Part shown: positions 1 to 64,000 of the stretch, piece after piece | Layout: each line of letters opens with the position of its first letter | Numbering within the stretch: the stretch's first letter is position 1 | Position numbers and translations under genes: made by a program | NCBI RefSeq assembly: GCF_000026545.1 | Contig: NC_011601.1 | DNA: 64,000 nucleotides | Source of the DNA: Escherichia coli O127:H6 str. E2348/69 | Lineage (GTDB): Bacteria > Pseudomonadota > Gammaproteobacteria > Enterobacterales > Enterobacteriaceae | Reading direction: 5' to 3' (one strand) | Notes under the pieces: model-generated | Database searches by the model: none | Told to the model about the DNA's origin: nothing | The model's input: the letters and a program-made list of their open reading frames with translations, nothing else

Positions 1-1300
1 ATTCAGCCTGGCCTGGCAGATTCTGTTTGCTATGGTGCTGGGCATTCTCCTGGGAAGCTACCTGCACTACCATAGCGACAGCCGCGACTGGCTGGTCGTC
101 AATTTGCTCTCTCCGGCGGGTGATATCTTCATCCATCTGATCAAAATGATTGTTGTGCCGATTGTGATCTCCACGCTGGTGGTGGGTATCGCGGGTGTTG
201 GTGATGCCAAACAGCTCGGGCGTATTGGTGCGAAAACCATTATCTACTTCGAGGTGATCACCACCGTCGCCATCATTTTGGGGATCACTCTGGCGAACGT
301 CTTCCAGCCTGGTGCCGGGGTGGATATGTCGCAGCTGGCGACCGTCGATATCTCGAAATATCAGAGCACTACGGAAGCGGTACAAAGCAGTTCCCACGGC
401 ATTATGGGCACGATTTTGTCGCTGGTGCCGACGAACATCGTGGCGTCGATGGCGAAAGGCGAAATGCTGCCGATCATCTTCTTCTCGGTGCTGTTTGGTC
501 TGGGGCTTTCATCCCTGCCCGCGACGCATCGTGAACCGCTGGTGACCGTTTTCCGCTCCATCTCTGAAACCATGTTTAAAGTGACTCACATGGTGATGCG
601 TTATGCGCCGGTGGGTGTGTTTGCGCTGATTGCGGTGACGGTGGCTAACTTTGGTTTCTCTTCTCTGTGGCCACTGGCGAAACTGGTGCTGTTGGTGCAT
701 TTCGCCATTCTGTTCTTCGCGCTGGTAGTGCTGGGAATTGTGGCGCGCCTGTGCGGGTTAAGTGTCTGGATCCTGATTCGTATTCTGAAAGATGAGCTGA
801 TTCTGGCGTACTCCACTGCCAGCTCTGAAAGCGTGCTGCCGCGAATTATTGAGAAGATGGAAGCCTACGGAGCACCGGCGTCGATCACCAGTTTCGTGGT
901 GCCGACCGGTTACTCTTTTAACCTTGATGGTTCGACGCTGTATCAAAGTATTGCCGCTATTTTCATCGCGCAGTTGTATGGCATTGACCTGTCCATCTGG
1001 CAGGAAATCATTCTGGTGCTGACGCTGATGGTGACCTCGAAAGGGATTGCTGGCGTGCCGGGCGTGTCGTTTGTGGTGTTGCTGGCAACGCTGGGCAGCG
1101 TAGGGATCCCGCTGGAAGGTCTGGCGTTTATTGCCGGTGTTGACCGTATCCTCGACATGGCGCGTACTGCGCTGAACGTGGTGGGTAATGCGCTGGCGGT
1201 GCTGGTGATTGCCAAGTGGGAACACAAATTTGACCGTAAGAAAGCGCTGGCTTATGAGCGTGAAGTGCTGGGCAAATTTGATAAAACTGCGGATCAGTAA
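1..1300 (+). CDS. gltP: glutamate/aspartate:proton symporter, 5' end truncated by window edge
   Basis: Reading frame open from position 2; translation matches the DAACS-family transporter GltP; track ORF 32..1300 is the internal part. Confidence 0.93.
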   Translation, partial: FSLAWQILFAMVLGILLGSYLHYHSDSRDWLVVNLLSPAGDIFIHLIKMIVVPIVISTLVVGIAGVGDAKQLGRIGAKTIIYFEVITTVAIILGITLANVFQPGAGVDMSQLATVDISKYQSTTEAVQSSSHGIMGTILSLVPTNIVASMAKGEMLPIIFFSVLFGLGLSSLPATHREPLVTVFRSISETMFKVTHMVMRYAPVGVFALIAVTVANFGFSSLWPLAKLVLLVHFAILFFALVVLGIVARLCGLSVWILIRILKDELILAYSTASSESVLPRIIEKMEAYGAPASITSFVVPTGYSFNLDGSTLYQSIAAIFIAQLYGIDLSIWQEIILVLTLMVTSKGIAGVPGVSFVVLLATLGSVGIPLEGLAFIAGVDRILDMARTALNVVGNALAVLVIAKWEHKFDRKKALAYEREVLGKFDKTADQ

Positions 1301-1309
1301 CTGAAGATT

Positions 1310-1328
1310 GCCGGGGTTATCCCCCGGC
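1310..1328 (+). terminator. GC-rich hairpin just after gltP stop (gccgggg-ttat-ccccggc), candidate terminator
   Basis: Inverted repeat read directly; the downstream T-tract is weak. Confidence 0.4.
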
Positions 1329-1337
1329 AATGTGTTG

Positions 1338-1376
1338 ATGCCTGATGCGACGCTTGCCGCGTTTTATCAGGCCTAC
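1338..1376. repeat. REP (repetitive extragenic palindrome) unit
   Basis: gcctgatgcgacgc...ttatcaggcctac motif typical of E. coli REP elements. Confidence 0.6.
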
Positions 1377-1377
1377 C

Positions 1378-2067
1378 TTAACCGTTAGTTAATTTTTCAA
1401 ACTCTTCACACCCGGTATCAAACCCTTCCATACAGCTCAGATTCAACCAGTGCAGCGCCTTTTGTTTGTTCTTCTCGATAAAACCCTCTTCACCGTTTAA
1501 GAACATCATTCCCGCCCAGTATTCGGAATAACCGGTTCGGGAAATCGCGGAGCTACGTTTGAAATACCAGGTTGCTTTGTCATCGTCGGCCTTAATGCCC
1601 ACGCCGTTGGCGTAAATCAAACCAAGCAGCATTTGGGCATCGACGGCAGAGTCGTTCTCCAGATCTTCCGAGGCGTTTTCTAACAGCGAAATCGCCTTTG
1701 GATAATCCGGTTTACCCGCTTGCGTATTTACCAGAATATGCGCCAGCGTTACTTCACCTTCTTTACTGCCCGCTTGCGCTGCTTTCTCGGCAAGCACTTT
1801 TGCTTGTGGATAGTCCAGACTGACCGGATTGGTGATTTTGATCTGCGCCAACAGCGCGCAGGCATCGGCATCACCGCTGTCGGCGGCTTTCTGTGCCCAA
1901 TATTCGGCTTTGCTCAAATCGCCGGAGCTAAACCAGCTGTCGGCAAGAAAATATTGTGCGCGTCGGTCTCCGGCCTCTGCTGCCTTTAAATACTGGCTGC
2001 CAGGCTCGGAGTCGTTCGCGTGGGCAAAGAATGTCAAAAATAACATCAAAGTGATAATTTTTTTCAT
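1378..2067 (-). CDS. yjcO: Sel1/TPR-like repeat protein with signal peptide
   Basis: Track ORF 1378..2121 begins at TTG; ATG at codon 19 (MKKIITLMLFLTFFAHA) gives a signal peptide followed by Sel1-like repeats. Confidence 0.85.
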   Translation of the reverse strand: MKKIITLMLFLTFFAHANDSEPGSQYLKAAEAGDRRAQYFLADSWFSSGDLSKAEYWAQKAADSGDADACALLAQIKITNPVSLDYPQAKVLAEKAAQAGSKEGEVTLAHILVNTQAGKPDYPKAISLLENASEDLENDSAVDAQMLLGLIYANGVGIKADDDKATWYFKRSSAISRTGYSEYWAGMMFLNGEEGFIEKNKQKALHWLNLSCMEGFDTGCEEFEKLTNG

Positions 2068-2177
2068 TTTGATAATGAAGTTTGGTAGGGGAGAGACAGT
2101 ATAAAGTGTTCGGGTGGACAAAAAAACAACTGTAAAAAGACCTGAAAGCAGAATGAATTAATGCAATGTCAGGTTTT

Positions 2178-2882
2178 TTAATCCATCCGATGTTCCCCCT
2201 TTTCCATGGCGTCGCGATCAAAAAATCGCTGAATTTTTCCCTCGGACATCAATGCCGCTCGATCAGACATATGCGCGATGACATCGGCATCGTGACTGAC
2301 CAGCAGATATGTCATTTGGTGTTCCAGCTTAAGTTGATTCAACAAATTAAGGATTTCCGCTTGTACCGACATATCCAACGCCGAGGTGGGTTCATCCAGC
2401 AGAAGAAGTTGTGGTCGTAACAACAGGGCGCGAGCAATAACCACACGTTGCCGTTGACCACCGGAAAGCTGGTGTGGGTAGCGACGAGCGGCGTCGAAAG
2501 GCAAGCCAACCTGTTCCAGTGCAGTCTGGACGCGTTTTTCTATTTCTCTTTCGCCACGAATTTTGAGTGGTTCAGCCAGCGTTCGCCACAGAGTATGATT
2601 GGGATGCAACGAGGCATAGGGATCCTGAAACACCATTTGCACATTGCGGCGGAGATCGCCCTGAAAACGCATTCCTGGTTTGATGGTGTGCCCAAACAGT
2701 GACACCTGACCGTGCCAGTCGCGCTGTAATCCAGCAATTACGCGCAAAATCGTGGATTTTCCGCAGCCTGATTCGCCAATTAAACTAAATGTCTCTCCGG
2801 CATTAACCGAAAAACTGGCGGCAGAAACTGCGGTTTTCTCAGCAAAAGTCACCTGTAAGTGATTAATTTCAACAATCGTCAT
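2178..2882 (-). CDS. ABC transporter ATP-binding protein (short NikE/DppF-like), last gene of accessory ABC operon
   Basis: Walker A GESGCGKST, signature LSGGQRQR, Walker B LLLLDEPTSALD; ATG start overlaps the upstream ATPase gene by 14 nt. Confidence 0.9.
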   Translation of the reverse strand: MTIVEINHLQVTFAEKTAVSAASFSVNAGETFSLIGESGCGKSTILRVIAGLQRDWHGQVSLFGHTIKPGMRFQGDLRRNVQMVFQDPYASLHPNHTLWRTLAEPLKIRGEREIEKRVQTALEQVGLPFDAARRYPHQLSGGQRQRVVIARALLLRPQLLLLDEPTSALDMSVQAEILNLLNQLKLEHQMTYLLVSHDADVIAHMSDRAALMSEGKIQRFFDRDAMEKGEHRMD

Positions 2883-3705
2883 GGTATTTCTCCGGCGTCA
2901 TTGCCGTCCTGTCCAGCGTCGGCAGCATCTGCCCGTAAGTTTGTGCATTTGGGCGGCAAGTCCACAGTGTGCGCGTGTAAGGATGCGTTGCTGTAGGTAG
3001 CGCAGCAGCGTGCATTTCATCCACCTTATTTCCCTGATACATCACCAGCACCCGATGGCAAAATTGGGCAACTAATGGCAGGTCGTGACTGATCAGCAAC
3101 ATTGCCATCTGACGTTGTTCACACTGGGTAACCAGCAGTTCCAGAATCTGATTACGCAGGCGCACATCCAGTGCTGATGTTGGCTCATCGGCAATCAATA
3201 CCCGGGGATCGTTGATGAGCGCAATTGCAATCATCACTCGCTGCCCCATGCCGCCAGAAAGTTCACGAGGATAGCTTTGCAGTACTCGCGTATTGAGGCC
3301 GACAGCCTGAATTGCGGTGTTTATTTTCTCTTCTTTCTCGCGGCGGTTCAGACGTTGATGGAGCGTAAGCGCCTCTTCCAGTTGCGCTTTTACTGTCTTT
3401 ACTGGATTAAGCGCGTAACGCGGATCTTGCAATACCATCGCGATATCGTTACCGCGCAACTGTTGCCATCCACGCGCGTTAAGGGTGAGTGCATCACGCC
3501 CCAGAATGTTAAGTGTGTCCGCGGTTACTACACCCGGTTTACGCACCAGCCCCATCAGGGCGCGGGCGGTCATGGACTTACCTGAACCCGACTCACCGAC
3601 CAGCGCCAGACGTTCATTGCCTAATGTAAAACTGACATTGTTGACGACCCGGGACTCCGGATAATCGACGCAGAGATTGTTGATACTAAGACGTGAGTCA
3701 GTCAT
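2869..3705 (-). CDS. ABC transporter ATP-binding protein (short NikD/DppD-like)
   Basis: Walker A GESGSGKS, signature LSGGMGQR, Walker B LIADEPTSALD; start taken at the internal ATG (MTDSRLSINNL), since the track's 20-codon upstream extension overlaps the permease gene. Confidence 0.85.
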   Translation of the reverse strand: MTDSRLSINNLCVDYPESRVVNNVSFTLGNERLALVGESGSGKSMTARALMGLVRKPGVVTADTLNILGRDALTLNARGWQQLRGNDIAMVLQDPRYALNPVKTVKAQLEEALTLHQRLNRREKEEKINTAIQAVGLNTRVLQSYPRELSGGMGQRVMIAIALINDPRVLIADEPTSALDVRLRNQILELLVTQCEQRQMAMLLISHDLPLVAQFCHRVLVMYQGNKVDEMHAAALPTATHPYTRTLWTCRPNAQTYGQMLPTLDRTAMTPEKYHDDC

Positions 3706-4531
3706 GTTGAGGCTCCAGAACATCGCGCAAGCCATCACCCAGCAGATTAAAGGCCAGACTGGCAATTAAGATAATTGCGCCGGGAGCGGCGGCAATCCAC
3801 CATTGATCAAAAATGACCTGCATACCGTCGGCGATCATGGCTCCCCATTCCGCCATTGGCGGGCGAGCACCAAGCCCAAGAAAACCCAGGCCAGCAGCCG
3901 CCAGAATGATACCCGCTAAATCCAGCGCCAGACGGACAATGGCAGATGGCAGGCACAATGGCAAAATATGACCAGCCAGCAGACGCCTGCCGCGGATGCC
4001 CATCATTTCTGCGGCGGCAAGATAATCACTGTGTCGCAGACGTTGGATCTCACTCCGTGCCTGACGCGCATAAGCAGGCCAGGTGGTTAATGCCAGCGCC
4101 AGTGCGCCGTTAACCAGCCCCGGCCCCAGCATGGCAACAAAAGCAAAAGCCAGAATTAAACGCGGCATTGACATTACTACGTCAGTAAAACGCATCAGCA
4201 CGCGTTCCAGCCAGCCGCCGTAGTACCCGGCTAAAATGCCAATCAGCAGACCGACCGGGAGTGTAATGATTGTCACCAATGCCACCAGCCCCAGTGCCGG
4301 GCGGCTGCCGTAGATTAAACGTGAAAGTAGGTCTCGCCCGTAACTGTCAGTGCCGAGCCAGTGCTGACGACTCGGTGCTTGTAACCGCGCCGCCGCATCC
4401 TGCCAGTTAGGATCGTGAGGTGCCAGCCACGGCGCGAAGAGCGCAATTAGCATCAATAACAGGATAATTATCAACCCGCAAAACGCGGCGGGTGAATGGC
4501 GTAAACGGCGTAAAAAGAGAAACATCGGCAT
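3698..4531 (-). CDS. ABC transporter permease (DppC/NikC-like)
   Basis: 277 aa hydrophobic multi-helix protein in operon position; ATG start. Confidence 0.88.
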   Translation of the reverse strand: MPMFLFLRRLRHSPAAFCGLIIILLLMLIALFAPWLAPHDPNWQDAAARLQAPSRQHWLGTDSYGRDLLSRLIYGSRPALGLVALVTIITLPVGLLIGILAGYYGGWLERVLMRFTDVVMSMPRLILAFAFVAMLGPGLVNGALALALTTWPAYARQARSEIQRLRHSDYLAAAEMMGIRGRRLLAGHILPLCLPSAIVRLALDLAGIILAAAGLGFLGLGARPPMAEWGAMIADGMQVIFDQWWIAAAPGAIILIASLAFNLLGDGLRDVLEPQHD

Positions 4532-5580
4532 CAGCGTAACCTCGGATCGGTCAGCCGGACCAGCAGGTCGGTTAAGTTATTTATCAACACAAAGCAGACG
4601 CCAATCAGCAGCGTTCCTCCCATGATTGCTGTGGTATCACCCGCGAAGAGCGCTGTAGTGAGGTAGCGCCCAATACCTGGCCATGAAAAGACGGTTTCTG
4701 TCAGTACCGCGCCTTCCAGCATTGATGTATAGGCGAGGGCGATAACGGTGAGTAAGGTGCCGCGAATGTTGGGTAAAACATGACGTAGCAAAATTGTCAT
4801 CTCGCTGGCCCCTTTGGCGCGCGCCAGCAGAATATATTCTTTATTCATTTCGCCAAGACAGACGGAACGAGTCAGGCGCGTAATACTGGCGAGCGAGAAG
4901 TACGCCAGTAATAAAACCGGAAGTATCAAATGGTTGATTGCATTGGTAAATGCCTCGCGATCGCCAGAAAGCCACGTATCAATCAGCGCAAATCCGCTGC
5001 GGGGTTCTATGGTGAATTGATAAATATCATCCAGCCTGCCCGGCCCGGCACTCCATTGCAGTCTGGCGTAGAACAGCGCCAGCATCAGCAGACCAAGCCA
5101 AAAAACAGGGACGGAATTTCCCAGTAGAGTTAATGTTCGCACGGTGAAATCCAGCGGAGAACCGACATAACGGGCGCAAAGTACACCCGCAATGACGCCG
5201 ACAACAGCACCGACAATAAGCGCCAACGTTGCCAGTTCAATGGTCGCCGGGAATGCTGATAGCAAGTCCTGGAGTACCGGTTGCCCGGTGGAGCTGGCGA
5301 TGCCCAGATCGCCGTGTGCCAGATTCATCAGGTAATGCCAGAACTGGACGGCTAACGGTTGATCCAATCCTAACTGGTGGCGTACCTGATCATAGGTGGA
5401 CTGGCTGGCGTGATCGCCAACGATTTGTAGTACGCGATCGACCGGTGAGAGAGCCGAAAGCGCAAAGGTAATCAGCAGCAGGCCGAGTAGCGTCAGAGCA
5501 ACGGTAAACAGCCCTTGCAACAGCGCGAGCAGAGGGCGTTTGCCTCGCCATCTCGCGCGAGTGGAAAAAACGACAGACAT
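4531..5580 (-). CDS. ABC transporter permease (DppB/NikB-like)
   Basis: Hydrophobic permease; start taken at ATG MSVVFSTRAR, as the track extends 31 codons upstream; stop overlaps the next gene's start. Confidence 0.85.
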   Translation of the reverse strand: MSVVFSTRARWRGKRPLLALLQGLFTVALTLLGLLLITFALSALSPVDRVLQIVGDHASQSTYDQVRHQLGLDQPLAVQFWHYLMNLAHGDLGIASSTGQPVLQDLLSAFPATIELATLALIVGAVVGVIAGVLCARYVGSPLDFTVRTLTLLGNSVPVFWLGLLMLALFYARLQWSAGPGRLDDIYQFTIEPRSGFALIDTWLSGDREAFTNAINHLILPVLLLAYFSLASITRLTRSVCLGEMNKEYILLARAKGASEMTILLRHVLPNIRGTLLTVIALAYTSMLEGAVLTETVFSWPGIGRYLTTALFAGDTTAIMGGTLLIGVCFVLINNLTDLLVRLTDPRLR

Positions 5581-5607
5581 GATCTTTCCATACAGTGATA
5601 AATCAGC

Positions 5608-5632
5608 GGCTGGCCTGCAATACAGGCCAGCC
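5608..5632 (-). other. Intercistronic stem-loop between binding-protein gene and first permease gene
   Basis: 10-bp inverted repeat ggctggcctg / caggccagcc with 5-nt loop, read directly. Confidence 0.5.
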
Positions 5633-5679
5633 CTGGTACCGCGCCCGGTAATATGGCTGGACGCGAGTTGCATACAGGG

Positions 5680-7248
5680 TTATTTGGTTACCTGATCAAA
5701 CCAGACCATATCGGCATTCAACCCTTGTTGATACCCCTGCACATTATCACGCATGACAATTTGCGTTTTGCCTTGATCAATAAAGACATACGGGGAACTA
5801 CGTTGTAGTTCTTGTTGCATTTTCTTATACAAATCAAGACGTTTAGCGCTATCAGGTTCAGCGATGGCCGCCAGCGTTTCTTTGTTCAGTTCCGGGATTT
5901 TCCAGCCGTTTAACCCGGCAACGGTGCTGGATTTGCCATCGTTATAGGCGAAAGAGCTGGCGTTGGAATGTGCGTCAAAATAATCAGGCAACCACATACG
6001 AATGGCCCCCTGATGCTGGTGGGCGCGAACGCGAGAGTAGACCTGACTCCCTGCGGCTGGCAGCAAATCAACTTTTACACCGCCCTGAGCAAAGCTGGCC
6101 TGAATTGACTGCGCGATGGTAATAAATGGCGGTTTATTTTCGACATCAAGCGTGAAGTGCGGGTCTTTGATTCCGGCTTTAGCGAGGATCTCTTTTGCTT
6201 TGGCTGGATTAAAGGTAAACGGTGTTTCTTCCAGTGCTCCAGGAAAGCCCACGGGCAGGAAACTTTGATGGGTAAAATATTGTCCTTTTAAGAGATTTTT
6301 GGTGATGCCGTCGTAATCGACCAACCAGCGAGCGGCCTCCCAGAACGCAGGATTACTCATCAGCGGGTTATCCTTGTTACCGGTATTGAAGGCCAGGTAG
6401 TTCTGTTCGGCGGAGGCAATGCTCATCACTTTTACGCCAGGTTTACCCTGTAATGCATCGATTTGATCGGCTCCCAGATCACGAGCCATATCAGCATCAC
6501 CTTGTTGGATCAGCAGGCGACGCGTTGCCGGATCGGGAACATTTTTGATGATGACGTTTTTCAGTTTCGGGGCGCCGGTTGGTGAGCTGGCGTTGGCTTC
6601 CATCACGATGGCCTGATGCGGTTGGTAAGTACGCATTTTAAACGCGCCGCTGCCAGCGGAATGCATCTTCAGCCATTCATTACCAAAGTCGTTATTTTTG
6701 GCGTTTGGCGCAACCAGCTTCTCGTCAACAATTGAGGCGATTGGTGTGGAGAGAATATTCAGTGCCAGCGCCGGGCTGACGTCGGCACTCCATTGCACCT
6801 GGACGGTATGGTCATCGATTTTCTTCAACTGGCTGGCGATATTTTCCGGCTGCCATCCCAGCACATTGAGAATAAACGCACCGGATTTATTCAGTGTGAC
6901 AGCCCGGACATAAGAGTAAATCACATCTTCCGGGCGTACCGGATTACCAGAGGCAAATTTCGCATCGCTTTTCAGTTTTATGGTTAGCGTTTTGGCTGCT
7001 GGGTCAGCCTGCCAACTTTCCGCCAGAATCGGAGTGATTTTCGTCGGATCATTACGGTCCGGTTGTACTACGCGTTGATACAGACTTGGTACAGTCTGAA
7101 TACTTGAGAGTTCATTAGCTTCTGCCGGGTCCAGACTCACAATATCATCCAGTCCCTGGGCTACAACCAACGTATTAGGCGGTGTAGCGGCAACGGTTGT
7201 GGCGGAAATTGTGCTTAAAACCAGTAAAGGTAATAGTTTTTTAATCAT
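5680..7248 (-). CDS. Periplasmic substrate-binding protein, family 5 (OppA/DppA/NikA-like)
   Basis: 522 aa with N-terminal signal peptide MIKKLLPLLVLSTISATTVAA; first gene of a five-gene ABC operon; ATG start. Confidence 0.9.
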   Translation of the reverse strand: MIKKLLPLLVLSTISATTVAATPPNTLVVAQGLDDIVSLDPAEANELSSIQTVPSLYQRVVQPDRNDPTKITPILAESWQADPAAKTLTIKLKSDAKFASGNPVRPEDVIYSYVRAVTLNKSGAFILNVLGWQPENIASQLKKIDDHTVQVQWSADVSPALALNILSTPIASIVDEKLVAPNAKNNDFGNEWLKMHSAGSGAFKMRTYQPHQAIVMEANASSPTGAPKLKNVIIKNVPDPATRRLLIQQGDADMARDLGADQIDALQGKPGVKVMSIASAEQNYLAFNTGNKDNPLMSNPAFWEAARWLVDYDGITKNLLKGQYFTHQSFLPVGFPGALEETPFTFNPAKAKEILAKAGIKDPHFTLDVENKPPFITIAQSIQASFAQGGVKVDLLPAAGSQVYSRVRAHQHQGAIRMWLPDYFDAHSNASSFAYNDGKSSTVAGLNGWKIPELNKETLAAIAEPDSAKRLDLYKKMQQELQRSSPYVFIDQGKTQIVMRDNVQGYQQGLNADMVWFDQVTK

Positions 7249-7422
7249 ATGCTTCCCAATCCCTAAAATTACTTTGAGGTTATTAATATGCTATCAGACG
7301 GGGGTTCGCTGCATTAATCGCGCCAGAATATCCCGTTAATAGAACGAGTTAAACGGTCGATGATTTCTCACCTTACCGAAATTTTGTTTATCAAATGTAA
7401 AGTATTATTACGTTAGGCCGCG

Positions 7423-7450
7423 ATGAGAATTGAGTAAAGATAATTCTCAT
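7423..7450. promoter_or_regulatory. Perfect 9-bp inverted repeat (atgagaatt N10 aattctcat) upstream of the ABC operon, candidate operator
   Basis: Palindrome read directly, about 175 bp upstream of the binding-protein start; no known regulator assigned. Confidence 0.3.
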
Positions 7451-7533
7451 TTGCAATCGTGACAGGAATAGAAGAACAACCGAGAAGACGTCGCTAATAA
7501 CCAGAATGGGCTGGTTTGACTGCGCAGGTATGT

Positions 7534-7570
7534 ATAAAAAAATCCGGAAACAGAGAGTCGTTTCCGGATT
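7534..7570 (-). terminator. Rho-independent terminator of fdhF
   Basis: Stem aatccggaaac / gtttccggatt followed by a T-run on the minus strand, ~50 nt after the fdhF stop. Confidence 0.8.
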
Positions 7571-7622
7571 GATACAAAGGCGTTGGGTAATATCGCCGCT
7601 TTTAACGTGAGTTTACGCGGTA

Positions 7623-9770
7623 TTACGCCAGTGCCGCTTCGCGCAGGCGAGTTTTCAACTTGTTGTACTCGTCAATCACGTACTGCTCGGCGGCGCGCTG
7701 ATCGGCGATCGGCTCGACGCGCACGGCGCAGTATTTGTATTCCGGCGTTTTCGTAATCGGGCTTAAGTTTTCGGTAACCAGCTCGTTACAGGCACCAATC
7801 CACCACTGGTAGGTCATGTAAATCGCCCCTTTGTTCGGACGATCGCTGACCTGCGCACGGGTGATAATTTTGCCTTTACGCGAGTGCACCCAAACCAATG
7901 CCTCATCTTCAATACCCAGACGTTTGGCGTCTTCGGTATTGATTTGTGCGTAGCCAGGTTCATCAGCCAGCGCCGCCAGTGCCGCACAGTTACCGGTCAT
8001 CGAACGGCAAGAGTAGTGACCAACTTCACGCACCGTTGACAGTACCATCGGGTACTCGTCGGTGAGTTTGTCGATTGGCGCGACCCAGTCGCAGGTGAAG
8101 AACTGCGCCAGACCGTTCGGGGTATCAAACTTCTCTTTAAACAGATAAGAAGTCCCCTGATCGGCATCTGAAGTATCCCGGCAAGGCCACTGAATGAAGC
8201 CCAGTTCGCCCATTTTTTCGTAAGTCGCACCGTAGAAATCCGGGCACAGATGACGCAACTCATCCCAGATCTCCTGGGTGTTGTTGTAGTGCATCGGATA
8301 ACCCATACGGGTGGCGATTTCACTGATAATCTGCCAGTCCGTTTTCAGATCCCATTTCGGTTCAACCGCTTTGAAGAAACGCTGGAAGCCACGGTCAGCC
8401 GCAGTAAACACGCCTTCATGCTCGCCCCACGACGTTGACGGTAAAATAACATCCGCCGCCGACGCGGTTTTGGTCATAAAGATGTCCTGAACGATGACCA
8501 GTTCCAGATCTTCAAAGGCTTTACGTACTGCCGACAGCTCCGCGTCAGTTTGCAGCGGATCTTCGCCCATAATGTACGCGGCACGCACTTCGCCATGCGC
8601 TGCGCGGTGCGGCAGCTCGCTGATGCGATAGCCGGTATGAGCAGGCAGGCTTTCCACGCCCCAGGCTTTGGCGAATTTCTCGCGGTTAGCCGGATCTTTC
8701 ACGTACTGGTATCCCGGATACGTATCCGGCAGCGCGCCCATATCGCAGGCACCCTGCACGTTGTTCTGACCACGAACCGGGTTTACACCCGCATGCGGCT
8801 TACCGAGGTTACCAGTCAGCATCGCGAGGCTGGTCAGAGAACGCACGGTTTCCACGCCCTGGTAGAACTGGGTTACACCCATGCCCCACAGGATGGCGGC
8901 GCTTTTCGCCTGGGCATACATCCGCGCCGCCTGACGAATCTCACTGGCGCTGACGCCGGTGATATCTTCAACCGACTCCGGCGTGTAGCCTTCAACGATT
9001 TTACGATACTCTTCAAAGCCTTCTGTACGGGAAGCGACGAAAGCTTTGTCGTACAGGTTTTCTTCAATAATGACATGGCCCATCGCATTCAACAGCGCGA
9101 TGTTCGAGCCGTTTTTCAGTGCAATGTGCATGTCAGCAATGCGCGCGGTTTCAATTTTGCGCGGATCGCAGACGATAATTTTCGCCCCGTTACGTTTAGC
9201 GTTAATTACGTGATTCGCCACGATTGGGTGGGAATCCGCCGGGTTGTACCCGAAAACGAACACTAAATCGGTATTATCAATTTCGTTAATAGCATTGCTC
9301 ATTGCGCCATTACCGACCGATTGGTGCAGACCTGCAACCGATGGGCCGTGTCAGACACGAGCGCAGCAGTCAACGTTATTGGTACCAATAACGGCGCGCG
9401 CAAATTTTTGCATTACATAGTTGGTTTCGTTACCCGTACCACGCGAGGAGCCGGTCGTCTGGATGGCATCCGGACCGTACTTCTCTTTGATGGCGCTCAG
9501 GCGCTCGGCAACGTAATTCAGTGCCTCATCCCAGGAAACAGGTTCGAGTTTGCCGCCACGCTGGCGACGGATCATGGGGGTTTTCAGGCGCGGGGTCAGG
9601 ATCTGGGTATCGTTAATGAAATCCCAGCCATAATAACCCTTCAGACACAGGGTACCCTGGTTGGTTTTCCCCTGCGCTGCCTCCGCCCGGACGATTTTGC
9701 CGTTATCGACGACCAGGTTGATTTTGCAACCTGATGCGCAATAGGGGCAAACCGTGACGACTTTTTTCAT
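7623..9770 (-). CDS. fdhF: Formate dehydrogenase H, selenocysteine-containing molybdoenzyme
   Basis: Track ORFs 9351..9770 and 7623..9302 are in the same frame across a single TGA; 716 codons total; N-terminal Cys cluster CPYCASGCK. Confidence 0.95.
9305..9353 (-). other. In-frame UGA selenocysteine codon (9351..9353) with downstream SECIS region
   Basis: TGA flanked by ...DCCARV and HGPSVAGLHQSVGNG...; bacterial SECIS elements lie immediately 3' of the UGA. Confidence 0.85.
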
Positions 9771-9810
9771 CGGTCTCGCTCCAGTTAATCAAATCACGCA
9801 TACGCGCTCT

Positions 9811-9827
9811 CGACTACAGTATGCATC
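9811..9827 (-). promoter_or_regulatory. Sigma-54 (-24/-12) promoter of fdhF
   Basis: Minus-strand TGGCAT-N5-ATGCA matches the TGGCAC-N5-TTGCA spacing, about 40-55 nt upstream of the fdhF start. Confidence 0.75.
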
Positions 9828-9899
9828 TTTTATGCCACATTTTATTTGGGGTCATTCCCTGATATTACGGGCACTATTTATTCAAAACTCTGACGAAAA

Positions 9900-9955
9900 A
9901 CAGGCTGTCGTCAGTTTTGACGTGACGAAACGAAATACCGCGTGACAGCCATCAC
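9900..9955 (-). promoter_or_regulatory. Putative enhancer (FhlA upstream activating sequence) for fdhF
   Basis: Inverted-repeat-rich segment (tgtcgtca / tgacgtgacg / cgtgacagcc) about 80-130 bp upstream of the sigma-54 element; assignment by position only. Confidence 0.4.
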
Positions 9956-9967
9956 GCGGCAGACATT

Positions 9968-11434
9968 TTATTTTTTCTCGACGACGGGAGCCGCCTGATA
10001 CCCGCCGCCCAGCGATTTCATCAACTGAATGCTTTGGATCACCCGGCGGCTGTCCAGCATCAGTAATGACATCTCTTCGGCAAGTACTGGCAACCGGGCT
10101 TCAGTGGCCTGTAAGCGGCTGGTTAAGCCGCGTTGATAGGCGGCCTCGGCAGCGCGCTGGGTGAAGCGCGTTGCTTCCACGCGTTCAGCCTGCATCTCTC
10201 GCTCGTCGTTGAGCGTTTGCAGACGCGTGCCGTTGACGGCAACGTCGCGCACCGCATTCAGCACTGACTGGTTGTAACGTTCAATCATCATGTTGCTGGC
10301 GGCGCGAATGCCTTCGAGATTGGCATTCAACCGTCCACCGTCAAACAGCGGCAATTTCAGACCCGGGATAAAGTTGAACTGGCGACTGGTTTTTTTGAAT
10401 AAGGTATCCAGGTGGATAGAATCCAGGCCGAAAAACGCTTTGATATCAAAGCTCGGGTAGAACAACGCCCGCGCGGAATCCACCTGATCTAATGACGCCT
10501 GAACATACCAGCGCATCGCTTGCAGATCCGGGCGTCTGGCGAGCAACTCATAAGAGAGTGTCGCCGGAATACCGGTCTGGACTCGTGGTAATGCCACCGG
10601 TTTGATCTCCGGCATATCGCTGGCTCCCGCGCCAATCAATGCGCGCAGAGATTCCCGCGTTTCAGTGATTTGCCCTTTGACGGCAGCAATTTGTTTATCG
10701 ACCGCCAGAATCTGTGCCCGCGCGCCGTGGAAAGGCACTTGCGCTTCCAGACCGTGCGCCACTTTACTCTGGTGCGCTTTCACCGCGTAATCAATCACAT
10801 CGCGAGTTTGTTCTAACAGATCGAGCATCTGATAGCTGGCCTGCATACTGTAATAAAGCTGCGCTACGCCCGTGGTCAGCGATAGCTCTACTGCTGCGGT
10901 TTCTGCCAGCGCGGCATTATGCGCGCCAATGGCGGCAGCAACCGCTGAGCGATGCACACCCCACAAATCGAGATCCAGTCCGGCAAACAAACCGACTGTG
11001 GCTTCCGTATAGTACGGCCCGTCCATCCCCAGTGCGGGCGCATCCATCGCATAAGGGCTTAAAAAGCCGTTCGCCGAGACACGTTGGCGGTTGAGCATCC
11101 CTAACGCTGCGACCTGTAATTGTGAACCGGCATCTAACAAATCGGCCTGCGACTGCGCTTTTTCTTCCCGCAGTTTCGCTTCGGCGAGGGTGTGTGAACC
11201 ACTTAGCGTCTGTTGGACCAGTGCATCCAACTGCGGGTCATTGAGTTGTTTCCACCACTGCGCCTGCGGCCAACCGGAGCTGGCAAGATGAATATCATCG
11301 GCCAGTTTGATTTGTTCCGGTTTGAGCTGTTGATGAGGCGCAGAATCCTTACGTACCAGGGCACAGCCGGAAATCAGCGTCGTGCTGCCGAGAATGCTGC
11401 ACAACAGCAGGCGTGAAAGTTGACGATTGATCAT
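9968..11434 (-). CDS. mdtP: Outer-membrane efflux channel (TolC/OprM family) of putative efflux pump
   Basis: 488 aa with lipoprotein-type signal (LISGCA); downstream of mdtO. Confidence 0.88.
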   Translation of the reverse strand: MINRQLSRLLLCSILGSTTLISGCALVRKDSAPHQQLKPEQIKLADDIHLASSGWPQAQWWKQLNDPQLDALVQQTLSGSHTLAEAKLREEKAQSQADLLDAGSQLQVAALGMLNRQRVSANGFLSPYAMDAPALGMDGPYYTEATVGLFAGLDLDLWGVHRSAVAAAIGAHNAALAETAAVELSLTTGVAQLYYSMQASYQMLDLLEQTRDVIDYAVKAHQSKVAHGLEAQVPFHGARAQILAVDKQIAAVKGQITETRESLRALIGAGASDMPEIKPVALPRVQTGIPATLSYELLARRPDLQAMRWYVQASLDQVDSARALFYPSFDIKAFFGLDSIHLDTLFKKTSRQFNFIPGLKLPLFDGGRLNANLEGIRAASNMMIERYNQSVLNAVRDVAVNGTRLQTLNDEREMQAERVEATRFTQRAAEAAYQRGLTSRLQATEARLPVLAEEMSLLMLDSRRVIQSIQLMKSLGGGYQAAPVVEKK

Positions 11435-13482
11435 TGCGTGGCTCCTTGTACCTGTTCCGTGGCGGGCGTTAATGCCGGGGCTGTCCAGTCTGGCAAGCGG
11501 GCGAAAAGCTGGCAGACGTGTTGCTCCTGTTTTAATAAGGTCGGCAGGATGGCCTGCGAGGCGGGTGTTTCTTCAAGCGTTATTTGAGGAGAACGGCTGA
11601 GTGCAGTTGCCAGACCGGCGGCGTATTTCTCCAGTGCGTCGGCAAACTGACCTGCTCTGTCCGGCTGTAGTGCGTTATCCAGAGCCTGCGCCGAGTTCCA
11701 GGTTGCATCCCAAGCGTGAAGAATATCGCGGCCCTGACGAATAACCGTTTGCGAACGTTCAATCAGTAAAGCGCGTTCTTCGCTGTCCAGTTGACGCTCC
11801 AGCGCCACGCGTTGGCACATCTCTTCACAGGCATTAAACGCCGCATGCAGACCTATGCGAATTTGCAGATAAGTGCGCAGAGCCGTGACTTCCTGCTGGC
11901 GTGGGATCCGCATTACTTTACTCAACATACCCAGCGCGCCAGCCAGTTTTTGCGGCAGCGTGCGCGCTTCACTTTCAGGCCAGACAAAGGTGTAAATCAC
12001 CGCGGACACCACGGTACCAATGATGATACCCAGGGCGCGATCGCGAATTTCCACCAGGTCGTACACCGGGCCAAAAACGTTTTCGAGCGTGGCGAGCGCG
12101 AAGGTGACCACCATCTGTGTGCCGATATAAGAAGAGCGTTCAGAGCTGGTGGCAATCCATGCGCCCAACAGGAAAATCGGTGCCAGCACAAACAGCAATT
12201 CGACAATATTGTCCAGCCAGGGCATGACCAGCAGCGTGAATAACAGCGCCAGAATTGCACCGCAGAAGGCACCGCCAAAACGCAGCGCCATTTTCTGATA
12301 CGACGAACCAACATTCGGGTTAGCGACGATCACGCAGGTCAGCATACAGGTGTGAATGCCTTCCCAGTCCACGCCGCTGTAGAAGGTGTAACAGATCAAA
12401 CAGGCGAGCAGCGTTTTTACCGCGTAGCGCATATAGTCTGGATTGGTAAAAGCGTCGGCGACCATTGATGGCGGTTTGGCGGCGGGCGTTGGCGGCGTAT
12501 TCGGGTCCATCTGACCCAGTTGCAATAACGTCTGGCAGATATTCTCCAGGTTACATTCCCGTGCCGCCATCGCTTCACTTTCACTGATCCGCCAGTCGCT
12601 TTGCCAGCACTGACCTTCGGTAATGGAATGCTGCAGCTTGTTGATTTCTGAAGCTAATTTTTGTCGGAATTCAATAATTGCCTGAGAATCAGCAAAAGAG
12701 GTGGGATCGTAGCGATTCAGCGTCGAGTAAATGTAGGTTACCGTTGTCACGCAGCTTTGCCACCATGCGCTCTGGGTTCGCCAGTTGGCATCGTCCGCGA
12801 GGCAAAAGACATTGAGTTTTTGCAGCGCCAGCGCCTCTCTTTCAATCCGCGTTTCGGGTAGCGGTGCGAGGCTGTCCGTCAGGTGGCTAATGGCATCATC
12901 AAGCCGATCATTAAGCGCCTGATGCATCTGCGTAATGGCACGACTGGGAAACCACAGCACGCCGATTAACGTCATCAGCAAGGTTGGATAGAGGCCAACA
13001 ACGATACACCAGAGCGTTAAGCGCACGACCACTTCCGGATAGTCGAGCATGGCGGGGAAGGTTTGCCCGTAAATAGCGACAATGGCGACGGCGAAAAAGA
13101 CCAGCCCCAACCGATGGGTGCGCATCAAAAACATACCGCCCATCAGGATCGGTCCGGCGATGATCAATCGGATCAACGGTTCGCCGTATGACCATTTGTA
13201 GATCAAAAACAGGCTGCCGATCTCCAGCATCGTGGCGACCACAAACAAGATCGCCACAAATTTGGTGTAAAACGCGTTGGACTGAATACCGTAAAACAGC
13301 ACTGCCAGCGATAACGCCACAAAAGGGATCTCAAAAGTCATCGAGATCAGAATCACCAGCAGGCAGCCTACCCAGAGTTGCATAGTCTGCGGCACGCGGC
13401 CTGGTCGCCGCTCGCTTAACTCTTCATGAAAGAACGCCAGCAGCCTGACCACCGGTAATGGCAGGGAGTTGAGCGCGCTCAT
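11431..13482 (-). CDS. mdtO: Inner-membrane efflux component (AaeB/fusaric-acid-resistance family)
   Basis: 683 aa polytopic membrane protein; 4-nt overlap with mdtP. Confidence 0.88.
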   Translation of the reverse strand: MSALNSLPLPVVRLLAFFHEELSERRPGRVPQTMQLWVGCLLVILISMTFEIPFVALSLAVLFYGIQSNAFYTKFVAILFVVATMLEIGSLFLIYKWSYGEPLIRLIIAGPILMGGMFLMRTHRLGLVFFAVAIVAIYGQTFPAMLDYPEVVVRLTLWCIVVGLYPTLLMTLIGVLWFPSRAITQMHQALNDRLDDAISHLTDSLAPLPETRIEREALALQKLNVFCLADDANWRTQSAWWQSCVTTVTYIYSTLNRYDPTSFADSQAIIEFRQKLASEINKLQHSITEGQCWQSDWRISESEAMAARECNLENICQTLLQLGQMDPNTPPTPAAKPPSMVADAFTNPDYMRYAVKTLLACLICYTFYSGVDWEGIHTCMLTCVIVANPNVGSSYQKMALRFGGAFCGAILALLFTLLVMPWLDNIVELLFVLAPIFLLGAWIATSSERSSYIGTQMVVTFALATLENVFGPVYDLVEIRDRALGIIIGTVVSAVIYTFVWPESEARTLPQKLAGALGMLSKVMRIPRQQEVTALRTYLQIRIGLHAAFNACEEMCQRVALERQLDSEERALLIERSQTVIRQGRDILHAWDATWNSAQALDNALQPDRAGQFADALEKYAAGLATALSRSPQITLEETPASQAILPTLLKQEQHVCQLFARLPDWTAPALTPATEQVQGATQ

Positions 13483-14513
13483 TATTGCGGCTCAAGATTA
13501 GCGACTGCCGAAGCGCCGATGCGGAACATTTCCGGGTCAGGTTTTTCAACCATGATTTTGACCGGAAAACGCTGGGCAACGCGGACCCAGTTAATAGAAC
13601 GAGACACTTTCGGCAGGCCGCCCAGCACCAGGCCGCCGTCATCCGGTAGCACGCCGTAGCCAATCGAATCCACTTTACCCTCGAAGGTTTTGCCGCTGTT
13701 GCTCATCAGGCGAATCGTTGCGGGTGTACCTGAGCGAATATTTTTCAGTTCGGTTTCGCGGAAGTTGGCAATCACGTACCAGTGACGAGTGTCGATTAGG
13801 GTGAAAATAGGGCGCATCGCAGATGCAAACTGCCCGACGGAGGTTTTGAGGGAAATGACCCGGCCATCAAACGGCGCGCGAACGGTCGCCATTTCCAGAT
13901 GCAGTTTGGTCAGGGCAATATCTGCTTCCACTGCCGCACGCTGGGCAACTAATGCATCCACGCCGCTAACGGCGCTGGCGGCTGACTGCGCTTGTAACAA
14001 TACGGCATTAAGGTCCGCTTCTGCCGCACGCTGTGCGGTTCTTGCACGGTCAACCTCTTCCGCAGAAACAAAACCTTCTCGCAGTAGCGGTTCGGTACGG
14101 CGTAACGTATCGCTGGCTTGTTTAGCGGCGGCACGGGCTTTTTCTACCGTGGCATTAACCGAGTCGGCACCAAACTGTTGTGCGTCAACGCTACGCTGGG
14201 TGAGCATAATTTGCTTATCCAGCGCTGCGAGGGAGGCTTCAGCTTTCGCCAGATTGGCTTCGTACGGGCGCGGATCAATGCGGAACAGCAAATCGCCCTG
14301 TTTCACCGCCTGGTTGTCGGTGACCGCCAGTTCTACAATGCGACCGCTGACTTCCGGCACCACATCAATGGTATCTGCTGACGCGTAAGCGTCATTAGTT
14401 GATGGCGCACTGTCTACGCGCCAGATAACGAAAACAAGGGCAACCAGCGCCAACGCAACCACTAACAGAGCAGGGAATTTACTGCGAGGAGCTTTTTTCG
14501 GCGTACTTTCCAT
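13482..14513 (-). CDS. mdtN: Membrane fusion (HlyD/EmrA-like) efflux component
   Basis: 343 aa with single N-terminal TM segment and coiled-coil region. Confidence 0.88.
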   Translation of the reverse strand: MESTPKKAPRSKFPALLVVALALVALVFVIWRVDSAPSTNDAYASADTIDVVPEVSGRIVELAVTDNQAVKQGDLLFRIDPRPYEANLAKAEASLAALDKQIMLTQRSVDAQQFGADSVNATVEKARAAAKQASDTLRRTEPLLREGFVSAEEVDRARTAQRAAEADLNAVLLQAQSAASAVSGVDALVAQRAAVEADIALTKLHLEMATVRAPFDGRVISLKTSVGQFASAMRPIFTLIDTRHWYVIANFRETELKNIRSGTPATIRLMSNSGKTFEGKVDSIGYGVLPDDGGLVLGGLPKVSRSINWVRVAQRFPVKIMVEKPDPEMFRIGASAVANLEPQ

Positions 14514-14531
14514 GAGCGCGTCTCAAATAGA

Positions 14532-14807
14532 TTAGAAAAATACCAGCCAGAACAGCATGGCGTAGAGAGCAAAAAGGGCGGTATAAATAATTCCGACAAA
14601 TGCCAGATTGATATTTGTCCGCTGAATAATTCGCCTCGTGATGAGCGTCAAAATAAGGCTGGCAATGGCGCAGAAAAACCAGCCGGGATAATAAGCGCCG
14701 ATCACCGGGATTGCCGGAGATAATGAGCATCCCGAAACCATGAAGACGGGAATTATCCAGGCTGTTTTTTTGAGTTGCATCGCCATGCGAGAGAGAACTG
14801 TTGGCAT
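14532..14807 (-). CDS. ytcA: Small lipoprotein upstream of mdtNOP
   Basis: Internal ATG MPTVLSRMAMQLKKTAWIIPVFMVSGC with lipobox; track ORF extends 16 codons upstream. Confidence 0.7.
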   Translation of the reverse strand: MPTVLSRMAMQLKKTAWIIPVFMVSGCSLSPAIPVIGAYYPGWFFCAIASLILTLITRRIIQRTNINLAFVGIIYTALFALYAMLFWLVFF

Positions 14808-14983
14808 ATTAAATACATCCTGTCTGCTGCGAACAATATCTGTAGTGAATATCAATATCCATTGAAGGCGTCAGTATGGCTATTTTCTCGATGAATAAAA
14901 ATAGCTTTATTCAGCCACCACATTCATAACTTATATATTTTATGTATTAATTTGCTGTATATATTTTTAAAATAAATGTTTTT

Positions 14984-15001
14984 GGGGGCTTCAGCGCCCC
15001 C
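14984..15001. terminator. GC hairpin (gggggc-ttcagc-gccccc) flanked by T/A runs, possible terminator after yjcS
   Basis: Read directly; U-tract geometry is imperfect. Confidence 0.35.
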
Positions 15002-15015
15002 AAAAGCGAGTGACA

Positions 15016-17001
15016 TTAATTTGGGGTTACGATATTCACCCACAAATCGAAATTATCCAGACAGGCGATAATTTCTTCCAGTTTCGCGCCATTGCCAATA
15101 ATTTTGGCTTTCTTCGCTTTCACCAGATCGGCCATTTTTGCCTGTCCGGTCAGCACGGCGTGCAGATCTTCACGGCTGATGTAGAAAGAGGCGTCAGCTT
15201 GCGGTTGCAGTGTTTTACGGTAGTTAAGCACGCTATTGTTGAGTGAGAGGTTCAGGTTATCGTTGTCAGAGAGATTGAAGTTCAGGCTGATGGATTTGCC
15301 CGCGGCTTTCTCACTGTCCAGACGAACAGCCATGTAATCAAACAGCATCTCGACAGTCATACTCTTGATAGTGTCAGGAGAGGCGGTGCTGGCGTGTTCG
15401 ATTTTCTTCACGCCCTCACGAAGTTCTTTCGCTCCCGTCAGGTAGAAGCCGCGCCAGGTCGCTGATTCGGCCTGATAACCCAGTTGTTCGAAGGTATCGG
15501 CCTGTAGGTTTTTCGCCACCTGGTCTCCCGGATTGGCAGCAATCACCTGTTTCAGCAGTTCAGAGGCCCAGCGGTAGTCGCCCTGGTTATAGGCTTCACG
15601 CGCCAGATTGATAGCATGTGCGGAACCTCCCAGCGCTTTGACATAACGTTTACCCATATCGACCTGGCCATACGGATTCAGGTTTGCTGGGTTACCGTCG
15701 TAGTAGCCGAGGTAAAAGTTATATACCGCGCGAGCGTTATGACTGACGGAGCCATAATAGCCATGGCTGGCCCAGTTTTTATCCAGCGTTTCCGGCAGAT
15801 GAATCATGTTGCCGATTTCATTCATGGTGTAACCCTGGTTCGCCAGGTGCAGGGTTTGGTCGTGAATATACCTGATGGTGTCGCGATATTTTCCAATATA
15901 ATCATTGATATGCTGATTACCCCAGACCGGCCAGGTGTGCGGCATAAACAGTACTTCTGCTTGTGATCCCCACTTATCCAGCGTTTCGTTTAGGTAATTG
16001 GTCCACTTCGCGGTATCGCGGGTTTTCGCGCCACGCAGGGTGTAGAAGTTATGCAGGGTATGGGTGCTGTTTTCCGCTGTGCACAGGGCTTTCAACGCCG
16101 GAATATAGAGGTGCATTTCAGACGGCGCTTCGCTGCCTGGAGCCATCAGGAATTCGAAATCCAGCCCGTCGATATTGAGTTTCTCACCTGTCTTGGTGAT
16201 AGATCGCGTCGGCGCGATAATTGTCGGGTCGCCGGTAGTAAGCGTAACACCCAGCCCGTTGCCGATATCTCCCTGTGCATTATGCGGGAGTAGCAGGCCG
16301 TAAGAGTAAAATGCACGGCGACTCATGATATTACCCGCCAGCACGTTTTCACTGATGGCTTCGTCCATAAAGCCTGCCGGGGCGATGATCTGCACTTTGC
16401 CTGCTTTTACATCGGCTTCTGAGATAATACCTTTTACGCCGCCATAGTGGTCAGTGTGGCTGTGGGTGTAGATAACGGCCACAATCGGTTTTTGTGGGCG
16501 GTGTTTGAAATAGAGATTAAGGCTGGCTTTTGCTGCATTTGGCGTCACCAGCGGGTCAATGACGATGATGCCCGTATCACCTTCAATGAAGGTGATGTTC
16601 GAGATATCCTGGCTGCGCACCTGATACATGCGGTCGGTGACTTTAAACAGACCGGAGATGCCGTTTATCTGCGACTGACGCCACAGGCTGGGGTTTACGG
16701 TTTCCGGCGCAGCGGCATTAATATCAAATTTGTAATCGTCCGCGCGGTAGTAAACTTTACCGTTCGCATCACGCAGAATACCTTCATCCAGCAGCGGAGC
16801 GATAAATCCACGCTGCGCATCGTCAAAATCCTGACGATCGCTAAACGGTAATGATTTGGCGTAATTCTGATTAACCTGTTGGGTATATTGAGTGGCGGCT
16901 TTCGCTTCATCTGTTGCGTAAGCGGTATTTATCATCATGCCGCTGGCGGCAGTGAACGCAATAACAATCCTGCTCAAACGGAATAACCGAGAGTTATTCA
17001 T
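15016..17001 (-). CDS. yjcS: Alkyl/aryl sulfatase-like metallo-beta-lactamase-fold protein
   Basis: Signal peptide plus HxHxDH motif ([11 protein letters not shown]); start chosen at MNNSRLF, 4 codons inside the track ORF. Confidence 0.85.
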
Positions 17002-17273
17002 ATAAATCTCCATTTATCATTTATGTCGTAAATATGTAATCCATGCAAAATACGTCATTTAAAGCTGGCGTTATCATAATTGGGAATTTGCGAATTTAAT
17101 AAGTGGAAGTGTGAGCGGAACGATCCATTTCATTAGGTATTTGTGCTGAAGAGGGAAAATTGCAGTAGAACTATCATTTCTGGGAATAATATGGGCTGTT
17201 TTATGTAACTATTATATATATTGTACCTGTCGTTGGCACCGCGAGACATTGCGCTACTGTGCCAACGCTTTAC

Positions 17274-18882
<1,609 letters not shown>

Positions 18883-18892
18883 GTTCAATTCC

Positions 18893-19873
18893 TTACTTAC
18901 TGATAAGACGGTCAAGGGCGACAGCCGCGATAATTAATCCGCCCATCACCACCAGTTGGTAATAGGTTTGTACCTGCAAAATATTCAGACCGTTGTTGAT
19001 GGTGCCGATGATCAACCCGCCAATCACCACAGAGAAAATGCGCCCCTTGCCGCCGAAGAAACTGGTGCCGCCAATGATGGCGCTGGCAATGGCATAGGTT
19101 TCAAAACCCATACCGGCAAGCGGTTCTGCGGCACCGAGTCGTGCAGTTGAGACGACGCCTGCCAGACCTGCACAAACACCGGAGATGATAAACACCACCA
19201 GAATGTGGAATTTCACGTCAATCCCGGAATAGAACGCCGAGTTTTTGTTGCCGCCCAGTGCGTAGATGTTGCGCCCGAGCCGCATACGCGTTGTCAGAAA
19301 CCAAAGGATGAGCGCGACAATTAGCGAGAAGATAACGGGGACAGGTATCCCAATTACGCTGGCGGCAAAGAAGTTCACGAAGTCAAATGAGAAGCCGTAT
19401 ACCGAGTTGGCATCGGAGATCACCAGCGTGATCCCACGGAAAATGGCGTTGGTACCAAGGGTGATAATAAATGGGTGTAGCCCCGTCCAGTTGACCAGGC
19501 AGCCGTTGATCGCCCCCAGTGCGCCGCCAACCAGTACACCGCCAATCAGCGCCGCGAGAAACGGGTCAACACCTGCCAACATCAGTTTGGCGGTCACCAT
19601 ACCGGAAAGCGCCAGAATCGCGCCAACCGAGAGGTCGATACCAGCGACCAGGATAGCGAAAAACTCGCCCATGCCGATCAATACCGTCACGGAGCTTTGC
19701 ACAAAAATCTGGGTAATATTATTGGTGGTCAGAAAATATTCTGGCGACAGCGAACCAAAAATGGCGACGATGATCGCCAGGATAAAAAAGGTGCCGTATT
19801 TATCCCAGAACAGCGCAAAGTTGAACGGTTTCTTCTCGCTCGCTTCGCTTTTTACTCGTGTGGTAAAGCCCAT
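18893..19873 (-). CDS. alsC: D-allose ABC transporter permease
   Basis: 326 aa ribose-type permease. Confidence 0.9.
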   Translation of the reverse strand: MGFTTRVKSEASEKKPFNFALFWDKYGTFFILAIIVAIFGSLSPEYFLTTNNITQIFVQSSVTVLIGMGEFFAILVAGIDLSVGAILALSGMVTAKLMLAGVDPFLAALIGGVLVGGALGAINGCLVNWTGLHPFIITLGTNAIFRGITLVISDANSVYGFSFDFVNFFAASVIGIPVPVIFSLIVALILWFLTTRMRLGRNIYALGGNKNSAFYSGIDVKFHILVVFIISGVCAGLAGVVSTARLGAAEPLAGMGFETYAIASAIIGGTSFFGGKGRIFSVVIGGLIIGTINNGLNILQVQTYYQLVVMGGLIIAAVALDRLISK

Positions 19874-21384
19874 GCCATAATCTCCTCTTCGCTCATGTCA
19901 TCGCGATTGGTCAGGATTTGCGTCAGTCGTCCTTCGCAGAACACGGCGATGCGGTCGCAGACGGTGATAATTTCAGGTAGTTCAGATGACACCATCAGGA
20001 TGACTTTTCCGTCGTCCGCCAGTTGGCGCATCACTTTGTAAATTTCGGCTTTCGCGCCAACGTCGATGCCACGGGTAGGTTCATCGAAAATGATCACTTC
20101 CGGGTGACAGCACAGCCATTTGGAGATCAGGACTTTCTGCTGATTCCCCCCGGAGAGTTCGGTGATATTCTGGTTTATCGAATGACATTTCAGCGCCAGC
20201 AGTTCGCGTTGATTTTCAGCGGTACGTTGCTCGTCAACTTCATGAAACAAGCCCATCGCGCCTTTATAGCCGCCGTCTTTCAGACTGCGGCTGATCGCCA
20301 TGTTCTGAGCGATGGAAAAGTTGGGGAAAAAACCGTTATCCCGGCGGCTTTCAGTGATGTAAGCCATCCCTTTTTTCACGGCATCCAGGGGTGAGCGTGG
20401 AGAGATATCTTTGTCATTAAGACGGATTTCTCCGCCAGCGCGTTTATCAACGCCAAACAGGCAGTTCATCAGTTCAGTACGTCCGGAACCGACCAGTCCG
20501 GCAAAGCCTAATATTTCTCCCCGGCAGACGCTAAATGAGATATCCCGGACCTTTTTTCTGTCACGGCTGGTGACGTTGCGCACCTCAAAAACCGTATCGT
20601 GCGCAAGGTTGCTGACATTCTCCTTCATCGCGTTAAAACGGTTTTGCAGTTCGCGGCCTACCATCAGACGGACGATATCGTCATTTGACACATCGCTCAC
20701 CATGCCGCTGCAAACGCTGCTGCCGTCTTTCATCACCGTATAGCGGTCGCAAATACGGCGAATTTCCGCCAACTTATGCGAGATATAGACGATGGCCGTA
20801 CCCTCTTTACGCAACTGATTCATGATCAGAAACAGATAGTCCACCTCTTTATTGGTGAGTGAGGAGGTGGGTTCATCCATGATGATGACTTTGGCGTCGA
20901 GCATCAGCGTTTTGGCAATTTCCAGCATCTGCTTGTGGCTGATAGATAAGTTCGCCACTTTCTCATCTAAATCAACTTTCAAGCCCACGCGTAATAACAT
21001 CATGGCGGCGCGGACACGCATTTCTCGCCAGTCGATAATATTGACGCCACAGATTTTTTTCGTCAGATGACGACCAATATATAAATTTTCCAGTACGGTT
21101 AATTCATCAATAACGCTGAGTTCCTGATAAATGATCCCGATACCGAGTTGTGTCGCTAATTTATGATCCAGCTTGTTATAGTTAATGTTATTAATGGTAA
21201 TGGTGCCTTTGGTTGGCTCATGTATTCCGGATAACACTTTCATTAGCGTGGATTTACCCGCGCCATTTTCTCCTAGTAATGCATGTATTTCACCAGGATA
21301 AACCGTTAAATTAACCGACTTTAATGCGTGAACCGGACCAAAGGACTTGCCGATCCCCGCCATCGATATATATGGCGTGGCCAT
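19852..21384 (-). CDS. alsA: D-allose ABC transporter ATPase (duplicated ATP-binding domains)
   Basis: 510 aa with two nucleotide-binding domains (GENGAGKST). Confidence 0.92.
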   Translation of the reverse strand: MATPYISMAGIGKSFGPVHALKSVNLTVYPGEIHALLGENGAGKSTLMKVLSGIHEPTKGTITINNINYNKLDHKLATQLGIGIIYQELSVIDELTVLENLYIGRHLTKKICGVNIIDWREMRVRAAMMLLRVGLKVDLDEKVANLSISHKQMLEIAKTLMLDAKVIIMDEPTSSLTNKEVDYLFLIMNQLRKEGTAIVYISHKLAEIRRICDRYTVMKDGSSVCSGMVSDVSNDDIVRLMVGRELQNRFNAMKENVSNLAHDTVFEVRNVTSRDRKKVRDISFSVCRGEILGFAGLVGSGRTELMNCLFGVDKRAGGEIRLNDKDISPRSPLDAVKKGMAYITESRRDNGFFPNFSIAQNMAISRSLKDGGYKGAMGLFHEVDEQRTAENQRELLALKCHSINQNITELSGGNQQKVLISKWLCCHPEVIIFDEPTRGIDVGAKAEIYKVMRQLADDGKVILMVSSELPEIITVCDRIAVFCEGRLTQILTNRDDMSEEEIMAWALPHE

Positions 21385-21511
21385 AAATAACCTCTCTGCA
21401 CGAAATATCGTATTATTGCCTGATGGGCTACACTTATCAGGTCTACGTTCAGGTTATTTTGTTGGCCGGATAAGACACTTCATTAGCATCACTATCCGGC
21501 ATCATTCAGTT

Positions 21512-22447
21512 TTATTGAGTGACCAGGATTGAATCGACCAGTTTAAATTCCGGTGCTTTATCCAGCGGGATAACCTTGCCGGATTTCTCAGCGTCAACCA
21601 TCAGCTTCAGACCCGTTGCACCGATATCCGCCGGGTTCTGGGCAACCGTCGCGGTCATTTGTCCGGCTTCCACCATTTTGCGGGCTTCCGGAATTCCATC
21701 TGTACCGACGACCAACACTTTGCCCGTTTTTCCAGCGTTTGCGACTGCCTGAGCAACACCCATTGCCATCGTGTCATTCGCGCAATAGATCGCTTTAATA
21801 TTCGGATTACGTTGCAACACGTTAGTGGCGACATCCAGTGCTTTAATGCGGTCCCAGTCGGCAGGCTGGCTGGCGACAAGCTTGATCTGGCTTGCTTTTT
21901 TGAAGGCTTCGGTGGCACCATTACGACGCGCTTCACCGGAGGCGTTACCGGCTTTACCCTCAATGATTGCGACTTCACCCCCTTCGGCACCCAGCTTGTC
22001 AATAATCAATGACGCGCCTTTCGCCCCGACGGCAACATTATCGGTGGTGACAAAACCTTCCACATTACCGCCTGCTTTTTTCAGATTATCCATGTCGATT
22101 TTTTCATCGAGATTGACCAGATAAATGCCTTTTTTCCATGCGCGGGCAACAGGCATGACCAGGTTCACTGAGGATAATGGTGCGAAGGCGATACCTTTGT
22201 AATTTTTATTACTGAGATCTTCAAATAACTGCAATTGAGATTGAAAATCGCCTTCTGAAGGAGAGGCAAAAATATCAACGCTGACGCCCAGCGTTTTTGC
22301 TTCATCTTCAATGCCTTTTTTCATATCTACCCAAAATGGATTGGAGAGTGTTTTCAATACGACGGCATATTCGGCGGCAGCAAAAGCGCTGGTTGACAAC
22401 ATTAAGCCCACGAGTGTGCCGCTGAAATATTTCAGATATTTATTCAT
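21512..22447 (-). CDS. alsB: D-allose periplasmic binding protein
   Basis: Signal peptide; ribose-binding-protein family; start at MNKYLKYF. Confidence 0.9.
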   Translation of the reverse strand: MNKYLKYFSGTLVGLMLSTSAFAAAEYAVVLKTLSNPFWVDMKKGIEDEAKTLGVSVDIFASPSEGDFQSQLQLFEDLSNKNYKGIAFAPLSSVNLVMPVARAWKKGIYLVNLDEKIDMDNLKKAGGNVEGFVTTDNVAVGAKGASLIIDKLGAEGGEVAIIEGKAGNASGEARRNGATEAFKKASQIKLVASQPADWDRIKALDVATNVLQRNPNIKAIYCANDTMAMGVAQAVANAGKTGKVLVVGTDGIPEARKMVEAGQMTATVAQNPADIGATGLKLMVDAEKSGKVIPLDKAPEFKLVDSILVTQ

Positions 22448-22505
22448 AATCATGTTCTCACGGTAAGGGGAGAGGTAACTCCGCGATGGCGGAATTACCT
22501 TTTTC

Positions 22506-23396
22506 TTATTTCAGCGCGCCTGGTGAGAAGAAATCAACAATTGCGCCGGTTTTTTGCATATTAATATTAGCTTGTTCAATGTTGAGCTGGGCGACAGAGA
22601 CAAAAAACGCGTCCAGCAAAGTCAGTTGTAATATTCTTGCCGAGGCATTACGACCTAATAACGGTGTTTCCGGGGCCGGTGAGCAAATAATATAATCGGC
22701 CAGCTTCGCTATTGGTGAATGATAGCTATGCGTTATACAAATAATCTTTGCCCCGTTCTTTTTTGCCAGTTCTACAGCCGCTTTTACATCACTGGTTCGC
22801 CCGGAATGGGTCACCACCAGCACCACATCTCCTTCCTGTAACAACGAAGCAGACATCATCATGATGTGAGCGTCCGGATAGGCCTGGCAGCGTACGCCAA
22901 TGCGCAAAAACTTGTGCTGTACATCAGCACAGATAGCATTTGATCCTCCGGCACCGTACAAATCCCGCTGTCTGGCCTGATAGAAAAAGCGGGCGGCACG
23001 GTGGATCTCATCAACGTTGACGATCGACTGACCTTCCATAATGGTGCGTAAAGTGATGTTAAATACCTTATTCACCACATCCTGCGGCGCTTCATCAAAA
23101 GCCAACTCGGAAGGCAATACTTGTTCTGACTGAGAAAAATAATCTTCCAGCGCACTGCGTAAGTTACGAAAGCCGCTAAACCCCAGCAGCTTTGATACCT
23201 TAACGATCATCGCTTCAGATACCGCCAGAGCTTCTGCGACATCTTTAATTGCGGGTGCACAACTCAGGTTACCGGGTTTGAGTAACCACTCCACGATGCG
23301 GCTTTCGTTTTCTGTCATTCCTTCCTGCTTCATTCGCAGGTAAGGCGCTAACCCGATACCGTTCGGAAGCGCTGAATCAAACTCTGACTGGCTCAT
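22506..23396 (-). CDS. rpiR: RpiR/AlsR transcriptional repressor (HTH plus SIS domain)
   Basis: Start at MSQSEFDSAL (track extends 11 codons); divergent from rpiB. Confidence 0.88.
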   Translation of the reverse strand: MSQSEFDSALPNGIGLAPYLRMKQEGMTENESRIVEWLLKPGNLSCAPAIKDVAEALAVSEAMIVKVSKLLGFSGFRNLRSALEDYFSQSEQVLPSELAFDEAPQDVVNKVFNITLRTIMEGQSIVNVDEIHRAARFFYQARQRDLYGAGGSNAICADVQHKFLRIGVRCQAYPDAHIMMMSASLLQEGDVVLVVTHSGRTSDVKAAVELAKKNGAKIICITHSYHSPIAKLADYIICSPAPETPLLGRNASARILQLTLLDAFFVSVAQLNIEQANINMQKTGAIVDFFSPGALK

Positions 23397-23749
23397 CACG
23401 TTCTCTTGTCCTTGAATTGAAGACGCCACTATATCACCACAGCAAGAACAGAAAAGATGCTGGCAACTTCACAAAAAAATAAAATTTATAAAGTTTGTTT
23501 TGTTGTGAATAATGGAGAGTGGCTTAAAATTTCATTTAATCACTTTAAAAACATGATGTTATTTGTTTTTCTGGTTTATTGGATGATAGATGTTGCTGGA
23601 TAGTGAGTGTCTTTAACGCTATTGCGCTGCCAGATGTAACTCTGTAAAACAGATCAGGAAGGCGGATTTCATCGATTTTGGGTGTTTTTAATTCATTTAC
23701 ATCACAAATGTTTTTTTATTGTGAAGTTTTGCGCGGGCGGGGAAGATGA

Positions 23750-24199
23750 ATGAAAAAGATTGCATTTGGCTGTGATCATGTCGGTTTCATTTTAAAACAT
23801 GAAATAGTGGCACATTTAGTTGAGCGTGGCGTTGAAGTGATTGATAAAGGAACCTGGTCGTCAGAGCGTACTGATTATCCGCATTACGCCAGTCAAGTCG
23901 CACTGGCCGTTGCTGGCGGAGAGGCTGATGGCGGGATTTTGATTTGTGGCACTGGCGTCGGTATTTCGATAGCGGCGAACAAGTTTGCCGGAATTCGCGC
24001 GGTCGTTTGTAGCGAACCTTATTCCGCGCAACTTTCGCGGCAGCATAACGACACCAACGTGCTGGCTTTTGGTTCAAGAGTGGTTGGCCTCGAACTGGCA
24101 AAAATGATTGTCGATGCGTGGCTGGGCGCACAGTACGAAGGCGGTCGTCATCAACAACGCGTGGAGGCGATTACGGCAATAGAGCAGCGGAGAAATTGA
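23750..24199 (+). CDS. rpiB: Ribose-5-phosphate isomerase B / allose-6-phosphate isomerase
   Basis: 149 aa RpiB/LacAB family. Confidence 0.92.
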   Translation: MKKIAFGCDHVGFILKHEIVAHLVERGVEVIDKGTWSSERTDYPHYASQVALAVAGGEADGGILICGTGVGISIAANKFAGIRAVVCSEPYSAQLSRQHNDTNVLAFGSRVVGLELAKMIVDAWLGAQYEGGRHQQRVEAITAIEQRRN

Positions 24200-24267
24200 G
24201 ATTCATCCACTACTTGCATGGATGAGTAATGACTAATGTGGATAGAGTTTCTTTTTGAGGTTGGCTA

Positions 24268-24597
24268 ATGAAACGCTTTCCGCTATTTCTTTTATTCACC
24301 CTGTTCACGCTGTCCACCGTTCCGGCCCAGGCCGATATTATCGATGACACCATTGGCAATATTCAGCAGGCGATTAACGACGCTTATAACCCTGACCGTG
24401 GGCGAGACTATGAAGATTCGCACGACGACGGCTGGCAGCGTGAAGTGAGCGACGATCGGCGCAGACAATATGACGACCGCCGCCGCCAGTTTGAAGATCG
24501 CCGCAGGCAGCTGGACGATCGCCAGCGCCAGCTGGATCAGGAGCGTCGGCAGCTAGAAGATGAAGAGCGGAGAATGGAAGATGAGTATGGGCGGTGA
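24268..24597 (+). CDS. yjdP: Small secreted, highly charged repeat protein
   Basis: Signal peptide MKRFPLFLLFTLFTLSTVPAQA followed by reiterated DDRRRQ-type repeats. Confidence 0.75.
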   Translation: MKRFPLFLLFTLFTLSTVPAQADIIDDTIGNIQQAINDAYNPDRGRDYEDSHDDGWQREVSDDRRRQYDDRRRQFEDRRRQLDDRQRQLDQERRQLEDEERRMEDEYGR

Positions 24598-24631
24598 TGT
24601 TGAGTTTAGAGCAGGCATCGCCCCTCACCCA

Positions 24632-25390
24632 TCACGCCACCCCAATCTCCATCCCATCAAACCCCGCCTCAAACCCCGACGGCAGTGCGTTTTCCATCAG
24701 CCACGCATCAAACTGGTGGTTGATATGGGTCAGAATCACCCGTGGCGAGCGGATAACCTGATTCAGCGCAAGCACGGTATTTAAATCACAGTGATTACGC
24801 GGTGCATCCTCGCGCGGCGGGTGGCTGCAATCAATCACCATTACCTGCGGCTGATTATTGCGTAAAAATTTCAGCGTTTTTTCCGGCAAGCCAGCGGTGT
24901 CAGACAGCCACGCCACCCGGCTGTGTGCCGTTTCCAGCAGATAACCGAAGGTCAGTTTTGAGTGGTTGAGCGGCAGGGGCGTGACCTGTAACCCCTGTAA
25001 ATCAAACACCACAAACGGTTCCATCGTGTGGCTGAAATCAAGCAGGCCCGGATGTTTAAACAGATCGTCGCAGCCCTGTTCATCCGGCGGGCCGTAGACC
25101 GGGATCTGATCGCCCACGCCCCAGCGCAGCGGAAACAGCCCCTGGACGTGATCCATATGATAATGCGTCAGCAAAAACTGCTGGAACGATCCGGGAGACC
25201 AGCGATCGGCGAGATCGTGCAGCCCGGCGTCGATCAGGGTGATCGCCCCGTTAAACTTCACTACGCCGCTGCACGGCTGGCGGCGATACTGCGGTGAGCG
25301 CAGCGCTCTGACGCAGGCTACGCACTCGCAGCCCCATGCCGGAACGCCCTGTGCGCCGCTGGTGCCGGTGAGCGTGAGGGTCAGGCTCAT
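24632..25390 (-). CDS. phnP: Phosphoribosyl 1,2-cyclic phosphate phosphodiesterase (metallo-beta-lactamase fold)
   Basis: Start at MSLTLTLTG (track extends 16 codons); HxHxDH motif (THYHMDH). Confidence 0.9.
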
Positions 25391-25391
25391 A

Positions 25392-25826
25392 TTACAGCGC
25401 CTTGGTGAAGCGGAAGTGGCTCTGCTCGTAGCCTTCACGCAGGTAAAAACGGTGCGCGTCGTGGCGCTTGACGTTGGTGGAAAGCTCGGTCATTTCGGCC
25501 CCAGCCTGGCGGGCTTCTTCTTCTGCCCATGCCAGTAATTTACTGCCGACGTTCAGACCGCGTGCCTGCGGCATCACCACCAGTTCCTGAATTTCGCCGA
25601 TCCAGTTGACATGATGCAGATGAAACTGCAAATGCAGGCCGATCATGCCGACAACCTCGCCATCCAACAGCGCCAGATGGTAGCGCATATTCGGGTCACG
25701 CAGGTTGGCGTTAAAGCCCACGCGAAACGCCTGGTGGTCAAACTCCGCTTGTTTTAGCTCACAAATCAGCGCGTAAACCGCGTCGGTGTCGTACTGCGTT
25801 GCCGGGCGAAGCTCACAAGCAGGCAT
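25392..25826 (-). CDS. phnO: Aminoalkylphosphonate N-acetyltransferase (GNAT)
   Basis: 144 aa GNAT fold in operon position. Confidence 0.9.
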
Positions 25827-26370
25827 GGTGTTTCTCCTTCTGATGAATCAGCGTCAGCAGCGTGTCGACCGACTGGCGCAGGCTGCCGTCATTATTGAGC
25901 GTAAGACAATCCTGAGGAGTATAGCGGGCAGCGCGCGCCAGCCGGGCGTTAATTTCACTGGCATTTTCACGACCACGGTTTTCCAGGCGCTGGCGCAGGA
26001 TCTCTGGCGAAACCTGTAAACAAACGGGCAGCAGCGCCGATTGATAGCGCGCCCGCGCCTGCGGCAGATGGGCGCGTGAGCCGTTGACCACCACGTCAAA
26101 TCCAGCGTGCAGCCAGAGGTCAATCTCGACGCCGACGCCATAATACAGACCGTTAGCGTGCCAGCTTAAGGCCAGAAGGTTCTGCCCCGCGCGGGTAAAA
26201 AACTCCTGCTCGCTCAGGGCGATATGGTTTTCACTTCCGGCGCTGGCGGCGCGCGTGATGTAGCGATGCGCTACCAGTAGCTGAGTTTGTTCCCGCTGGC
26301 GGAGTTCCGTCAACAGACTGTCTTTTCCGGAGCCAGAGGCCCCCATTAACCAAATCAGTTTTCCCGTCAT
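25813..26370 (-). CDS. phnN: Ribose 1,5-bisphosphate phosphokinase
   Basis: P-loop GASGSGKDS; 185 aa. Confidence 0.9.
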
Positions 26371-27506
26371 CAGAACACCCTTTTACCCTGACGCCAAACG
26401 TGGTCGATATGAATGTGGTTGCCCTTGCGATGCGCCAGCACCAGGTCGGCGCGTTTGCCCTCGCCAATCACCCCACGATCCTGGAGATTCAGTGCCTGGG
26501 CCGGGTTTTTGGTCACCAGCCTCACCGCCTGCGGCAGCGTAAAGCGGTTGCTCTGGTCATCGGCCACGCGAAACGCCGCATCCAGCAGGCTGGCGGGGTA
26601 GTAGTCGGAAGAGAGGATATCCAGCAGGCCAAGCTGCGCCAGTTCACTGGCCGCCACGTTGCCGGAGTGCGAACCGCCGCGCACGATATTCGGCGCGCCC
26701 ATCAGTACGTTCATGCCGTGCTTGCGCGAGGCTTCTGCCGCTTCGAATGTGGTAGGAAATTCGGCGATCACGCTGCCAAGCTGATGGGATTGGGCTACGT
26801 GGGCGTGCGTGGCGTCATCGTGGCTGGCGAGCGCAATGTGTCGCGCGCGGCACATTGCGGCGATGGATTCGCGATTCGGCTGTGACCAGCGTGCGGCGAG
26901 CGCCAGTTGCTCCTCTTCGTACTGTTGCATCTGCGCATCGGTGAGCGAGTATTTGCCCTGATAATATTCACGATATTTTTCGCGGTTGGCGAACTGGCGC
27001 TGGCCCGGTGAGTGATCCATCAGCGACACCAGCGTTACCGGTTCGCGCTGTACCAGTTTTTCAAACAGCGGCAGCGTGGTGTGATGCGGCAGTTCGCAGC
27101 GCAGGTGCAGACGGTGCTCGGCACGGTTGACGCCGCGTTTCTGCGTCTCTTCGATGGCGTTGATCATCTTCTCCAGATTCTCCAGCCGATCGCCGCCGTC
27201 GCGTACATCACCAATCGCCACGGCGTCCAGCACGGTGGTGATGCCGCTCGCCACCATCAGCGCGTCGTGGCTGCTCATCGCCGAGTGGGCAGGCCAGTCA
27301 ACTTTCGGGCGCGGGGTGAAGAATTTATCCAGATTATCGGTATGCAGCTCAATCAGCCCCGGTAGCAGCCAGCCGCCTTCGCCGTCCATTGCTTCTGACA
27401 GGTGACTCTGGCTTTCGGCAAAGGCGCGGATTTCGCCGTCCTGCATCTCCAGAGAACCGTGTACCACCTCGTTTTCCAGCACCAGTTTGACGTTATTGAT
27501 AATCAT
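26370..27506 (-). CDS. phnM: Amidohydrolase-family C-P lyase pathway enzyme
   Basis: 378 aa amidohydrolase-family protein. Confidence 0.9.
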
Positions 27507-28183
27507 GAAGAGACTCCCATTGGGTGCAGGCGGTCGGCGACTTGCTCGCGTACGGCTTCGTCATGGAAGATACCGACGATGGCCGCGCCGCGGGCTTTGG
27601 CTTTGCGGATCAGTTCCACTACGGCGGCGCTGTTTTTAGCGTCCAGCGAGGCGGTAGGTTCGTCGAGCAGCAGAATGGGGTAGTCGACGATAAAGCCGCG
27701 GGCGATGTTGACACGCTGTTGTTCGCCGCCGGAGAAGGTCGATGGTGCCAGGTGCCACAGACGTTCCGGCACGTTCAGGCGCGTGAGCAGACGCGCGGCT
27801 TTAGCGGCACAGGCTTCACGCGGTACGCCGGTATCGAGCAGCGGCTGCATCACCACTTCCAGTGCCGAAATACGCGGGATGACGCGCAGAAACTGGCTTA
27901 CCCAGCCGACAGTGGTTTTGCGGATCTCCACCACTTTGCGTGCTGGCGCGGTGACCAGGTCGACCCATTCATCACCGTGTTTGATCTGGATTTGCCCTTC
28001 GTCGGGTAGATAGTTGGCATACAGCGAGCGTAGCAAAGTTGATTTTCCACTGCCGGAATGGCCGTGGAGTACCACGCATTCGCCGGCGTTGACGGTGAGT
28101 GAGGCGCCTTGTAATACAGGCAGGCGCACGCCGTTTTGCTGGTGCAGGATAAAGGTTTTACTGACGTTTTGTACGTTAATCAT
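27503..28183 (-). CDS. phnL: C-P lyase system ATP-binding protein
   Basis: Start at MINVQNVSK (track extends 38 codons through the REP); Walker [10 protein letters not shown]. Confidence 0.88.
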
Positions 28184-28204
28184 TTTTCGCCTCGTGGTTC
28201 GGGT

Positions 28205-28289
28205 GTCGGATGCGACGCTGATGCGTCTTATCCGACCTACGGGGAGCGCATTTGTAGGCCGGATAAGGTGTTTACGCCGCATCCGGCAC
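28205..28289. repeat. Pair of REP units between phnL and phnK
   Basis: gtcggatgcgacgc...cttatccgacctac and gtaggccggataagg...gcatccggca motifs. Confidence 0.7.
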
Positions 28290-28293
28290 CGGC

Positions 28294-29052
28294 TCAATTC
28301 TGCAAAACCGATGACACCAGCAACTGGGTATACGGATGGTGTGGGTCGTCGAGCACGCGGTCAGTTAACCCACTCTCCACCACTTTCCCTTGCTTCATTA
28401 CCAGCAAACGGTCCGCCAGCAGACGGGCGACGCCTAAATCGTGGGTGACAATCACTACCGCCAGGTTAAGCTCCATCACCAGACCGCGGAGCAGGTCCAG
28501 CAGGCGCGCCTGTACCGACACATCCAGCCCGCCAGTGGGTTCATCCATAAACACCAGCTTCGGATGCGTCACCAGGTTGCGGGCAATCTGCAAACGTTGC
28601 TGCATGCCGCCGGAAAAGGTGGTCGGCAGGTCGTCGATACGGTTAGCGGGAATCTCCACCTCTTCCAGCCACTTCTGCGCGGTGGCGCGAATATCGCCGT
28701 AATGACGCGCTCCGGTTGCCATCAACCGTTCGCCGATATTGCCGCCTGCCGACACCTGGCGGCGCAGGCCGTCAAGCGGATGCTGATGTACCACACCCCA
28801 TTCGGTGCGCAGCAGGCGACGGCGGTCGGCCTCGCTCATCGCATACAGCGAACGGTTCTCGTAGCGAATTTCCCCTTGCTGTGGCGTCAGGCGGGCGGAA
28901 ATTGATTTCAGTAGCGTGGTCTTCCCGGAACCGGACTCCCCAACAATGCCCAGAACTTCTCCCGGCCATAAATCAAAAGAGACATCGCTGAAACCTTTGC
29001 CCGGGGCATAAAGGTGGGTCAGGTTATTGACCGAAAGTAACGGTTGATTCAT
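28294..29052 (-). CDS. phnK: C-P lyase system ATP-binding protein
   Basis: Start at [11 protein letters not shown]; Walker [10 protein letters not shown]. Confidence 0.9.
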
Positions 29053-29894
29053 TGGCTTTTGGCCTCGCTCTGTTGGCGGCAATAATCGGTATCGGAGCAG
29101 ACAAACATGCGGTTTCCGGCGTCATCCAGCACCACTTCATCAAGATAGCTGTGGGTCGATCCGCAGATGGCGCATGGTTCATCCCACTGCTGGACGGTGA
29201 ACGGATGATCATCGAAATCGAGGCTTTCCACGCGGGTAAACGGTGGCACGGCATAGATGCGCTTCTCGCGCCCCGCGCCAAACAGTTGCAGGGCGGGCAT
29301 CATGTCCATTTTCGGGTTATCGAATTTCGGGATCGGCGACGGGTCCATTACGTAGCGCCCGTTCACCTTCACCGGATAGGCGTAGGTGGTGGCGATATGA
29401 CCGAAGCGGGCGATATCTTCATACAGTTTCACCTGCATCACGCCGTACTCCTCCAGCGCGTGCATGGTGCGCGTTTCCGTCTCTCGCGGCTCAATAAAGC
29501 GCAGCGGTTCGGGGATCGGCACCTGGAAGATAACTATCTGATCTTCGGTCAGCGGCGTTTCGGGTATGCGGTGACGCGTCTGGATAAGTGTCGCATCGTC
29601 CGTGCGCTCGGTGGTGTTCACCCCGGTCACGCGCTTAAAGAAGTTACGAATCGACACGGCGTTGGTGGTGTCGTCTGCGCCCTGGTCAATCACCTTCAAC
29701 ACGTCGCTTTCGCCAATCACGCTGGCGGTGAGCTGAATGCCGCCGGTTCCCCAGCCGTAGGGCATCGGCATCTCGCGTCCGCCAAACGGCACCTGATAAC
29801 CGGGGATTGCCACCGCTTTTAAGATAGCGCGGCGGATCATGCGTTTGGTCTGCTCGTCGAGGTAAGCAAAGTTGTAGCCGCTCAGATTAGCCAT
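29049..29894 (-). CDS. phnJ: Radical-SAM C-P lyase catalytic subunit
   Basis: Start at MANLSGYNFAYLDEQTKRMIRR, 63 codons inside the track ORF; conserved C-terminal cysteine cluster. Confidence 0.9.
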   Translation of the reverse strand: MANLSGYNFAYLDEQTKRMIRRAILKAVAIPGYQVPFGGREMPMPYGWGTGGIQLTASVIGESDVLKVIDQGADDTTNAVSIRNFFKRVTGVNTTERTDDATLIQTRHRIPETPLTEDQIVIFQVPIPEPLRFIEPRETETRTMHALEEYGVMQVKLYEDIARFGHIATTYAYPVKVNGRYVMDPSPIPKFDNPKMDMMPALQLFGAGREKRIYAVPPFTRVESLDFDDHPFTVQQWDEPCAICGSTHSYLDEVVLDDAGNRMFVCSDTDYCRQQSEAKSQ

Positions 29895-30951
29895 GGTTCT
29901 GCTCCTGTTGCAGACGTTTGAGTAGCTCCAGTTCGGCCTGGAAATCGACGTAGTGCGGGAGTTTGAGATGCGAAACAAAGCCTGCGGCTTCGACGTTGTC
30001 GGCATGGGCCAGCACGAACTCTTCATCCTGTGCCGGACCTGTTGCGTACTCGCCGTATTCCGGTGCCTGCAACGCACGGTCAACCAGCGCCATCGCCATT
30101 GCTTTGCGCTCGCTCATGCCGAACACCAGCCCATAGCCGCGTGTAAAATGCGGTGGTTCATCCGGCGGGTCGATAAAACCGTTGACCATTTCACACTCGG
30201 TCATCAACAATTCGCCGACGTTCACCGCAAATCCCAGCTCTTCCGGCACAATAAATATATCGATATAGCCACTGCGAATTTCGCCTGCGAACGGGTGATT
30301 GCGCCCGTAACCGCGTTGGGTGGAGTAGGCCAGCGCCAACAAATAGCCTTCGTCACCGCGCATTAATTGTTGTAGACGGGAAGAACGCGAACAGGGATAA
30401 ACCGGCGGCGTGCGGGTGATGTCGTCCGGTTGTGCGCCGCTATCTTCTTCAAACTTCGCCAGCCCCTGACGCGCCAGCAGGCTGAAGACGTGTGGCGACG
30501 GTTGCTGTTCGCTGTCAGCGGTGGTCAGCGTTGGCGTTTCGCCGTTTGCCAGCAGGGTGAAATCGAGCAGGCGATGGGTGTAGTCGTAGGTGGGGCCAAG
30601 CAGTTGGCCGCCGGGAATGTCTTTATAAATTGCTGAAATACGCCGTTCTAGACGCATCCCGGTGGTGTCGAGCGGCTCACTGACCGCCAGCTTCGCCAGC
30701 GTGGTGCGGTAGGCGCGCAACAGGAAAATCGCTTCGACGTTATCGCCGCTGGCCTGTTTCAGCGCCAGCGCGGCCAGCTCGCGGTCGGCAATACCGCCTT
30801 CGGTCATCACGCGATCTACCGCGAGGTTAAGCTGCTGTTCAATCTGGGCGACGCTCAGTTCAGGCAAATCAGTATCGCCCCGGCGTCGGCTCTCTTGCAG
30901 GGCGTGGGCGGCGTCGATCGCCTTTTCGCCCCCTTTCACGGCAACGTACAT
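29887..30951 (-). CDS. phnI: C-P lyase core complex subunit
   Basis: Start at [10 protein letters not shown] (track begins at an upstream GTG); 8-nt overlap with phnJ. Confidence 0.9.
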   Translation of the reverse strand: MYVAVKGGEKAIDAAHALQESRRRGDTDLPELSVAQIEQQLNLAVDRVMTEGGIADRELAALALKQASGDNVEAIFLLRAYRTTLAKLAVSEPLDTTGMRLERRISAIYKDIPGGQLLGPTYDYTHRLLDFTLLANGETPTLTTADSEQQPSPHVFSLLARQGLAKFEEDSGAQPDDITRTPPVYPCSRSSRLQQLMRGDEGYLLALAYSTQRGYGRNHPFAGEIRSGYIDIFIVPEELGFAVNVGELLMTECEMVNGFIDPPDEPPHFTRGYGLVFGMSERKAMAMALVDRALQAPEYGEYATGPAQDEEFVLAHADNVEAAGFVSHLKLPHYVDFQAELELLKRLQQEQNHG

Positions 30952-31535
30952 CAGCACACCTCCACATGAGTGGTTCGCGGAATAGCCAGCAGGCGCTCGC
31001 CGCAGGTCAGGATCAGGTCGATGCCGAGCGGGAACGGGTGCGGGCGCTCGGTAAGTTCATGAAGAATGCACTTTGGCAGTTGCGGGGCGATCATCCGTTC
31101 TTCGGCAATACCTGCGCCGGTGAGGCGCAACATACGCCCACCGCTCAGGCTGGTGACCTGTAAAATCAGCGTTGCGCCCGCTTCTGGTGCAACGGCAGTG
31201 CCGGTGGAAAGGGCGTTGAGCTGCTCGCTGGAGATCGCCTCATCTGTTACCGCGAAGGTCGCCTGTTTCGGCTGATTAACCAGCGGCGCGTTGGTATGAA
31301 AACGCAGGCTCTGATTGACGATATCGTTGCTCAATGGTGCGGCAAGCCACACCGGCGTGTCGTTATCGGCCAGCGTCAGCAGCACGCTGGTGGTGGCGAT
31401 ATTCAGCGGCTGCCAGCCGCGCTTGAGCTGATGCAGGGCGACAATCACGCCCGGCTCGCTCATGGCCTTTAACAGGCGACGAAAACTGTGCTGGGCATCC
31501 TGCACGGGAAGCATAAAAGCGGTTTCCAGGGTCAT
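30951..31535 (-). CDS. phnH: C-P lyase core complex subunit
   Basis: 194 aa; overlaps phnI start and phnG stop. Confidence 0.9.
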
Positions 31536-31984
31536 GCGTTGTCTCCGCGAACCATCGTAAAGAAGTCGACCCGGCTGGCGTTCACTTCGGCCTGACGCGC
31601 GGCAATGCGTGCCATACGGTTAGCGTCCAGCGGGGCAATAAGGGTTTCTGATAAGTTTTGAAAATGGCGGGTTTGCTGCATCAGCGCGTCAATCAGCGCG
31701 CAGCGTTCGGCGTGCTGTTTGTCGCGCCCCAGTACCCAGCTATAGCCGAGTGTGCCGTCAGTCAGACGCACGGCGGCGCGGGTGAGCGTGGCGTCGCCAG
31801 CAAAAAAGCGTTCGCCGGTGCCGCCCATTCGCGCCTGAATCTGCACCAGGCCAGTTTCAGCGGCGCGGATCACCTCATAATCGGCGTTGATGTTCAGCGC
31901 CTTCAGGCGGGCTGCCAGTTCAGCCGGTTGGCTGTGCGCCAGCACGGACATCCAGTGCTGGCGGGTCGCGGTATCTGCGTGCAT
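31532..31984 (-). CDS. phnG: C-P lyase core complex subunit
   Basis: 150 aa; 4-nt start/stop overlap with phnH. Confidence 0.9.
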
Positions 31985-32710
31985 TCAGTGCTCCATAGTG
32001 AATTCAATCATGTCGGCGCGCGTCAGGCTGACGGAGTACTCCGCCGGGCTGCTTTCACCGTCACGGTGGTTAAGGGTGCGCACGCACAGCAGCGGCGACA
32101 GATTCGGGATTTCAAGACGCTGGCACTCTTTGGCCTGGGCGCGGCGGGCGCTGATCCGCGTCTGGCTGCGTCGTAGCGTAATCCCCGTTTGCTCGCGCAG
32201 AAAATCGTGCAGCGAACCGCTGTCGAAACGTTGCAGCGTCGGCCAGAGGGTGAGGTCCGCAAAGTAGTGGTCGATTAAACAGAGCGCGACGCCGTTGACC
32301 CGACGCAGGGTGCGCAGGTGGATGACGTTCTCCCCCTCGGTTATCCCCAGCGCGTCAGCGACGTGACCGGAGGCGGGGCGCAGCACTGATAGCAATTTTT
32401 CGCTGGTGGGATGGCTGCCCTGGTCCAGCAGGTTCTGGCTAAAACGCGCCTGGGCGTTGAGCGGGTAATCGAACGGGCGCATCAGCACCAGTACGCCGAC
32501 GCCCTGACGGCGCTGTACCCAGCCTTTTTCCACCAGTTGGTCGATGGCGCGGCGCAGGGTGTGGCGGTTCACCTCAAAGCGTGCCGCCAGTTGCTGCTCG
32601 GCGGGAAGATAGTCGCCGCAGCGGTAGTGTTGACGAAGCTCCTGCTCAAGTTTTGCGGCTATCTCCTGATAGCGTGTTGGGTAGCTGGTCGGATGTGTAG
32701 ACAAGTGCAT
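31985..32710 (-). CDS. phnF: GntR-family repressor of the phn operon
   Basis: HTH N-terminus and UTRA-like C-terminal domain; start at MHLSTHPTSY. Confidence 0.88.
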   Translation of the reverse strand: MHLSTHPTSYPTRYQEIAAKLEQELRQHYRCGDYLPAEQQLAARFEVNRHTLRRAIDQLVEKGWVQRRQGVGVLVLMRPFDYPLNAQARFSQNLLDQGSHPTSEKLLSVLRPASGHVADALGITEGENVIHLRTLRRVNGVALCLIDHYFADLTLWPTLQRFDSGSLHDFLREQTGITLRRSQTRISARRAQAKECQRLEIPNLSPLLCVRTLNHRDGESSPAEYSVSLTRADMIEFTMEH

Positions 32711-32730
32711 AGATATCAATGCCTCGCTTA

Positions 32731-33510
32731 TCAGATAAAGTGCTTACGCAACCGTTGAGAGAGGAAATCCAGCAGGCTGACCGTGACGATGATGAGCACC
32801 ATCAGGGCGCAGGTTTGCTGGAACTGGAAACCGCGAATCGCTTCCCACAGCGTGACGCCAATTCCGCCCGCACCAACCATACCGACGACGGTCGCCGAGC
32901 GGACGTTGGATTCGAAGCGATAGAGAGAGTAGGAGATCAGCAGCGGCATGACCTGCGGTAGTACGCCGTAAAGGATCTCTTCCAGCTTGTTGGCACCGGT
33001 GGCGCAAATGCCCTCCACCGGGCCGGGTTCAATCGCTTCTACCGCTTCGGAAAGCAGTTTGGAAAGTACGCCGGTGGTGTGGATAAACAGCGCCAGCACG
33101 CCAGCGAACGGGCCGAGGCCGACGGCGACCACGAACAGCATGGCGAAGACCATTTCGTTAATGGCGCGGCAGGCGTCCATCAGGCGGCGTACAGGTTGGT
33201 AGACCCACCACGGTACCAGGTTTTCAGCGCTCATCAGGCCGAAGGGGATGGAGAGAACCACCGCCAGCGCGGTGCCCCAGACGGCGATTTGCAGCGTGAC
33301 GGCCATTTCGGTGAGGTAATCCTGCCACTGGCTGAAATCGGGCGGGAAGAAGTCGGCGGCGAACGTCGCCATGTTGCCGCCATCTTTAATCAGCGTAAGC
33401 GGTGCCATTTCCGCGCCCTGCCACGAGACGACCAGCACGGCGATAACAACGGCCCAGCTCAGAAGCGAGAACCAGCTGCGCTTGGGTGGGGCGATGGTGA
33501 TGGTTTGCAT
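32731..33510 (-). CDS. phnE: Phosphonate ABC transporter permease, intact frame
   Basis: Uninterrupted ORF; start at [17 protein letters not shown]; the track's upstream extension ([13 protein letters not shown]) is REP-derived. Confidence 0.85.
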
Positions 33511-33526
33511 GTTTGGCTCCGGTCTG

Positions 33527-33614
33527 TAGGCCGGATAAGGTGCTTGCACCGCATCCGGCATCAACGTCTGCACATTGTCGGATGCGACGCCGGGGCGTCT
33601 TATCCGACCTACGA
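33527..33614. repeat. Pair of REP units between phnD and phnE
   Basis: gtaggccggataagg...gcatccggca and gtcggatgcgacgcc...ttatccgacctac. Confidence 0.7.
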
Positions 33615-33615
33615 T

Positions 33616-34632
33616 TTACTGCACCGCTTTACTCACCGAACTCATTGCGCTTAACGCGTTGTTCAGGCGGTCCAAATCATCCAGTTGCGCCTGAATGGCG
33701 GTGGTTTTTGCCAGCTTGTCCTGTTCGTTCAGCCCTTTGTTGTCCTTCACGCTTTGCATCTCTTTAAACAGTGCGAGCTGGCGAATCGGCACCAGTTGCA
33801 AGTCGCTGGAGGCGCGGAACGGCGCCCAGCCCAGGCGCTCCAGCACCGCTTTCTCTTCCGGCGTTTTGCCGTAATTCATAAAGAAGTCGTAGATCTTGTC
33901 TTTAGTGGTTTCGGACAGATTTTTGCGCCAGACGATCGGATCGCCTGGGATCAGCGGCGATTTCCAGATCACTTTCAGCTCTTTGAGCTTCTCCGGCGCG
34001 GAGGTTTTCAGCTTGTCGAGGTTTTCGGTGTTGTTGGTGGCGACATCCACTTGCTTGTTAGCGACGGCGAGGGCGTTGGTTTCATGCCCGGCGTTGACGG
34101 TGCGCTTAAAGTCGCTGGCGGAGATATTGTTTTTAGCGAAGACGTAGTAGCCGGGGACGAGGAAGCCGGAGGTAGAGTTAGGATCGCCATTGCCGAAGGT
34201 GAGATCTTTCCGCTTCGCCAGCAGATCGTTCAGGTTGTTGATCGGACTATCTTTGTTGACGATCAACACGCTCCAGTAACCCGGCGATCCATCCGCCGCG
34301 ACCGTCTGGGCGAAGACCTGGCCGTTGGCGCGATCCACCGCTTCCATCGCCGACAGGTTGCCGTACCAGGCGATATCCACTTTATTGAAGCGCATCCCCT
34401 GGATAATGCCCGCGTAGTCCGGGGCAAAGAAGGCGTTTACCTTTACGCCCAGCTTCTTCTCCATATCCTGTAAGAACGGCGTCCATTGCGGTTTCAGGTT
34501 TTGCTGTGATTCCGTTGAAATAATGCCGAAATTCAGCGCCTTTTCCTGCTCTTCGGCGTATGCCGGATTTAACAGGGTGCTGAGGCTGAACATGCTGGTG
34601 AAGGCCAGCGAGGCAATTATCTTAGCGTTCAT
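33616..34632 (-). CDS. phnD: Phosphonate periplasmic binding protein
   Basis: 338 aa with signal peptide. Confidence 0.92.
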   Translation of the reverse strand: MNAKIIASLAFTSMFSLSTLLNPAYAEEQEKALNFGIISTESQQNLKPQWTPFLQDMEKKLGVKVNAFFAPDYAGIIQGMRFNKVDIAWYGNLSAMEAVDRANGQVFAQTVAADGSPGYWSVLIVNKDSPINNLNDLLAKRKDLTFGNGDPNSTSGFLVPGYYVFAKNNISASDFKRTVNAGHETNALAVANKQVDVATNNTENLDKLKTSAPEKLKELKVIWKSPLIPGDPIVWRKNLSETTKDKIYDFFMNYGKTPEEKAVLERLGWAPFRASSDLQLVPIRQLALFKEMQSVKDNKGLNEQDKLAKTTAIQAQLDDLDRLNNALSAMSSVSKAVQ

Positions 34633-34656
34633 TCGTTTTCCTCAATGATGGGGATG

Positions 34657-35445
34657 TCAGGCAGCTTTCGCGTTCTCTTCGACGCGGTTAATGCTGCGGT
34701 AGAGATGGTCAAAACGTTCGTTATCAAACTGTTGGCTGCAGCCGTCGTAGAAGACGTGCCCCTGGCGCAGGGCGACGATGCGTTCGCAGTAGCGCAGGGC
34801 GTAATCCACCTGATGCAGCGTGACGACCACGGTAATGCCGTCGTTCTGGTTGATGTCGCGCAGGGTGTCCATCACGATGCGTGCCGATTCCGGGTCCAGC
34901 GAGGCGATGGGTTCGTCAGCGAGAATGACCTTCGCCTGCTGCATCAGCGCGCGGGCAATCGCCACACGCTGTTGCTGGCCGCCGGAGAGTGTGGAAACGC
35001 GTTGATGGGCAAAGTGCACCATGCCAACGCGGGTCAGCGCCTGTAACGCGCGCTGTTTCTGCTCGCGGGTGAAGTAGCTAAAACAGGTTCGCCAGAATGG
35101 CGTGCTGCCGAGCGCGCCAATCAGCACGTTCTCCAGTACGCTCAGGCGATTCACCAGGTTGAATTGTTGAAAGATGTAGCCGGTATGGGCGCGGCTTTTG
35201 CGGATATCGCGGGCCAGACGGCCTTCGCGCTGGACAGTGCGGCCCAGCAGCTCGATATGGCTACCGACAGATTTATCGCCGGTAATCAAACCGCTTAAGT
35301 GACGTAAAAGGGTGGATTTTCCGGAACCCGACGGCCCAAGCAGAGCCACCATTTCACCATGATGAATGTTCAGATCAACCGCGTGCAGCGCCTGATGCTG
35401 ATTGAAGGTTTTGGCGAGCTTCTCGACACGGATAATCGTTTGCAT
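34657..35445 (-). CDS. phnC: Phosphonate ABC transporter ATPase
   Basis: Walker [10 protein letters not shown], signature LSGGQQQR. Confidence 0.92.
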
Positions 35446-35577
35446 GATGCAGCCTCCCTAAAAAAGTGGCTCCATCGTGGCGGATTATTGTGACGATTTG
35501 GTTAATTAAAAGTGACTAACAGATGAAGAGTTAACGGGAATTCGATGACAGTGCGGGAGGGCGGGCCTCCCGGCGGG

Positions 35578-36021
35578 TTATTGCGTTGGCTGTTGTTTGA
35601 TGACATTAATCATCCACGGTACGCCAAATTTATCGGTGACTTTGCCAAAGCCATGCGCCCAGAACGTTCCCTGCCAGGCCATTTCGATTTTTCCGTTGGC
35701 GGCAAGGTTATCAAACCAGCGTTTTCCTTCTTCCACCTGTTGCGAATCGAGCACCAGCGTAAAGCCGGAGTAGCTGGCTTTTCCTGACGGCATGGCATCG
35801 CTCATCATGATGTCGCTTCCGGCAATGCGCACGTTGGCATGCGCGATGGCGGTATCGGGAAATTGCATTCCGGAAGGGCAGTTTTCGGCGCTGTCCTGCG
35901 CTGATTTCGGCATTTCGCCGAAGCTGATTTTATAGAGCAGTTCCGCGCCCAACGTACGTTGATAATAGGCAATCGCGTCGGAACAGTTACCGGCAAAAGA
36001 GAGGTAGGGACTTAACGGCAT
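35578..36021 (-). CDS. yjdN: VOC/glyoxalase-family protein (PhnB-like)
   Basis: 147 aa. Confidence 0.8.
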   Translation of the reverse strand: MPLSPYLSFAGNCSDAIAYYQRTLGAELLYKISFGEMPKSAQDSAENCPSGMQFPDTAIAHANVRIAGSDIMMSDAMPSGKASYSGFTLVLDSQQVEEGKRWFDNLAANGKIEMAWQGTFWAHGFGKVTDKFGVPWMINVIKQQPTQ

Positions 36022-36085
36022 GATGGTGACCTCAGTTAAGAGAAGCCCGTTAAGTGTAGTTCGAAATTTATACAGATGAGAGGGA

Positions 36086-36165
36086 AGCCTGATAAGACGC
36101 GGTCAGCGTCGCATCAGGCAGTCGCCACCGTTGCCGGATGCGGCGCGAGCGCCTTATCCGGCCTA
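36086..36165. repeat. Pair of REP units between yjdN and yjdM
   Basis: gcctgataagacgc...gcatcaggc and gccggatgcggcgc...ccttatccggcctac. Confidence 0.7.
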
Positions 36166-36180
36166 CCGATCACAATACAA

Positions 36181-36516
36181 TCAGTTCTTTTTCACAAACT
36201 CAGACTTCAGTTTCATCGGACCAAAACCGTCGATTTTGCAATCGATGTTATGGTCGCCTTCAACCAGGCGGATGTTTTTCACTTTGGTGCCAATTTTCAG
36301 CATCGAAGAGCTACCTTTCACTTTCAGATCTTTAATGATGGTCACGCTGTCGCCGTCAGCCAGCAGATTGCCGTTAGCATCTTTAACGATCAGCTCGTCG
36401 CTTTCCTGTGCAGGTTCTGCGTCGTTCCATTCGTAGGCACATTCCGGGCAGATGTACATGCCGTTATCTTCGTAGGTGTATTCGGAGTTGCATTTTGGGC
36501 AGTGTGGTAATGACAT
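36181..36516 (-). CDS. yjdM: Zinc-ribbon protein YjdM (PhnA-like)
   Basis: Start at [26 protein letters not shown] with CxxC...CxxC; track ORF extends 49 codons upstream into the REP. Confidence 0.88.
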
Positions 36517-36918
36517 GTGGATTTCCTCAAAAGTCAGCAGGGCAAAAGCGCCAAAAAACGGCAGATTGCCGAAAAAGGCCGCAATTATACACAAAATCCC
36601 TGAGTTTGTCGGGGGTACTGCTGATTTTAGACGACGATCGTTTTCATTTGAAAGGAAACGCAAAAAGAAAATAATCTTTTTGCCTCCATTTATTATTTAA
36701 GATAAGGTTAATGCTCTACATGTTCTTTTTTTAATTCAAATGATGTTTTTTATCTTTCTGACGTTTTAAACGTATCGGAAGACGTTATTTATTCTAATAA
36801 AAAACAACACTCTAAATATAAAATTATTTCTTGCAGTAATTATAAAAGCCGAAAACAGAACTCAAAAACAATCTGGCTAAATAAAAGTAATAAAATTTGC
36901 TTTAAGGAAAAATTTTCT

Positions 36919-39147
36919 ATGTACACACAGACCCTGTATGAGTTAAGTCAGGAGGCTGAACGCCTGTTACAGCTTTCTCGCCAACAGTTGCAGTTACTGG
37001 AAAAAATGCCTCTCTCTGTACCCGGAGACGATGCGCCACAACTGGCTTTACCCTGGAGTCAGCCTAATATCGCCGAACGTCACGCGATGCTGAATAATGA
37101 GTTGCGTAAAATTTCCCGACTGGAAATGGTGCTGGCGATTGTCGGTACTATGAAAGCAGGGAAATCAACCACCATTAATGCCATTGTTGGTACGGAGGTT
37201 CTGCCTAATCGCAATCGCCCAATGACTGCGCTGCCGACGCTTATTCGCCATACGCCCGGGCAAAAAGAACCGGTACTGCATTTTTCACATGTCGCGCCAA
37301 TCGATTGTTTAATTCAAAAATTACAACAGCGCCTGCGTGATTGCGATATTAAGCATCTGACCGATGTGCTGGAAATAGATAAAGATATGCGTGCGCTTAT
37401 GCAGCGGATCGAAAATGGCGTCGCTTTCGAAAAATATTATCTGGGTGCCCAGCCTATTTTTCATTGTCTGAAAAGTTTGAATGATTTGGTGCGACTGGCG
37501 AAGGCGCTGGACGTCGATTTTCCTTTTTCTGCTTACGCCGCCATTGAGCATATTCCCGTGATTGAAGTGGAGTTTGTCCATCTGGCGGGGCTGGAGAGTT
37601 ATCCCGGTCAATTGACGTTACTGGATACCCCCGGGCCAAATGAAGCCGGGCAACCGCATCTGCAAAAAATGCTTAACCAGCAGCTGGCACGCGCCTCGGC
37701 GGTACTGGCGGTGCTGGATTATACGCAACTGAAATCGATCTCCGATGAAGAGGTCCGTGAGGCGATTTTGGCGGTGGGGCAATCGGTGCCGCTGTATGTG
37801 CTGGTCAATAAGTTCGATCAACAGGATCGTAACAGTGACGACGCCGACCAGGTGCGGGCACTGATTTCCGGAACGCTGATGAAAGGCTGTATTACGCCAC
37901 AGCAGATATTTCCGGTGTCGTCGATGTGGGGCTACCTGGCGAATCGGGCGCGCCATGAGTTAGCCAACAACGGTAAGTTACCCGCGCCAGAGCAACAACG
38001 CTGGGTGGAAGATTTTGCCCATGCCGCGCTCGGCAGGCGCTGGCGTCATGCCGATCTGGCGGACCTCGAACATATTCGCCATGCTGCCGATCAGTTGTGG
38101 GAGGATTCGCTGTTCGCCCAGCCAATTCAGGCGTTGCTTCATGCCGCTTACGCTAACGCCTCGTTGTATGCTCTGCGATCTGCCGCGCATAAACTGTTGA
38201 ATTACGCGCAGCAGGCGCGGGAATACCTGGATTTTCGTGCGCACGGGTTAAACGTCGCTTGTGAACAATTGCAGCAAAATATCCATCAGGTCGAAGAAAT
38301 TTTGCAGCTATTGCAACTCAATCAGGCGCAGGTGAGCGGCGAGATTAAACATGAAATCGAGTTGGCCCTGACCTCCACCAACCACTTTCTGCGTCAACAG
38401 CAAGATGCGGTGAATGCGCAGTTAGCCGCGTTGTTTCAGGATGATTCGGAGTCGTTAAGTGAGATGCGTACCCGCTGTGAGACACTGTTACAGACGGCGC
38501 AGAACACCATCAGTCGCGACTTTACGCTGCGCTTTGCCGAGCTTGAGTCCACCCTTTGCCGGGTGTTAACCGATGTTATTCGCCCCATTGAGCAACAAGT
38601 CAAAATGGAATTGAGCGAGTCAGGGTTTCGTCCTGGGTTTCATTTTCCTGTTTTTCACGGCGTAGTTCCCCACTTCAACACTCGCCAGCTGTTCAGTGAA
38701 GTCATTTCGCGCCAGGAAGCAACGGACGAGCAGAGCACGCGTTTAGGCGTTGTGCGTGAGACTTTTTCGCGCTGGTTGAATCAGCCCGACTGGGGACGGG
38801 GAAATGAGAAATCCCCGACAGAGACGGTTGATTACAGTGTGTTGCAACGAGCATTAAGCGCAGAAGTCGATCTTTATTGCCAACAAATGGCTAAAGTTCT
38901 GGCAGAGCAGGTCGATGAATCTGTTACGGCAGGCATGAATACTTTTTTCGCTGAGTTCGCTTCATGTTTGACGGAATTACAGACGCGTTTACGCGAAAGT
39001 ATGGCTCTGCGTCAACAAAATGAATCGGTGGTCAGGCTGATGCAACAGCAATTGCAGCAGACTGTGATGACTCACGGCTGGATTTACACCGACGCTCAGC
39101 TGTTACGCGATGATATTCAAACACTTTTCACGGCAGAACGATATTGA
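36919..39147 (+). CDS. crfC: Dynamin-like GTPase (clamp-binding sister replication fork colocalization protein)
   Basis: 742 aa; P-loop GTMKAGKST near the N-terminus; long coiled-coil C-terminal region. Confidence 0.88.
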   Translation: MYTQTLYELSQEAERLLQLSRQQLQLLEKMPLSVPGDDAPQLALPWSQPNIAERHAMLNNELRKISRLEMVLAIVGTMKAGKSTTINAIVGTEVLPNRNRPMTALPTLIRHTPGQKEPVLHFSHVAPIDCLIQKLQQRLRDCDIKHLTDVLEIDKDMRALMQRIENGVAFEKYYLGAQPIFHCLKSLNDLVRLAKALDVDFPFSAYAAIEHIPVIEVEFVHLAGLESYPGQLTLLDTPGPNEAGQPHLQKMLNQQLARASAVLAVLDYTQLKSISDEEVREAILAVGQSVPLYVLVNKFDQQDRNSDDADQVRALISGTLMKGCITPQQIFPVSSMWGYLANRARHELANNGKLPAPEQQRWVEDFAHAALGRRWRHADLADLEHIRHAADQLWEDSLFAQPIQALLHAAYANASLYALRSAAHKLLNYAQQAREYLDFRAHGLNVACEQLQQNIHQVEEILQLLQLNQAQVSGEIKHEIELALTSTNHFLRQQQDAVNAQLAALFQDDSESLSEMRTRCETLLQTAQNTISRDFTLRFAELESTLCRVLTDVIRPIEQQVKMELSESGFRPGFHFPVFHGVVPHFNTRQLFSEVISRQEATDEQSTRLGVVRETFSRWLNQPDWGRGNEKSPTETVDYSVLQRALSAEVDLYCQQMAKVLAEQVDESVTAGMNTFFAEFASCLTELQTRLRESMALRQQNESVVRLMQQQLQQTVMTHGWIYTDAQLLRDDIQTLFTAERY

Positions 39148-40022
39148 CCAAGACGTTACTGGACGGCCCCGGTCGCGTGCTGGAGTCGGTTCATCCGCGC
39201 TTTTTAGTAGATCTGGCGCAGGGCGATGATGCCCGCCTTCCACAAGCCCATCAGCAGCAGTTTCGTGAACGACTGATGCAGGAACTTCTTGCGCGCGTGC
39301 AGCTTCAGACATGGACGAACGGCGGCATGTTAAATGCGCCGCTTAGTCTGCGTCTGACATTGGTGGAGAAACTGGCGTCGATGCTGGATCCCGGTCATCT
39401 GGCGCTGACGCAGATCGCGCAGCATCTGGCGCTGCTGCAAAAAATGGATCACCGCCAGCACTCTGCTTTCCCGGAGCTCCCCCAGCAAATTGTCGCCTTG
39501 TATGAGTGGTTTTCAGCCCGTTGTCGCTGGAAGGAAAAGGCGTTAACGCAACGAGGCCTATTGGTGCAGGCGGGTGAACAGAGCGAGCAAATTTTTACCC
39601 GCTGGCGTGCTGGGGCGTATAACGCCTGGTCGTTGCCTGGGCGCTGTTTTATCGTTCTGGAGGAGTTGCGCTGGGGTGCATTTGGCGATGCCTGCCGTCT
39701 GGGAAGCCCGCAAGCGGTGGCGTTGTTGCTGGGTGATTTGCGCGTGAAAGCGACACAACATTTGGCAGAGAGTATCAATGCGGCCCCGACCACGCGTCAC
39801 TATTACCATCAGTGGTTTGCCTCTTCGACCGTTTCGACGGGCGGGGATCATGCTGATTTTTTAAGTTGGCTGGGAAAGTGGTCTACGGCAGATAAACAAC
39901 CTGTTTGCTGGTCAGTGACCCAACGCTGGCGAACTGTCGCACTGGGGATGCCACGACTCTGTTCAGCGCAGCGTCTGGCGGGGGCAATGGTCGAGGAAAT
40001 CTTCTCTGTAAATTTGGTGTAA
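39144..40022 (+). CDS. yjcZ: Uncharacterized protein co-transcribed with crfC
   Basis: 292 aa ORF starting at TTG and overlapping the crfC stop by 4 nt. Confidence 0.75.
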   Translation: MTKTLLDGPGRVLESVHPRFLVDLAQGDDARLPQAHQQQFRERLMQELLARVQLQTWTNGGMLNAPLSLRLTLVEKLASMLDPGHLALTQIAQHLALLQKMDHRQHSAFPELPQQIVALYEWFSARCRWKEKALTQRGLLVQAGEQSEQIFTRWRAGAYNAWSLPGRCFIVLEELRWGAFGDACRLGSPQAVALLLGDLRVKATQHLAESINAAPTTRHYYHQWFASSTVSTGGDHADFLSWLGKWSTADKQPVCWSVTQRWRTVALGMPRLCSAQRLAGAMVEEIFSVNLV

Positions 40023-40061
40023 ATAATCAGTTACACTAATGAGTCCTAAACGAAATACATG

Positions 40062-40077
40062 TGTGAAGTTGATCACA
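40062..40077. promoter_or_regulatory. CRP binding site in proP promoter region
   Basis: TGTGA-N6-TCACA perfect core (tgtgaagttgatcaca), ~210 bp upstream of proP ATG. Confidence 0.7.
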
Positions 40078-40285
40078 AATTTAAACACTGGTAGGGTAAA
40101 AAGGTCATTAACTGCCCAATTCAGGCGTCAACTGGTTTGATTGTACATTCCTTAACCGGAGGGTGTAAGCAAACCCGCTACGCTTGTTACAGAGATTGCA
40201 TCCTGCAATTCCCGCTCCCCTTTTGCGGCCGTCGCGCTGATTTTTCTGGCGTTTGCGGAAATGGGCCAACTCTGCGAGGAAAGCT

Positions 40286-41788
40286 ATGCTGAAAAGGAAA
40301 AAAGTAAAACCGATTACCCTTCGTGATGTCACCATTATTGATGATGGTAAACTGCGTAAAGCCATTACCGCAGCATCACTGGGTAATGCAATGGAATGGT
40401 TCGATTTTGGTGTTTATGGTTTTGTTGCTTACGCATTAGGTAAAGTTTTTTTCCCGGGGGCTGACCCCAGCGTGCAGATGGTTGCTGCACTCGCCACTTT
40501 CTCCGTTCCCTTTCTGATTCGACCGCTTGGCGGGCTCTTCTTTGGTATGTTGGGCGATAAATATGGTCGCCAGAAGATCCTCGCTATCACTATTGTGATT
40601 ATGTCGATCAGTACGTTCTGTATTGGCTTAATACCGTCCTACGACACGATTGGTATTTGGGCACCGATTCTGCTGTTGATCTGTAAGATGGCACAAGGTT
40701 TCTCGGTCGGCGGTGAATATACCGGGGCGTCAATATTTGTTGCGGAATACTCCCCTGACCGTAAACGTGGCTTTATGGGCAGCTGGCTGGACTTTGGTTC
40801 TATTGCCGGGTTTGTGCTGGGTGCTGGCGTAGTGGTGTTAATTTCGACCATTGTCGGCGAAGCGAACTTCCTCGATTGGGGCTGGCGTATTCCGTTCTTT
40901 ATCGCTCTGCCGTTAGGGATTATCGGGCTTTACCTGCGCCATGCGCTGGAAGAGACTCCGGCGTTCCAGCAGCATGTCGATAAACTGGAACAGGGCGACC
41001 GCGAAGGTTTGCAGGATGGCCCGAAAGTCTCGTTTAAAGAGATTGCCACCAAACACTGGCGCAGCCTGTTGACATGTATTGGTCTGGTAATTGCCACCAA
41101 CGTGACTTACTACATGTTGCTGACCTATATGCCGAGTTATTTGTCGCATAACCTGCATTACTCCGAAGACCACGGGGTGCTGATTATTATCGCCATTATG
41201 ATCGGTATGCTGTTTGTTCAACCGGTGATGGGCTTGCTGAGTGACCGTTTTGGCCGTCGTCCGTTTGTGCTTCTTGGTAGTGTTGCACTGTTTGTGTTGG
41301 CGATCCCGGCGTTTATTCTGATTAACAGTAACGTCATCGGCCTGATTTTTGCCGGCTTATTGATGCTGGCGGTGATCCTTAACTGCTTTACGGGCGTTAT
41401 GGCTTCTACCTTGCCAGCGATGTTCCCGACGCATATCCGTTACAGCGCGCTGGCGGCGGCATTTAATATTTCGGTGCTGGTTGCCGGTCTGACGCCAACG
41501 CTGGCGGCCTGGCTGGTCGAAAGCTCGCAGAATCTGATGATGCCTGCCTATTACCTGATGGTAGTGGCGGTGGTTGGTTTAATCACCGGCGTAACCATGA
41601 AAGAGACGGCGAATCGACCGTTGAAAGGTGCGACACCAGCGGCGTCAGATATACAGGAAGCGAAGGAAATTCTCGTCGAGCATTACGATAATATCGAGCA
41701 GAAAATCGATGATATTGACCACGAGATTGCCGATTTGCAGGCGAAACGTACCCGCCTGGTGCAGCAACATCCGCGAATTGATGAATAA
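40286..41788 (+). CDS. proP: Proline/glycine-betaine:proton symporter (MFS osmosensor)
   Basis: Start at ATG MLKRKKVKPITLRDV (track begins at upstream TTG); C-terminal coiled-coil. Confidence 0.93.
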   Translation: MLKRKKVKPITLRDVTIIDDGKLRKAITAASLGNAMEWFDFGVYGFVAYALGKVFFPGADPSVQMVAALATFSVPFLIRPLGGLFFGMLGDKYGRQKILAITIVIMSISTFCIGLIPSYDTIGIWAPILLLICKMAQGFSVGGEYTGASIFVAEYSPDRKRGFMGSWLDFGSIAGFVLGAGVVVLISTIVGEANFLDWGWRIPFFIALPLGIIGLYLRHALEETPAFQQHVDKLEQGDREGLQDGPKVSFKEIATKHWRSLLTCIGLVIATNVTYYMLLTYMPSYLSHNLHYSEDHGVLIIIAIMIGMLFVQPVMGLLSDRFGRRPFVLLGSVALFVLAIPAFILINSNVIGLIFAGLLMLAVILNCFTGVMASTLPAMFPTHIRYSALAAAFNISVLVAGLTPTLAAWLVESSQNLMMPAYYLMVVAVVGLITGVTMKETANRPLKGATPAASDIQEAKEILVEHYDNIEQKIDDIDHEIADLQAKRTRLVQQHPRIDE

Positions 41789-41802
41789 GCTGAAACGGAT
41801 GG

Positions 41803-41828
41803 CCTGATGTGACGCTGTCTTATCAGGT
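41803..41828 (+). terminator. Hairpin after proP stop (cctgat...atcagg), possible terminator/REP-like
   Basis: Inverted repeat read directly. Confidence 0.35.
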
Positions 41829-41838
41829 CAATTGAACT

Positions 41839-41855
41839 CTTAAGGTTCACTTAAT
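41839..41855 (+). promoter_or_regulatory. PmrA (BasR) box upstream of pmrR
   Basis: CTTAAG-N5-CTTAAT direct repeat, ~45 bp upstream of pmrR ATG. Confidence 0.65.
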
Positions 41856-41899
41856 CTCTGACGCGCATACTCTCCTCCAGGTTAACGGAGGAGAGTGCA

Positions 41900-41989
41900 A
41901 TGAAAAACCGTGTTTATGAAAGTTTAACTACCGTGTTCAGCGTGCTGGTGGTCAGCAGCTTTCTTTATATCTGGTTTGCCACGTACTGA
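41900..41989 (+). CDS. pmrR: Small membrane peptide PmrR (29 aa)
   Basis: ATG preceded by GGAGGAG; MKNRVYESLTTVFSVLVVSSFLYIWFATY is a single TM helix; not in the ORF track (<60 aa). Confidence 0.75.
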   Translation: MKNRVYESLTTVFSVLVVSSFLYIWFATY

Positions 41990-43056
41990 TCTTTTTTCAG
42001 CCGTATACAGGCCCGCGTGCCGGAAGTCTCTTGCCGGTTTTGCAGGAAAAAATGCCCGTGATGCAACTGTGTAATGCGGCTGACAATACTTAACCCCAGA
42101 CCAATCCCGCCATAACGGCTGTCCATTCGTACAAACGCTTTACTCAACTCCCCGCATTTACTCTCATCAATACCCGGTCCTTCATCTTCAACGGCCATGA
42201 CCGCTCCGCCATCTTCTTGCAGCTTAATCATAATGTTGCTGCCTTGTGGGCTATAACGATGGGCGTTTTCTACCAGGTTTCGCAATAACATCCGCAGCAG
42301 GGTTGCATCACCCTGAACGGTGATGTCGGCGGCGCTCTCTGGCAATAGCAGGGTTTGCTGGCGCTGGTCGAGCATGGTACTAAGTTCGTCATACGAGGGG
42401 AGAATGACATCTTCCAGCAGTTTTACATGTTGATAATTACCGGAAGAAAATGACTGTCCGGCACGCGCCAGTTGCAGCAGCTGGGAGACGCTCTCCATCA
42501 TCTGATCAAGTCGTGCCACTAACGGTGCTACATCAATGTGATGCGTTTTCGCCAGCAGTTCCAGATGCAAACGCACCCCCGCCAGTGGCGTTCGCAGTTC
42601 GTGCGCGACGTCAGCGGTAAACAACCTTTCGTTATCCAGCGTGCTGGTCAGGCGACTGACCAGATCGTTTAACGCCGAAACCACCGCATCGATTTCGAGG
42701 GTGGCGCTATGAATGGCAATGGGCGTTAAGTTGTCGGCGGTGCGCGCTTCCAGCTCTTTTTGCAGCTCCGCCAGCGGTCGGGTGATGCGGCGTACCGCCT
42801 GATAGCAGATAAATAGCGTCAGGCTAACCATAAAGACGCCGGGGACAATCAGGCTGGCGACCGCCTCGCGGATCTCACGCATGATGTGGCGATCGTTGTT
42901 GCGATTGTCGCGTAACGCCTGCTCAAACAGCTGAATCTGCTCGGTACTTTCATGCCATAGCCAGAAGACGCTGATCAGCTCGAATACCAGCAGAATAGCC
43001 CCAATGGTCAATATCAGCCGTTGACGTAGTGATATTGGTTGGCGTAAAAAGCGCAT
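41965..43056 (-). CDS. basS: Sensor histidine kinase BasS/PmrB
   Basis: HAMP, HisKA (H-box AHELRTP) and ATPase domains; start taken 3 codons inside the track ORF. Confidence 0.9.
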   Translation of the reverse strand: MRFLRQPISLRQRLILTIGAILLVFELISVFWLWHESTEQIQLFEQALRDNRNNDRHIMREIREAVASLIVPGVFMVSLTLFICYQAVRRITRPLAELQKELEARTADNLTPIAIHSATLEIDAVVSALNDLVSRLTSTLDNERLFTADVAHELRTPLAGVRLHLELLAKTHHIDVAPLVARLDQMMESVSQLLQLARAGQSFSSGNYQHVKLLEDVILPSYDELSTMLDQRQQTLLLPESAADITVQGDATLLRMLLRNLVENAHRYSPQGSNIMIKLQEDGGAVMAVEDEGPGIDESKCGELSKAFVRMDSRYGGIGLGLSIVSRITQLHHGHFFLQNRQETSGTRACIRLKKDQYVANQI

Positions 43057-43065
43057 CAGATTCAA

Positions 43066-43734
43066 TTAGTTTTCCTCATTTGCGACCAGCATATAGCCAA
43101 ATCCGCGCACGGTGCGGATACGGGCTTTGCCCACTTTGTCGCGCAGGTTATGGATATGCACTTCCAGGGTGTTGGTCGAGGGCTCGTTGTCCCAGTTGTA
43201 GATATCGTTGTAGAGAATTTCCCGATGCACCGGGCTGCCTGCTTTAAGCATCAGGCGCGACAGCAGAGCATATTCTTTGGGCGTCAGAATCAGTTCTTCT
43301 CCGCTCATCCATACCTGGCGGCGACCCATATTCAGCGTCAGGTTGCCAACGTTCAGCTCACTTTCGCCCTGATTATTATGGCGTCGTAGCAGGGCGCGGA
43401 TACGGGCGTGCAACTCTTCCAGCGCAAAAGGCTTCACCAGATAATCGTCGGCCCCGACATCCAGCCCGGCGATTTTGTCGGTAAGGGTATCGCGGGCGGT
43501 GAGAATTAACACCGGCAGAGTGTATTTTTTCTGCCGGATACGGGCAAGAAAATGCAGCCCATCTTCATCGGGTAAGCCTAAATCCAGTACCACCAGGCTG
43601 TAATGACCGGCCTCAAGGCTTTGTTCCGCCATCCGCGCGGTGCTCACGCCATCGCACGCGTAGCCTTCGGTTTGCGCCGCCAGAATCAATCCCTGCAATA
43701 ACAGCGTATCGTCTTCAACAATCAGAATTTTCAT
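43066..43734 (-). CDS. basR: Response regulator BasR/PmrA (OmpR family)
   Basis: 222 aa receiver plus winged-helix domain. Confidence 0.93.
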
Positions 43735-45374
43735 TCACTCACTCTCCTGCAAGTTTGCAGAATATCATCCGCAGCCTGGTAATACTTCGTCTCAACGCCA
43801 GTCAGGCCCAATAAGGTTGAGAATAAATTGTCTTGTGAATAGTGTTGCGTTTGCGCCTGTTTTTGCAGGCAGTTCTGGTCAACCTGATACCGTTTTTGAT
43901 AATCCTCCGATAGCCACAGCAGCATCGGTACCTGTTTTTGGCTATCCGGGGCGATGGCATAAGGCAGACCGTGCAGATAGATGCCATTTTCACCTAACGA
44001 TTCACCGTGGTCAGAAAGATAAACCAGGCTGGTGGTAAATTTATCCTGATGTTCTTTCAGCAGATTAATCGCTTTATCAACAATATAGTCGACGTAAACC
44101 AGCGTGTTGTCGTAAGTGTTCACCAGTTGCTCTTGGGTACAGGTCTGGATCTCGTTAGTGTCGCAGGTTGGGGTAAATTTCCTGAACTGCGGCGGATAGC
44201 GGTTGTAATAGGTCGGGCCGTGGCTGCCGATGGTGTGTAAGACAATCACGCCATCACCCTGCAGGTTATTGATGTAATCTTCCAGCCCGTGGAACAGCAC
44301 TTCATCATAGCATTCGCCGTTGATGCACTGACCAGGCAGGTTCAGCGCGGTGACGTTCTGGTGAGGTACGCGATCGCAAACGCCTTTACAGCCGCCATCG
44401 TTGTCATTCCACAGCACGTTGATGCCCGCTCGCTGAATGATATCCAGCACGCCTTCCTGGTGCTGTGCCAGCTCTTCTTTGTAGTGCTCACGCGGCATAT
44501 CCGAGAACATGCACGGCACTGAGACGGCTGTTGCTGTGCCACAAGATGCGGTATTAGGGAAATAGACCACGTTATCTTTTGCCAGGCGAGGATTGGTTTC
44601 GCGTGGATAACCATTCAGCGAGAAATTCTCTGCGCGCGACGTTTCTCCGACGATCAAAATGGTCAGGTTTTTGCGTTTCCCATTTTGCATTAATGGGTTG
44701 CGGTGAGCATCTTCACCAATGCGTATCAGTGGCAGGTTGGCTGACCGCTGGTGAGAGTACCACGACCAGCTAGCAACAATGCTGTTGGACGGGCTTAAGG
44801 ATTTCACCAGTTCTTTGTTGTTGCGAAACAGCGAGGCATAGTCTTTGTAGAACAGTGCGGCAACCAGCAGAATCAGCAGTACAGAAATCAGGATGTTGGC
44901 CCCGCGGAAAAGAACGCTGCGCAGGCGTGAGGTGGTGGATTTGATTTTGATCCAGCAGGCAATAATCGCGGCCAACACGCCACTTAACCCCAGCGTTAAT
45001 AACATTCGTGGCGTCATCAACGCATAACTTTCCGCCGGCGTAGTATCAATGATATTGGTGATCATTGAACGGTCGATGACGATGCCATAGGTCATGATGA
45101 AATATTGTGCAGCCGCACCGACCAGAATAAACAGGCAGGCGAGTGGACGATTAAGCCATAAGAAAGAGCCTAGTGTCAGGACAATATTAATCACGCTGAA
45201 TGCGACGACCGGCATCGACAAGAAAACCAGCACGTTATGCAGTGAATCCAGCGGTAACACCTGTAGCACCTGTTTAAAAAAGGCGATATTCAGGCAGACT
45301 GAGATATAAAAAGTAGCAAGTAATAACCAGGAGAATAAATTTAAAGAGGGTCTTTTTAGTAGGCGCTTCAACAT
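43731..45374 (-). CDS. eptA: Lipid A phosphoethanolamine transferase
   Basis: Start at [10 protein letters not shown] (track extends 15 codons); N-terminal TM helices plus sulfatase-like domain. Confidence 0.9.
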
Positions 45375-45420
45375 CACGGTGTTTCCATCGAACAAAGTGC
45401 GCATATGCTCGCAAAGCAAA

Positions 45421-45437
45421 ATTAAGCCAACCTTAAG
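45421..45437 (-). promoter_or_regulatory. PmrA (BasR) box of the eptA-basRS promoter
   Basis: Minus-strand CTTAAGGTTGGCTTAAT, ~47 nt upstream of the chosen eptA ATG. Confidence 0.7.
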
Positions 45438-45477
45438 TTCTTAAGGTTGGCTTTTATGTTTGCTTGATTAAGGGGAA

Positions 45478-46815
45478 TTAATCTTTGCTTATTGGTGCAT
45501 CTAAGGGATACGGGTTTTTATGCAGCCGGTTGTAATTCAGCGCATACATGGCGGTGATTACCATCAGAGTGACAAATGACCACATAACCTCTTTCGCGCC
45601 GGACCCTACTACGGCCCAGATGCAGTAGAGGAAGGCAATGGTAGTAACTGCCAGGTATGCCGGGCGTGCTTTACCAAAGTGACCGTGGCCGAGCAGCAGT
45701 AACGCCGCACAGGTGTAAAGATATGGCACCAGTGTAAAGATGACCGACACGGAAGAAACCAGACCGAATTCTTTGGTCGCGTTTGGCGAAATGCTACTGA
45801 GCTGGAAGATGGTCATCAAAATACCGACGATAATCAGCCCCGCCACTGGCGTGCCCGCTTTATTTACACGGGCAAAAATCGGTGGGAACAGTCCGTCATC
45901 GGCAGCGGCTTTCGCCGTTTGACCCGCCAGCAACGTCCAGCCGCCCAGTGAACCTAAGCAACCCGCAGCTGCGCAGAAGGAAACAATGGCCCCGGCGGTG
46001 TCACCCAACGCCATCCGTGCGGCATCACCGAATGGCGAAGCAGAAACGCGCAGTGCGGCATTAGGGATCATCCCCATAATCGCGGTGGTAGAAAGTACAT
46101 AGCAAACGGCAGCAATCAATACCCCGCCAATGGTGGCGATAGGGACGTTGCGTTTCGGGTTTTTCACCACACCTGCGGCAACGGAGGCACTTTCCACACC
46201 GATGAACGACCACAGCGTAACGTTAAGGGTACTTTGAATCGCACCGAAGGTGCCCAGACCGCTGACGTTCCATGCCGCCATATAGGTTTCACCACGGAAC
46301 CAGAACCAGCCAAATACGGCAATCCCGACGATGGGGATCAGCGCCAGCACGGTAGCAACGGCCTGTACGCGGGTGATCATTTTCGGACCGACAATGTTCA
46401 GCAGGACGAAGATCCACAGCACCACGACGCAGGTGATGGTTAATACCAATGGGTCTTTCAGAATCGGGAAGAAGTAACTTAAATATCCTACGCCAATGAC
46501 CACCATGGCGATATTGCCGATCCAGCAGGCCAGCCAGTAGAGGACGTTGGTTTGATAACCGAGAAACGGGCCAAAGCAGCGGCAGGCGTAAGCGTAAGAA
46601 CCACCAGGACTTGGGTCGAGGAACGACATTTTGGCGTATACCATCGAGAGCCCCAGCGCACCGATAATCGTCACCAACCATCCATAAATGGCAATCCCGC
46701 CAGTGGAGGCCAGGTTTGCAGGTAACAGAAAAACACCTGACCCCATAATATTCCCCGACACCATCAGGGTGACGGGGATTAAGCCCACTTTGTGAGCATC
46801 AGCATCCGAAGACAT
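45478..46815 (-). CDS. adiC: Arginine:agmatine antiporter
   Basis: 445 aa APC-family transporter. Confidence 0.93.
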
Positions 46816-46951
46816 AATTAAACTCCTGCGAAGGCGAGCTTCGTGACAATAAATTACGTCGTATCATACGCCTGCATTCGATAGTTGAATTATTATCGGC
46901 CGGGTTATCGCTGATGCCGTTATTAATATAGCTCTTCGTTAAGGTTAAAAA

Positions 46952-47713
46952 TCAGGCGACAGTGCGTTCTCTGTGCTGACTAACATAATGCAGCGGCGTC
47001 ATACCGTAGAAGTCTTTAAAGACAGAAATAAAGTACGACGTACTGTTGTAGCCGCAGGACTGTGATACCTGAGAGATATTTTTACCGTCCATCATTAATT
47101 CATTTACGGCATAACGCATGCGGCAGGTGGTGATTATTTGGCTATAACTGGTGTTTTCGCTTTTCAGCTTTTTCTTTAACAGACTTGGGCTAAGACATAA
47201 ACAACTGGCTACCATACTAAGATTCCAGTCTTTGTGGATATCGCTTTCAATAATTTGATAAACGCTGTCACTTACACAATTACGTAACATATACATCATT
47301 AGTGAAAGGAATTTTTTACTGTCGAGAAAACGGGATAGCACAGTGAATAATAATGCACGTGTTCGTTCCTTTTCTGACTCAGTTTCAGCGGGCATCATGC
47401 TATGTTGCGCGGCAACGCGAAAGACGTCTGGCGTCAGGCATGGCAGGGTGAGGATGGGCGTAGCGCTACGTTGCCATACTGGTATTTGCGAGAGATCTTT
47501 ATTCAGAAACCGGAGGTAATCTTTGATGATGTCGTGACTAATATGAGCAACCAAAGTGTTATTAAGAGAGGAGACGTCGATAATATTATTTTCACAATTT
47601 AATAACGCCATGTGGTTAGCTTTAAGGCTAATAGGTTCTTTCCCATTCACCCTTATCCAGACATCTTTTTCAGTCAATAAAACAATACAAGGTTGGTCGC
47701 TGCAAATCCTCAT
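46952..47713 (-). CDS. adiY: AraC-family regulator of the adi system
   Basis: 253 aa with C-terminal AraC-type HTH. Confidence 0.9.
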   Translation of the reverse strand: MRICSDQPCIVLLTEKDVWIRVNGKEPISLKANHMALLNCENNIIDVSSLNNTLVAHISHDIIKDYLRFLNKDLSQIPVWQRSATPILTLPCLTPDVFRVAAQHSMMPAETESEKERTRALLFTVLSRFLDSKKFLSLMMYMLRNCVSDSVYQIIESDIHKDWNLSMVASCLCLSPSLLKKKLKSENTSYSQIITTCRMRYAVNELMMDGKNISQVSQSCGYNSTSYFISVFKDFYGMTPLHYVSQHRERTVA

Positions 47714-48036
47714 ACATGTACTCCTGAGTGCGAATAAAAGACCAGTTCTCGCTAAAGCAAAGCGATACCGGGAAATGGTTATATAATTGTATGATGAATA
47801 TAAACATGCATAAAAATAACGAGTTTTACTAATATTACAAATTTTTATAGTAATTTCTCATGTACATATTTTTTTACAGGGTAAATAACAGGCAAAAAAA
47901 GCGCGGGGTGGGACCGCGCAAAAAGCATGACATTTTTTGTTTGCAGCAATTTTTATGAAAACGTTGCCATACTTAAAAGGCCTCAAGCCATGCGGCGTAA
48001 TGTTATTTAACAATTACGCCTTCAGCGGAATAGTGG

Positions 48037-50307
48037 TTACGCTTTCACACACATAACGTGGTAAATACCGTCAATAATTTCTGTCCCTTCTGTTTCGTGT
48101 TCAAATCCAGGGAAATGATGGTCCCAGGATTGCAGCGAGCGTAAATAACTTACTTGCGGACTGTTTTTATCGCCGAAGTTTTCACCAGACAGCAGCATCG
48201 GGATTCCTGGCGGATACGGGATAACTGAGTTTGCCGCGATACGTCCTGGCAGATTTTCAATGGATACCAGTTCGACATTGTTGTCGACAATCGCGTTGTA
48301 CGCTTCACGCGGGGTGATTTCCGCCACCGGCAGGCCGGAATAGGCTTCATTCAACCGTGCGCCAGGGTTGTTTTCTTTCAGCCAGGCAAACATGGTGTCA
48401 CCCAGATCGTGAATCCCCATGTTCGCGTAAGTGTCAGGATATTGTTCAACAAGTTCCGGCATCACCTGCGCCAGCGGTGTGTTGGCATCATAGTGGCGTT
48501 TGAAGGAGCAAAGGGTGTTAACCAGAGTTCCCCATTTCCCACGGGTCACGCCCATAGAGAACAGGAACATAATCTGGAAGTCAGTGGTACGGGTAGGCAC
48601 AATGCCGTGGCGACCAAGCCAGGCTGTGACCAGCGCCGCCGGAACACCGGTTTCTTCCAGTTCACCATCTTCACCCATTCCCGGAGCAAGGATGCTGACT
48701 TTAATCGGGTCGAGCATACTCCAGTTATCCGGAATATCTTTGAAGCCGTGCCAGCTTTCGCCCGGATGCATGACCCAGCAGTCCTGAACGGTGGTCAGCA
48801 GTTTGGTTGGTGCGTCAGCAAAGTCATAGGTTTTGCCGGTTTGTGGGTCGGTGACGACTTCTTTGTTCCACGGTTTGAAGAACCAGCTACCGTCAGCGGT
48901 GAACTCTTTATACAGCCGCGCCATCGCCTGACGGAAATCAACCGCTTCGTCGATCACTTCCTGAGTCAGTGACAGGCCGCTGTTGCCGTCCATCATCGAC
49001 ACCGCCACGTCGTTGGATGCGCAGATGGCATACAGCGGGGAGGTGGTGGCATGCATCATGTAGGCCTGGTTGAAGCGGGAGAAGTTAATCGCCCCACGAC
49101 CTTCACGTACATGAATATAAGAGGCCTGTGACAGCGCATTCAGCAGTTTGTGGGTGGAGTGGGTGGCGAAAACGGTAGGGCCGTTGTGATCGCCAGGTTC
49201 GCCGCGCATGGCATAGTGATCGGCATAGATCGGGTTGAAACGTGCATAGCCGTACCAGGCTTCGTCAAAGTGCAGACGATCGGAGGTTTTTTCCAGCAGA
49301 TCCTGCGCTTCTTTAGCGTTATAACACACGCCGTCATAGGTGCAGTTGGTCACCACGCAGTAAGACGGTTTTTGCCCGGCTTTGTCTTTAGTCAGCGGGC
49401 TTTCATTGATTTTCTTCTGCAAGGTTTCAGGTTGCATTTCCTGCGGATAGATTGGCCCGATAATGCCGTAGCGGTTGCGGCTTGGCACCATGTAGACCGG
49501 TTTCGCGCCGGTCAGCATCAAGCCTTGTTCGATGGATTTATGGCAGTTACGGTCAACGACCACGACATCGTTATCGGTCATGCAAGCCTGCATGATGGTG
49601 CGGTTAGAGCCGGAAGTACCGACGACTACCGACCAGGAGCGATCGGCACCAAATACGCGTGCGGCATATTTTTCGCTTTCGCCAAATGCGCCAGTATGGT
49701 CAAGCAAAGAACCGAGGGAAGTGCGTTCGATGCCCATGTCGGTGCGGAACAGATTTTCACCATAATAGTCATGGTAGAAACGTCCGGCGGGTGTTTTGGT
49801 AAAACCAACGCCGCCCTGGTGGCCTGGCGCTGCCCAGGAATATTCATGGATGTCGCTATATTTCATCAGCGCGCTGAACAGTGGCGGCAACAGCTGCTGG
49901 CGGTAGCGGGTCATCGCGGCAACGGCGCGTCCGGCGATAAAGTCGGCGGTATCTTCCAGAATCCAGGCGAATTCATCGACAAGCTCCAGCAGATCCCGGT
50001 CCATTGCGGCGAGGGCTTTTTCCCGATCGCCCAACAGGAAGACCGGCACGTTTTGTTGGCGCTCATGAAGCTTACCGATCAATTGTCTGACGTTTTGATG
50101 TTCGTCCGGATGTTCCATTTGATAGCTGAACATCAGGCAGTCAATGGCTTCGTTTGAAGAGAGAATGGCAAAACCATCATCAAAGGAGGTGGATTTAATC
50201 ACGGTAACATTTTGCTGGCTTAAAGCATCTGCCAGACGCTCAACGGCGTTACCGACCCAGGTGTCTTGATGGAGAAACTCGCTTTCAACAATTAATACTT
50301 TCATCAT
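48037..50307 (-). CDS. adiA: Biodegradative (acid-inducible) arginine decarboxylase
   Basis: PLP-dependent Orn/Lys/Arg decarboxylase; track start MMKV, true start may be the second Met (50304). Confidence 0.93.
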   Translation of the reverse strand: MMKVLIVESEFLHQDTWVGNAVERLADALSQQNVTVIKSTSFDDGFAILSSNEAIDCLMFSYQMEHPDEHQNVRQLIGKLHERQQNVPVFLLGDREKALAAMDRDLLELVDEFAWILEDTADFIAGRAVAAMTRYRQQLLPPLFSALMKYSDIHEYSWAAPGHQGGVGFTKTPAGRFYHDYYGENLFRTDMGIERTSLGSLLDHTGAFGESEKYAARVFGADRSWSVVVGTSGSNRTIMQACMTDNDVVVVDRNCHKSIEQGLMLTGAKPVYMVPSRNRYGIIGPIYPQEMQPETLQKKINESPLTKDKAGQKPSYCVVTNCTYDGVCYNAKEAQDLLEKTSDRLHFDEAWYGYARFNPIYADHYAMRGEPGDHNGPTVFATHSTHKLLNALSQASYIHVREGRGAINFSRFNQAYMMHATTSPLYAICASNDVAVSMMDGNSGLSLTQEVIDEAVDFRQAMARLYKEFTADGSWFFKPWNKEVVTDPQTGKTYDFADAPTKLLTTVQDCWVMHPGESWHGFKDIPDNWSMLDPIKVSILAPGMGEDGELEETGVPAALVTAWLGRHGIVPTRTTDFQIMFLFSMGVTRGKWGTLVNTLCSFKRHYDANTPLAQVMPELVEQYPDTYANMGIHDLGDTMFAWLKENNPGARLNEAYSGLPVAEITPREAYNAIVDNNVELVSIENLPGRIAANSVIPYPPGIPMLLSGENFGDKNSPQVSYLRSLQSWDHHFPGFEHETEGTEIIDGIYHVMCVKA

Positions 50308-50502
50308 TGCTTACCCGGTTATGAAGGAATCTTCGTTGCGGGCAAGTATCTTCCGGCCTTTTCGGGCTGTAAAGGGCGTGAAAAACAAACATTTTTTGGA
50401 TATTTATTTTTATAAACAATACGTTATGTGATTATTTTAAATTATTTTCACTGCTTATTATCGACGGCTAAACTATTTTTTTGGCTGATACTGATATCGT
50501 CT

Positions 50503-51411
50503 TTAGCCGGGAAACGTCTGGCGGCGCTGTTGGCTAAGTTTGCGGTATTGTTGCGGCGACATGCCGACATATTTGCCGAACGTGCTGTAAAAACGGCTAC
50601 TCGAACGAAAGCCTGCCGTCAGGGCAATATCGAGAATACTTTTATCGGTATCGCTCAGTAACGCGCGAACGTGGTTGATGCGCATCGCGGTAATGTACTG
50701 TTTCATCGTCAATTGCATGACCCGCTGGAATATCCCCATTGCATAGTTGGCGTTAAGTTTGACGTGCTCAGCCACATCGTTGATGGTCAGCGCCTGATCA
50801 TAGTTTTCGGCAATAAAGCCCAGCATCTGGCTGACATAAAATTGCGCATGGCGCGAGACGCTGTTTTTGTGTGTGCGCGAGGTTTTGTTGACCAGAATCG
50901 GTTCCCAGCCAGAGAGGCTAAATCGCTTGAGCATCAGGCCAATTTCATCAATGGCGAGCTGGCGAATTTGCTCGTTCGGACTGTTTAATTCCTGCTGCCA
51001 GCGGCGCACTTCAAACGGGCTAAGTTGCTGTGTCGCCAGTGATTTGATCACCATGCCGTGAGTGACGTGGTTAATCAGGTCTTTATCCAGCGGCCAGGAG
51101 AGAAACAGATGCATCGGCAGATTAAAAATCGCCATGCTCTGACAGGTTCCGGTATCTGTTAGTTGGTGCGGTGTACAGGCCCAGAACAGCGTGATATGAC
51201 CCTGATTGATATTCACTTTTTCATTGTTGATCAGGTATTCCACATCGCCATCGAAAGGCACATTCACTTCGACCTGACCATGCCAGTGGCTGGTGGGCAT
51301 GATATGCGGTGCGCGAAACTCAATTTCCATCCGCTGGTATTCTGAATACAGCGACAGTGGGCTACGGGTCTGCTTTTCGTCGCTGCTGCACATAAACGTA
51401 TCTGTATTCAT
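50503..51411 (-). CDS. melR: Melibiose operon activator (AraC family)
   Basis: 302 aa; divergent from melA. Confidence 0.92.
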   Translation of the reverse strand: MNTDTFMCSSDEKQTRSPLSLYSEYQRMEIEFRAPHIMPTSHWHGQVEVNVPFDGDVEYLINNEKVNINQGHITLFWACTPHQLTDTGTCQSMAIFNLPMHLFLSWPLDKDLINHVTHGMVIKSLATQQLSPFEVRRWQQELNSPNEQIRQLAIDEIGLMLKRFSLSGWEPILVNKTSRTHKNSVSRHAQFYVSQMLGFIAENYDQALTINDVAEHVKLNANYAMGIFQRVMQLTMKQYITAMRINHVRALLSDTDKSILDIALTAGFRSSSRFYSTFGKYVGMSPQQYRKLSQQRRQTFPG

Positions 51412-51561
51412 GGATGACTCTCTTTCCTGGAATATCAGAATTATGGCAGGAGTGAGGGAGGATGACTGCGAGTGGGAACACGCTTTTCACCCTCTTCCCA
51501 CAGCGGAGAGGGGAGCGTCCGAGCATCATGAGGCCGAAAACTCTGCTTTTCAGGTAACTTA

Positions 51562-51615
51562 TTCCCATAAACTCAGATTTACTGCTGCTTCACGCAGGAT
51601 CTGAGTTTATGGGAA
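51562..51615. promoter_or_regulatory. Inverted pair of MelR-type operator sites in the melR/melA divergent promoter
   Basis: ttcccataaactcagat ... atctgagtttatgggaa, inverted copies with centers ~37 bp apart; assignment to MelR by position and known architecture. Confidence 0.55.
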
Positions 51616-51693
51616 TGCTCAACCTGGAAGCCGGAGGTTTTCTGCAGATTCGCCTGCCATGATGAAGTTATTCAAGCAAGCCAGGAGATCTGC

Positions 51694-53049
51694 ATGATGT
51701 CTGCACCCAAAATTACATTTATCGGCGCTGGTTCGACGATTTTCGTTAAAAATATTCTTGGTGATGTGTTCCATCGTGAGGCGCTGAAAACGGCGCATAT
51801 TGCCCTGATGGATATCGATCCCACCCGCCTGGAAGAGTCGCACATTGTGGTGCGTAAGCTGATGGATTCAGCAGGGGCCAGCGGCAAAATCACCTGCCAC
51901 ACCCAACAGAAAGAAGCCTTACAGGATGCCGATTTTGTGGTGGTGGCATTTCAGATTGGCGGTTATGAACCTTGCACGGTGACTGATTTCAAGGTCTGTA
52001 AGCGGCATGGTCTGGAACAAACCATTGCCGATACGCTGGGGCCGGGCGGCATTATGCGTGCGCTACGTACCATTCCGCACCTGTGGCAGATTTGCGAGGA
52101 CATGACGGAAGTCTGCCCCGATGCCACCATGCTCAACTATGTTAACCCAATGGCGATGAATACCTGGGCGATGTATGCACGCTATCCGCATATCAAGCAG
52201 GTAGGGCTGTGCCATTCGGTGCAGGGAACGGCGGAAGAGCTGGCGCGTGACCTCAATATCGATCCGGCTACGCTGCGTTACCGTTGCGCAGGTATCAACC
52301 ATATGGCGTTTTACCTGGAACTGGAGCGTAAAACCGCAGACGGTAGCTACGTGAATCTCTATCCTGAATTGCTGGCGGCTTATGAAGCAGGGCAGGCACC
52401 GAAGCCAAATATTCATGGTAATACTCGCTGCCAGAATATTGTGCGTTACGAAATGTTCAAAAAGCTGGGCTACTTCGTCACAGAATCGTCAGAACATTTT
52501 GCTGAGTACACACCGTGGTTTATTAAGCCAGGTCGTGAGGATTTGATTGAGCGTTATAAAGTACCGCTGGATGAGTACCCGAAACGCTGCGTCGAGCAGC
52601 TGGCGAACTGGCATAAAGAGCTGGAGGAGTATAAAAACGCCTCCCGGATTGATATTAAACCGTCACGGGAATATGCCAGCACAATCATGAACGCTATCTG
52701 GACTGGCGAGCCGAGTGTGATTTATGGCAATGTCCGTAACGATGGCTTGATTGATAACCTGCCACAAGGATGTTGCGTGGAAGTGGCCTGTCTGGTTGAT
52801 GCTAATGGCATTCAGCCGACCAAAGCCGGTACGCTACCTTCGCATCTGGCCGCCCTGATGCAAACCAACATCAACGTACAGACGCTGCTGACAGAAGCTA
52901 TTCTTACGGAAAATCGCGACCGTGTTTACCACGCCGCGATGATGGACCCGCATACTGCCGCCGTGCTGGGCATTGACGAAATATATGCTCTTGTTGACGA
53001 CCTGATTGCCGCCCACGGCGACTGGCTGCCAGGCTGGTTGCACCGTTAA
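51694..53049 (+). CDS. melA: Alpha-galactosidase (GH4, NAD/Mn-dependent)
   Basis: 451 aa; N-terminal Rossmann motif KITFIGAGS. Confidence 0.93.
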   Translation: MMSAPKITFIGAGSTIFVKNILGDVFHREALKTAHIALMDIDPTRLEESHIVVRKLMDSAGASGKITCHTQQKEALQDADFVVVAFQIGGYEPCTVTDFKVCKRHGLEQTIADTLGPGGIMRALRTIPHLWQICEDMTEVCPDATMLNYVNPMAMNTWAMYARYPHIKQVGLCHSVQGTAEELARDLNIDPATLRYRCAGINHMAFYLELERKTADGSYVNLYPELLAAYEAGQAPKPNIHGNTRCQNIVRYEMFKKLGYFVTESSEHFAEYTPWFIKPGREDLIERYKVPLDEYPKRCVEQLANWHKELEEYKNASRIDIKPSREYASTIMNAIWTGEPSVIYGNVRNDGLIDNLPQGCCVEVACLVDANGIQPTKAGTLPSHLAALMQTNINVQTLLTEAILTENRDRVYHAAMMDPHTAAVLGIDEIYALVDDLIAAHGDWLPGWLHR

Positions 53050-53696
53050 GGGGTAATCGCTTCCGGCGCTCTGGTGATTAAGCCAAAGCGCCGTAGCTGG
53101 CGGCAATGAAAGCGGGCGAGGAATATCACCGTCGTTAATGCGCCCAGTAGTGCGCAGAACATATCGGATTGCGTATCCCACGGGTCGCCTTGAGTACCGA
53201 GAAAATCATCTGCGCCCTGGCCCATTGCCAGCGCTGCCCACCACTCGATTAACTCATACATCGCGCTTATCGCCAGCGCGACACAACAGACCAAAAACGC
53301 CACCATTTTACGCCCGCGAACGTACATCCCGCGTACAAGGATCTCTCGTGCCACCAGTGCAGGCACCAGCCCCTGGAAAAAATGCCCCAGTTTGTCATAC
53401 GGATTACGGCTCAACCCCAGCCATTCCTGTACCTCAAAACCAACGGGGACTTTCGCGTAGGTGTATTGCCCGCCGACCATCAGGATGATGGCGTGAAAGA
53501 AAATGAGCGTATAGAGCAGCGGCGTTAACGGATAACGTTTAGCGGTGGCAAGCAGTAGCGGCACGACAATAATCACCGGTGTCACTTCCATCAGCCAGGT
53601 GAGTTTGTCATGGGCCGAAATGCCGGTATAAATCAGGATTAACGTTAGCGCCAGTGCGCCGGTGTTAAGAATTAACGGCTTGAGTGTGCGGGTCAT
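53046..53696 (-). CDS. yjdF: Inner membrane protein YjdF
   Basis: 216 aa polytopic membrane protein; stop codon overlaps the melA stop convergently; C-terminal tail may be junction-derived. Confidence 0.8.
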   Translation of the reverse strand: MTRTLKPLILNTGALALTLILIYTGISAHDKLTWLMEVTPVIIVVPLLLATAKRYPLTPLLYTLIFFHAIILMVGGQYTYAKVPVGFEVQEWLGLSRNPYDKLGHFFQGLVPALVAREILVRGMYVRGRKMVAFLVCCVALAISAMYELIEWWAALAMGQGADDFLGTQGDPWDTQSDMFCALLGALTTVIFLARFHCRQLRRFGLITRAPEAITP

Positions 53697-53818
53697 GGTG
53701 AGTTCGCAAGTCAGGGAAAATACTGACTATTGACCAGTAAGCGTGAAATTACAATCGCAAAAGAGGTGGCCCAGGGGGATCACCTGGCAGCATGCTGCCA
53801 GGCGCTGGGCCGAAGAGG

Positions 53819-55465
53819 TTACTTAGTGCAGTTCGCGCACTGTTTGTTGACGATCTGCTGGAAGAAGTCGTTACCTTTGTCATCGACCAGGATAAACGCC
53901 GGGAAATCTTCTACTTCGATTTTCCAGATAGCTTCCATACCCAGCTCCGGATAAGCGACGCATTCCAGATGCTTGATGCTCTGCTGCGCCAGTACCGCCG
54001 CCGGACCGCCGATACTACCGAGGTAGAAGCCGCCGTGTTTATGGCACGCGTCGGTAACCTGCTGACTGCGATTACCTTTCGCCAGCATGATCATGCTGCC
54101 GCCGTGGGATTGCAGCAGATCCACGTAGGAGTCCATACGACCTGCGGTGGTTGGGCCAAGTGAACCTGATGGATAACCGGCAGGCGTTTTCGCCGGACCC
54201 GCGTAGTAGATCGGGTGATCTTTGATGTACTGCGGCAGTTCTTTACCGGCGTCAATCAGCTCTTTCAGCTTGGCGTGTGCAATATCGCGACCCACGATAA
54301 TGGTGCCGGTGAGCGACAAGCGGGTGGATACCGGGTATTGCGAAAGCTGGGCAAGGATCTCTTTCATCGGGCGGTTAAGGTCGACTTTCACTGCTTCGCC
54401 TTCACCTGCCTGACGCAGTTCTTCTGGAATGTACTGGCCTGGATTGTGTTCCAGTTTTTCGATCCAGATACCTTCGCGGTTGATTTTCGCTTTAATGTTA
54501 CGGTCAGCGGAGCAGGAGACTCCCATGCCTACCGGGCAGGATGCGCCGTGACGTGGCAGACGGATAACGCGGATGTCGTGCGCGAAGTATTTACCGCCAA
54601 ACTGCGCGCCAAGACCGAGTTTCTGGGCCTCTTCCAGCAGTTCCTGTTCCAGCTGGATATCGCGGAACGCCTGACCATGTTCGTTCCCTTCCGTCGGCAG
54701 TTCATCGTAATAGTGAGCGCTTGCTAACTTGACGGTTTTCAGGTTGGTTTCCGCAGACGTACCGCCAATCACAAACGCGATATGGTACGGCGGGCAGGCT
54801 GCAGTACCGAGGGTACGCATTTTCTCGACGAGGAAGTTTTTCAGTTTGCCGGGCGTCAGCAGGGCTTTGGTTTCCTGGTAGAGATACGTTTTGTTGGCAG
54901 AGCCGCCGCCTTTAGCGACACAGAGGAATTTGTACTCATCGCCATCTACCGCGTACAGGTCGATTTGCGCAGGCAGGTTCGTGCCGGTGTTGACCTCTTT
55001 ATACATGTCCAGCGGCGCGTTCTGTGAATAGCGCAGGTTATCTTCGATATAGGTGTTATAGACGCCTTTCGACAGCGCTTCTTCATCACCGCCCCCGGTC
55101 CACACGCGCTGACCTTTTTTACCGACGATGATCGCGGTGCCGGTATCCTGGCAGGTCGGCAGCACGCCTTTGGCGGCGATTTCGGAGTTTCTTAAGAATT
55201 GCAGCGCCACGTACTTGTCGTTTTCGCTGGCTTCTGGATCGTGAAGAATAGCCGCAACCTGTTTCTGGTGTGCCGGGCGGAGCATGAAAGAAGCGTCGTG
55301 AAAGGCTTGCTGCGCCAGCAGGGTCAGGGCTTCTGGTTCCACTTTCAGGACGGTTTCGCCGTCGAAGTCGGCAACGCTAACGTAATCGGAAGTGAGTAGA
55401 TAGTATTCGGTATTGTCTTTCCCCATCGGGAAAGGTGCCTGGTAGATAAAGGGTTTGTTTGACAT
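53819..55465 (-). CDS. fumB: Class I (Fe-S) fumarate hydratase, anaerobic
   Basis: 548 aa. Confidence 0.95.
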
Positions 55466-55542
55466 AGCTTCCAGCCTGTAACTCTGTATTTGTTATTTGA
55501 AAATGGCGTGCCGCGTAGTTACGGGCGGCACGCAAAGTGCAT

Positions 55543-56883
55543 TTATAAGAATCCGTACATCGCGGCGAAGATCCAGCCGAAGACGCACGATACGCTCACA
55601 CCAATCAACCCCGGCAGAATAAAGCTGTGGTTGATGACGAAGCGACCGATGTGGGTGGTGCCGGAACGGTCAAACTGAATCGCTGCCAGATCGCTCGGAT
55701 AAGTCGGCAGGATGTAATAACCGTAGCAAGCCGGTGCTGAAGCCACGATGTATGCCGGATCAACGCCGATCGCCAGCGCGACCGGAACAATCGCCGCCAG
55801 CGCTGCAGCCTGAGAGTTTACAAACTTTGAAACCAGCAGCAGAACAATGGCATAGGCCCACGGATACTCTTTCACCATTTCACCCAGCACGCCCTGAATT
55901 TCAGACATATGCGCACCGAACATGGTTTCAGCCATCCATGCGATACCGTACACCGCCACGATGGCGATCATACCGGAACGGAAAACTTCGTTTTTTGAGA
56001 TAGACGCGGGATTGGTTTTGGTCAGGATAATAATCAGCGCCCCGGTCAGCAGCATAAACATCTGAATAACCAGTACCATCGACAGCGGTTTGCCGCCGAA
56101 GGATGGACGCAGGTCCGAATCAGCACCAAGAAGGGCGACTACAGCGATTGCCCCGAGGAAGATCCACATTGCCAGCCAGTTGCTTTTCGGCAGTTTTTTA
56201 TCGAGCAGCGTCGCGGTATCACCGTAAACATACTCACGGTTTTCCGGTACGGAGATGAATTTCTGGAACTCTTCGTCTTTATCCAGATCTTTACCGCGGA
56301 ACCAGCTGAAGATACCGATCGCCAGGATACCGATTAACGTCGATGGAATGGTGATTGCCAGCAGGTCGAGGAACTCAAGATGGCGACCATCAAAGGTGAC
56401 ATTACCCAGCATCGCAACCAAAGATACGACCGCAACCGACACCGGACTGGCGATAATCCCCATCTGTGCACCAATAGAACTTGCCGCCATCGGACGTTCC
56501 GGACGGATGTTGTTCTTAATAGCAACGTCGTAGATGATCGGCAGAATGGTGTAAACCACATGACCCGTACCGCAAAGAATGGTCAGCGTACAGGTCACAA
56601 ACGGCGCGACAATTGAGACATATTTCGGGTTGCGGCGCAGCAGCTTCTCGGCAATTTGCAGCATGACATCAAGACCGCCCGAAGCTTGCAAGGTCGCCGA
56701 TGCTGCCACCACCGCAATGATAACCAGCATGACATCAACCGGTGGTTTACCTGGCTGAAGGTGGAAGACGAAGACCAGAATGACCAGACCGATACCGCCT
56801 AATAAACCCAGCGCGATACCCCCCTTTCTGGCACCATAAAACAGACATATCAGTATTATGATAAGTTGGATAGTAAATAACAT
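55543..56883 (-). CDS. dcuB: Anaerobic C4-dicarboxylate antiporter
   Basis: 446 aa polytopic transporter. Confidence 0.95.
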
Positions 56884-57453
56884 GTGTGAACCCTCGCGAT
56901 AATCCTATTTAAATTTTTGCTGAATAGATCACAGTCACGTTCTGTTTTGTATGAACTGTTTTCAGAGCCTGACTAAATATCCGTTTGGTCGTTACCGGCT
57001 TGAGCAAATACCTCACAGTGAATATTGGCTGATTAAAGCAGCGGCAAATTTATGCACTGTGATAAGCGGCTTTTTCAGAGAGAAAGACTCTCTGGCGATG
57101 GGTTTATAGTTTGTACAGCGCAGATGTTAATGTTTTGTTTGCTGTTATCTTATTGATATTTATCGGTCTGTTTTTTGTTCTCAGGGCAGGTATCATTAGG
57201 TTTATAGATTAATCTGATCTACCCATTTGTGGGTAAAAATACACATAATGTGGGTGACATAATAGTTAATTAACTTTTGTTAGCGTTTTGAAATTAAAAA
57301 CACCGTTCATCTGAAGAGGTATTAATTTTTAGCGATGATGGAGGGATAATTATATTTGATCTGGCACAAGTTTTACTGATGAACGATGTAACTTGTGCCA
57401 GGGGTATTTTGCATTACGGTAATAATTATTACTTACAGATAACCAGCGATCCG

Positions 57454-58173
57454 TTATTGGCAATATTGTTTCAGTAGTGAGTAGTGTTCTGCCTGAATAC
57501 GGTAACGGTAAACCGGACGCCCCGTGACGCCATAATGGATACTGGTGAACAAGATGTGGCAGTTGACTAGCCAGATAAGGTATTTACGGCAGGAAACACG
57601 CGAGATGTTAACCTCGTTAGCCAGCTCGTCGGTTGAAAACTCATAGTCCTGATGCGCGTCAATCCACTGGCACAGCGTGCGTAACGTCTGCGGCGTTAAG
57701 CCTTTTGGCAAGCGACGAGGATCCTGCTCGTTGGAGCTGCTGCCGTGGATTAGCTGATCAAGCTCGGCCTGGTCATAATACTGATGTTTTTCCAGCGCCA
57801 TTTTCTTTTGCCGCCAGCCGGTGAGCGCCTCTTCAAAGCGGGAAGCCTGGAAGGGTTTGATCAGGTAATCCACAACACCGTAATGCAGCGAATCTTTGAT
57901 GGTTGCTGCATCGGCAGCGGAGGAGATGACAATCACATCACTTTTGCAACGCGCGTTATGCAGGACAGGCAGTAAATCGAGCCCGTTCTCTTTTTGCATA
58001 TAGATATCTAGCAATATCAGGTCGATAGGCGTATCGCTATTGAAGATAATCTCTTTGGCTTTCTCCAGCGTCGAAGCCGTTCCACAGCATTGAAAGCCCG
58101 GGATTTGTGCCACGTATCGGCGATTCAGCTCCGCGACCATTGCGTCGTCATCGATAATTAATACATTGATCAT
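57454..58173 (-). CDS. dcuR: C4-dicarboxylate response regulator
   Basis: 239 aa receiver plus HTH; 4-nt overlap with dcuS. Confidence 0.93.
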   Translation of the reverse strand: MINVLIIDDDAMVAELNRRYVAQIPGFQCCGTASTLEKAKEIIFNSDTPIDLILLDIYMQKENGLDLLPVLHNARCKSDVIVISSAADAATIKDSLHYGVVDYLIKPFQASRFEEALTGWRQKKMALEKHQYYDQAELDQLIHGSSSNEQDPRRLPKGLTPQTLRTLCQWIDAHQDYEFSTDELANEVNISRVSCRKYLIWLVNCHILFTSIHYGVTGRPVYRYRIQAEHYSLLKQYCQ

Positions 58174-59801
58174 CTGTTCGACCTCTCCCCGTCCCAGGGT
58201 ATCTGGACAAAAAATTGTGTGAAAATCCCGGGTTCCGATTCCACGGCGATGCTGCCGCCGAGATTTTCTACCTGTTGTTTGACAAGTGCTAAACCGACGC
58301 CTCGCTCGCTTCCTTTTGTCGAGACACCTTTGTCAAAAATGTGATCGATTTTGTCGGGTGCGATCCCCGGTCCATCATCGTTAACTTCGCAGTGCAGCCA
58401 GCCGTGACGGTAGTGCAATGTTACGCTAATTTCGCCACCGGGTTCCGGTCCTAATGCCTCCAGCGCGTTTTCTATCAGATTTCCCAACGTGGTAATCAGC
58501 GTCGCGACCTGATCCTCACTACCGCTGTCTGGCAGCTGGCTTTCACTGTTTAAAATTAGCGTATGGCCTAAATCGGTCGCGCGGTTAATCTTGCTGATTA
58601 AAAAACCAGCGATAACCGGAGATTTGATCTTACCCAGCAGAGAGCCAATCTCTTCCTGATAGTTATTGGCTGTTTTGAGAATGTAATCTTCCAACTGCTT
58701 ATAACTCTTCAGATGCAATAATCCGAGAATCACATGCAATTTATTCATAAATTCGTGGGATCGTTCACGAAGTGCGTCAGCATAGTTGACCAGACCGTCG
58801 AGTCGCTGCATCAGTTTACGTACTTCAGTTTTGTCCCTGAAGGTTGAAATGGCACCGATGATAACGCCATTACTGCGCACCGGAACGGTGTTGATCAGTA
58901 ATAGTCGGTCCTTAATCGTAATCTCTTCGTCGCGGCGTGGGGTTCCGTCGCGTAACACTTCCGAGACATCTACCACCTGTGACCACGAGTGGCTTAGCGT
59001 CGACAGTTTCTCATCGTCCTGCGACTTACGGTAATTCAGCAATTCTTGTGCGGCATCGTTGATCAGCGTGACCTCGCCGCGATCGTCCACGGCAACGACG
59101 CCTTCTTTGATGGACTGCAACATGGCCTGGCGTTGCTCAAACAGTGTGGAGATTTCGTAGGGTTCCAGGCCGAAAAGGATTTTTTTCAGTACGTTAACCA
59201 GAATGCAGGTGCCGATCAGTCCGACCAGCATGCCAAATAGTACCGACCAGATAATGCTCCAGCGACTGTCATTGATCTGTTGGGTCACGCGGCTTAACTC
59301 AAGGCCGATCGCCACCACGCCAATTTGTTTATGATTTTCATCGTAGATGGGGGTAAATACGCGTAAAGCCTGCGCCAGAAAACCGCGATTGATAGCGACA
59401 TTTTCTTCGCCATTCAGCGCTTTAAGGATGTCATCACCTTTAAATGGCTGACCAATACGCTGGGCTTCAGGATGCGAGTAGCGAAGACTGTGCATATCGG
59501 TAACGACAATAAACAGCAGATCGCTGCGTTTGCGCACGGCTTCCGCGATGGCCTGGATTCCACTCTCCTGCGGTTTTTTCTGCAAGCCCTGACGGATTTC
59601 TGGCGAGTCGGCGAGGGTACGCGCTACTGCCAGAGCCTTGTTAGCTAGCCCGTCTCGCGTCATGTCACTGATTTGCGAGAAGTAAATCAGATGCACCACC
59701 AATAGTACCGAGAACAGTACCGCGCTGACCATTAAGATCACAGTGGTACTCAATTTCATCGGACGTTTGCGTAACATACGGTAGGGCAATGAATGTCTCA
59801 T
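58170..59801 (-). CDS. dcuS: C4-dicarboxylate sensor histidine kinase
   Basis: 543 aa with periplasmic PAS, cytoplasmic PAS and kinase domains. Confidence 0.93.
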   Translation of the reverse strand: MRHSLPYRMLRKRPMKLSTTVILMVSAVLFSVLLVVHLIYFSQISDMTRDGLANKALAVARTLADSPEIRQGLQKKPQESGIQAIAEAVRKRSDLLFIVVTDMHSLRYSHPEAQRIGQPFKGDDILKALNGEENVAINRGFLAQALRVFTPIYDENHKQIGVVAIGLELSRVTQQINDSRWSIIWSVLFGMLVGLIGTCILVNVLKKILFGLEPYEISTLFEQRQAMLQSIKEGVVAVDDRGEVTLINDAAQELLNYRKSQDDEKLSTLSHSWSQVVDVSEVLRDGTPRRDEEITIKDRLLLINTVPVRSNGVIIGAISTFRDKTEVRKLMQRLDGLVNYADALRERSHEFMNKLHVILGLLHLKSYKQLEDYILKTANNYQEEIGSLLGKIKSPVIAGFLISKINRATDLGHTLILNSESQLPDSGSEDQVATLITTLGNLIENALEALGPEPGGEISVTLHYRHGWLHCEVNDDGPGIAPDKIDHIFDKGVSTKGSERGVGLALVKQQVENLGGSIAVESEPGIFTQFFVQIPWDGERSNR

Positions 59802-59981
59802 CAGCTTCCTTGTGTGACAAATTTCTTAAGCATTATCTCTGATGAGGCGGGTAATTCAAAGGGAGTAAGAATGATTGGCTATATAGGGGAGGAGACTCTG
59901 GCAACGGAAACTGCCAGTGCTGTATGAAGATTCCGGGGCTATGCTTATAGTGAAAACCATACTGATGAGAGAGGGAAGGTC

Positions 59982-60212
59982 ATGGATCAGGCGCTACTGG
60001 ACGGGGGTTATCGCTGTTATACCGGCGAAAAGATCGATGTCTATTTCAACACTGCGATATGTCAGCATTCTGGCAATTGCGTACGTGGCAACGGCAAGTT
60101 ATTTAATCTCAAACGAAAGCCGTGGATCATGCCGGATGAAGTCGACGTCGCCACTGTGGTTAAAGTGATTAATACGTGCCCGAGCGTCGCGCTGAAATAC
60201 CGTCATAAATAA
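59982..60212 (+). CDS. yjdI: Small cysteine-rich protein
   Basis: 76 aa, four Cys. Confidence 0.8.
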
Positions 60213-60223
60213 GCGAGGGTAAA

Positions 60224-60496
60224 ATGGAAATACGCGAAGGCCACAATAAATTTTACATTAATGACGAACAGGGCAAGCAAATCGCTGAAATTGTCTTTGT
60301 GCCGACCGGAGAGAATTTAGCGATTATCGAACATACCGATGTCGATGAAAGCCTGAAAGGGCAGGGGATTGGTAAACAGCTGGTTGCGAAAGTCGTGGAA
60401 AAAATGCGTCGGGAAAAACGAAAAATTATCCCACTATGCCCATTTGCGAAACACGAATTTGATAAAACACGGGAGTATGATGATATTCGCAGTTGA
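60224..60496 (+). CDS. yjdJ: Small GNAT-like acetyltransferase-fold protein
   Basis: 90 aa. Confidence 0.8.
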
Positions 60497-60723
60497 TGGG
60501 AGAGTACAGAGTCGCGATATTTTTCATGCTCTCCGCGGTGTGATGCAGGAGAGCATCTGAAGGGTAGGGGATGCACAAAGAATGGTCAGAGAGAGCGTTT
60601 TTTTGTCCCAAGTCATCCCCTTTACTGAGCAAAAAAAAAAGAATATCTCCTATATGAGAATCATCATTCGGGGTTAATAAGTTTTGCGTCCCCAGAGCGT
60701 TCAATATTGATAGGAGTCATATT

Positions 60724-61020
60724 ATGGAAGGTAAAAACAAGTTCAATACTTATGTTGTTTCTTTTGATTATCCATCATCTTATTCCTCAGTGTTCTTAAG
60801 GTTAAGATCATTGATGTATGATATGAATTTCTCCTCTATCGTGGCTGATGAATATGGGATACCACGACAATTGAATGAAAACTCCTTCGCAATAACGACA
60901 TCGTTAGCCGCAAGTGAAATCGAAGATTTAATCAGGCTTAAATGCTTAGACTTACCGGATATTGACTTTGACCTCAACATTATGACCGTTGATGACTATT
61001 TCCGTCAGTTTTACAAGTAG
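60724..61020 (+). CDS. ghoS: Type V antitoxin, RNA endonuclease GhoS
   Basis: 98 aa ORF immediately upstream of the ghoT small ORF. Confidence 0.85.
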   Translation: MEGKNKFNTYVVSFDYPSSYSSVFLRLRSLMYDMNFSSIVADEYGIPRQLNENSFAITTSLAASEIEDLIRLKCLDLPDIDFDLNIMTVDDYFRQFYK

Positions 61021-61047
61021 CCAGGAAGGATAAGAAGAACATAAAAA

Positions 61048-61221
61048 ATGGCACTATTCTCTAAAATATTAATTTTTTATGTGATTGGTGTGAACATATC
61101 CTTTGTCATTATCTGGTTTATCTCACATGAGAAAACACATATTCGTTTACTTAGTGCATTCCTGGTCGGAATAACCTGGCCAATGAGTTTACCTGTGGCA
61201 TTACTTTTTTCTCTCTTTTAG
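61048..61221 (+). CDS. ghoT: Small membrane toxin GhoT (57 aa)
   Basis: Hand-translated ORF MALFSKILIFYVIGVNISFVIIWFISHEKTHIRLLSAFLVGITWPMSLPVALLFSLF; two predicted TM helices; below the track's size cutoff. Confidence 0.8.
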   Translation: MALFSKILIFYVIGVNISFVIIWFISHEKTHIRLLSAFLVGITWPMSLPVALLFSLF

Positions 61222-61296
61222 GAGTTGTAGTTGAGTGGACCCGCTGGTTATCGTGAAACGAAGCGTCTCTCCTCAAAACTGGATTTGCGGAACGAC

Positions 61297-61326
61297 GAAC
61301 GAAGCAGCCGCCTGACTGCTTCGTTC
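61297..61326. terminator. 11-bp stem hairpin between convergent ghoT and lysU, candidate bidirectional terminator
   Basis: gaacgaagcag ... ctgcttcgttc, followed by a moderately U-rich tract on the plus strand. Confidence 0.5.
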
Positions 61327-61339
61327 ATTTAAGTGAAAT

Positions 61340-62857
61340 TTATTTCTGTGGGCGCATCGCCGGGAAGAGAATAACGTCGCGAATAGTATGGCTGTTAGTA
61401 AACAGCATAATCATTCGGTCGATACCAATACCCAGACCAGCGGTTGGCGGCAGACCATATTCCAGCGCAGTCACGTAATCTTCGTCATAGAACATGGCTT
61501 CGTCGTCACCTGCAGCTTTAGCGTTAACCTGTTCCTGGAAACGTTCAGCCTGATCTTCTGCATCGTTTAATTCGCTAAAACCATTACCGATTTCACGACC
61601 ACCGATGAAGAATTCAAAACGGTCGGTGATTTCCGGGTTAACATCATTACGGCGCGCCAGCGGGGACACTTCTGCTGGATATTCCGTAATAAAGGTTGGC
61701 TGAATCAGATGTGCTTCTGCCACTTCATCAAAGATCTCCGTGACAATACGTCCCAGCCCCCAGCTTTTCTCTACCATAATACCAATAGATTCAGCTAATG
61801 CTTTAGCGGCATCAAAATTATCCAGATCCGCCATATCGGTTTCTGGACGATATTTTTTGATTGCTTCGCGCATGGTGAGTTTTTCAAACGGTTTGCCGAA
61901 ATCAAACACATGCTCGCCATAAGTGACTTTAGTGGTACCAAGAACCTCTTGTGCCAGGGTGCGGAACAGGGACTCCGTCAGTTCAATCAAATCGTGGTAA
62001 TCCGCATACGCCATGTAGAGTTCCATCATTGTGAACTCAGGATTATGGCGAACAGAAATACCTTCATTACGGAAGTTACGGTTGATTTCGAATACCCGTT
62101 CAAAACCGCCTACAACCAGACGTTTCAGATACAGCTCCGGCGCGATACGCAGGTACATATCTAAATCCAGAGCGTTATGATGGGTTATAAACGGGCGAGC
62201 AGATGCCCCACCTGGAATTACCTGCATCATCGGGGTTTCTACTTCCATAAAGCCGCGCGCGACCATGAACTGGCGGATAGCGGCCAGAATTTTTGAACGG
62301 ACAACAAACGTTTGACGGGATTTATCGTTAGCGATGAGGTCCAGATAACGTTGACGATAACGGACTTCCTGATCCTGCAGACCATGGAATTTATCTGGTA
62401 AAGGACGTAGTGCTTTAGTCAGCAGGCGCAGCTCAGTACAGTGAATGGAAAGCGCACCCGTTTGCGTCTTAAACAGCGTACCGCGGGCACCGATAATGTC
62501 ACCCAGATCCCATTTTTTAAACTGATCGTTATAAACACCTTCTGGCAGGCTATCTCTTGCAACGTACAGTTGAATACGGCCACCGACATCCTGCAACGTT
62601 ACAAAGGAGGCTTTCCCCATAATACGACGGGTCATCATTCGGCCAGCAACCGAGACTTCAATGTTTAAGGATTCCAGTTCCTGGTTATCCTTCGCATCAA
62701 ACTCTTCGTGCAACTGGTCAGAGGTATGGTCGCGGCGAAAATCATTGGGAAACGCCACACCTTGCTGACGTAGTGCCGCCAGTTTTTCGCGGCGATTTCT
62801 CAGTTCATCGTTAAAATCAATAGCCTCATTGGCTCCCCGTGTTTCTCGTTCAGACAT
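61340..62857 (-). CDS. lysU: Lysyl-tRNA synthetase, inducible isoform
   Basis: Start at [13 protein letters not shown] (track extends 9 codons); class II aaRS. Confidence 0.93.
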
Positions 62858-63093
62858 TTTGGTTCCTCTAAATCCAGCTTTCAATTTAGCGTAGATAAAG
62901 AGACAGATCGGTACACTGTATTATCTGCCTCGACTATTAATAACTCAGTTTATCTTATCGAAACTAACGCTTACCTCAAGTTGATATCACTAATAAATAA
63001 CCATCAAAATGGTTTAAATGACTTATTAATCTCGATTTACTAGTGTGATAAACTGAAAGTTAATTTATTCATAACCAATTGTTTTTAAGACAG

Positions 63094-64000
63094 TTAATCG
63101 TTGCTCTCCTGTATCATATTCGTCGGCGTGCTAAACAGAAAACGGGTAGCAAAGGCCAATACCACGATGATCGCGACACAAGCCAACGTCCACTCTCCCA
63201 TCTGAGAAAAGAATCGCTGGTAAGCGGCAATTGCCATACCGCTAATTTGCGACTCTGTCGTCTGCTGTGCCACGACGCCTGCCAGCCAGTTGGCGACCGC
63301 GCCTGTTGCCAGCATATAAATACCGGTTAATACGCCAGACATTTTCAGACGCGTGATTTGCGCAATCGCCACCGGGTCAATAAAGAGTTCAGCAAAGCCC
63401 ATTAGCGCCAGCCCGGATATCATCACGCCCATTGACGCTTGACCGCCAGCCGCTGCATGTCGGGCATCAAATGCCAGCAACATAAAGCCACAAGCCATCA
63501 GCAGTAAGCCAAAGGCAAACTTCAGCCAGACGCGCAATGCTGAATTGCCGCGGCTTTCTGGCGACGCCAGCCAGGCCAGAACAACCCCAGCGAGCATCAC
63601 CGCAATGGCATTCACCGACTGGAATAGTGCTGTAGGTACTTCAATATTGAATGCCTGACGATTCACAAAGCGATCGATAAACAAGCTGATGGTACTGCCG
63701 CCCTGTTGTGCCAGTACCCAGAACAACGTCCCGACAAACATCAACAATACAATTTGCCAAAGAGCACGGCGGTGTTCGGGGAATTTGATCATCATGCGGG
63801 CAATGATTTGTGCGGCAATGAGGCAAACGATCGCCAGCAAATATCCGGACCAGTCGTTCTCCAGCAGCAGGGTAAAAAATACTGGGGCTAAACAGAGCAT
63901 CACCACTAACCAGCTCCATACTGGTAAGGCAAATTTGACGCTTGTGAGCGCTTTTTTATCCATACTACGCGTGGACTGGAAATGACGATGACCACTTAAG
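63094..64000 (-). CDS. dtpC: Dipeptide/tripeptide:proton symporter (POT family), 5' end beyond window edge
   Basis: Reading frame open to the window end; the track ORF starts at an internal Met. Confidence 0.88.
   Translation of the reverse strand, partial: LSGHRHFQSTRSMDKKALTSVKFALPVWSWLVVMLCLAPVFFTLLLENDWSGYLLAIVCLIAAQIIARMMIKFPEHRRALWQIVLLMFVGTLFWVLAQQGGSTISLFIDRFVNRQAFNIEVPTALFQSVNAIAVMLAGVVLAWLASPESRGNSALRVWLKFAFGLLLMACGFMLLAFDARHAAAGGQASMGVMISGLALMGFAELFIDPVAIAQITRLKMSGVLTGIYMLATGAVANWLAGVVAQQTTESQISGMAIAAYQRFFSQMGEWTLACVAIIVVLAFATRFLFSTPTNMIQESND

Follow-up and report, generated by a model that had tools for sequence, protein, structure and literature searches.

A five-gene operon between fdhF and yjcO of Escherichia coli E2348/69 is a previously uncharacterised member of an ordinary kind of transporter. 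It encodes a binding-protein-dependent ABC importer, intact in all its parts, that belongs to the peptide/opine/nickel family (TC 3.A.1.5), and is probably transcribed from a promoter of its own. As judged by homology, its periplasmic protein would capture a small ligand and then dock on a heterodimeric permease, with two minimal ATPases driving import. The most likely ligand is a small peptide or some other compound derived from amino acids and bearing a free amino group, one candidate being D-Ala-D-Ala or a similar dipeptide from the cell wall; nickel is unlikely. The 5.5-kb segment is an ancient insertion in the fdhF terminator region, is found both in the sister species E. albertii and in a single E. 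coli lineage and is kept by purifying selection, while orthologous cassettes lie at other sites in many other Enterobacterales. As a whole, the reading of an intact family-5 importer of a small peptide or amine ligand, carried on an ancient, selected B2/E. albertii insertion, is favoured with moderate confidence.

The locus and its insertion

The window, a stretch of 64,000 nucleotides, matches RefSeq E2348/69 (EPEC, B2) at 100%. A first-pass annotation of this DNA had described a family-5 ABC importer of five co-oriented genes that is missing from K-12, and five minus-strand ORFs are indeed present between fdhF and yjcO (Table 1); of these, RefSeq/PGAP labels one as an ABC substrate-binding protein, two as permeases and two as ATP-binding proteins. 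The yjcO-fdhF spacer is empty and 93 bp long in K-12, O157:H7, O104:H4 and other strains. None of the five genes is disrupted: stops and starts overlap, the Walker and signature motifs are canonical, and a signal peptide is present. The block has a GC content of 52.2% (window, 51.8%) and a GC3 of 0.48–0.58 versus 0.55–0.67 in gltP, yjcO, fdhF and mdtPO; hence the suggestion that the genes are richer in GC than their neighbours was wrong. As the first-pass annotation had reported for integrases, IS elements and flanking direct repeats, none were found; nor was a tRNA in or at the 5,477-bp block, nor inverted repeats, a target-site duplication or terminal repeats at its junctions.

Table 1. Features of the fdhF-yjcO region (window coordinates).
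Feature	Coordinates	Strand	Basis or remarks
yjcO	1378-2067		Flank of block
Ancestral fdhF terminator remnant	2120..2141	-	T7 run and TCTTTTTACAG flank remain
Whole segment missing from K-12-type genomes (5,477 bp)	2142..7618		Junction alignment: B2, E. albertii, K-12, Salmonella, Citrobacter
ATPase 2, 234 aa, minimal NBD	2178..2882	-	14-nt overlap with ATPase 1
ATPase 1, 278 aa	2869..3705	-	Translation
Permease 2, 277 aa, DdpC-like	3698..4531	-	Start overlaps permease 1 stop (ATGA)
Permease 1, 349 aa, DppB/DdpB-like	4531..5580	-	PGAP start
Stable hairpin in 99-nt spacer between binding-protein and permease genes	5608..5632	-	Terminator-like scan
Periplasmic substrate-binding protein, 522 aa, family 5 (SBP_bac_5)	5680..7248	-	ORF and translation
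Sigma-54-like element TGGCGCGATTAATGCA	7310..7325	-	Pattern search; 62-77 nt upstream of ATG
Candidate sigma-70-type promoter TTTACT-N17-TAACGT	7410..7438	-	20 upstream regions compared by eye
Perfect dyad ATGAGAATT-N10-AATTCTCAT	7423..7450	-	Overlaps candidate -35 and spacer
fdhF intrinsic terminator inside insert, AATCCGGAAAC...GTTTCCGGATT then T7	7534..7570	-	Terminator scan
fdhF	7623-9770		Other flank; in-frame TGA; SECIS 9304-9358

K-12, Salmonella and Citrobacter have in common a hairpin, ACAGCCTCC-loop-GGAGGCTGT followed by T7, that is absent in B2 and E. albertii; the remnant at the yjcO end of the block is without the 14-bp hairpin core of the former three. The terminator that now serves fdhF from inside the insert replaces the ancestral hairpin and is kept in E. 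albertii. Because the empty site, together with the fdhF terminator hairpin, is found in K-12, Salmonella and Citrobacter alike, the term 'inserted' used in the first-pass annotation has the correct polarity, and the alignment indicates that the empty site is the ancestral state and that the insertion disrupted the hairpin.

The gene order in E. albertii is identical (mdtP-fdhF-five genes-yjcO-gltP). Between B2 and E. albertii, the five genes give dS of 0.25–0.44 and dN/dS of 0.03–0.11, and the flanking genes dS of 0.17–0.74. The shared site and a dS like that of the flanking core genes indicate an ancient insertion, and the five genes are under purifying selection. Derived substitutions in the 5' end of yjcO and in the 5' UTR are also common to B2 and E. 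albertii; gltP, fdhF and mdtP, unlike the yjcO 5' end, follow the species tree.

The block was found in 1,043 of 5,426 complete 'E. coli' genomes (19%). With the exception of one mislabelled E. albertii, the copies (1,042) are at least 99% identical, and all of these are essentially full length, covering at least 80% of the query. In the 60 rows sampled, one IS1 insertion was seen, and the E. albertii-like strain 14EC007 has one frameshift. The block is apparently fixed in one E. coli lineage, which is B2 as judged by known strain identities (E2348/69, ST131). Thus, the earlier description as a strain-variable accessory locus fits the 19% frequency, but the ancient, selected and E. albertii-shared block is not sporadic. 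The lack of a known phenotype, a linked regulator and a linked enzyme, and the absence of the block from most E. coli, would suit a decaying, functionless remnant hitch-hiking in the B2 lineage. This reading is disfavoured as highly improbable given such dN/dS values across a divergence of dS about 0.3, the coverage and the single IS1 noted above, and a binding protein that is 72–87% identical across Enterobacterales.

Candidate transcription signals

The TTTACT-N17-TAACGT element may act as the operon promoter, and in other genera a TTTAC(G/T)-N17-TAACGT motif again precedes the gene for the orthologous binding protein. The dyad lies in a 66-nt block that is 100% conserved between B2 and E. 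albertii, as compared with 86% for the whole spacer region, and is possibly an operator or UAS. The match count in the sigma-54 pattern search was not above chance; in the element listed in Table 1, GG/GC is retained in E. albertii despite a changed spacer. ddpX of K-12 uses a sigma-54 promoter. A search for NikR operators gave 18 matches at three or fewer mismatches versus 18.65 expected, none convincing in the promoter, and no Fur box was found at the operon. The hairpin downstream of the binding-protein gene (RNA fold -42.5 kcal/mol, z = -3.2) probably sets the surplus of mRNA for the binding protein, as happens in other ABC operons.

Components of the transporter

The binding protein carries a Sec-type signal peptide at its N-terminus but no lipobox Cys. 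PF00496 was found on cluster P0001, which is identical to it, and Foldseek revealed a family-5 fold with GbpA and DppA as top matches (20–22% identity). None of the five components reaches a curated NCBIfam equivalog cut-off. The binding protein has no equivalog because its scores fall below the cut-offs: nikA is best (110 bits versus 393), followed by DppA (107 versus 1005) and GsiB (105); the CntA profile also matches. Its K-12 paralogues rank as DdpA (157 bits, 29% identity), DppA (114), GsiB (90), NikA (77) and OppA (59). Thus, with K-12 lacking the genes and no characterised or named relative of the binding protein more than 29% identical to it, neither finding that might have overturned the first-pass annotation was made.

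Permease 1 is about equally close to DdpB (43%) and DppB (39%), and its NCBIfam scores for Opp2B/DppB (about 241 bits) are under the cut-offs; its orthologues bear PF19300 and PF00528. The best K-12 paralogue of permease 2, whose orthologues bear PF12911 and PF00528, is DdpC (45%). ATPase 1 (Walker A GESGSGKS, signature LSGGMGQR, Walker B LIADEPTSALD) is closest to DppD (39%) and ATPase 2 to DdpF (45%). That both ATPases lack a long C-terminal extension, as had been noted, is confirmed: Pfam gives PF00005 (ABC_tran) alone and oligo_HPY in neither, and ATPase 1 retains a mere remnant 'HPYT' motif.

K-12 DdpXABCDF combines a putative ABC importer of D,D-dipeptides with the D-Ala-D-Ala dipeptidase DdpX. 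DdpABCDF and the operon are alike in their five components and gene order A-B-C-D-F, and Ddp provides the closest K-12 paralogue of the binding protein, permease 2 and ATPase 2. However, DdpD and DdpF are longer (328 and 308 aa) than the operon ATPases, and the operon is without ddpX, occupies another chromosomal site than ddp and shows identity far under the orthologue level. DppABCDF, the dipeptide/haem importer, supplies the best or joint-best paralogue of permease 1 (DppB) and of ATPase 1 (DppD), but the operon ATPases are short, unlike those of Dpp, and DppA is only 21–24% identical to the binding protein. NikABCDE, the nickel-(L-His)2 importer, is similar in its five genes, their order (A-B-C-D-E) and its short ATPases, neither of which has a C-terminal extension (NikD, 254 aa; NikE, 268 aa), but ranks below Ddp/Dpp among K-12 paralogues for every subunit. 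By sequence similarity, the nearest K-12 system is DdpABCDF/Dpp and not Nik.

Ligand and relatives

As the first-pass annotation stated, the substrate cannot be read directly from the sequence. Asp422 of the binding protein aligns with D436 of DppA and D445 of OppA (precursor numbering), where the equivalent Asp anchors the free amino group of the ligand. It is invariant in all orthologues, the Paraburkholderia homologues and DdpA, and is replaced by Pro in NikA and Ser in GsiB. The Arg383 loop of DppA, which binds the peptide carboxylate, is deleted in the binding protein and is likewise missing from DdpA. The functional residues are confirmed by the PDB titles of 8z1z (DppA R383D+D436R) and 3qim (NikA His416 essential). 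The AlphaFold model is moderate (pLDDT 71) and poor over residues 421–455, the pocket loop. The loss of the Arg383 loop weighs against the favoured reading, as does the status of DdpA, 29% identical, as itself only a putative D,D-dipeptide binder.

A second importer of nickel or a nickel chelate (metallophore) of the NikABCDE/CntABCDF type, supplying hydrogenases, would make the position beside fdhF, for the formate dehydrogenase of the formate-hydrogenlyase complex, meaningful. The short ATPases without oligo_HPY, like NikD/E and CntD/F, the top place of nickel_nikA by E-value in the NCBIfam list and the match to CntA agree with it. This reading is quite unlikely: the nikA score is tied with those of DppA and GsiB, NikA is merely the fourth-best K-12 paralogue, and His416, Arg137 and Arg97 of NikA are G, I and S in the binding protein. 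Furthermore, no nikR gene lies at the locus, in keeping with the NikR and Fur searches above, and in other genera the cassette adjoins unrelated genes (bet, psp, opp, argI). Hence, the resemblance to nikABCDE claimed in the first-pass annotation holds for ATPase length only, every subunit being closer to Ddp/Dpp and the nickel residues being absent.

Orthologous unnamed five-gene cassettes occur in Klebsiella oxytoca/michiganensis, Raoultella, Kluyvera, Kosakonia, Buttiauxella, Yersinia mollaretii and Proteus, with the same order, short ATPases and upstream TTTAC-N17-TAACGT motif. The site differs per genus (bet, psp-tyrR, fes-fepA, proP-patA, argI-nrdD, opp-ychE; fdhF-yjcO in Escherichia), and Serratia has an orphan binding protein alone between argI and pyrB. 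Source labels for these cassettes are only 'ABC transporter substrate-binding protein' or 'peptide/nickel transport system'. Across the Enterobacterales loci examined, the operon has no consistently linked enzyme or regulator; the Klebsiella clade has a GNAT acetyltransferase gene transcribed divergently from it.

In the two Paraburkholderia species sampled, to which ddpX linkage is limited, homologues lie directly downstream of ddpX (ddpX-binding protein-permease-permease-ATPase-ATPase), with 40% identity for the binding protein and about 50% for the permeases; this ddpX scores 306 bits versus a cut-off of 176 and is a true ddpX. In E2348/69 and Nissle 1917, dosP adjoins osmC and ddpXABCDF is absent. 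These data, with DdpA as the closest K-12 paralogue, could suggest that the operon is a D-Ala-D-Ala or D,D-dipeptide importer replacing ddpXABCDF in B2 and E. albertii, in which case induction in nitrogen limitation or stationary phase would be expected. The sigma-54-like element equals TGGCATGAGATCTGCA, upstream of K-12 ddpX, in quality, although such matches are not above chance in number. Likewise, ddpX-ddpA (4,283), the island (1,043) and a clean ddp-empty junction (1,116) are near-complementary among 5,426 genomes, but these are totals, not per-genome counts, and may merely mirror phylogroup structure. With DdpA just 29% identical, ddpX beside the operon in none of the Enterobacterales loci examined and unrelated neighbours for other subfamily members, replacement of Ddp is doubtful.

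The favoured small peptide or amine ligand was also weighed against import of a non-peptide amino-acid conjugate (opine-, Amadori- or signal-like, or glutathione), as for MoaA, AgaA, AapF and GbpA. DppA is the best solved-structure match to the binding protein (1dpe/1dpp/8z1y; profile E = 1.6e-45), and these four score near it in profile-versus-PDB and fold searches. However, the similarities are all 20–25% and therefore give no preference among the four and DppA; Asp422 suits any free-amine ligand and does not discriminate, and no catabolic gene is linked to the operon in Escherichia. A conjugate importer is thus considered unlikely, even with the GNAT acetyltransferase of the Klebsiella clade and certain neighbours of more distant relatives in its favour: a 56%-identical relative adjoins OsmC and an aminotransferase, and a 40%-identical one a PfkB kinase. 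As the neighbours of subfamily members at 40–56% identity vary in this way, the subfamily is probably functionally mixed.

Gene content and transporter class of the island

The island between fdhF and yjcO includes genes for a binding protein, permeases 1 and 2, and ATPases 1 and 2, listed with neighbouring features in the table. The first-pass annotation had placed five co-oriented genes here, and this is borne out by the ORFs, their coordinates and the RefSeq annotation, which gives all five generic names only. A 6.4-kb query covering the locus matched the E2348/69 chromosome (NZ_CP059840.2) at 100%. The stop codon of permease 1 and the start codon of permease 2 overlap as ATGA, and the following gene pairs overlap by 8 nt (permease 2/ATPase 1) and 14 nt (ATPase 1/ATPase 2). 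The selenocysteine TGA codon of the adjacent fdhF divides this gene into two ORFs.

Features of the island and its surroundings (window positions; K-12 bit scores for the binding protein in brackets)
Feature	Position	Strand	Size or detail	Closest K-12 protein
REP-type element, gltP-yjcO spacer	1309-1373
yjcO	1378-2067		flank of island
Remnant of ancestral terminator	2120-2141		TCTTTTTACAG and T7 run
Segment absent from K-12	2142-7618		5,477 bp
ATPase 2	2178-2882	minus	234 aa	DdpF
ATPase 1	2869-3705	minus	278 aa	DppD
Permease 2	3698-4531	minus	277 aa	DdpC
Permease 1	4531-5580	minus	349 aa	DppB ~ DdpB
Stable hairpin, binding-protein/permease intergenic	5608-5632	minus	z = -3.2
Binding protein	5680-7248	minus	522 aa	DdpA (29%, 157) > DppA (114) > GsiB (90) > NikA (77) > OppA (59)
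Sigma-54-like -24/-12 element	7325-7310	minus	TGGCGCGATTAATGCA; 62-77 nt from ATG
Candidate motif (predicted)	7438-7410	minus	TTTACT-N17-TAACGT
Perfect 9-bp dyad	7450-7423	minus	ATGAGAATT-N10-AATTCTCAT
New fdhF terminator	7534-7570		within inserted DNA
fdhF	7623-9770		flank of island
SECIS element of fdhF	9304-9358
mdtP-mdtO	9968-13482

A protein identical to the binding protein carries PF00496 (SBP_bac_5), and Foldseek matches the binding protein to family-5 binding proteins with E ~1e-32. The permeases score 240-280 bits against the Dpp/Ddp/Nik/Opp models of NCBIfam, and their orthologues include Pfam domains PF19300/PF12911 and PF00528. PF00005 was found in both ATPases (E = 1.5e-25 and 1.6e-35), and the Walker A, Walker B and signature motifs read from the translations are intact. 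By its binding protein, its permeases and its ATPases alike, the island is an ABC importer of the peptide/opine/nickel class (TC 3.A.1.5).

Assignment within this class is less direct. All five proteins match Dpp/Ddp/Nik/Opp/Gsi/Cnt models of NCBIfam, and the equivalog cut-offs are far off for each; the binding protein reaches 109.6 bits for nikA (TIGR02294, cut-off 393), 107 for DppA (NF043070, cut-off 1005) and 105 for GsiB (cut-off 594). Identities to Ddp are 29% (A), 43% (B), 45% (C), 37% (D) and 45% (F). Ddp is the best or joint-best K-12 system for most subunits, yet sequence comparison places the similarity at the level of paralogues, not orthologues. Among solved structures, a sequence-profile search ranks DppA first (E = 1.6e-45), whereas DdpA has no solved structure. 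An AlphaFold model of the binding protein, built from a 10-sequence alignment, has a pLDDT of 71 and is poor at residues 421-455, which form the pocket loop. When this model was used in Foldseek, DppA, GbpA, NikA, AapF and the opine binders were all retrieved at 20-22% identity. Structure was therefore abandoned as a substrate discriminator, as the family-5 binders are not told apart and the model is poor where the pocket loop lies.

On present evidence, the island adds a further uncharacterised member to a very large, known transporter family, the subfamily comprising 475 cluster representatives at E <= 1e-30. Literature searches by protein accession, for the yjcO/fdhF region and on B2-specific and E. 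albertii topics returned nothing on this operon.

Distribution, polarity and age of the insertion

Of 5,426 complete genomes labelled E. coli, 1,043 contain the island at essentially its whole length, with identities of at least 99% in 1,042 of them. The sole outlier, at 91.6%, is strain 14EC007, which matches the E. albertii type strain at 99.5% over the region and is therefore a mislabelled E. albertii. Over 13 kb, this RefSeq 'E. coli' entry (NZ_CP024131.1, compared locus L046) shares ~92% identity with E. coli, and its ATPase 2 copy is frameshifted. Named carriers include E2348/69 and O25b:H4-ST131, which are established B2 strains, and the lineage of the carriers was judged from such named strains. 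B2 is the source of most extraintestinal E. coli pathogens (ST131, ST73, ST95) and also includes E2348/69 and Nissle 1917. Non-carriers, among them K-12, BL21, O157:H7 and O104:H4, have a uniform 93-bp yjcO-fdhF spacer.

Identity of mdtOP was tried as a B2 marker but proved unsuitable owing to the rarity of the E2348/69 allele, which only 4 of the 5,426 genomes match at >=99% identity; the remaining genomes are <=97.9% identical. In contrast, the island, 2 kb from mdtPO, is >=99.4% identical in ~1,040 genomes. This pattern suggests that mdtPO was imported locally by recombination or is evolving fast. On the other side of the island, the REP-type element in the gltP-yjcO spacer matches Rfam naRNA4 with 44.5 bits, below the gathering threshold of 59.5, and the length of this spacer is strain-dependent (~225 bp longer in GF3-3, 530 bp in K-12). 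Some E. coli records contain a 351-aa 'ATP-binding cassette domain-containing protein' (protein entry P0158), in which ATPase 2 is fused to YjcO, presumably because in a few B2 genomes a frameshift or read-through bridges the 110-bp spacer.

The genes had been thought more GC-rich than their neighbours, which calculation contradicts: the GC content is 52.2% as compared with 51.8% for the window, and GC3 (0.48-0.58) is below that of gltP, yjcO, fdhF and mdtPO (0.55-0.67). The accompanying statement that integrase, IS and flanking direct repeats are missing holds, since the annotation contains five ABC genes only and a search for direct or inverted repeats around the island was negative. At the junctions, an Rfam scan revealed neither a tRNA gene nor any other RNA gene. 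A mobile genomic island or integrative element was rejected given this lack of integrase, transposase or IS, tRNA target, flanking repeats and deviant composition.

In E. albertii NBRC 107761 the five genes occupy the same place, in the order mdtP-fdhF-[5 genes]-yjcO-gltP. Nucleotide identity between B2 and E. albertii is 89-94% for the ABC genes and 86-96% for the flanks; dS ranges from 0.25 to 0.44 among the five genes and from 0.17 to 0.74 among flanking genes, mdtP having the highest value (0.74). As dS is like that of neighbouring core genes, the block has been diverging between both species for about as long as they have, which excludes a recent transfer, and it is under purifying selection (dN/dS of 0.03-0.11 for the five genes). 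When one genome of each other Escherichia species was scanned by exact peptide words, no binding protein was found, a result that is provisional because of the dependence on exact words.

The E. albertii finding raised the alternative that the occupied site is ancestral and was lost in non-B2 strains. K-12, Salmonella and Citrobacter have a common terminator (ACAGCCTCC-loop-GGAGGCTGT and T7) after the fdhF stop codon, and the yjcO 5' UTR comes next. In B2 and E. albertii, 5.5 kb is placed between the fdhF stop codon (+5 nt) and the ancestral terminator, of which the 14-bp hairpin core is missing and the flank and T7 run are left, and a replacement fdhF terminator lies within the inserted DNA. 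Since the empty site retains the terminator hairpin common to Salmonella and Citrobacter, loss was rejected; the empty site is ancestral and the occupied site a single derived event. Derived substitutions common to B2 and E. albertii were also found in the yjcO 5' UTR and the initial portion of yjcO (23 sites, as opposed to 10 in the last ~265 alignment columns), while B2 groups with K-12 in gltP (93 sites), fdhF (~70) and mdtP (~180), each against a handful. The shared yjcO substitutions are consistent with a single haplotype of origin, and either an ancient exchange between the ancestors of E. albertii and B2 or a long-lived polymorphism would explain the pattern.

The island is thus an intact, selected and lineage-restricted importer of a well-known class. 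A single ancient event brought it into the fdhF terminator region, and today E. albertii and B2 have it in common, the latter as judged from named strains. Conserved, under selection, apparently fixed in B2, shared at this site only with E. albertii and missing from laboratory reference strains, this nutrient importer may plausibly be a metabolic trait specific to the lineage, and it provides a clean presence/absence marker.

Candidate substrates and putative control region

The layout had been likened to nikABCDE. The part of this likeness that stands is the shortness of the ATPases, which lack the oligo_HPY C-terminal domain (Pfam PF08352) and have 278 and 234 aa as compared with 254 (NikD) and 268 (NikE); the likeness is confined to this feature because Nik ranks lower for every subunit, and the binding protein does not reach the NikA equivalog score. 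Asp422 of the binding protein is the counterpart of DppA Asp436 and OppA Asp445 (precursor numbering) in the alignment, the residue that forms the salt bridge with the free alpha-amino group of the ligand. Asp422 is invariant in all orthologues, DdpA and the Paraburkholderia homologues, and is replaced by Pro in NikA and Ser in GsiB. NikA His416, Arg137 and Arg97 correspond to Gly438, Ile170 and Ser122 in all orthologues. The DppA loop with the carboxylate-binding Arg383 is deleted, likewise in DdpA, and the DppA equivalog score is not reached. Titles of PDB entries corroborate these positions (8z1z, "DppA R383D+D436R"; 3qim, "Histidine 416 of NikA is essential"). Taken together, the residues favour a ligand with a free amine, such as a peptide or amino-acid derivative, and disfavour nickel. 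No nikR gene is annotated next to the island, matches to the NikR operator GTATGA-N16-TCATAC occur at chance level with none plausibly positioned, and no Fur box was found. A small peptide-like ligand is therefore the best-supported class and a reasonably probable one, and a nickel or metallophore substrate is unlikely.

The 374-bp spacer between fdhF and the binding-protein gene is 86% identical between B2 and E. albertii as a whole, and the dyad in it lies within a 66-nt block that is 100% conserved. The candidate motif recurs as TTTAC(G/T)-N17-TAACGT upstream of orthologues in many genera. The GG/GC of the sigma-54-like element is retained in E. albertii despite spacer changes, and its fit to the consensus is about that of TGGCATGAGATCTGCA upstream of K-12 ddpX, a gene with a sigma-54 promoter; sigma-54-like matches in the window are no commoner than chance. 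The dyad is ~125 bp upstream of the element, and together they resemble an upstream activating sequence for an enhancer-binding protein plus its promoter. The dyad matched no nameable regulator site, and no NtrC-type site was found.

A connection with Ddp is suggested by Paraburkholderia caffeinitolerans and P. kururiensis (loci L030 and L033), in which homologues (binding protein 40% and permeases ~50% identical to those of the island) lie directly downstream of ddpX, an arrangement that mirrors the K-12 ddpXABCDF operon. With a score of 306 bits, their ddpX product exceeds the cut-off of 176, and it is 49% identical to E. coli DdpX. K-12 ddpXABCDF sits between osmC and dosP; in E2348/69 (NZ_CP059840.2, 2493134-2496153, L051) and Nissle 1917 (L050) this site is empty, dosP adjoins osmC, and dosC is only a fragment. 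Out of the 5,426 genomes, 4,283 have ddpX-ddpA, 1,116 a clean ddp-empty junction and 1,043 the island. These counts are nearly complementary, but they are genome totals only, which phylogroup structure alone may explain.

The island might be read simply as a second Ddp. Against this, DdpA identity is at the paralogue level, and tblastn detected ddpX in L030 and L033 only, not at the island or any orthologous locus of Enterobacterales. The ddpX link also failed to generalise, as subfamily relatives at 56%, 47% and 40% identity, on short metagenome contigs, have other neighbours, including OsmC and an aminotransferase (56%) and a PfkB kinase (40%). A second Ddp is thus improbable, and D-Ala-D-Ala is a specific but weak candidate ligand that we regard as unlikely. 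The reciprocal absence of ddpXABCDF nevertheless gives a concrete substrate hypothesis: B2 and E. albertii would have exchanged one scavenger of D,D-dipeptides or short peptides for another, giving up ddpXABCDF for a dipeptidase-less importer under dyad and sigma-54-type control. This exchange is a long shot; if true, the importer would take up a specific peptide from the cell wall or the host, such as D-Ala-D-Ala channelled straight into murein synthesis, and would add to the distinctive gut and extraintestinal fitness of the lineage.

Relatives of the cassette in other genera

Binding-protein orthologues with 72-87% identity were found in Kluyvera, Klebsiella oxytoca/michiganensis, Raoultella, Kosakonia, Yokenella, Enterobacter spp., Buttiauxella, Yersinia mollaretii and Proteus, the K. 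michiganensis orthologue being 87% identical and the Proteus orthologue not being annotated as NikA. These orthologues always belong to the same five-gene cassette with short ATPases, with the exception of Serratia, and the chromosomal site of the cassette differs from genus to genus. In ~20 Enterobacterales loci, the neighbours are unrelated core genes (bet, psp/tyrR, fes/fepA, proP/patA, argI/nrdD, opp/ychE) and no regulator or enzyme consistently accompanies the cassette; genomic context was therefore rejected as a substrate clue. Recurrent neighbours, namely a divergent, weakly typed GNAT, a class-III aminotransferase and a YdfG-like SDR, are confined to the Klebsiella clade and are uninformative as to the substrate.

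Seven Klebsiella/Raoultella/Enterobacter loci (L017, L021, L022, L024, L025, L028 and L031) contain a conserved palindrome, TTATGC-N7-GCATAA, ~120-150 nt upstream of the binding-protein gene and upstream of the shared promoter motif, and most of them have a divergent gene for a 230-aa GNAT acetyltransferase; both are absent from Escherichia. In Serratia (L004-L006, 10001-11569), an orphan binding protein, 77% identical and without permease or ATPase genes, is located between argI and pyrBI, and Yersinia mollaretii has a complete cassette at the corresponding argI-side position.

Follow-up and report, generated by a model that had tools for sequence, protein, structure and literature searches.

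Introduction

The classic experiments on intercistronic REP elements, carried out on malE–malF and hisJ–hisQ, are reportedly those of Newbury et al. in 1987 and Stern et al. in 1988 (with Higgins). REPs located after dppA, thiB, mglB, artJ, and proV have been described, with the 3′–5′ exonucleases being blocked (PMC10100675). In the gltIJKL operon, early termination gives rise to a monocistronic transcript of the binding-protein gene, gltI (PMC9438474). The spacer between gltI and the permease gene gltJ contains there a terminator stem-loop belonging to SroC, a conserved Hfq-bound RNA of 163 nt with a proper terminator and targets in trans. The concept of selective RNA processing and stabilisation (SRPS; PMC8219983) comprises stable stem-loops situated inside an operon at the 3′ terminus of the cistron required in larger amounts, the free energy of the stem predicting the stoichiometry of the products.

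Here we describe a stem-loop, called hairpin B below, located in the corresponding position of an ABC transporter operon of E. coli. Like the REPs of malE–malF, hisJ–hisQ, phnD–phnE, and alsB–alsA, it lies in a spacer of ca. 100 nt after the binding-protein gene and before the genes for the membrane and ATPase components. Intercistronic REPs and hairpin B are both stable GC-rich stem-loops, and the effect proposed for them is the same, i.e., a higher level of the upstream than of the downstream message. Unlike REPs, hairpin B lacks the REP consensus, occurs once per genome, is a perfect and not an imperfect palindrome, and is more stable than any REP of the 64-kb stretch analysed here. It shares with the SRPS stem-loops their stability and their location within an operon, behind the cistron of which more is required; SRPS itself is an operational term resting on transcript data, and hairpin B is a candidate for it by sequence. 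Hairpin B is most likely a non-REP example of a well-known and ordinary arrangement of ABC transporter operons.

The operon and its genomic island

The window, i.e., the whole stretch of 64 kb analysed here (its 501-nt part 5400..5900 is 100% identical to strain E2348/69), carries a five-gene operon (2178..7248, Table 1) constituting an accessory island between yjcO and fdhF. The island is present in 1043 of the 5426 complete E. coli genomes (ca. one-fifth), including E2348/69, ST131, APEC O1, and ATCC 25922; a search of the literature for the island (yjcO, fdhF, ABC transporter) found nothing relevant. The first gene codes for a periplasmic substrate-binding protein matching Pfam PF00496 at E = 1e-68, while its NCBIfam matches all fall under their cut-offs; its nearest solved structures are of the DppA type (E ~ 1e-26). 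It is followed by the gene of a DppB-like permease within one minus-strand operon, in agreement with the flanking genes named in the original prediction, which was made from the DNA letters of the region.

The spacer between these two genes is the sole non-overlapping junction in the operon, all the later junctions being overlaps. At the 3′ end of the operon (2068..2177, minus strand) there is a weak terminator-like structure, CCUGA...UCAGG followed by UCUUUUU, in a spacer with a minimum free energy (MFE) of −11.3 kcal/mol (z −1.4). Because the structure at the operon end is weak, the strongest structure of the operon is an internal and not a terminal one.

Upstream of the operon, ca. 175–200 nt before the start of the binding-protein gene (7248), lies a perfect 9-bp inverted repeat, ATGAGAATT-N10-AATTCTCAT (7423..7450, minus strand), kept exactly in Escherichia albertii and in the allele of E. 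coli 14EC007 described below. The repeat belongs to the promoter region of the island operon and resembles an operator site of a dimeric regulator; the half-sites resemble those of Fur (TGAGAAT / ATTCTCA), but their spacing is wrong. The neighbouring fdhF gene (7623..9770) is listed as an open reading frame of only 559 aa (7623..9302) vs. the annotated 2148 nt, which we take to be due to its in-frame TGA codon for selenocysteine. The fdhF terminator is composed of an 11-bp hairpin and U5 (7541..7570).

Table 1. Coordinates in the window of the operon genes and of the elements of the binding protein–permease spacer
Feature	Position	Strand	Description
SBP_bac_5 periplasmic substrate-binding protein gene	5680..7248	−	First in the operon; 522 aa; Dpp/Nik/Gsi-like; WP_000592279.1 (PGAP)
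Intercistronic spacer	5581..5679	−	99 nt
Hairpin A, weaker upstream stem-loop	5640..5665	−	Centroid fold; CGCGUCC...GGGCGCG, 7–9 bp, 8–12-nt loop
Hairpin B	5604..5635, core 5608..5632	−	10 perfect bp and a U.G pair; 3 bp added across a bulged G
G-AUUUAU segment directly 3′ of the stem	5598..5604	−	Weak U-tract and GA↓UUU match to the RNase E core RN↓WUU
Weak Shine-Dalgarno-like GGAAAG	5584..5589	−	Separated by 3 nt from the permease ATG (5578..5580); kept in E. albertii
DppB-like permease gene	4531..5580	−	349 aa; PGAP annotation
DppC-like permease gene	3698..4531	−	Same operon
Two ATPase genes	2869..3705, 2178..2882	−	Same operon

The binding protein–permease spacer

The original prediction placed a hairpin in a 100-nt gap after the binding-protein gene, between it and the permease gene. 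The placement proved right, the gap is 99 nt long, and the strand, which the prediction had not given, is the minus one. The whole spacer folds at an MFE of −42.5 kcal/mol (z = −3.6) and contains two stem-loops. Hairpin A, the weaker one, begins 14 nt past the stop codon of the binding-protein gene, and hairpin B follows it, succeeded by a short AU-rich segment and the leader of the permease gene. The stem of hairpin B is not paired with the Shine-Dalgarno (SD) sequence or the start codon in either the MFE or the centroid fold, and an alternative pairing over a longer distance, CCAUAU/GUAUGG, is not kept in E. albertii. A promoter scan of the minus strand of the spacer revealed no internal promoter-like site.

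A start of the permease gene at the in-frame ATG 5673, giving a 380-aa open reading frame that runs through the spacer together with the hairpin, was considered and rejected in favour of the annotated ATG (5580). The frame from ATG 5673 is open across the spacer also in E. albertii. The ten substitutions found past this ATG in comparison with E. albertii fall on codon positions 1, 2, and 3 five, two, and three times, respectively (counted by hand), and all the orthologs begin the permease at the annotated ATG, preceded by an SD-like motif; the upstream start was rejected because of the lack of a third-position bias and because of this usage in the orthologs.

On the plus strand the core of hairpin B reads GGCTGGCCTG-CAATA-CAGGCCAGCC, a perfect 10-bp inverted repeat with a 5-nt loop in which eight of the ten pairs are G-C, exactly the GC-rich stem that had been predicted. 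The genes being on the minus strand, the transcribed form is its reverse complement, GGCUGGCCUG-UAUUG-CAGGCCAGCC. At the RNA level, the stem gains a loop-closing U.G pair, for a total of 11 bp and a loop of 3 nt (AUU), and three further pairs form across one bulged G, so that the extended form comprises 14 bp. Over 33 nt the folding energy, a calculation that the prediction had proposed as a check, amounts to −25.7 kcal/mol, with z = −4.7; none of 200 shuffled sequences was equally stable.

Hairpin B is also exceptional for its surroundings. Its pattern gives a single match in the window, vs. 0.00 expected, and still a single one when three mismatches are allowed. Among 42,644 sliding 35-nt folds from both strands of the window it ranks first, with −26.5 kcal/mol vs. 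a mean of −5.8 (sd 3.4), and every true REP of the window is less stable. Among the remaining perfect hairpins with 10 bp or more in the window are terminator-like ones at gene ends, e.g., after gltP and fdhF.

Relation to REP elements

REPs are imperfect palindromes of the GCCGGATGCGGCG...CGCCTTATCCGGCCTAC type, and the window was searched for them with the pattern GGATGCGNCG-N3-9-CGNCTTATCC. Three REPs with the GGATGCG...CTTATCC signature were found (at 28208, 33580, and 36136); the signature is absent from hairpin B. The location of hairpin B is that of REP/BIME elements, extragenic and intercistronic within one operon. It is not dispersed, since the spacer (99 nt) and the hairpin stretch (37 nt) each have one place per genome (median 1, highest 2, at E ≤ 1 and at E ≤ 10, in 5426 genomes), with no partial copies of hairpin B at E ≤ 10. 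The assignment of hairpin B to the E. coli REP/BIME elements was therefore rejected, there being neither the signature nor dispersed copies. A search of Rfam with the region 5300..5900 at E ≤ 10 yielded a sole match, to a nematode snoRNA model (E = 5.3, 12.9 bits vs. a gathering score of 60), and a search of viral contigs for the hairpin B palindrome with a free loop gave 0 matches.

The window makes it possible to compare hairpin B with other operons in which the binding-protein gene comes first. The phnD–phnE spacer (33511..33615) contains a canonical REP pair (−50.6 kcal/mol, z −6.0), and the alsB–alsA spacer (21385..21511) REP-like hairpins (z −4.4), so that every binding-protein-first junction in the window is structured. 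A canonical REP is also present in the phnK–phnL spacer (28208..28233). The original prediction regarded the architecture as typical of ABC operons, and this is borne out by the REP hairpins of phnD–phnE and alsB–alsA as well as by the orthologous operons described below.

Possible termination and processing signals

As in terminators, hairpin B is a GC-rich stem-loop on the transcribed strand (11–14 bp, −25.7 kcal/mol), and it ranks first in a scan of positions 1..12000 for terminator-like structures, the scan being a permissive one. Like the fdhF terminator, it combines a GC-rich stem with a short loop and a U-containing tail. The same top rank is what one would expect if hairpin B were purely a leaky Rho-independent terminator, the expression ratio being set in transcription without processing or mRNA stability, which we consider possible but rather doubtful. 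Early termination at gltI–gltJ is a precedent for it (PMC9438474), several orthologs carry a canonical hairpin with a U-run in the same slot, and the perfect hairpins at the ends of gltP and fdhF are of the terminator-like kind.

The tail tells rather against pure termination. With a U-tract of ca. 7–9 nt directly after the stem as the criterion, the extended stem is followed by AUUUAUCA, having 4 U in 8 and 3 consecutive ones, vs. 6 in 8 for the fdhF terminator; the tail GCUGAUUUAUCA differs from that of canonical Rho-independent terminators, which have at least 6 U in 8 and are located at the operon end, whereas hairpin B lies inside the operon. In E. albertii the tail is weaker still (AUUUCU), and in many orthologs the slot holds REPs devoid of a U-tract.

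The segment after the stem also resembles a processing site. The RNase E core motif has been defined as RN↓WUU, and the pentamer GA↓UUU is the maturation site of ArcZ (PMC5222698). GA↓UUU following the stem of hairpin B matches this motif, a degenerate 5-mer expected by chance ca. once per 64 nt, and there are two further RN↓WUU matches in hairpin loops, including the loop of hairpin A (AUAUU). The sequence is consistent with GA↓UUU being an RNase E site, a short motif of this kind being weak evidence.

Published transcript data for EPEC E2348/69 were also consulted. The list of 133 premature condition-dependent 3′ termini (PMC10687069, Supplementary Data 5) contains no entry near the locus; the operon is probably silent in the conditions of that list. 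Among the EPEC Hfq RIL-seq entries listed, none carries one of the tags searched for, E2348C_4401, 4402, and 4404–4407, the island locus tags having been extrapolated from gltP, which is E2348C_4400.

Conservation within Escherichia

Hairpin B is carried by the E. coli and E. albertii lineages only. Of 1044 E. coli records, 1041 share exactly the same 37-nt stretch comprising it, and the informative comparison is that with E. albertii and with E. coli 14EC007. The latter strain has an E. albertii-like allele of the island (L002 4431..9500), with a spacer 88.8% identical to that of the window and with a frameshift in the last ATPase gene.

Compared with E. albertii, spacer positions 1–43 differ at 10 of 43 sites (0.23), while positions 44–99, comprising hairpin B and the permease leader, differ at 1 of 56 (Fisher p = 9e-4). 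The four-fold degenerate sites differ at 0.25 in the binding-protein gene and 0.22 in the permease gene, and by this yardstick the first part of the spacer drifts at the neutral rate. In the 33 nt of the extended stem there are no substitutions vs. ca. 7–8 expected neutrally (0.77^33 ~ 2e-4). Over its first 300 nt, the permease gene is 90% identical to that of E. albertii; because the gene beyond the conserved block is diverged again (by 10%), the block is not a patch of recent recombination. These substitution patterns show that purifying selection acts on hairpin B and on the leader of the permease gene, the constraint on hairpin B being assessed in two lineages only, E. coli and E. albertii. 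None of the 14 pairs of hairpin B varies between them, and since the hairpin is invariant, it displays no covariation. No intermediate lineages were found in which covariation could be sought: proteins with 90–93% identity (P0002, P0003, P0008) are encoded on E. coli contigs whose spacers are the known variants.

The conserved block extends unbroken from the hairpin to the ATG, and the part between the stop codon and the hairpin is neutral, which would also be compatible with hairpin B being an element of the permease leader, i.e., a 5′ stem-loop guarding the processed permease/ATPase message from RNase E, or one tuning the access of ribosomes to the weak ribosome-binding site 15–20 nt downstream. 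For such a role the RN↓WUU match in the loop of hairpin A, upstream of hairpin B, would be fitting. It is an unlikely reading, considering that the ribosome-binding region would be conserved in any case, that the stem does not pair with the SD sequence or the start codon, CCAUAU/GUAUGG being lost in E. albertii, and that the slots of the orthologs hold REPs and terminator shapes, known 3′ elements.

The neutral drift of the first part of the spacer bears on another alternative as well, in which hairpin B is the terminator of a regulatory RNA derived from the 3′UTR, an sRNA or sponge of the SroC kind released from the message of the binding protein. Typical Hfq-binding 3′ ends have a U-tail longer than that of hairpin B. 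The position is exactly analogous to that of SroC in the gltI–gltJ spacer (PMC9438474), and hairpins A and B would together make a compact two-hairpin RNA. Whereas SroC is conserved, bound by Hfq, and properly terminated, the candidate body with the seed, upstream of hairpin B, here evolves neutrally and not as a conserved seed, and the U-tail is weak and short in comparison with typical Hfq-binding 3′ ends. Given, moreover, the lack of an Rfam match and the absence of the island tags, with their extrapolated numbering, from the EPEC Hfq RIL-seq entries listed, we see a very slim chance of such an sRNA.

Hairpin A is located in the fast-evolving part of the spacer, and its pairing is kept between E. 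coli and E. albertii through the changes G-C→U-G, U-G→C-G, A.C→G-C, and G-C→G-U. G.U pairs are possible on the mRNA strand only, and in these two lineages they point to a structure at the RNA level. The same pairs in its neighbour argue against hairpin B being a DNA palindrome bound by a dimeric regulator, or a cruciform, that controls an internal permease promoter. The perfect inverted repeat, symmetric on both strands, would suit an operator; nevertheless, GC-rich arms of 10 bp separated by 5 nt are characteristic of RNA hairpins and not of operators, no promoter-like site lies in the spacer on the minus strand, and the unrelated hairpins in the slots of the orthologs fit a structural and not a sequence-specific role, making an operator function extremely improbable.

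The same slot in orthologous operons

A scan of species-representative genomes combined with protein look-ups provided 19 further operons with the binding-protein gene followed by the permease gene. Their binding proteins are 72–98% identical to the query, and their spacers range from 21 to 185 nt and are mostly not alignable. Counting E. coli, the slot is structured, i.e., filled with a hairpin, a REP, or a terminator-like element, in 19 of the 20 operons, with mostly unrelated sequences. E. albertii has the same hairpin as E. coli. In Kluyvera there is a hairpin of ca. 20 bp (−37 kcal/mol) with a U-rich tail, in Proteus one of 12 bp followed by CUAUUUUUUG, in Kosakonia one of 9 bp followed by UUCUUUC, and in Yersinia mollaretii a different hairpin. 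REP-type palindromes or REP pairs occupy the slot in Klebsiella, Raoultella, Trabulsiella, and several Enterobacter strains, and another type of repeat in Buttiauxella. The sole exception is Yokenella, whose 21-nt spacer is unstructured and by which the structure of the slot is judged not to be obligatory. In a strict local test, comparing the best hairpin within 45 nt with 100 dinucleotide shuffles, only 12 of the 20 spacers were significant individually, being matched by at most five shuffles; the spacers with REP pairs are inconspicuous in this test because they are GC-rich and fold over a long range.

In Serratia an orthologous binding protein, 77% identical, is encoded by an orphan gene (L028 1501..3069) with no permease or ATPase genes after it; the gene is flanked by two genes with an aspartate/ornithine carbamoyltransferase domain, the second one being followed by a gene with a PyrI domain.

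The REPs have clearly been inserted into the slot in Klebsiella, Raoultella, and Trabulsiella, and the slots filled with REPs could be sites where insertions are tolerated and not a product of selection. Hairpin B might by analogy be a neutral relic, a palindrome left by an element of mobile or REP-like nature, or inherited from the island's donor genome, and tolerated in the sole non-coding gap of the operon. The alignment of the E. coli spacer with those of the Klebsiella group by MAFFT sets a part of it against the second Klebsiella REP; the placement is ambiguous, reliable alignment being confined to GCTGAT and the leader next to the ATG. A relic appears quite unlikely for an element found once per genome across 1043 genomes and without partial copies at E ≤ 10, with no REP signature, no matches in viral contigs, and not a single substitution in 33 nt vs. 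the ca. 7–8 expected.

The sequence GCUGAU..CACUGUA after the hairpin and the leader look homologous to those of the Klebsiella oxytoca group (L010, L020, and L006 vs. 5581..5610), in which the spacer contains a REP pair enclosed by an outer stem. The base of the hairpin B stem might conceivably be ancestral, a REP pair having been inserted into its loop; the alignment is ambiguous on this point.

Proposed role of hairpin B

Hairpin B displays the traits of the SRPS and malE–malF-type elements with respect to both structure, being a stable stem-loop 3′ of the upstream cistron in a co-directional operon, and constraint, with 1/56 vs. 10/43 changes and a structured slot in 19 of 20 operons. It probably decouples the message of the binding protein from those of the permeases and ATPases, acting as an exonuclease barrier and/or as a leaky terminator. 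Because the U-tract is weak, we lean slightly towards processing combined with an exonuclease barrier and away from pure termination; leaky termination and RNase E cleavage may be compatible as two routes to the same 3′ end. The structure, its position and exceptional stability, the purifying selection on it, and the recurrence of structured elements in the slot are observations; the formation of a 3′ end, its processing, and the ratio of expression are inferred.

Transcription started at the promoter in front of the binding-protein gene would, in the mechanism proposed, enter the spacer, where the nascent RNA would fold with ca. −26 kcal/mol. Some polymerases would halt at the weak U-tract by leaky intrinsic termination, or the full-length message would be cleaved by RNase E within the unpaired AU-rich segment that follows the stem (GA↓UUUAU). 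The upstream part, ending with a stable hairpin and with almost no 3′ tail, would block PNPase and RNase II and accumulate, while the downstream RNA for the permeases and ATPases, having a weak ribosome-binding site and no protection at its 5′ end, would be scarce. The outcome would be an excess of the binding protein over the membrane components. A monocistronic binding-protein transcript such as that found for gltI in the SroC system (PMC9438474) is predicted here as well.

A more elaborate version can be imagined, in which the slot has been persistently selected for any strong structure and the non-REP hairpin of Escherichia constitutes, together with the leader, a processing module (an RNase E site with an exonuclease block) that sets free a stable two-hairpin, trans-acting, SroC-like sponge RNA; we give it a slim chance.

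The slot in the orthologous operons offers a clean natural experiment, being occupied, depending on the genus, by a unique hairpin, by single or paired REPs, or by a true terminator, which suggests that these elements are functionally interchangeable there. Those working on the transporter of the island should expect a transcript comprising the binding-protein gene only and should spare the spacer when constructing polar or non-polar deletions. As a single element hairpin B matters little; it would be one more case of ABC transporter operons favouring the binding protein over the membrane complex.

Follow-up and report, generated by a model that had tools for sequence, protein, structure and literature searches.

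A conserved palindrome at a putative sigma-70-like promoter core upstream of an accessory ABC transporter operon of Escherichia coli

The window, that is the whole stretch of 64,000 nucleotides that was analyzed, contains at positions 7249-7622 a region of 374 bp which forms the spacer between the stop codon of fdhF and the ATG of a gene for a substrate-binding protein. Both genes are located on the minus strand; the coding sequence of fdhF ends at 7623 and the ATG of the binding-protein gene occupies 7248-7246. The region matched E. coli E2348/69 with 100% identity. A comparison with K-12 placed the limits of an accessory island of 5.5 kb between yjcO and fdhF at positions 2129-7617 of the window. 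At this site K-12 possesses only 27 bp, which carry its own fdhF terminator. The 374-bp region consists almost wholly of island DNA and represents the upstream end of the island. In total, 1043 of 5426 complete E. coli genomes carry the island, the carriers seen including E2348/69, ST131 and one strain labelled UPEC, and in E. albertii (L002) it is present at the same place. The region is neither a repeated nor a mobile element; it was found at one place per genome, as were the leader insertion and the palindrome described below, and this single copy ruled out a reading as a repeated element.

The island contains the five genes of an ABC transporter operon of B2-type E. coli on the minus strand, encoding one binding protein, two permeases and two ATPases, and zero regulator genes, in agreement with the earlier note on this DNA, which had described an island without a regulator. 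Judged by its position after gltP (E2348C_4400), the operon corresponds to E2348C_4402-4406. Neither these genes nor the yjcO-fdhF island were mentioned in any paper that we found, the literature search yielded no 5'-end data for the operon, and the EPEC RIL-seq tables contain zero chimeras for the island genes. According to the family scores the first gene of the operon (5680-7248, minus strand) encodes a family-5 substrate-binding protein of the Dpp/Opp/Nik type. The operon proteins are members of the Dpp/Opp/Nik family and reached no curated equivalog cutoff; the best family scores of the binding protein were about 110 bits, far under every curated cutoff. With the NikA model the score was 110 bits against a cutoff of 393, and nothing in the analysis pointed to nickel as the substrate. 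The closest solved structures were DppA-type proteins with about 97 bits. The model of the D,D-dipeptide permease gave the second-best score for one of the two permeases. In Paraburkholderia, distant homologues apparently adjoin, as judged by eye, a D-Ala-D-Ala dipeptidase-like gene.

At the fdhF side of the region an intrinsic terminator of fdhF is located at 7541-7570 on the minus strand. It consists of a 12-bp stem followed by a T run, and its fold has an energy of -16.4 kcal/mol (z = -4.85). Since K-12 has a different terminator sequence of its own within the 27 bp at this place, the 3' UTR and terminator of fdhF (7541-7622) are supplied by the island in the carrier strains. This stretch includes a second hairpin at 7587-7596 and 7617-7626. 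The region as a whole does adjoin the fdhF terminator, as had been proposed, but the palindrome itself is separated from it by about 90 bp. The fdhF sigma-54 promoter TGGCATAAAAGATGCA together with its upstream activating region (9830-9950, minus strand), which contains repeated TTTCGTCA / TGACGA units, served as positive control.

The central feature of the 374-bp region is a perfect 28-bp palindrome, ATGAGAATT-N10-AATTCTCAT, at positions 7423-7450, a candidate protein-binding dyad to which no strand is assigned. Its arms at 7423-7431 and 7442-7450 are complementary at 9 of 9 positions and separated by a spacer of 10 nt; length, spacing and position are exactly as previously described. Dinucleotide shuffling of the region produced a perfect 9-bp inverted repeat with 0-20 nt between the arms in 124 of 3000 cases (4%), and the 64-kb window contains about 20 different repeats of this kind. 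Without the evidence from conservation the palindrome is therefore weak and marginally unusual; it is lifted above chance because it is conserved.

A search for additional copies of the dyad revealed none in the 64-kb window with up to three mismatches and no second exact copy in the E. coli genomes, each of which contains one. Viral contigs yielded 0 matches, and the matches to plasmids were exclusively mislabelled chromosomal fragments. A scan of metagenomes with exclusion of the native spacer resulted in 33 matches, which is about the number estimated by chance. These matches share no gene context, and those that were checked are mostly located within reading frames or are parts of longer hairpins. 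On one metagenome contig (L036, 8043-8090) the arms ATGAGAATT-N10-AATTCTCAT are followed after 3 nt by a strong sigma-54 promoter, TTGGCACGGCTTTTGCT. The dyad adjoins a gene with an rtcR-like N-terminus, followed by repeated 'ggtttcaaca' modules, which we guess to be Y-RNA-like. A link to rtcR as a lead to the regulator was rejected, the rtcR-rtcB spacer of K-12 being devoid of the motif. Two other metagenome contigs with a G+C content of 0.63-0.64 (L034, 14550-14577; L046, 7-34) contain the same A+T-rich arms with the similar spacers TTCCGTATAT and TTCCGCATTG, and in L046 a TATAAT sequence is found near the arms. These palindromes may represent a genuine operator in an unrelated organism.

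To evaluate the conservation we used an alignment of the 374-bp spacer from five diverse E. coli copies and E. albertii. In this alignment 61 of 374 columns are variable (about 16%), which is equal to the neutral yardstick, a difference of 16.1% at the third codon positions of the adjacent gene. The longest invariant run comprises 66 nt (7392-7457, minus strand) and contains the palindrome and the putative promoter core; when the variable sites were distributed at random, such a length was reached 3 times in 20000. At the neutral rate of 16% about 10 changes between E. coli and E. albertii would be expected within this block, and zero were seen. Among 1044 E. coli records, 1033 show the block without any difference from the query, whereas the 66-nt flanks are identical in 5 of 1043 (upstream) and 365 of 1043 (downstream). 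Of 1044 E. coli records, 1043 contain an unaltered copy of a 30-mer that covers the palindrome, and E. albertii has an identical palindrome. This exceptional conservation makes the operator proposed in the earlier note a plausible candidate, the function as operator itself being putative. The invariant block reaches 31 nt past the palindrome, so that the constraint is not specific to the arms, and the two species compared, E. coli and E. albertii, provide no independent test of the dyad symmetry. The invariance includes the promoter spacer and 20 nt upstream of the -35 element, positions that promoter hexamers alone would not fix. To judge from the alignment, the block is under genuine constraint at the level of the DNA. 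In addition, 7392-7411 and 7434-7453 form a larger inverted repeat that is imperfect, with 15 of 20 positions matching at a distance of 22 nt (6 of 200 shuffles reach it). Its span of 62 nt coincides with the invariant block, and there is a hint of a third degenerate half-site, ACTTTACAT.

Orthologous operons with 81-87% amino-acid identity are present in 13 species of Enterobacter, Raoultella, Klebsiella, Yokenella, Kosakonia and relatives. When their upstream regions were aligned with Escherichia using MAFFT, there were two aligned places only, the ribosome-binding region and a promoter core. The core, which is homologous across these genera, reads in all 13 loci CTTTAC, 17-18 nt, (G)GCCTAnnnTAGC and resembles a weak sigma-70 promoter of the form TTTAC-N17-TAnnnT. 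Its spacer is freely variable, and within TAnnnT the T, the A and the final T are invariant and the middle positions vary; GGCCTAACGTA at the -10 position is common to the other genera. Read from the alignment, this pattern of a variable spacer and a fixed TA...T is the signature of a weak sigma-70 promoter with TTTACG or TTTACT as -35 and TAACGT as -10 element. In E. coli the putative -35 element TTTACT of this promoter, P1, is located at 7433-7438 (minus strand) and aligns with the invariant ACTTTA(C) of the 13 orthologous loci. The putative -10 element TAACGT follows after 17 nt at 7410-7415 (minus strand), and transcription would start at about 7403. P1 agrees with the consensus at 7 of 12 positions and falls under the threshold of the consensus scan, which reported the core neither in E. 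coli nor in the other genera. A core too weak for such a scan fits a regulator-dependent promoter. A tandem duplication of the promoter module looked convincing by eye and was rejected, as its alignment score of 15 compares with 14 +/- 2 for shuffles. Directly in front of the Shine-Dalgarno sequence, 15-40 nt from the ATG, the leaders of the orthologous loci (L003-L017) are C/A-rich (AAAACAACAT, ATCACAATAAC), the E. coli leader less so; these stretches resemble the GcvB target sites of peptide and amino-acid transporters.

The palindrome straddles the putative -35 element: the hexamer is part of the palindrome spacer and the right arm is part of the promoter spacer. Relative to the predicted start at about 7403 the dyad is centered at about -33.5 and spans about -47 to -20. 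In the orthologous operons of the 13 other species the palindrome is absent. The loci of Klebsiella, Raoultella, Enterobacter, Yokenella and Kosakonia contain instead a different dyad, TTATKC-N7-GCATAA(GCTTAT), which is located about 85-105 nt upstream of the binding-protein ATG (L003-L014 and L017), about 63 bp upstream of the shared predicted start, and is absent from the Escherichia region. By its geometry this dyad would be a LysR-like T-N11-A site, such sites being centered near -65. The two arrangements have in common the operon, the promoter core, a conserved dyad and, in most loci, the lack of an adjoining regulator. They differ in the sequence of the dyad, in its position (-33.5 versus about -63) and in the spacing of the arms.

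In most of the orthologous loci examined no linked regulator adjoins the operon, and no neighbor is consistent across the loci. The neighbors comprise bet genes, ent/fes/fepA genes, a GNAT acetyltransferase, an aminotransferase and a chemoreceptor. In Yokenella a response regulator is found downstream of the operon, with a putative kinase read by position; as cognate regulator this two-component pair would be a candidate at most. Because neither the island nor most orthologous operons have a regulator in or next to them, control in trans, as suggested in the earlier note, is a reasonable inference, and the factor itself is putative. That note had missed the straddling of the -35 element, the different dyad of the orthologues and the island origin of the fdhF terminator, as well as the sigma-54-like element described in the following.

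Between P1 and the ATG, Escherichia contains a specific leader insertion of about 112 nt (7267-7378, minus strand; MAFFT alignment with the 13 other species). It is present in a single copy in the E. coli genomes and shows neither a stable nor a covarying RNA structure. The insertion carries a sigma-54-like -24/-12 element, TGGCGCGATTAATGCA, at 7310-7325 on the minus strand, 62 bp upstream of the ATG, and is poorly conserved outside this element. As a candidate promoter P2 the element would direct a start at about 7299 and a leader of 51 nt. TGGCGCGATTAATGCA agrees with 10 of 12 positions of the sigma-54 consensus (TGGCAC-N5-TTGCW) and has the correct GG-N10-GC arrangement, a match attained in 5 of 300 shuffled versions of the region. 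The positive control, the real fdhF promoter TGGCATAAAAGATGCA, shows a poorer match to the consensus than TGGCGCGATTAATGCA and the same ATGCA as -12 element. In one E. coli genome (L025, NZ_OZ040994.1) an IS1 element is inserted in the leader at about window position 7350. The binding-protein gene is thereby cut off from the block with palindrome and promoter but keeps the sigma-54-like element, and this genome is a natural test strain.

The region was scanned with 25 consensus strings of regulators and that of the sigma-54 promoter, simple strings and not curated matrices. The sigma-54 element was the only motif that stood out among these 26, and NikR, Fur, Zur, Lrp, NtrC, CRP, FNR, ArgR, NAC, IHF and the other consensus strings remained at the level of chance on the region. 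The five regulators that the earlier note had named for a motif check, NikR, Fur, Lrp, NtrC and CRP, thus gave nothing above chance with these strings. Two further candidates, an ArcA-like match at 7386-7400 (reached by 15 of 300 shuffles) and, by eye, a PhoP-like repeat, were discarded, as both involve bases at which E. albertii differs; resemblances to an RcsB box and to an OmpR site, seen by eye, were at chance level.

Several explanations other than an operator over P1 were considered. The operon belongs to the Nik/Dpp/Opp transporter family, and the palindrome could accordingly be read as the operator of a known metal or global regulator such as NikR, Fur, Lrp, NtrC or CRP. Among the regulators NikR comes to mind first. 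In E. coli its operator at the nikABCDE promoter is GTATGA-N16-TCATAC, and the palindrome shares with it the overall length of 28 bp, the outer bases ATGA...TCAT, half-sites about two helical turns apart and a position at the promoter of a Nik/Dpp/Opp-family importer. It differs in the sequence and register of the half-sites, the ATGA cores being 20 nt apart instead of 16. In register the outer hexamers ATGAGA and TCTCAT match by eye at 3 of 6 positions per half-site, and the best NikR match of the region (9 of 12) lies elsewhere than the palindrome and was reached by 37 of 300 shuffles. For the 19-bp Fur box GATAATGATAATCATTATC the best match was 12 of 19 at 7433-7451, equalled in 143 of 300 shuffles. 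With Lrp, NtrC, CRP, FNR, ArgR, NAC and the others at chance as well, we consider a site for one of these known regulators highly improbable. A function at the level of RNA or peptide, as a transcript hairpin, an attenuator or part of a small open reading frame, appears very improbable, too. The frame in question, MRIIFTQFSSRPNVIILYI on the minus strand, comprises 21 codons with a TTG start (7456-7391) or 19 codons with an ATG start (7450-7391) and coincides almost exactly with the invariant 66-nt block, but no Shine-Dalgarno sequence precedes it and E. albertii has TGG in place of its stop codon TGA, findings on which we rejected a leader peptide. There are zero synonymous changes and every third position is fixed, so that the constraint points to the DNA and not to a peptide. 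The palindrome could fold into a hairpin of -9 to -12 kcal/mol; its stem is A+T-rich and not followed by a U tract, and a reading as a terminator was rejected on these grounds. A riboswitch or structured leader was discarded likewise: the Rfam search of the region gave no match, the fold of the leader was no better than that of shuffles (z = +0.65), and neither compensatory pairs nor other covariation were detected. Moreover, the scan found no promoter upstream of the block that could produce such a transcript.

More weight has to be given to a role of the palindrome as an upstream activator sequence for a sigma-54 enhancer-binding protein which would drive TGGCGCGATTAATGCA from a dyad centered at about -137 relative to the start at 7299, a typical enhancer position. 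The quality of the match and its superiority over the genuine fdhF promoter speak for this role, as does the retention of TGGCGC and ATGCA in E. albertii despite differences at 3 of 5 spacer bases, and on the minus strand the scan found no good sigma-70 promoter. Orientation, the 51-nt leader and a dyad about 110-112 bp upstream of the -24/-12 match resemble fdhF with its upstream activating sequence. A further parallel is ddpXABCDF of K-12, an NtrC-dependent dipeptide ABC operon; the operon described here is also an accessory peptide-type ABC operon, with one permease scoring second-best against the D,D-dipeptide permease model. In contrast to these systems, the dyad resembles neither the NtrC consensus string of the scan nor, by eye, the upstream activating sequence of fdhF, and the scan of the region gave no IHF site. 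The match itself has a p value of about 0.017 and is not significant after correction for 26 motifs, and across the 64-kb window 11 matches with up to two mismatches compare with 15 expected. The element lies in a poorly conserved, Escherichia-specific insertion, it is absent from the orthologous loci of the 13 other species, and activation of sigma-54 transcription would not explain why the ancestral promoter core is retained under the palindrome. Taken together, we regard this role as unlikely. Distinctly unlikely is its more specific form, in which B2 E. coli and E. albertii would have rewired the operon, losing the ancestral dyad and gaining a functional sigma-54 promoter in the 112-nt insertion, driven from the palindrome by an enhancer-binding protein with a recognition sequence not among the known E. 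coli ones. The palindrome may also be incidental. The block would then be conserved as a promoter with unspecific contacts to nucleoid proteins and polymerase and as the start of the transcript, and its symmetry would have no reader. The frequency of such repeats in shuffles and in the window, the extension of the conservation well past the arms, the absence of the motif from the orthologous promoters, and the failure to find other copies apart from 33 metagenome matches without shared context are all in line with this possibility. However, hexamers alone leave unexplained why about 54 non-hexamer positions show zero change at a neutral divergence of 16%, and in the other genera the promoter spacers are free to vary. 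An incidental symmetry is doubtful in our opinion, but quite conceivable.

The palindrome is probably a binding site for a regulator, which is an ordinary kind of feature. As a tentative explanation, held with less than even confidence, we prefer that it forms the core of an operator for a symmetric, trans-encoded repressor over the -35 element of an ancestral, weak sigma-70 promoter. A symmetric DNA-binding protein, dimeric or tetrameric and encoded elsewhere in the genome, would bind to the palindrome. The dyad would overlie the -35 element and the spacer of the weak sigma-70-type promoter TTTACT-17-TAACGT, presumably the ancestral and active promoter of the ABC operon, and a protein bound from about -47 to -20 would exclude RNA polymerase. 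The sign of the regulation is suggested by this geometry: the site would act in repression because a protein at the position of the dyad would exclude the polymerase. The match of P1 to the consensus at 7 of 12 positions only, the occurrence of such a repeat in 4% of the shuffled regions, the failure of every regulator string in the scan to match, the extension of the constraint past the arms, the lack of a second site in the window or, as an exact copy, in the E. coli genomes, and the lack of deep conservation of the palindrome itself speak against an operator. The last point arises because the palindrome is missing from the other genera, where another dyad takes its place.

As an ordinary cis-regulatory element the site touches no long-standing open question. 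The operon is one locus by which a large group of E. coli genomes is set apart from strains of the K-12 type, and the comparison across genera offers a small and clean example of regulatory rewiring, in which the promoter core was kept, the upstream site exchanged and the leader expanded. The conserved 66-bp block with its perfect dyad is a ready bait for the regulator and hence for the conditions under which the transporter is used.

Follow-up and report, generated by a model that had tools for sequence, protein, structure and literature searches.

Selenocysteine recoding at UGA-140 of fdhF in Escherichia coli E2348/69, a known site followed by a SECIS element

The UGA codon at position 140 of fdhF, together with the SECIS that follows it, is the founding case and prototype of bacterial selenocysteine (Sec) insertion, and has been known since the 1980s. 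The gene encodes formate dehydrogenase H (FDH-H), which contains molybdopterin and selenocysteine and belongs to the formate-hydrogen lyase complex, and E. coli has two other selenoprotein genes, fdnG and fdoG. These paralogues, which encode FDH-N and FDH-O, share with fdhF the mechanism of a UGA and an intragenic SECIS read by SelB, but their products are of ~1015 aa, periplasmic and respiratory, and they lie elsewhere on the chromosome. UGA140 of fdhF has been described as a Sec codon, and the experimental basis for selenium incorporation at this UGA, and for the function of the hairpin with SelB, comes from the identical E. coli sequence (PMC4513850; PDB entries of the selenoprotein). For the fdhF element, the reported recoding efficiency in vivo is ~30-40% (PMC4513850). 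The published SECIS is 40 nt long and has a 17-nt upper stem-loop (nt 15-31) that starts 11 nt after the UGA, in which the bulged U17 and the apical-loop residues G23 and U24 are the SelB contacts (PMC8659212).

Here, we compare with these systems the fdhF locus of E. coli E2348/69 (O127:H6), which lies in a window of 64,000 nucleotides, the whole stretch of DNA that was analysed (Table 1). A preliminary description of this DNA, made from the letters alone, had proposed that a single in-frame TGA splits fdhF, that both flanks are in frame and match a formate dehydrogenase, and that the TGA is a Sec codon with a SECIS immediately 3' rather than the mark of a pseudogene. A mechanical list of open reading frames does divide the minus strand at this point: one frame of 139 aa (9351..9770) runs up to the stop, and another of 559 aa (7623..9302) resumes at an internal ATG. 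When the minus strand of 7623..9770 is translated in a single frame, it gives 715 codons with one internal stop, codon 140, and a terminal TAA. Codon 140 is TGA, for which the plus strand reads 'tca'. The list and the translation thus agree with the description of a single TGA that splits the gene.

Table 1. Coordinates of the fdhF locus in the window and of the selenocysteine genes in the source genome; positions are those of the window unless an accession is given.
Feature	Position	Strand	Description and basis
fdhF CDS	7623..9770	minus	715 aa including Sec140, plus TAA stop; TIGR01591, PDB identity, RefSeq
UGA codon 140, Sec	9351..9353	minus	Sole internal stop in frame; X140 of solved FDH-H; PMC4513850
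SECIS	9314..9353	minus	40 nt counted from the U of the UGA; Rfam RF01988 match and ViennaRNA fold
Minimal 17-nt upper stem-loop	9323..9339	minus	GGUUGCAGGUCUGCACC, nt 15-31, SelB-binding part; fold '(((.(((....))))))', PMC8659212
Sigma-54-type -24/-12 promoter-like site	9822..9837	minus	TGGCATAAAAGATGCA, ~50 nt upstream of the fdhF ATG; pattern scan
Five-gene peptide/nickel-class ABC transporter	2178..7248	minus	Between yjcO and fdhF, directly downstream of fdhF
selB	NZ_LT827011.1 3893001-3894845		RefSeq, without pseudogene flag
selA	NZ_LT827011.1 3894842-3896233		RefSeq, without pseudogene flag
tRNA-Sec (selC)	NZ_LT827011.1 3986720-3986814		ARAGORN tRNA-SeC, anticodon tca; without pseudogene flag
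selD	NZ_LT827011.1 1910711-1911754		Adjoins topB; RefSeq, without pseudogene flag

The two flanks of the TGA belong to one protein, as had been proposed, and that protein is a formate dehydrogenase. For protein comparisons, the fdhF product was used as a query with X placed at residue 140. All of its residues (715/715) are those of chain A of PDB entry 1AA6, with a score of 1669.8 bits, and the same chain is present in 1FDI, 1FDO, 2IV2 and 7Z0T. The product also lies above the cut-off of the equivalog model NCBIfam TIGR01591 (formate dehydrogenase subunit alpha), scoring 1089 bits against a required 666.25, in an alignment that joins fdhF residues 6-685 to profile positions 1-672 of 672. This full-length profile match and the identity to a solved enzyme place the product in the FdhF/TIGR01591 Fdh-alpha/molybdopterin oxidoreductase group. 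FDH-N (1kqf) was recovered as a homologue of the product (E 5e-45). At the nucleotide level, E. coli E2348/69 (O127:H6) matches positions 7400..10000 with 100% identity, and of the 5426 complete E. coli genomes, 5419 have a match to this region.

Were the TGA an ordinary nonsense mutation, fdhF would be a pseudogene in which translation ends after 139 residues, and the split made by a mechanical ORF finder is what such a gene would produce. However, the TGA falls exactly at the Sec position of the crystallised enzyme: the PDB chain named 'formate dehydrogenase H' has the non-standard residue X at 140, aligned with codon 140 of the gene in the window. In addition, the 575 codons 3' of the TGA are intact and encode the same residues as the functional protein, and the gene has a SECIS in a genome with all four sel genes (see below). 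Of 5426 complete E. coli genomes, 5419 contain the 55-nt segment that runs across the UGA and the SECIS, with at least 99% identity in 5411 records, and such retention is not expected of a random nonsense mutation. We therefore reject the pseudogene, to which we assign a probability close to nil and which is in effect refuted by the conservation and by the identity to a solved selenoprotein. As a recoding site, codon 140 is an in-frame UGA in an otherwise intact open reading frame, at the Sec position of solved FDH-H. Together, the alignment at Sec140, the SECIS, the sel genes and the conservation uphold the original view of UGA-Sec decoding.

The SECIS is found directly 3' of the UGA, where it had been predicted. 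Because fdhF is on the minus strand, the element has lower window coordinates than the codon (9314..9350); the range first given for the site, 9305..9353, covers the UGA and the SECIS correctly and came without the strand (minus). Rfam RF01988 (SECIS_2) matches 9304..9358 on the minus strand over the full model (1-55), scoring 87.1 bits where the gathering score is 70, with an E value of 1.8e-17. Given this E value and a score over the gathering threshold, the match is beyond chance. With the Rfam covariance models, no second SECIS was found in the window.

From the UGA on, the SECIS RNA reads UGACACGGCCCAUCGGUUGCAGGUCUGCACCAAUCGGUCGGUAAUGGC, and the ViennaRNA fold of this 40-mer is a hairpin with interruptions (-13.1 kcal/mol). 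In the lower stem, nt 6-10 and 12-13 are paired with nt 33-34 and 36-40. A spacer of 11 nt, CACGGCCCAUC, leads from the UGA to the upper stem-loop, GGUUGCAGGUCUGCACC, which folds with one bulged U (out of two adjacent U residues) and a GGUC tetraloop. In the window, U17 corresponds to 9337, G23 to 9331, U24 to 9330 and the GGUC loop to 9329..9332. In the program's fold the bulge falls on U18 instead of U17; these neighbouring residues are equivalent partners for A29. The predicted geometry of the hairpin in the window matches that of the published SECIS (PMC8659212), so that the UGA is followed on its 3' side by a stem-loop that fits the SECIS model and has the bulged U as well as the G and U of the loop.

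Folding energy did not set this hairpin apart: compared with shuffled sequences, it had no significant excess stability (z = -1.23), and 25 of 200 shuffles equalled or exceeded it. Since the stability of the hairpin is not discriminating, what identifies the SECIS is its match to the covariance model, together with sequence identity. The RF01988 family model already encodes the covariation of the SECIS across species.

Decoding of UGA as Sec also depends on trans-acting components, and the sel genes were looked up by synteny in NZ_LT827011.1, a record of E. coli E2348/69 with 0 mismatches to window 400..64000. Over window 400..64000, RefSeq annotates no sel gene, and no tRNA genes were found within the window. 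In NZ_LT827011.1, selA, selB, selC (anticodon UCA) and selD are all encoded (Table 1). The preliminary description had put forward two checks, folding of the RNA 3' of the UGA and a search of the genome for selABCD; both were run, and the first returned a hairpin with a bulged U and a GGUC loop rather than its absence, while the second recovered selA, selB, selC and selD.

A classic insertion site of the LEE pathogenicity island is selC, and in this strain selC adjoins the island: it is immediately followed by an IS3 remnant and by the type III secretion island, whose genes include espF, escF and espB (NZ_LT827011.1 3986720..3988333). Two other observations concern the part of the same record at about 3945946..3961078, outside the window, where a gene for a 'reverse transcriptase family protein', possibly a retron, lies between slmA and pyrE, and yicC and dinD are separated by an ~11-kb island that carries an integrase and a primase gene.

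Instead of being served by the Sec machinery, the UGA could be read by a near-cognate tRNA (e.g. one for Trp or Cys), which would yield an enzyme that lacks selenium. It is general knowledge that UGA is misread at a low level in E. coli independently of a SECIS, which lends this idea some plausibility, and control constructs in PMC4513850 address such misreading. Yet a SECIS is present at fdhF and fits its family model, the genome has the full set of sel genes, and residue 140 is non-standard in the structures solved for the identical protein. On the SECIS, the sel genes and residue 140 of the structures, we reject near-cognate read-through of UGA-140, which we regard as improbable in the extreme.

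We consider it virtually certain that the minus strand of 7623..9770 is E. coli fdhF and that its UGA-140 is decoded as Sec, in a manner dependent on the SECIS and SelB, to give the full 715-residue enzyme; beyond the unremarkable folding energy, nothing of substance speaks against it. For the binding of SelB and the steps of decoding, we infer the following course of events from established knowledge and from experiments on the same E. coli sequence. SelD would make selenophosphate, which SelA would use to convert the selC tRNA, first loaded with serine, to Sec-tRNA(Sec). As the ribosome nears UGA-140, a complex of SelB, GTP and Sec-tRNA(Sec) would bind the apical stem-loop of the SECIS through contacts with the bulged U17 and with G23/U24. 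Competing with release factor 2, the tethered complex would place Sec-tRNA(Sec) in the A site of the ribosome. UGA-140 would then be read as Sec, and translation would continue to produce the 715-residue selenoenzyme.

It had also been suggested that an automated annotation could miscall this gene. That is true of a plain ORF finder, but not of RefSeq in the E2348/69 genome, where fdhF is a single uninterrupted CDS of 2148 nt across the TGA (WP_001300547.1), without a pseudogene flag. Because RefSeq keeps fdhF as one CDS, the standard pipeline does not miscall it here. Among the matches listed, all 18 rows from other genomes (18/18) name fdhF, in one case as 'selenocysteine-containing'; the rows are silent on a pseudogene flag. 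The risk of a miscall for fdhF thus exists in principle and is not realised in the RefSeq record of this genome.

When the locus is set beside fdhF of E. coli K-12 (b4079), no residue of the protein departs from the solved K-12 enzyme, and the 55-nt UGA/SECIS segment is 100% identical in K-12-derived and other E. coli genomes. The 11-nt spacer, the 17-nt minimal element, U17, G23/U24 and the neighbouring gene mdtP (as annotated by RefSeq) are all shared. The strain background alone differs (EPEC E2348/69, O127:H6), and an ABC transporter between yjcO and fdhF leaves the recoding element untouched. Relative to the bacterial SECIS family of Rfam (RF01988, SECIS_2), the full model 1-55 is covered and no difference was detected. 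The fdhF recoding site is already known in every respect, with nothing novel about it and no unusual feature of the element.

Transcription of fdhF is under the control of sigma-54 and FhlA. A scan with the pattern TGGCAYNNNNNWTGCW returned a single match in the window, the promoter-like site TGGCATAAAAGATGCA upstream of fdhF, where 0.55 matches would be expected by chance. With that many chance matches expected, the site is weak on its own; as a candidate promoter, it is consistent with the sigma-54/FhlA dependence of fdhF.

On its other side, fdhF is followed by the ABC transporter, which comprises a substrate-binding protein of 522 aa, two permeases and two ATPases. This transporter is found between yjcO and fdhF in 1043 of 5426 complete E. 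coli genomes (~19%), including this EPEC strain; on the K-12 map, yjcO is directly adjacent to fdhF. In NCBIfam, its genes come closest to transporters of nickel (NikA-E/Opp2), dipeptides and opines, with every match below the curated cut-off. The position of the transporter beside fdhF, a gene of a nickel-dependent pathway (formate-hydrogen lyase), may be a coincidence. A functional link to formate-hydrogen lyase, for example through the supply of nickel for hydrogenase 3, along with co-regulation with fdhF, could be imagined, and we think it very unlikely.

Several other features of the window were noted along the way. The melB gene, which lies between melA and yjdF in K-12, is missing here, and the 3' ends of melA (plus strand) and yjdF (minus strand) overlap by 4 nt (51694..53696, with the junction at about 53046..53049). 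Of 5426 genomes, 1264 have this junction in one piece, among them an ST131 strain and the E. coli type strain ATCC 11775; the remaining genomes with a match to melA-yjdF align with the two halves separately or only in part, at a median of two places per genome. An Rfam match to the 'sRNA' STnc630 (41831..41996, plus strand, 182 bits) overlaps the 29-codon gene pmrR at 41900..41989. As it coincides with the annotated pmrR, this 'sRNA' is the mRNA of pmrR, and it overlaps pmrB, a gene of the opposite strand, at the 3' end of the latter.

Two intergenic matches to naRNA4, a nucleoid-associated RNA derived from REP/BIME elements, lie between phnE and phnD (33529..33609, plus strand) and between yjdN and yjdM (36086..36163, minus strand). 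The phnE gene itself (32731..33510, minus strand) is annotated as intact and encodes a permease of 259 aa; in K-12, phnE is known to be disrupted by an 8-bp duplication. Finally, the gene for a lysyl-tRNA synthetase at 61340..62857 (minus strand) has the RefSeq label 'lysS', yet it occupies the position of lysU, the inducible paralogue, next to dtpC. This label is probably an issue of annotation naming.

Essentially every E. coli genome has UGA-140 and its SECIS, and RefSeq handles fdhF correctly. The site advances no open question. The fdhF UGA matters only as a quality check: genuine recoding is recognisable from raw sequence, and the split open reading frame at this locus is not a pseudogene.

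Follow-up and report, generated by a model that had tools for sequence, protein, structure and literature searches.

As the textbook entry point of the formate regulon, the fdhF promoter sets the timing of formate dehydrogenase H synthesis for formate hydrogenlyase, and it is in use as a part of formate and anaerobiosis biosensors. In the DNA analysed here (a stretch of 64,000 nucleotides, hereafter the window), fdhF follows mdtP in the same orientation after a short spacer. The question that this locus raises is which bases of the spacer make up the promoter and the enhancer of fdhF, how firmly the enhancer can be assigned to the activator FhlA, and whether transcription arriving from mdtP could disturb them, as a sequence-only reading of the interval 9811-9955 had supposed. 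We conclude that 9811-9955 corresponds to the natural regulatory region of E. coli fdhF, comprising a sigma-54 promoter and an FhlA-type enhancer, and that this region is already known; a promoter and an upstream activating sequence (UAS) of the E. coli K-12 gene were reportedly described by Birkmann, Sawers and Boeck in 1987 and by Birkmann and Boeck in 1989.

The fdhF-mdtP Locus

Both genes lie on the minus strand and run right to left in the window, and the spacer between them, 9771-9967, is to be read on the minus strand.

7623..9770, minus strand: coding sequence of fdhF (formate dehydrogenase H), which has 715 codons and encodes selenocysteine by an in-frame UGA (RefSeq annotation)
9968..11434, minus strand: mdtP coding sequence, last gene of mdtNOP, upstream of fdhF and co-oriented with it (ORF list and RefSeq annotation)

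In the ORF list fdhF appears as two frames, 7623..9302 and 9351..9770, which are joined across the UGA, and a selenocysteine insertion element (SECIS_2, RF01988) was detected inside the gene at 9304-9358 with 87 bits. The stop codon of mdtP is the TAA at 9970-9968. A 501-bp query around the upstream region of fdhF matched 5,419 of 5,426 complete E. coli genomes, where the genes are annotated as fdhF and mdtP; this annotation, together with the SECIS element, confirms the identities that had been given to the two genes. When the segment 9760-9975 was compared with K-12 MG1655 a single base was found to differ, at 9846 (A instead of C), and therefore experiments made in K-12 apply directly to the spacer.

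A Sigma-54 Promoter Precedes fdhF

The promoter was expected to be a near-consensus -24/-12 element ahead of fdhF, and such an element lies in the right orientation 67 bp before the fdhF ATG (9770).

9837..9822, minus strand: sigma-54 -24/-12 element TGGCATAAAAGATGCA (GG-N10-GC geometry, RpoN matrix, identity to a ChIP-seq motif, conservation)
9811, minus strand: predicted transcription start (+1), from the rule of Bonocora et al. 2015, leaving a 41-nt 5' UTR before the ATG at 9770
9782..9779, minus strand: fdhF Shine-Dalgarno sequence GGAG

Relative to the predicted start, the GG is at 9836/9835 (-25/-24) and the GC at 9824/9823 (-13/-12), and the extended promoter sequence gTGGCATAAAAGATGCAt occupies 9838..9821 on the minus strand. 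A search with the plain consensus TGGCACNNNNNTTGCW, allowing 2 mismatches, returned 38 matches as compared to 43 expected from shuffles; in the absence of enrichment, a consensus match by itself is no evidence for a promoter. The plain search was replaced by an RpoN weight matrix made from 186 promoters (Table 2 of PMC7658346), with which TGGCATAAAAGATGCA scored 13.6 bits and ranked second among the about 128,000 positions on both strands of the 64-kb window. Moreover, the 17-mer GTGGCATAAAAGATGCA agrees in every base with OS41, the sigma-54 ChIP-seq motif found at K-12 fdhF by Bonocora et al. 2015 (PMC4591121), where it is assigned to fdhF, marked 'C' for experimentally confirmed in EcoCyc, and listed with a FAT/distance of 41. 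The rule given in the same paper, a start 19 bp downstream of the motif centre, leads to position 9811, which coincides with the lower bound of the interval of the sequence-only reading. Published genomic SELEX also found the RpoN holoenzyme bound in the fdhF-mdtP spacer, and the Salmonella fdhF promoter, TGGCATAAAACATGCATA, was bound by sigma-54 in ChIP-chip and showed a 29-fold sigma-54-dependent expression. On these grounds the proposal of a near-consensus element in front of fdhF is borne out. The 41-nt leader showed no structure beyond that of shuffles, and a consensus scan of 9600-10200, which may miss weak promoters, detected no sigma-70-like promoter.

To follow the promoter in other genomes, loci were picked with a degenerate pattern of the fdhF N-terminal coding sequence, taking one genome per species, which yielded 120 loci from more than 30 enterobacterial genera; since the pattern was drawn from coding sequence, the upstream region had no influence on which loci were picked. 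The best RpoN-matrix site in the 300 bp before the ATG was TGGCAY-N5-MTGCAT in 113 of 117 genomes, at 51-142 bp from the fdhF start codon. Three loci with the same fdhF N-terminal sequence, two from Pasteurellaceae (L050 and L077) and one from Entomohabitans (L093), had no sigma-54-like element within 300 bp upstream, and these homologues presumably use another promoter or sit inside an operon.

Other Sigma-54-Like Elements in the Window

The best RpoN-matrix site of the window was not the fdhF element: TGGCAGACGTGTTGCT, with 14.9 bits, lies at 11510-11525 on the plus strand, inside mdtO and antisense to it. In their sigma-54 ChIP-seq tables, Bonocora et al. 2015 (PMC4591121) do not list this gene, and for this reason the site is probably a chance match or unbound.

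Another element was observed on the other side of fdhF, where a five-gene ABC transporter (a binding protein, two permeases and two ATPases) occupies about 2178-7248 on the minus strand between fdhF and yjcO, arranged as in EPEC E2348/69. Only about 1,043 of the 5,426 complete E. coli genomes contain this island with at least 80% coverage. Its binding protein belongs to family 5 (SBP_bac_5) and is weakly similar to NikA, DppA and GsiB, far below the family cut-offs; no orthologues of it were found in the sampled loci. The sigma-54-like element TGGCGCGATTAATGCA (7310-7325, minus strand; 13.1 bits, rank 4 in the window) stands 62 bp before the ATG (7248) of the binding-protein gene, and a perfect inverted repeat, ATGAGAATT-N10-AATTCTCAT, lies at 7423-7450, about 100-125 bp upstream of it. 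The arrangement looks like a putative promoter and enhancer for the adjacent transporter operon, and no activator gene was evident within the island. As the island is absent from K-12, TGGCGCGATTAATGCA is outside the reach of the published K-12 ChIP-seq. Finally, a perfect 11-bp inverted repeat, AATCCGGAAAC/GTTTCCGGATT, followed by a run of T, was noticed at 7541-7570 (minus strand), about 50 nt past the fdhF stop codon, and is a likely intrinsic terminator of fdhF.

The Upstream Repeat Cluster Has a Conserved Core at Fixed Distance from the Promoter

Upstream of the promoter, five CGWCA/TGWCG pentamers fall within 50 bp (9884-9933), a density reached nowhere else in the 64-kb window, where the runner-up has 3; in 60 Markov-1 simulations of 64 kb the maximum was 3-4 pentamers and never 5. 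The elements of this region, with positions relative to the predicted start, are the following.

TGACG at 9891, TGTCG at 9906, CGTCA at 9909, TGACG at 9918 and TGACG at 9923, plus strand: the five pentamers
9908..9928, minus strand: enhancer (UAS) core TCGTCACGTCAAAACTGACGA, -117..-97 (conservation, pentamer cluster, dyad)
9890..9898, minus strand: proximal enhancer element TTTCGTCAG, -87..-79 (direct repeat D3, conserved columns)
9942..9946, minus strand: distal GTCAC element, -135..-131, candidate extra enhancer half-site (conserved columns, GTCAY in other genera)
9846..9870, minus strand: two spacer blocks of moderate conservation between enhancer and promoter, CCGTAA (9870..9865) and AATgaCCCCA (9856..9847)

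The cluster had been described as one of tgtcg/cgaca-type repeats lying 80-130 bp further upstream than the -24/-12 element. Its existence is confirmed, and its type was given approximately, four of the five pentamers being TGACG/CGTCA and one TGTCG. The distance holds when it is counted from the predicted start 9811, from which the pentamers are 77-119 bp away and the array reaches 135 bp if the distal GTCAC is included; it does not hold when counted from the -24/-12 element itself, the cluster being 52-94 bp upstream of the -24 GG.

Within the core the dyad CGTCA-N4-TGACG is centred at -104.5, and on the fdhF strand the array around this centre reads TTTCGTCAC-GTCA-AAAC-TGAC-GACAG at 9930..9905. 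The proximal element TTTCGTCAG is a direct copy of TTTCGTCA, which is found at 9930..9923, 32 bp apart; on the plus strand the repeat finder reported the same pair as TGACGAAA, at 9891 and 9923. A further inverted repeat, I2 (TCAAAACT at 9882-9889 and AGTTTTGA at 9913-9920), was considered as a functional pair and rejected, as its arms did not co-vary across genera: aaac in the left arm is replaced by atat or tttt, and GTTTTG in the right arm is kept. I2 is probably incidental.

An alignment of 36 genera anchored on the promoter showed flanks that were essentially unalignable and three blocks with at least 90% column identity, namely TCG-CACGTCA....TGACGA, TTTCGTCA and the promoter itself. Among 115 distinct fdhF upstream regions, which represent more than 30 genera, 101 matched the 21-bp core TCGWCACGTCA-N4-TGACGA perfectly, at 17/17 specified bases. 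From the first base of the core to the T of TGGCA the distance was 91-92 bp in 100 of 114 genomes, and in 9 of the 114 the core was 82-83 bp from the promoter, which is one helical turn less. TTCGTCA was present in 88 of 115 genomes, at 60-61 bp from the -24 element, and 90 of 114 had GTCAY at 16-21 nt upstream of the core, mostly without a hairpin at that place. An enhancer whose activator works by looping is predicted to keep a fixed phase and to be highly conserved amid divergent surroundings, as is observed here. Between enhancer and promoter, the columns of CCGTAA and AAT-CCCAC were at least 75% conserved, and the IHF consensus WATCAANNNNTTR was not enriched in this stretch versus a control segment. 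The only base of the spacer that differs from MG1655, 9846, falls in the second of these blocks, AAT-CCCAC.

Enhancer and promoter were equally conserved in about 100 species that have another gene upstream instead of mdtP, which argues that their function is independent of mdtP.

Assignment of the Enhancer to FhlA

According to the literature, fdhF belongs to the formate-FhlA regulon, FhlA being the sigma-54 activator of fdhF that is activated by formate, and FhlA binds upstream of fdhF and of hyc. In Proteus, the activity of the fdhF promoter falls in fhlA and in rpoN mutants. The occupancy by sigma-54, the dependence on FhlA and formate, and the binding of FhlA upstream of the gene are taken from published work, while the individual bases that FhlA touches can be named here only with reserve.

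The deletion analysis of Birkmann and Boeck in 1989, and the footprints of Schlensog et al. in 1994 and of Leonhartsberger et al. in 2000, are reported to place the fdhF UAS around -100.

The available sequence models of FhlA were applied to the spacer. The 16-mer consensus CATTTCGTACGAAATG of Leonhartsberger et al. 2000, in the form in which it is quoted in PMC4987338, had its best match in the spacer with 7/16 mismatches, only a half-site-like TTTCGT being present. This lowers the trust in CATTTCGTACGAAATG as a tool for finding sites and leaves the published dependence of fdhF on FhlA untouched. A 14-bp weight matrix made from 13 sites (PMC7658346) gave its best score of the spacer, 8.2 bits, to the dyad CGTCAAAACTGACG, and higher scores to more than 25 sites in the rest of the window. 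The matrix scan that had been suggested for both proteins ranked the sigma-54 element second in the window and did not single out the presumed FhlA sites. A 27-bp matrix built from the fdhF orthologues, in turn, gave only negative scores on the E. coli hyc-hyp, hydN and hyfA regions.

Shorter elements are shared among these regions. For the dyad GWCA-N4-TGWC the background amounts to 6 per 64 kb, which corresponds to a chance of about 1.4% per 150 bp; the dyad was found at the following places.

fdhF: GTCAAAACTGAC
hydN: GACACTAGTGAC (L003, 1222), 63-74 bp upstream of the hydN -24 element
hyfA: GACACGGGTGTC (L004, 1037), 97-108 bp upstream of the hyfA -24 element
hycA-hycB spacer: GTCATTTTTGAC (L002, 371)

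The exact dyad did not occur in the hyc-hyp intergenic region, and the heptamer TCGWCAC is common to the fdhF, hyc-hyp, hydN, hyfA and hycA-hycB regions. Since the 16-mer, the 14-bp matrix and the 27-bp matrix are all non-identifying, the bases at fdhF cannot be assigned to FhlA from sequence models alone. The assignment is established by the literature, it is consistent with the shared short elements, and it is not provable from existing sequence models. The view that the repeats are the expected FhlA enhancer is upheld by the deep footprint at a fixed distance and by the published work on FhlA, even if the published models do not identify it.

A Terminator-Like Hairpin between mdtP and the Enhancer

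The interval 9811-9955 was also said to overlap the 3' flank of mdtP. This is correct in that it abuts this flank, and its upper end, 9955, cuts through a hairpin.

9936..9961, minus strand: intrinsic-terminator-like hairpin of mdtP (terminator scan, minimum free energy, conservation)

The hairpin starts 7 nt after the mdtP stop codon and has an 11-bp stem with 6 G-C pairs and a 4-nt loop; its tail, UUUCGUUUCG, is an imperfect tract with 5 U in 8 nt. Its minimum free energy is -19.6 kcal/mol, as compared to -10.1 +/- 2.5 for shuffles (z = -3.8). In only 16 of the sampled species does fdhF have mdtP as its co-oriented neighbour on the upstream side, and in 12 of these a stable hairpin lies upstream of the enhancer core. 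Compensatory double changes were found in 3 of 10 stem pairs, for example CGCGTGA/TCACGCG to CGCATGA/TCATGCG. Stability, co-occurrence with mdtP and compensatory changes are together the signature of a maintained intrinsic terminator, and the hairpin is most likely a terminator that would stop mdtNOP transcripts ahead of the fdhF control region.

In Escherichia, Kluyvera and some others, the GTCAC at 9946..9942 is part of the 3' arm of the stem, and most genera have GTCAC without the hairpin. It seems that the DNA element came first and that the terminator formed around it.

Proposed Mechanism and Alternative Explanations

We are highly confident that fdhF is transcribed from a sigma-54 promoter which formate-responsive FhlA activates from a composite enhancer. 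In the mechanism that we propose, the sigma-54 RNA polymerase would sit on the -24/-12 element (9837..9822) as a closed complex, unable to start alone. FhlA, once activated by intracellular formate, would bind the composite enhancer of CGTCA/TGACG-type half-sites, made up of the core TCGTCACGTCA-AAAC-TGACGA (-117..-97), the proximal TTTCGTCAG (-87..-79) and, probably, the distal GTCAC (-135..-131). From there FhlA would reach the polymerase by looping the A/T-rich spacer of about 60 bp, and its ATP hydrolysis would open the promoter, so that transcription could begin near 9811, 41 nt ahead of the fdhF ATG. The hairpin 9961..9936 would most likely end mdtNOP transcripts ahead of this region.

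It could be argued that the -24/-12 match is fortuitous, the repeats being merely 3' UTR or terminator of mdtP and fdhF using another promoter, as the consensus search with two mismatches gave a count not above chance and a site inside mdtO scores higher in the RpoN matrix with no reported binding. Such a reading is already contradicted by published binding data, the motif being identical to one bound in ChIP-seq and the spacer being bound in SELEX; furthermore, the promoter is at the right place in 113 of the 117 genomes, loci without mdtP have conserved the repeats as well, and the scan of 9600-10200 detected no sigma-70-like promoter. We consider it extremely unlikely. With the sigma-54 promoter retained, the repeats might still serve, or be shared with, a different sigma-54 activator rather than being specific to FhlA. 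The obvious example is HyfR, a paralogue of FhlA that is encoded in the hyf operon and that also controls the hyfA region. The FhlA models do not single out the fdhF repeats, the sequence does not discriminate between the two paralogues, and the dyad GACACGGGTGTC lies upstream of hyfA in a region reported as FhlA-controlled. On the other hand, the literature names FhlA as the activator of fdhF, the activity of the fdhF promoter is lost in the Proteus fhlA mutant, and the enhancer is conserved in many genera, presumably irrespective of their hyf content, and we judge an activator other than FhlA, or one sharing the repeats with it, to be very unlikely.

Interference by mdtP read-through is compatible with activation by FhlA from the composite enhancer. 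Transcripts of mdtNOP that passed the hairpin could interfere with the occupancy of FhlA or of the closed complex, or could give rise to sigma-54-independent fdhF transcripts. The co-orientation of mdtP, which ends only 198 bp before fdhF, speaks for it, as does the physical overlap of the hairpin and its tail with the distal enhancer elements, and the imperfect U-tract (UUUCGUUU) makes some read-through conceivable. Against it stand the stability of a hairpin placed 7 nt past the mdtP stop codon (-19.6 kcal/mol, z = -3.8), its compensatory changes and its presence in 12 of the 16 species with mdtP next to fdhF, and the equal conservation of enhancer and promoter in the about 100 species with a different neighbour; in addition, a literature search returned no paper linking mdtP to fdhF expression. 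The suggestion of read-through interference was speculative and is weakened by the conserved hairpin directly after mdtP, and a material effect on fdhF appears unlikely. A low probability may be given to an enhancer that is larger and more rigid than published descriptions of the FhlA consensus imply, in the form of an array of G(T/A)CA of about 57 bp (-135..-79) around GWCA-N4-TGWC, at a fixed distance from the promoter in more than 30 genera, with the distal GTCAC incorporated, in Escherichia and some relatives, in the 3' arm of the mdtP terminator. If this were true, the same bases would be both an RNA terminator stem and a DNA enhancer element, and cross-talk between mdtNOP transcription and FhlA occupancy would be possible.

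For a promoter that is so well known the gain is modest. It consists of a precise definition of the enhancer core and of its fixed spacing across genera, of the finding that neither the consensus nor the matrix published for FhlA detects the fdhF core well, and of the overlap of a distal conserved element with the mdtP terminator.

Comparison with Known Systems

The closest known counterpart is the promoter and upstream region of fdhF in K-12, which is at the same locus and has the identical 17-mer motif and the same predicted 41-nt leader. Nothing functional differs between the two; the window differs from K-12 in its E2348/69-like background, with the extra ABC-transporter island downstream of fdhF.

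The other regions of the FhlA regulon, hycA/hypA, hydN-hypF, hyfA and hycA-hycB, resemble fdhF in having a sigma-54 -24/-12 element and G(A/T)CA-type half-sites 60-110 bp upstream. Unlike fdhF, the FhlA-dependent hyc-hyp, hydN and hyfA regions are without the extended core of 21-27 bp, and the hyc-hyp intergenic region, which has no exact dyad, carries direct repeats of TTTCGAC/TCGACA. IHF assists at hyc/hyp; no IHF consensus was seen in the fdhF spacer.

More generally, enhancer-binding proteins of sigma-54 systems, such as NtrC at glnAp2, activate transcription by looping in an ATP-dependent manner. Systems of the glnAp2 type share with fdhF the closed complex on GG-N10-GC, dyad-symmetric sites for the activator about 100 bp upstream, and a strict spacing or phasing; they differ in that FhlA senses formate through its N-terminal domain, not through phosphorylation, and in the sequence of the half-sites.
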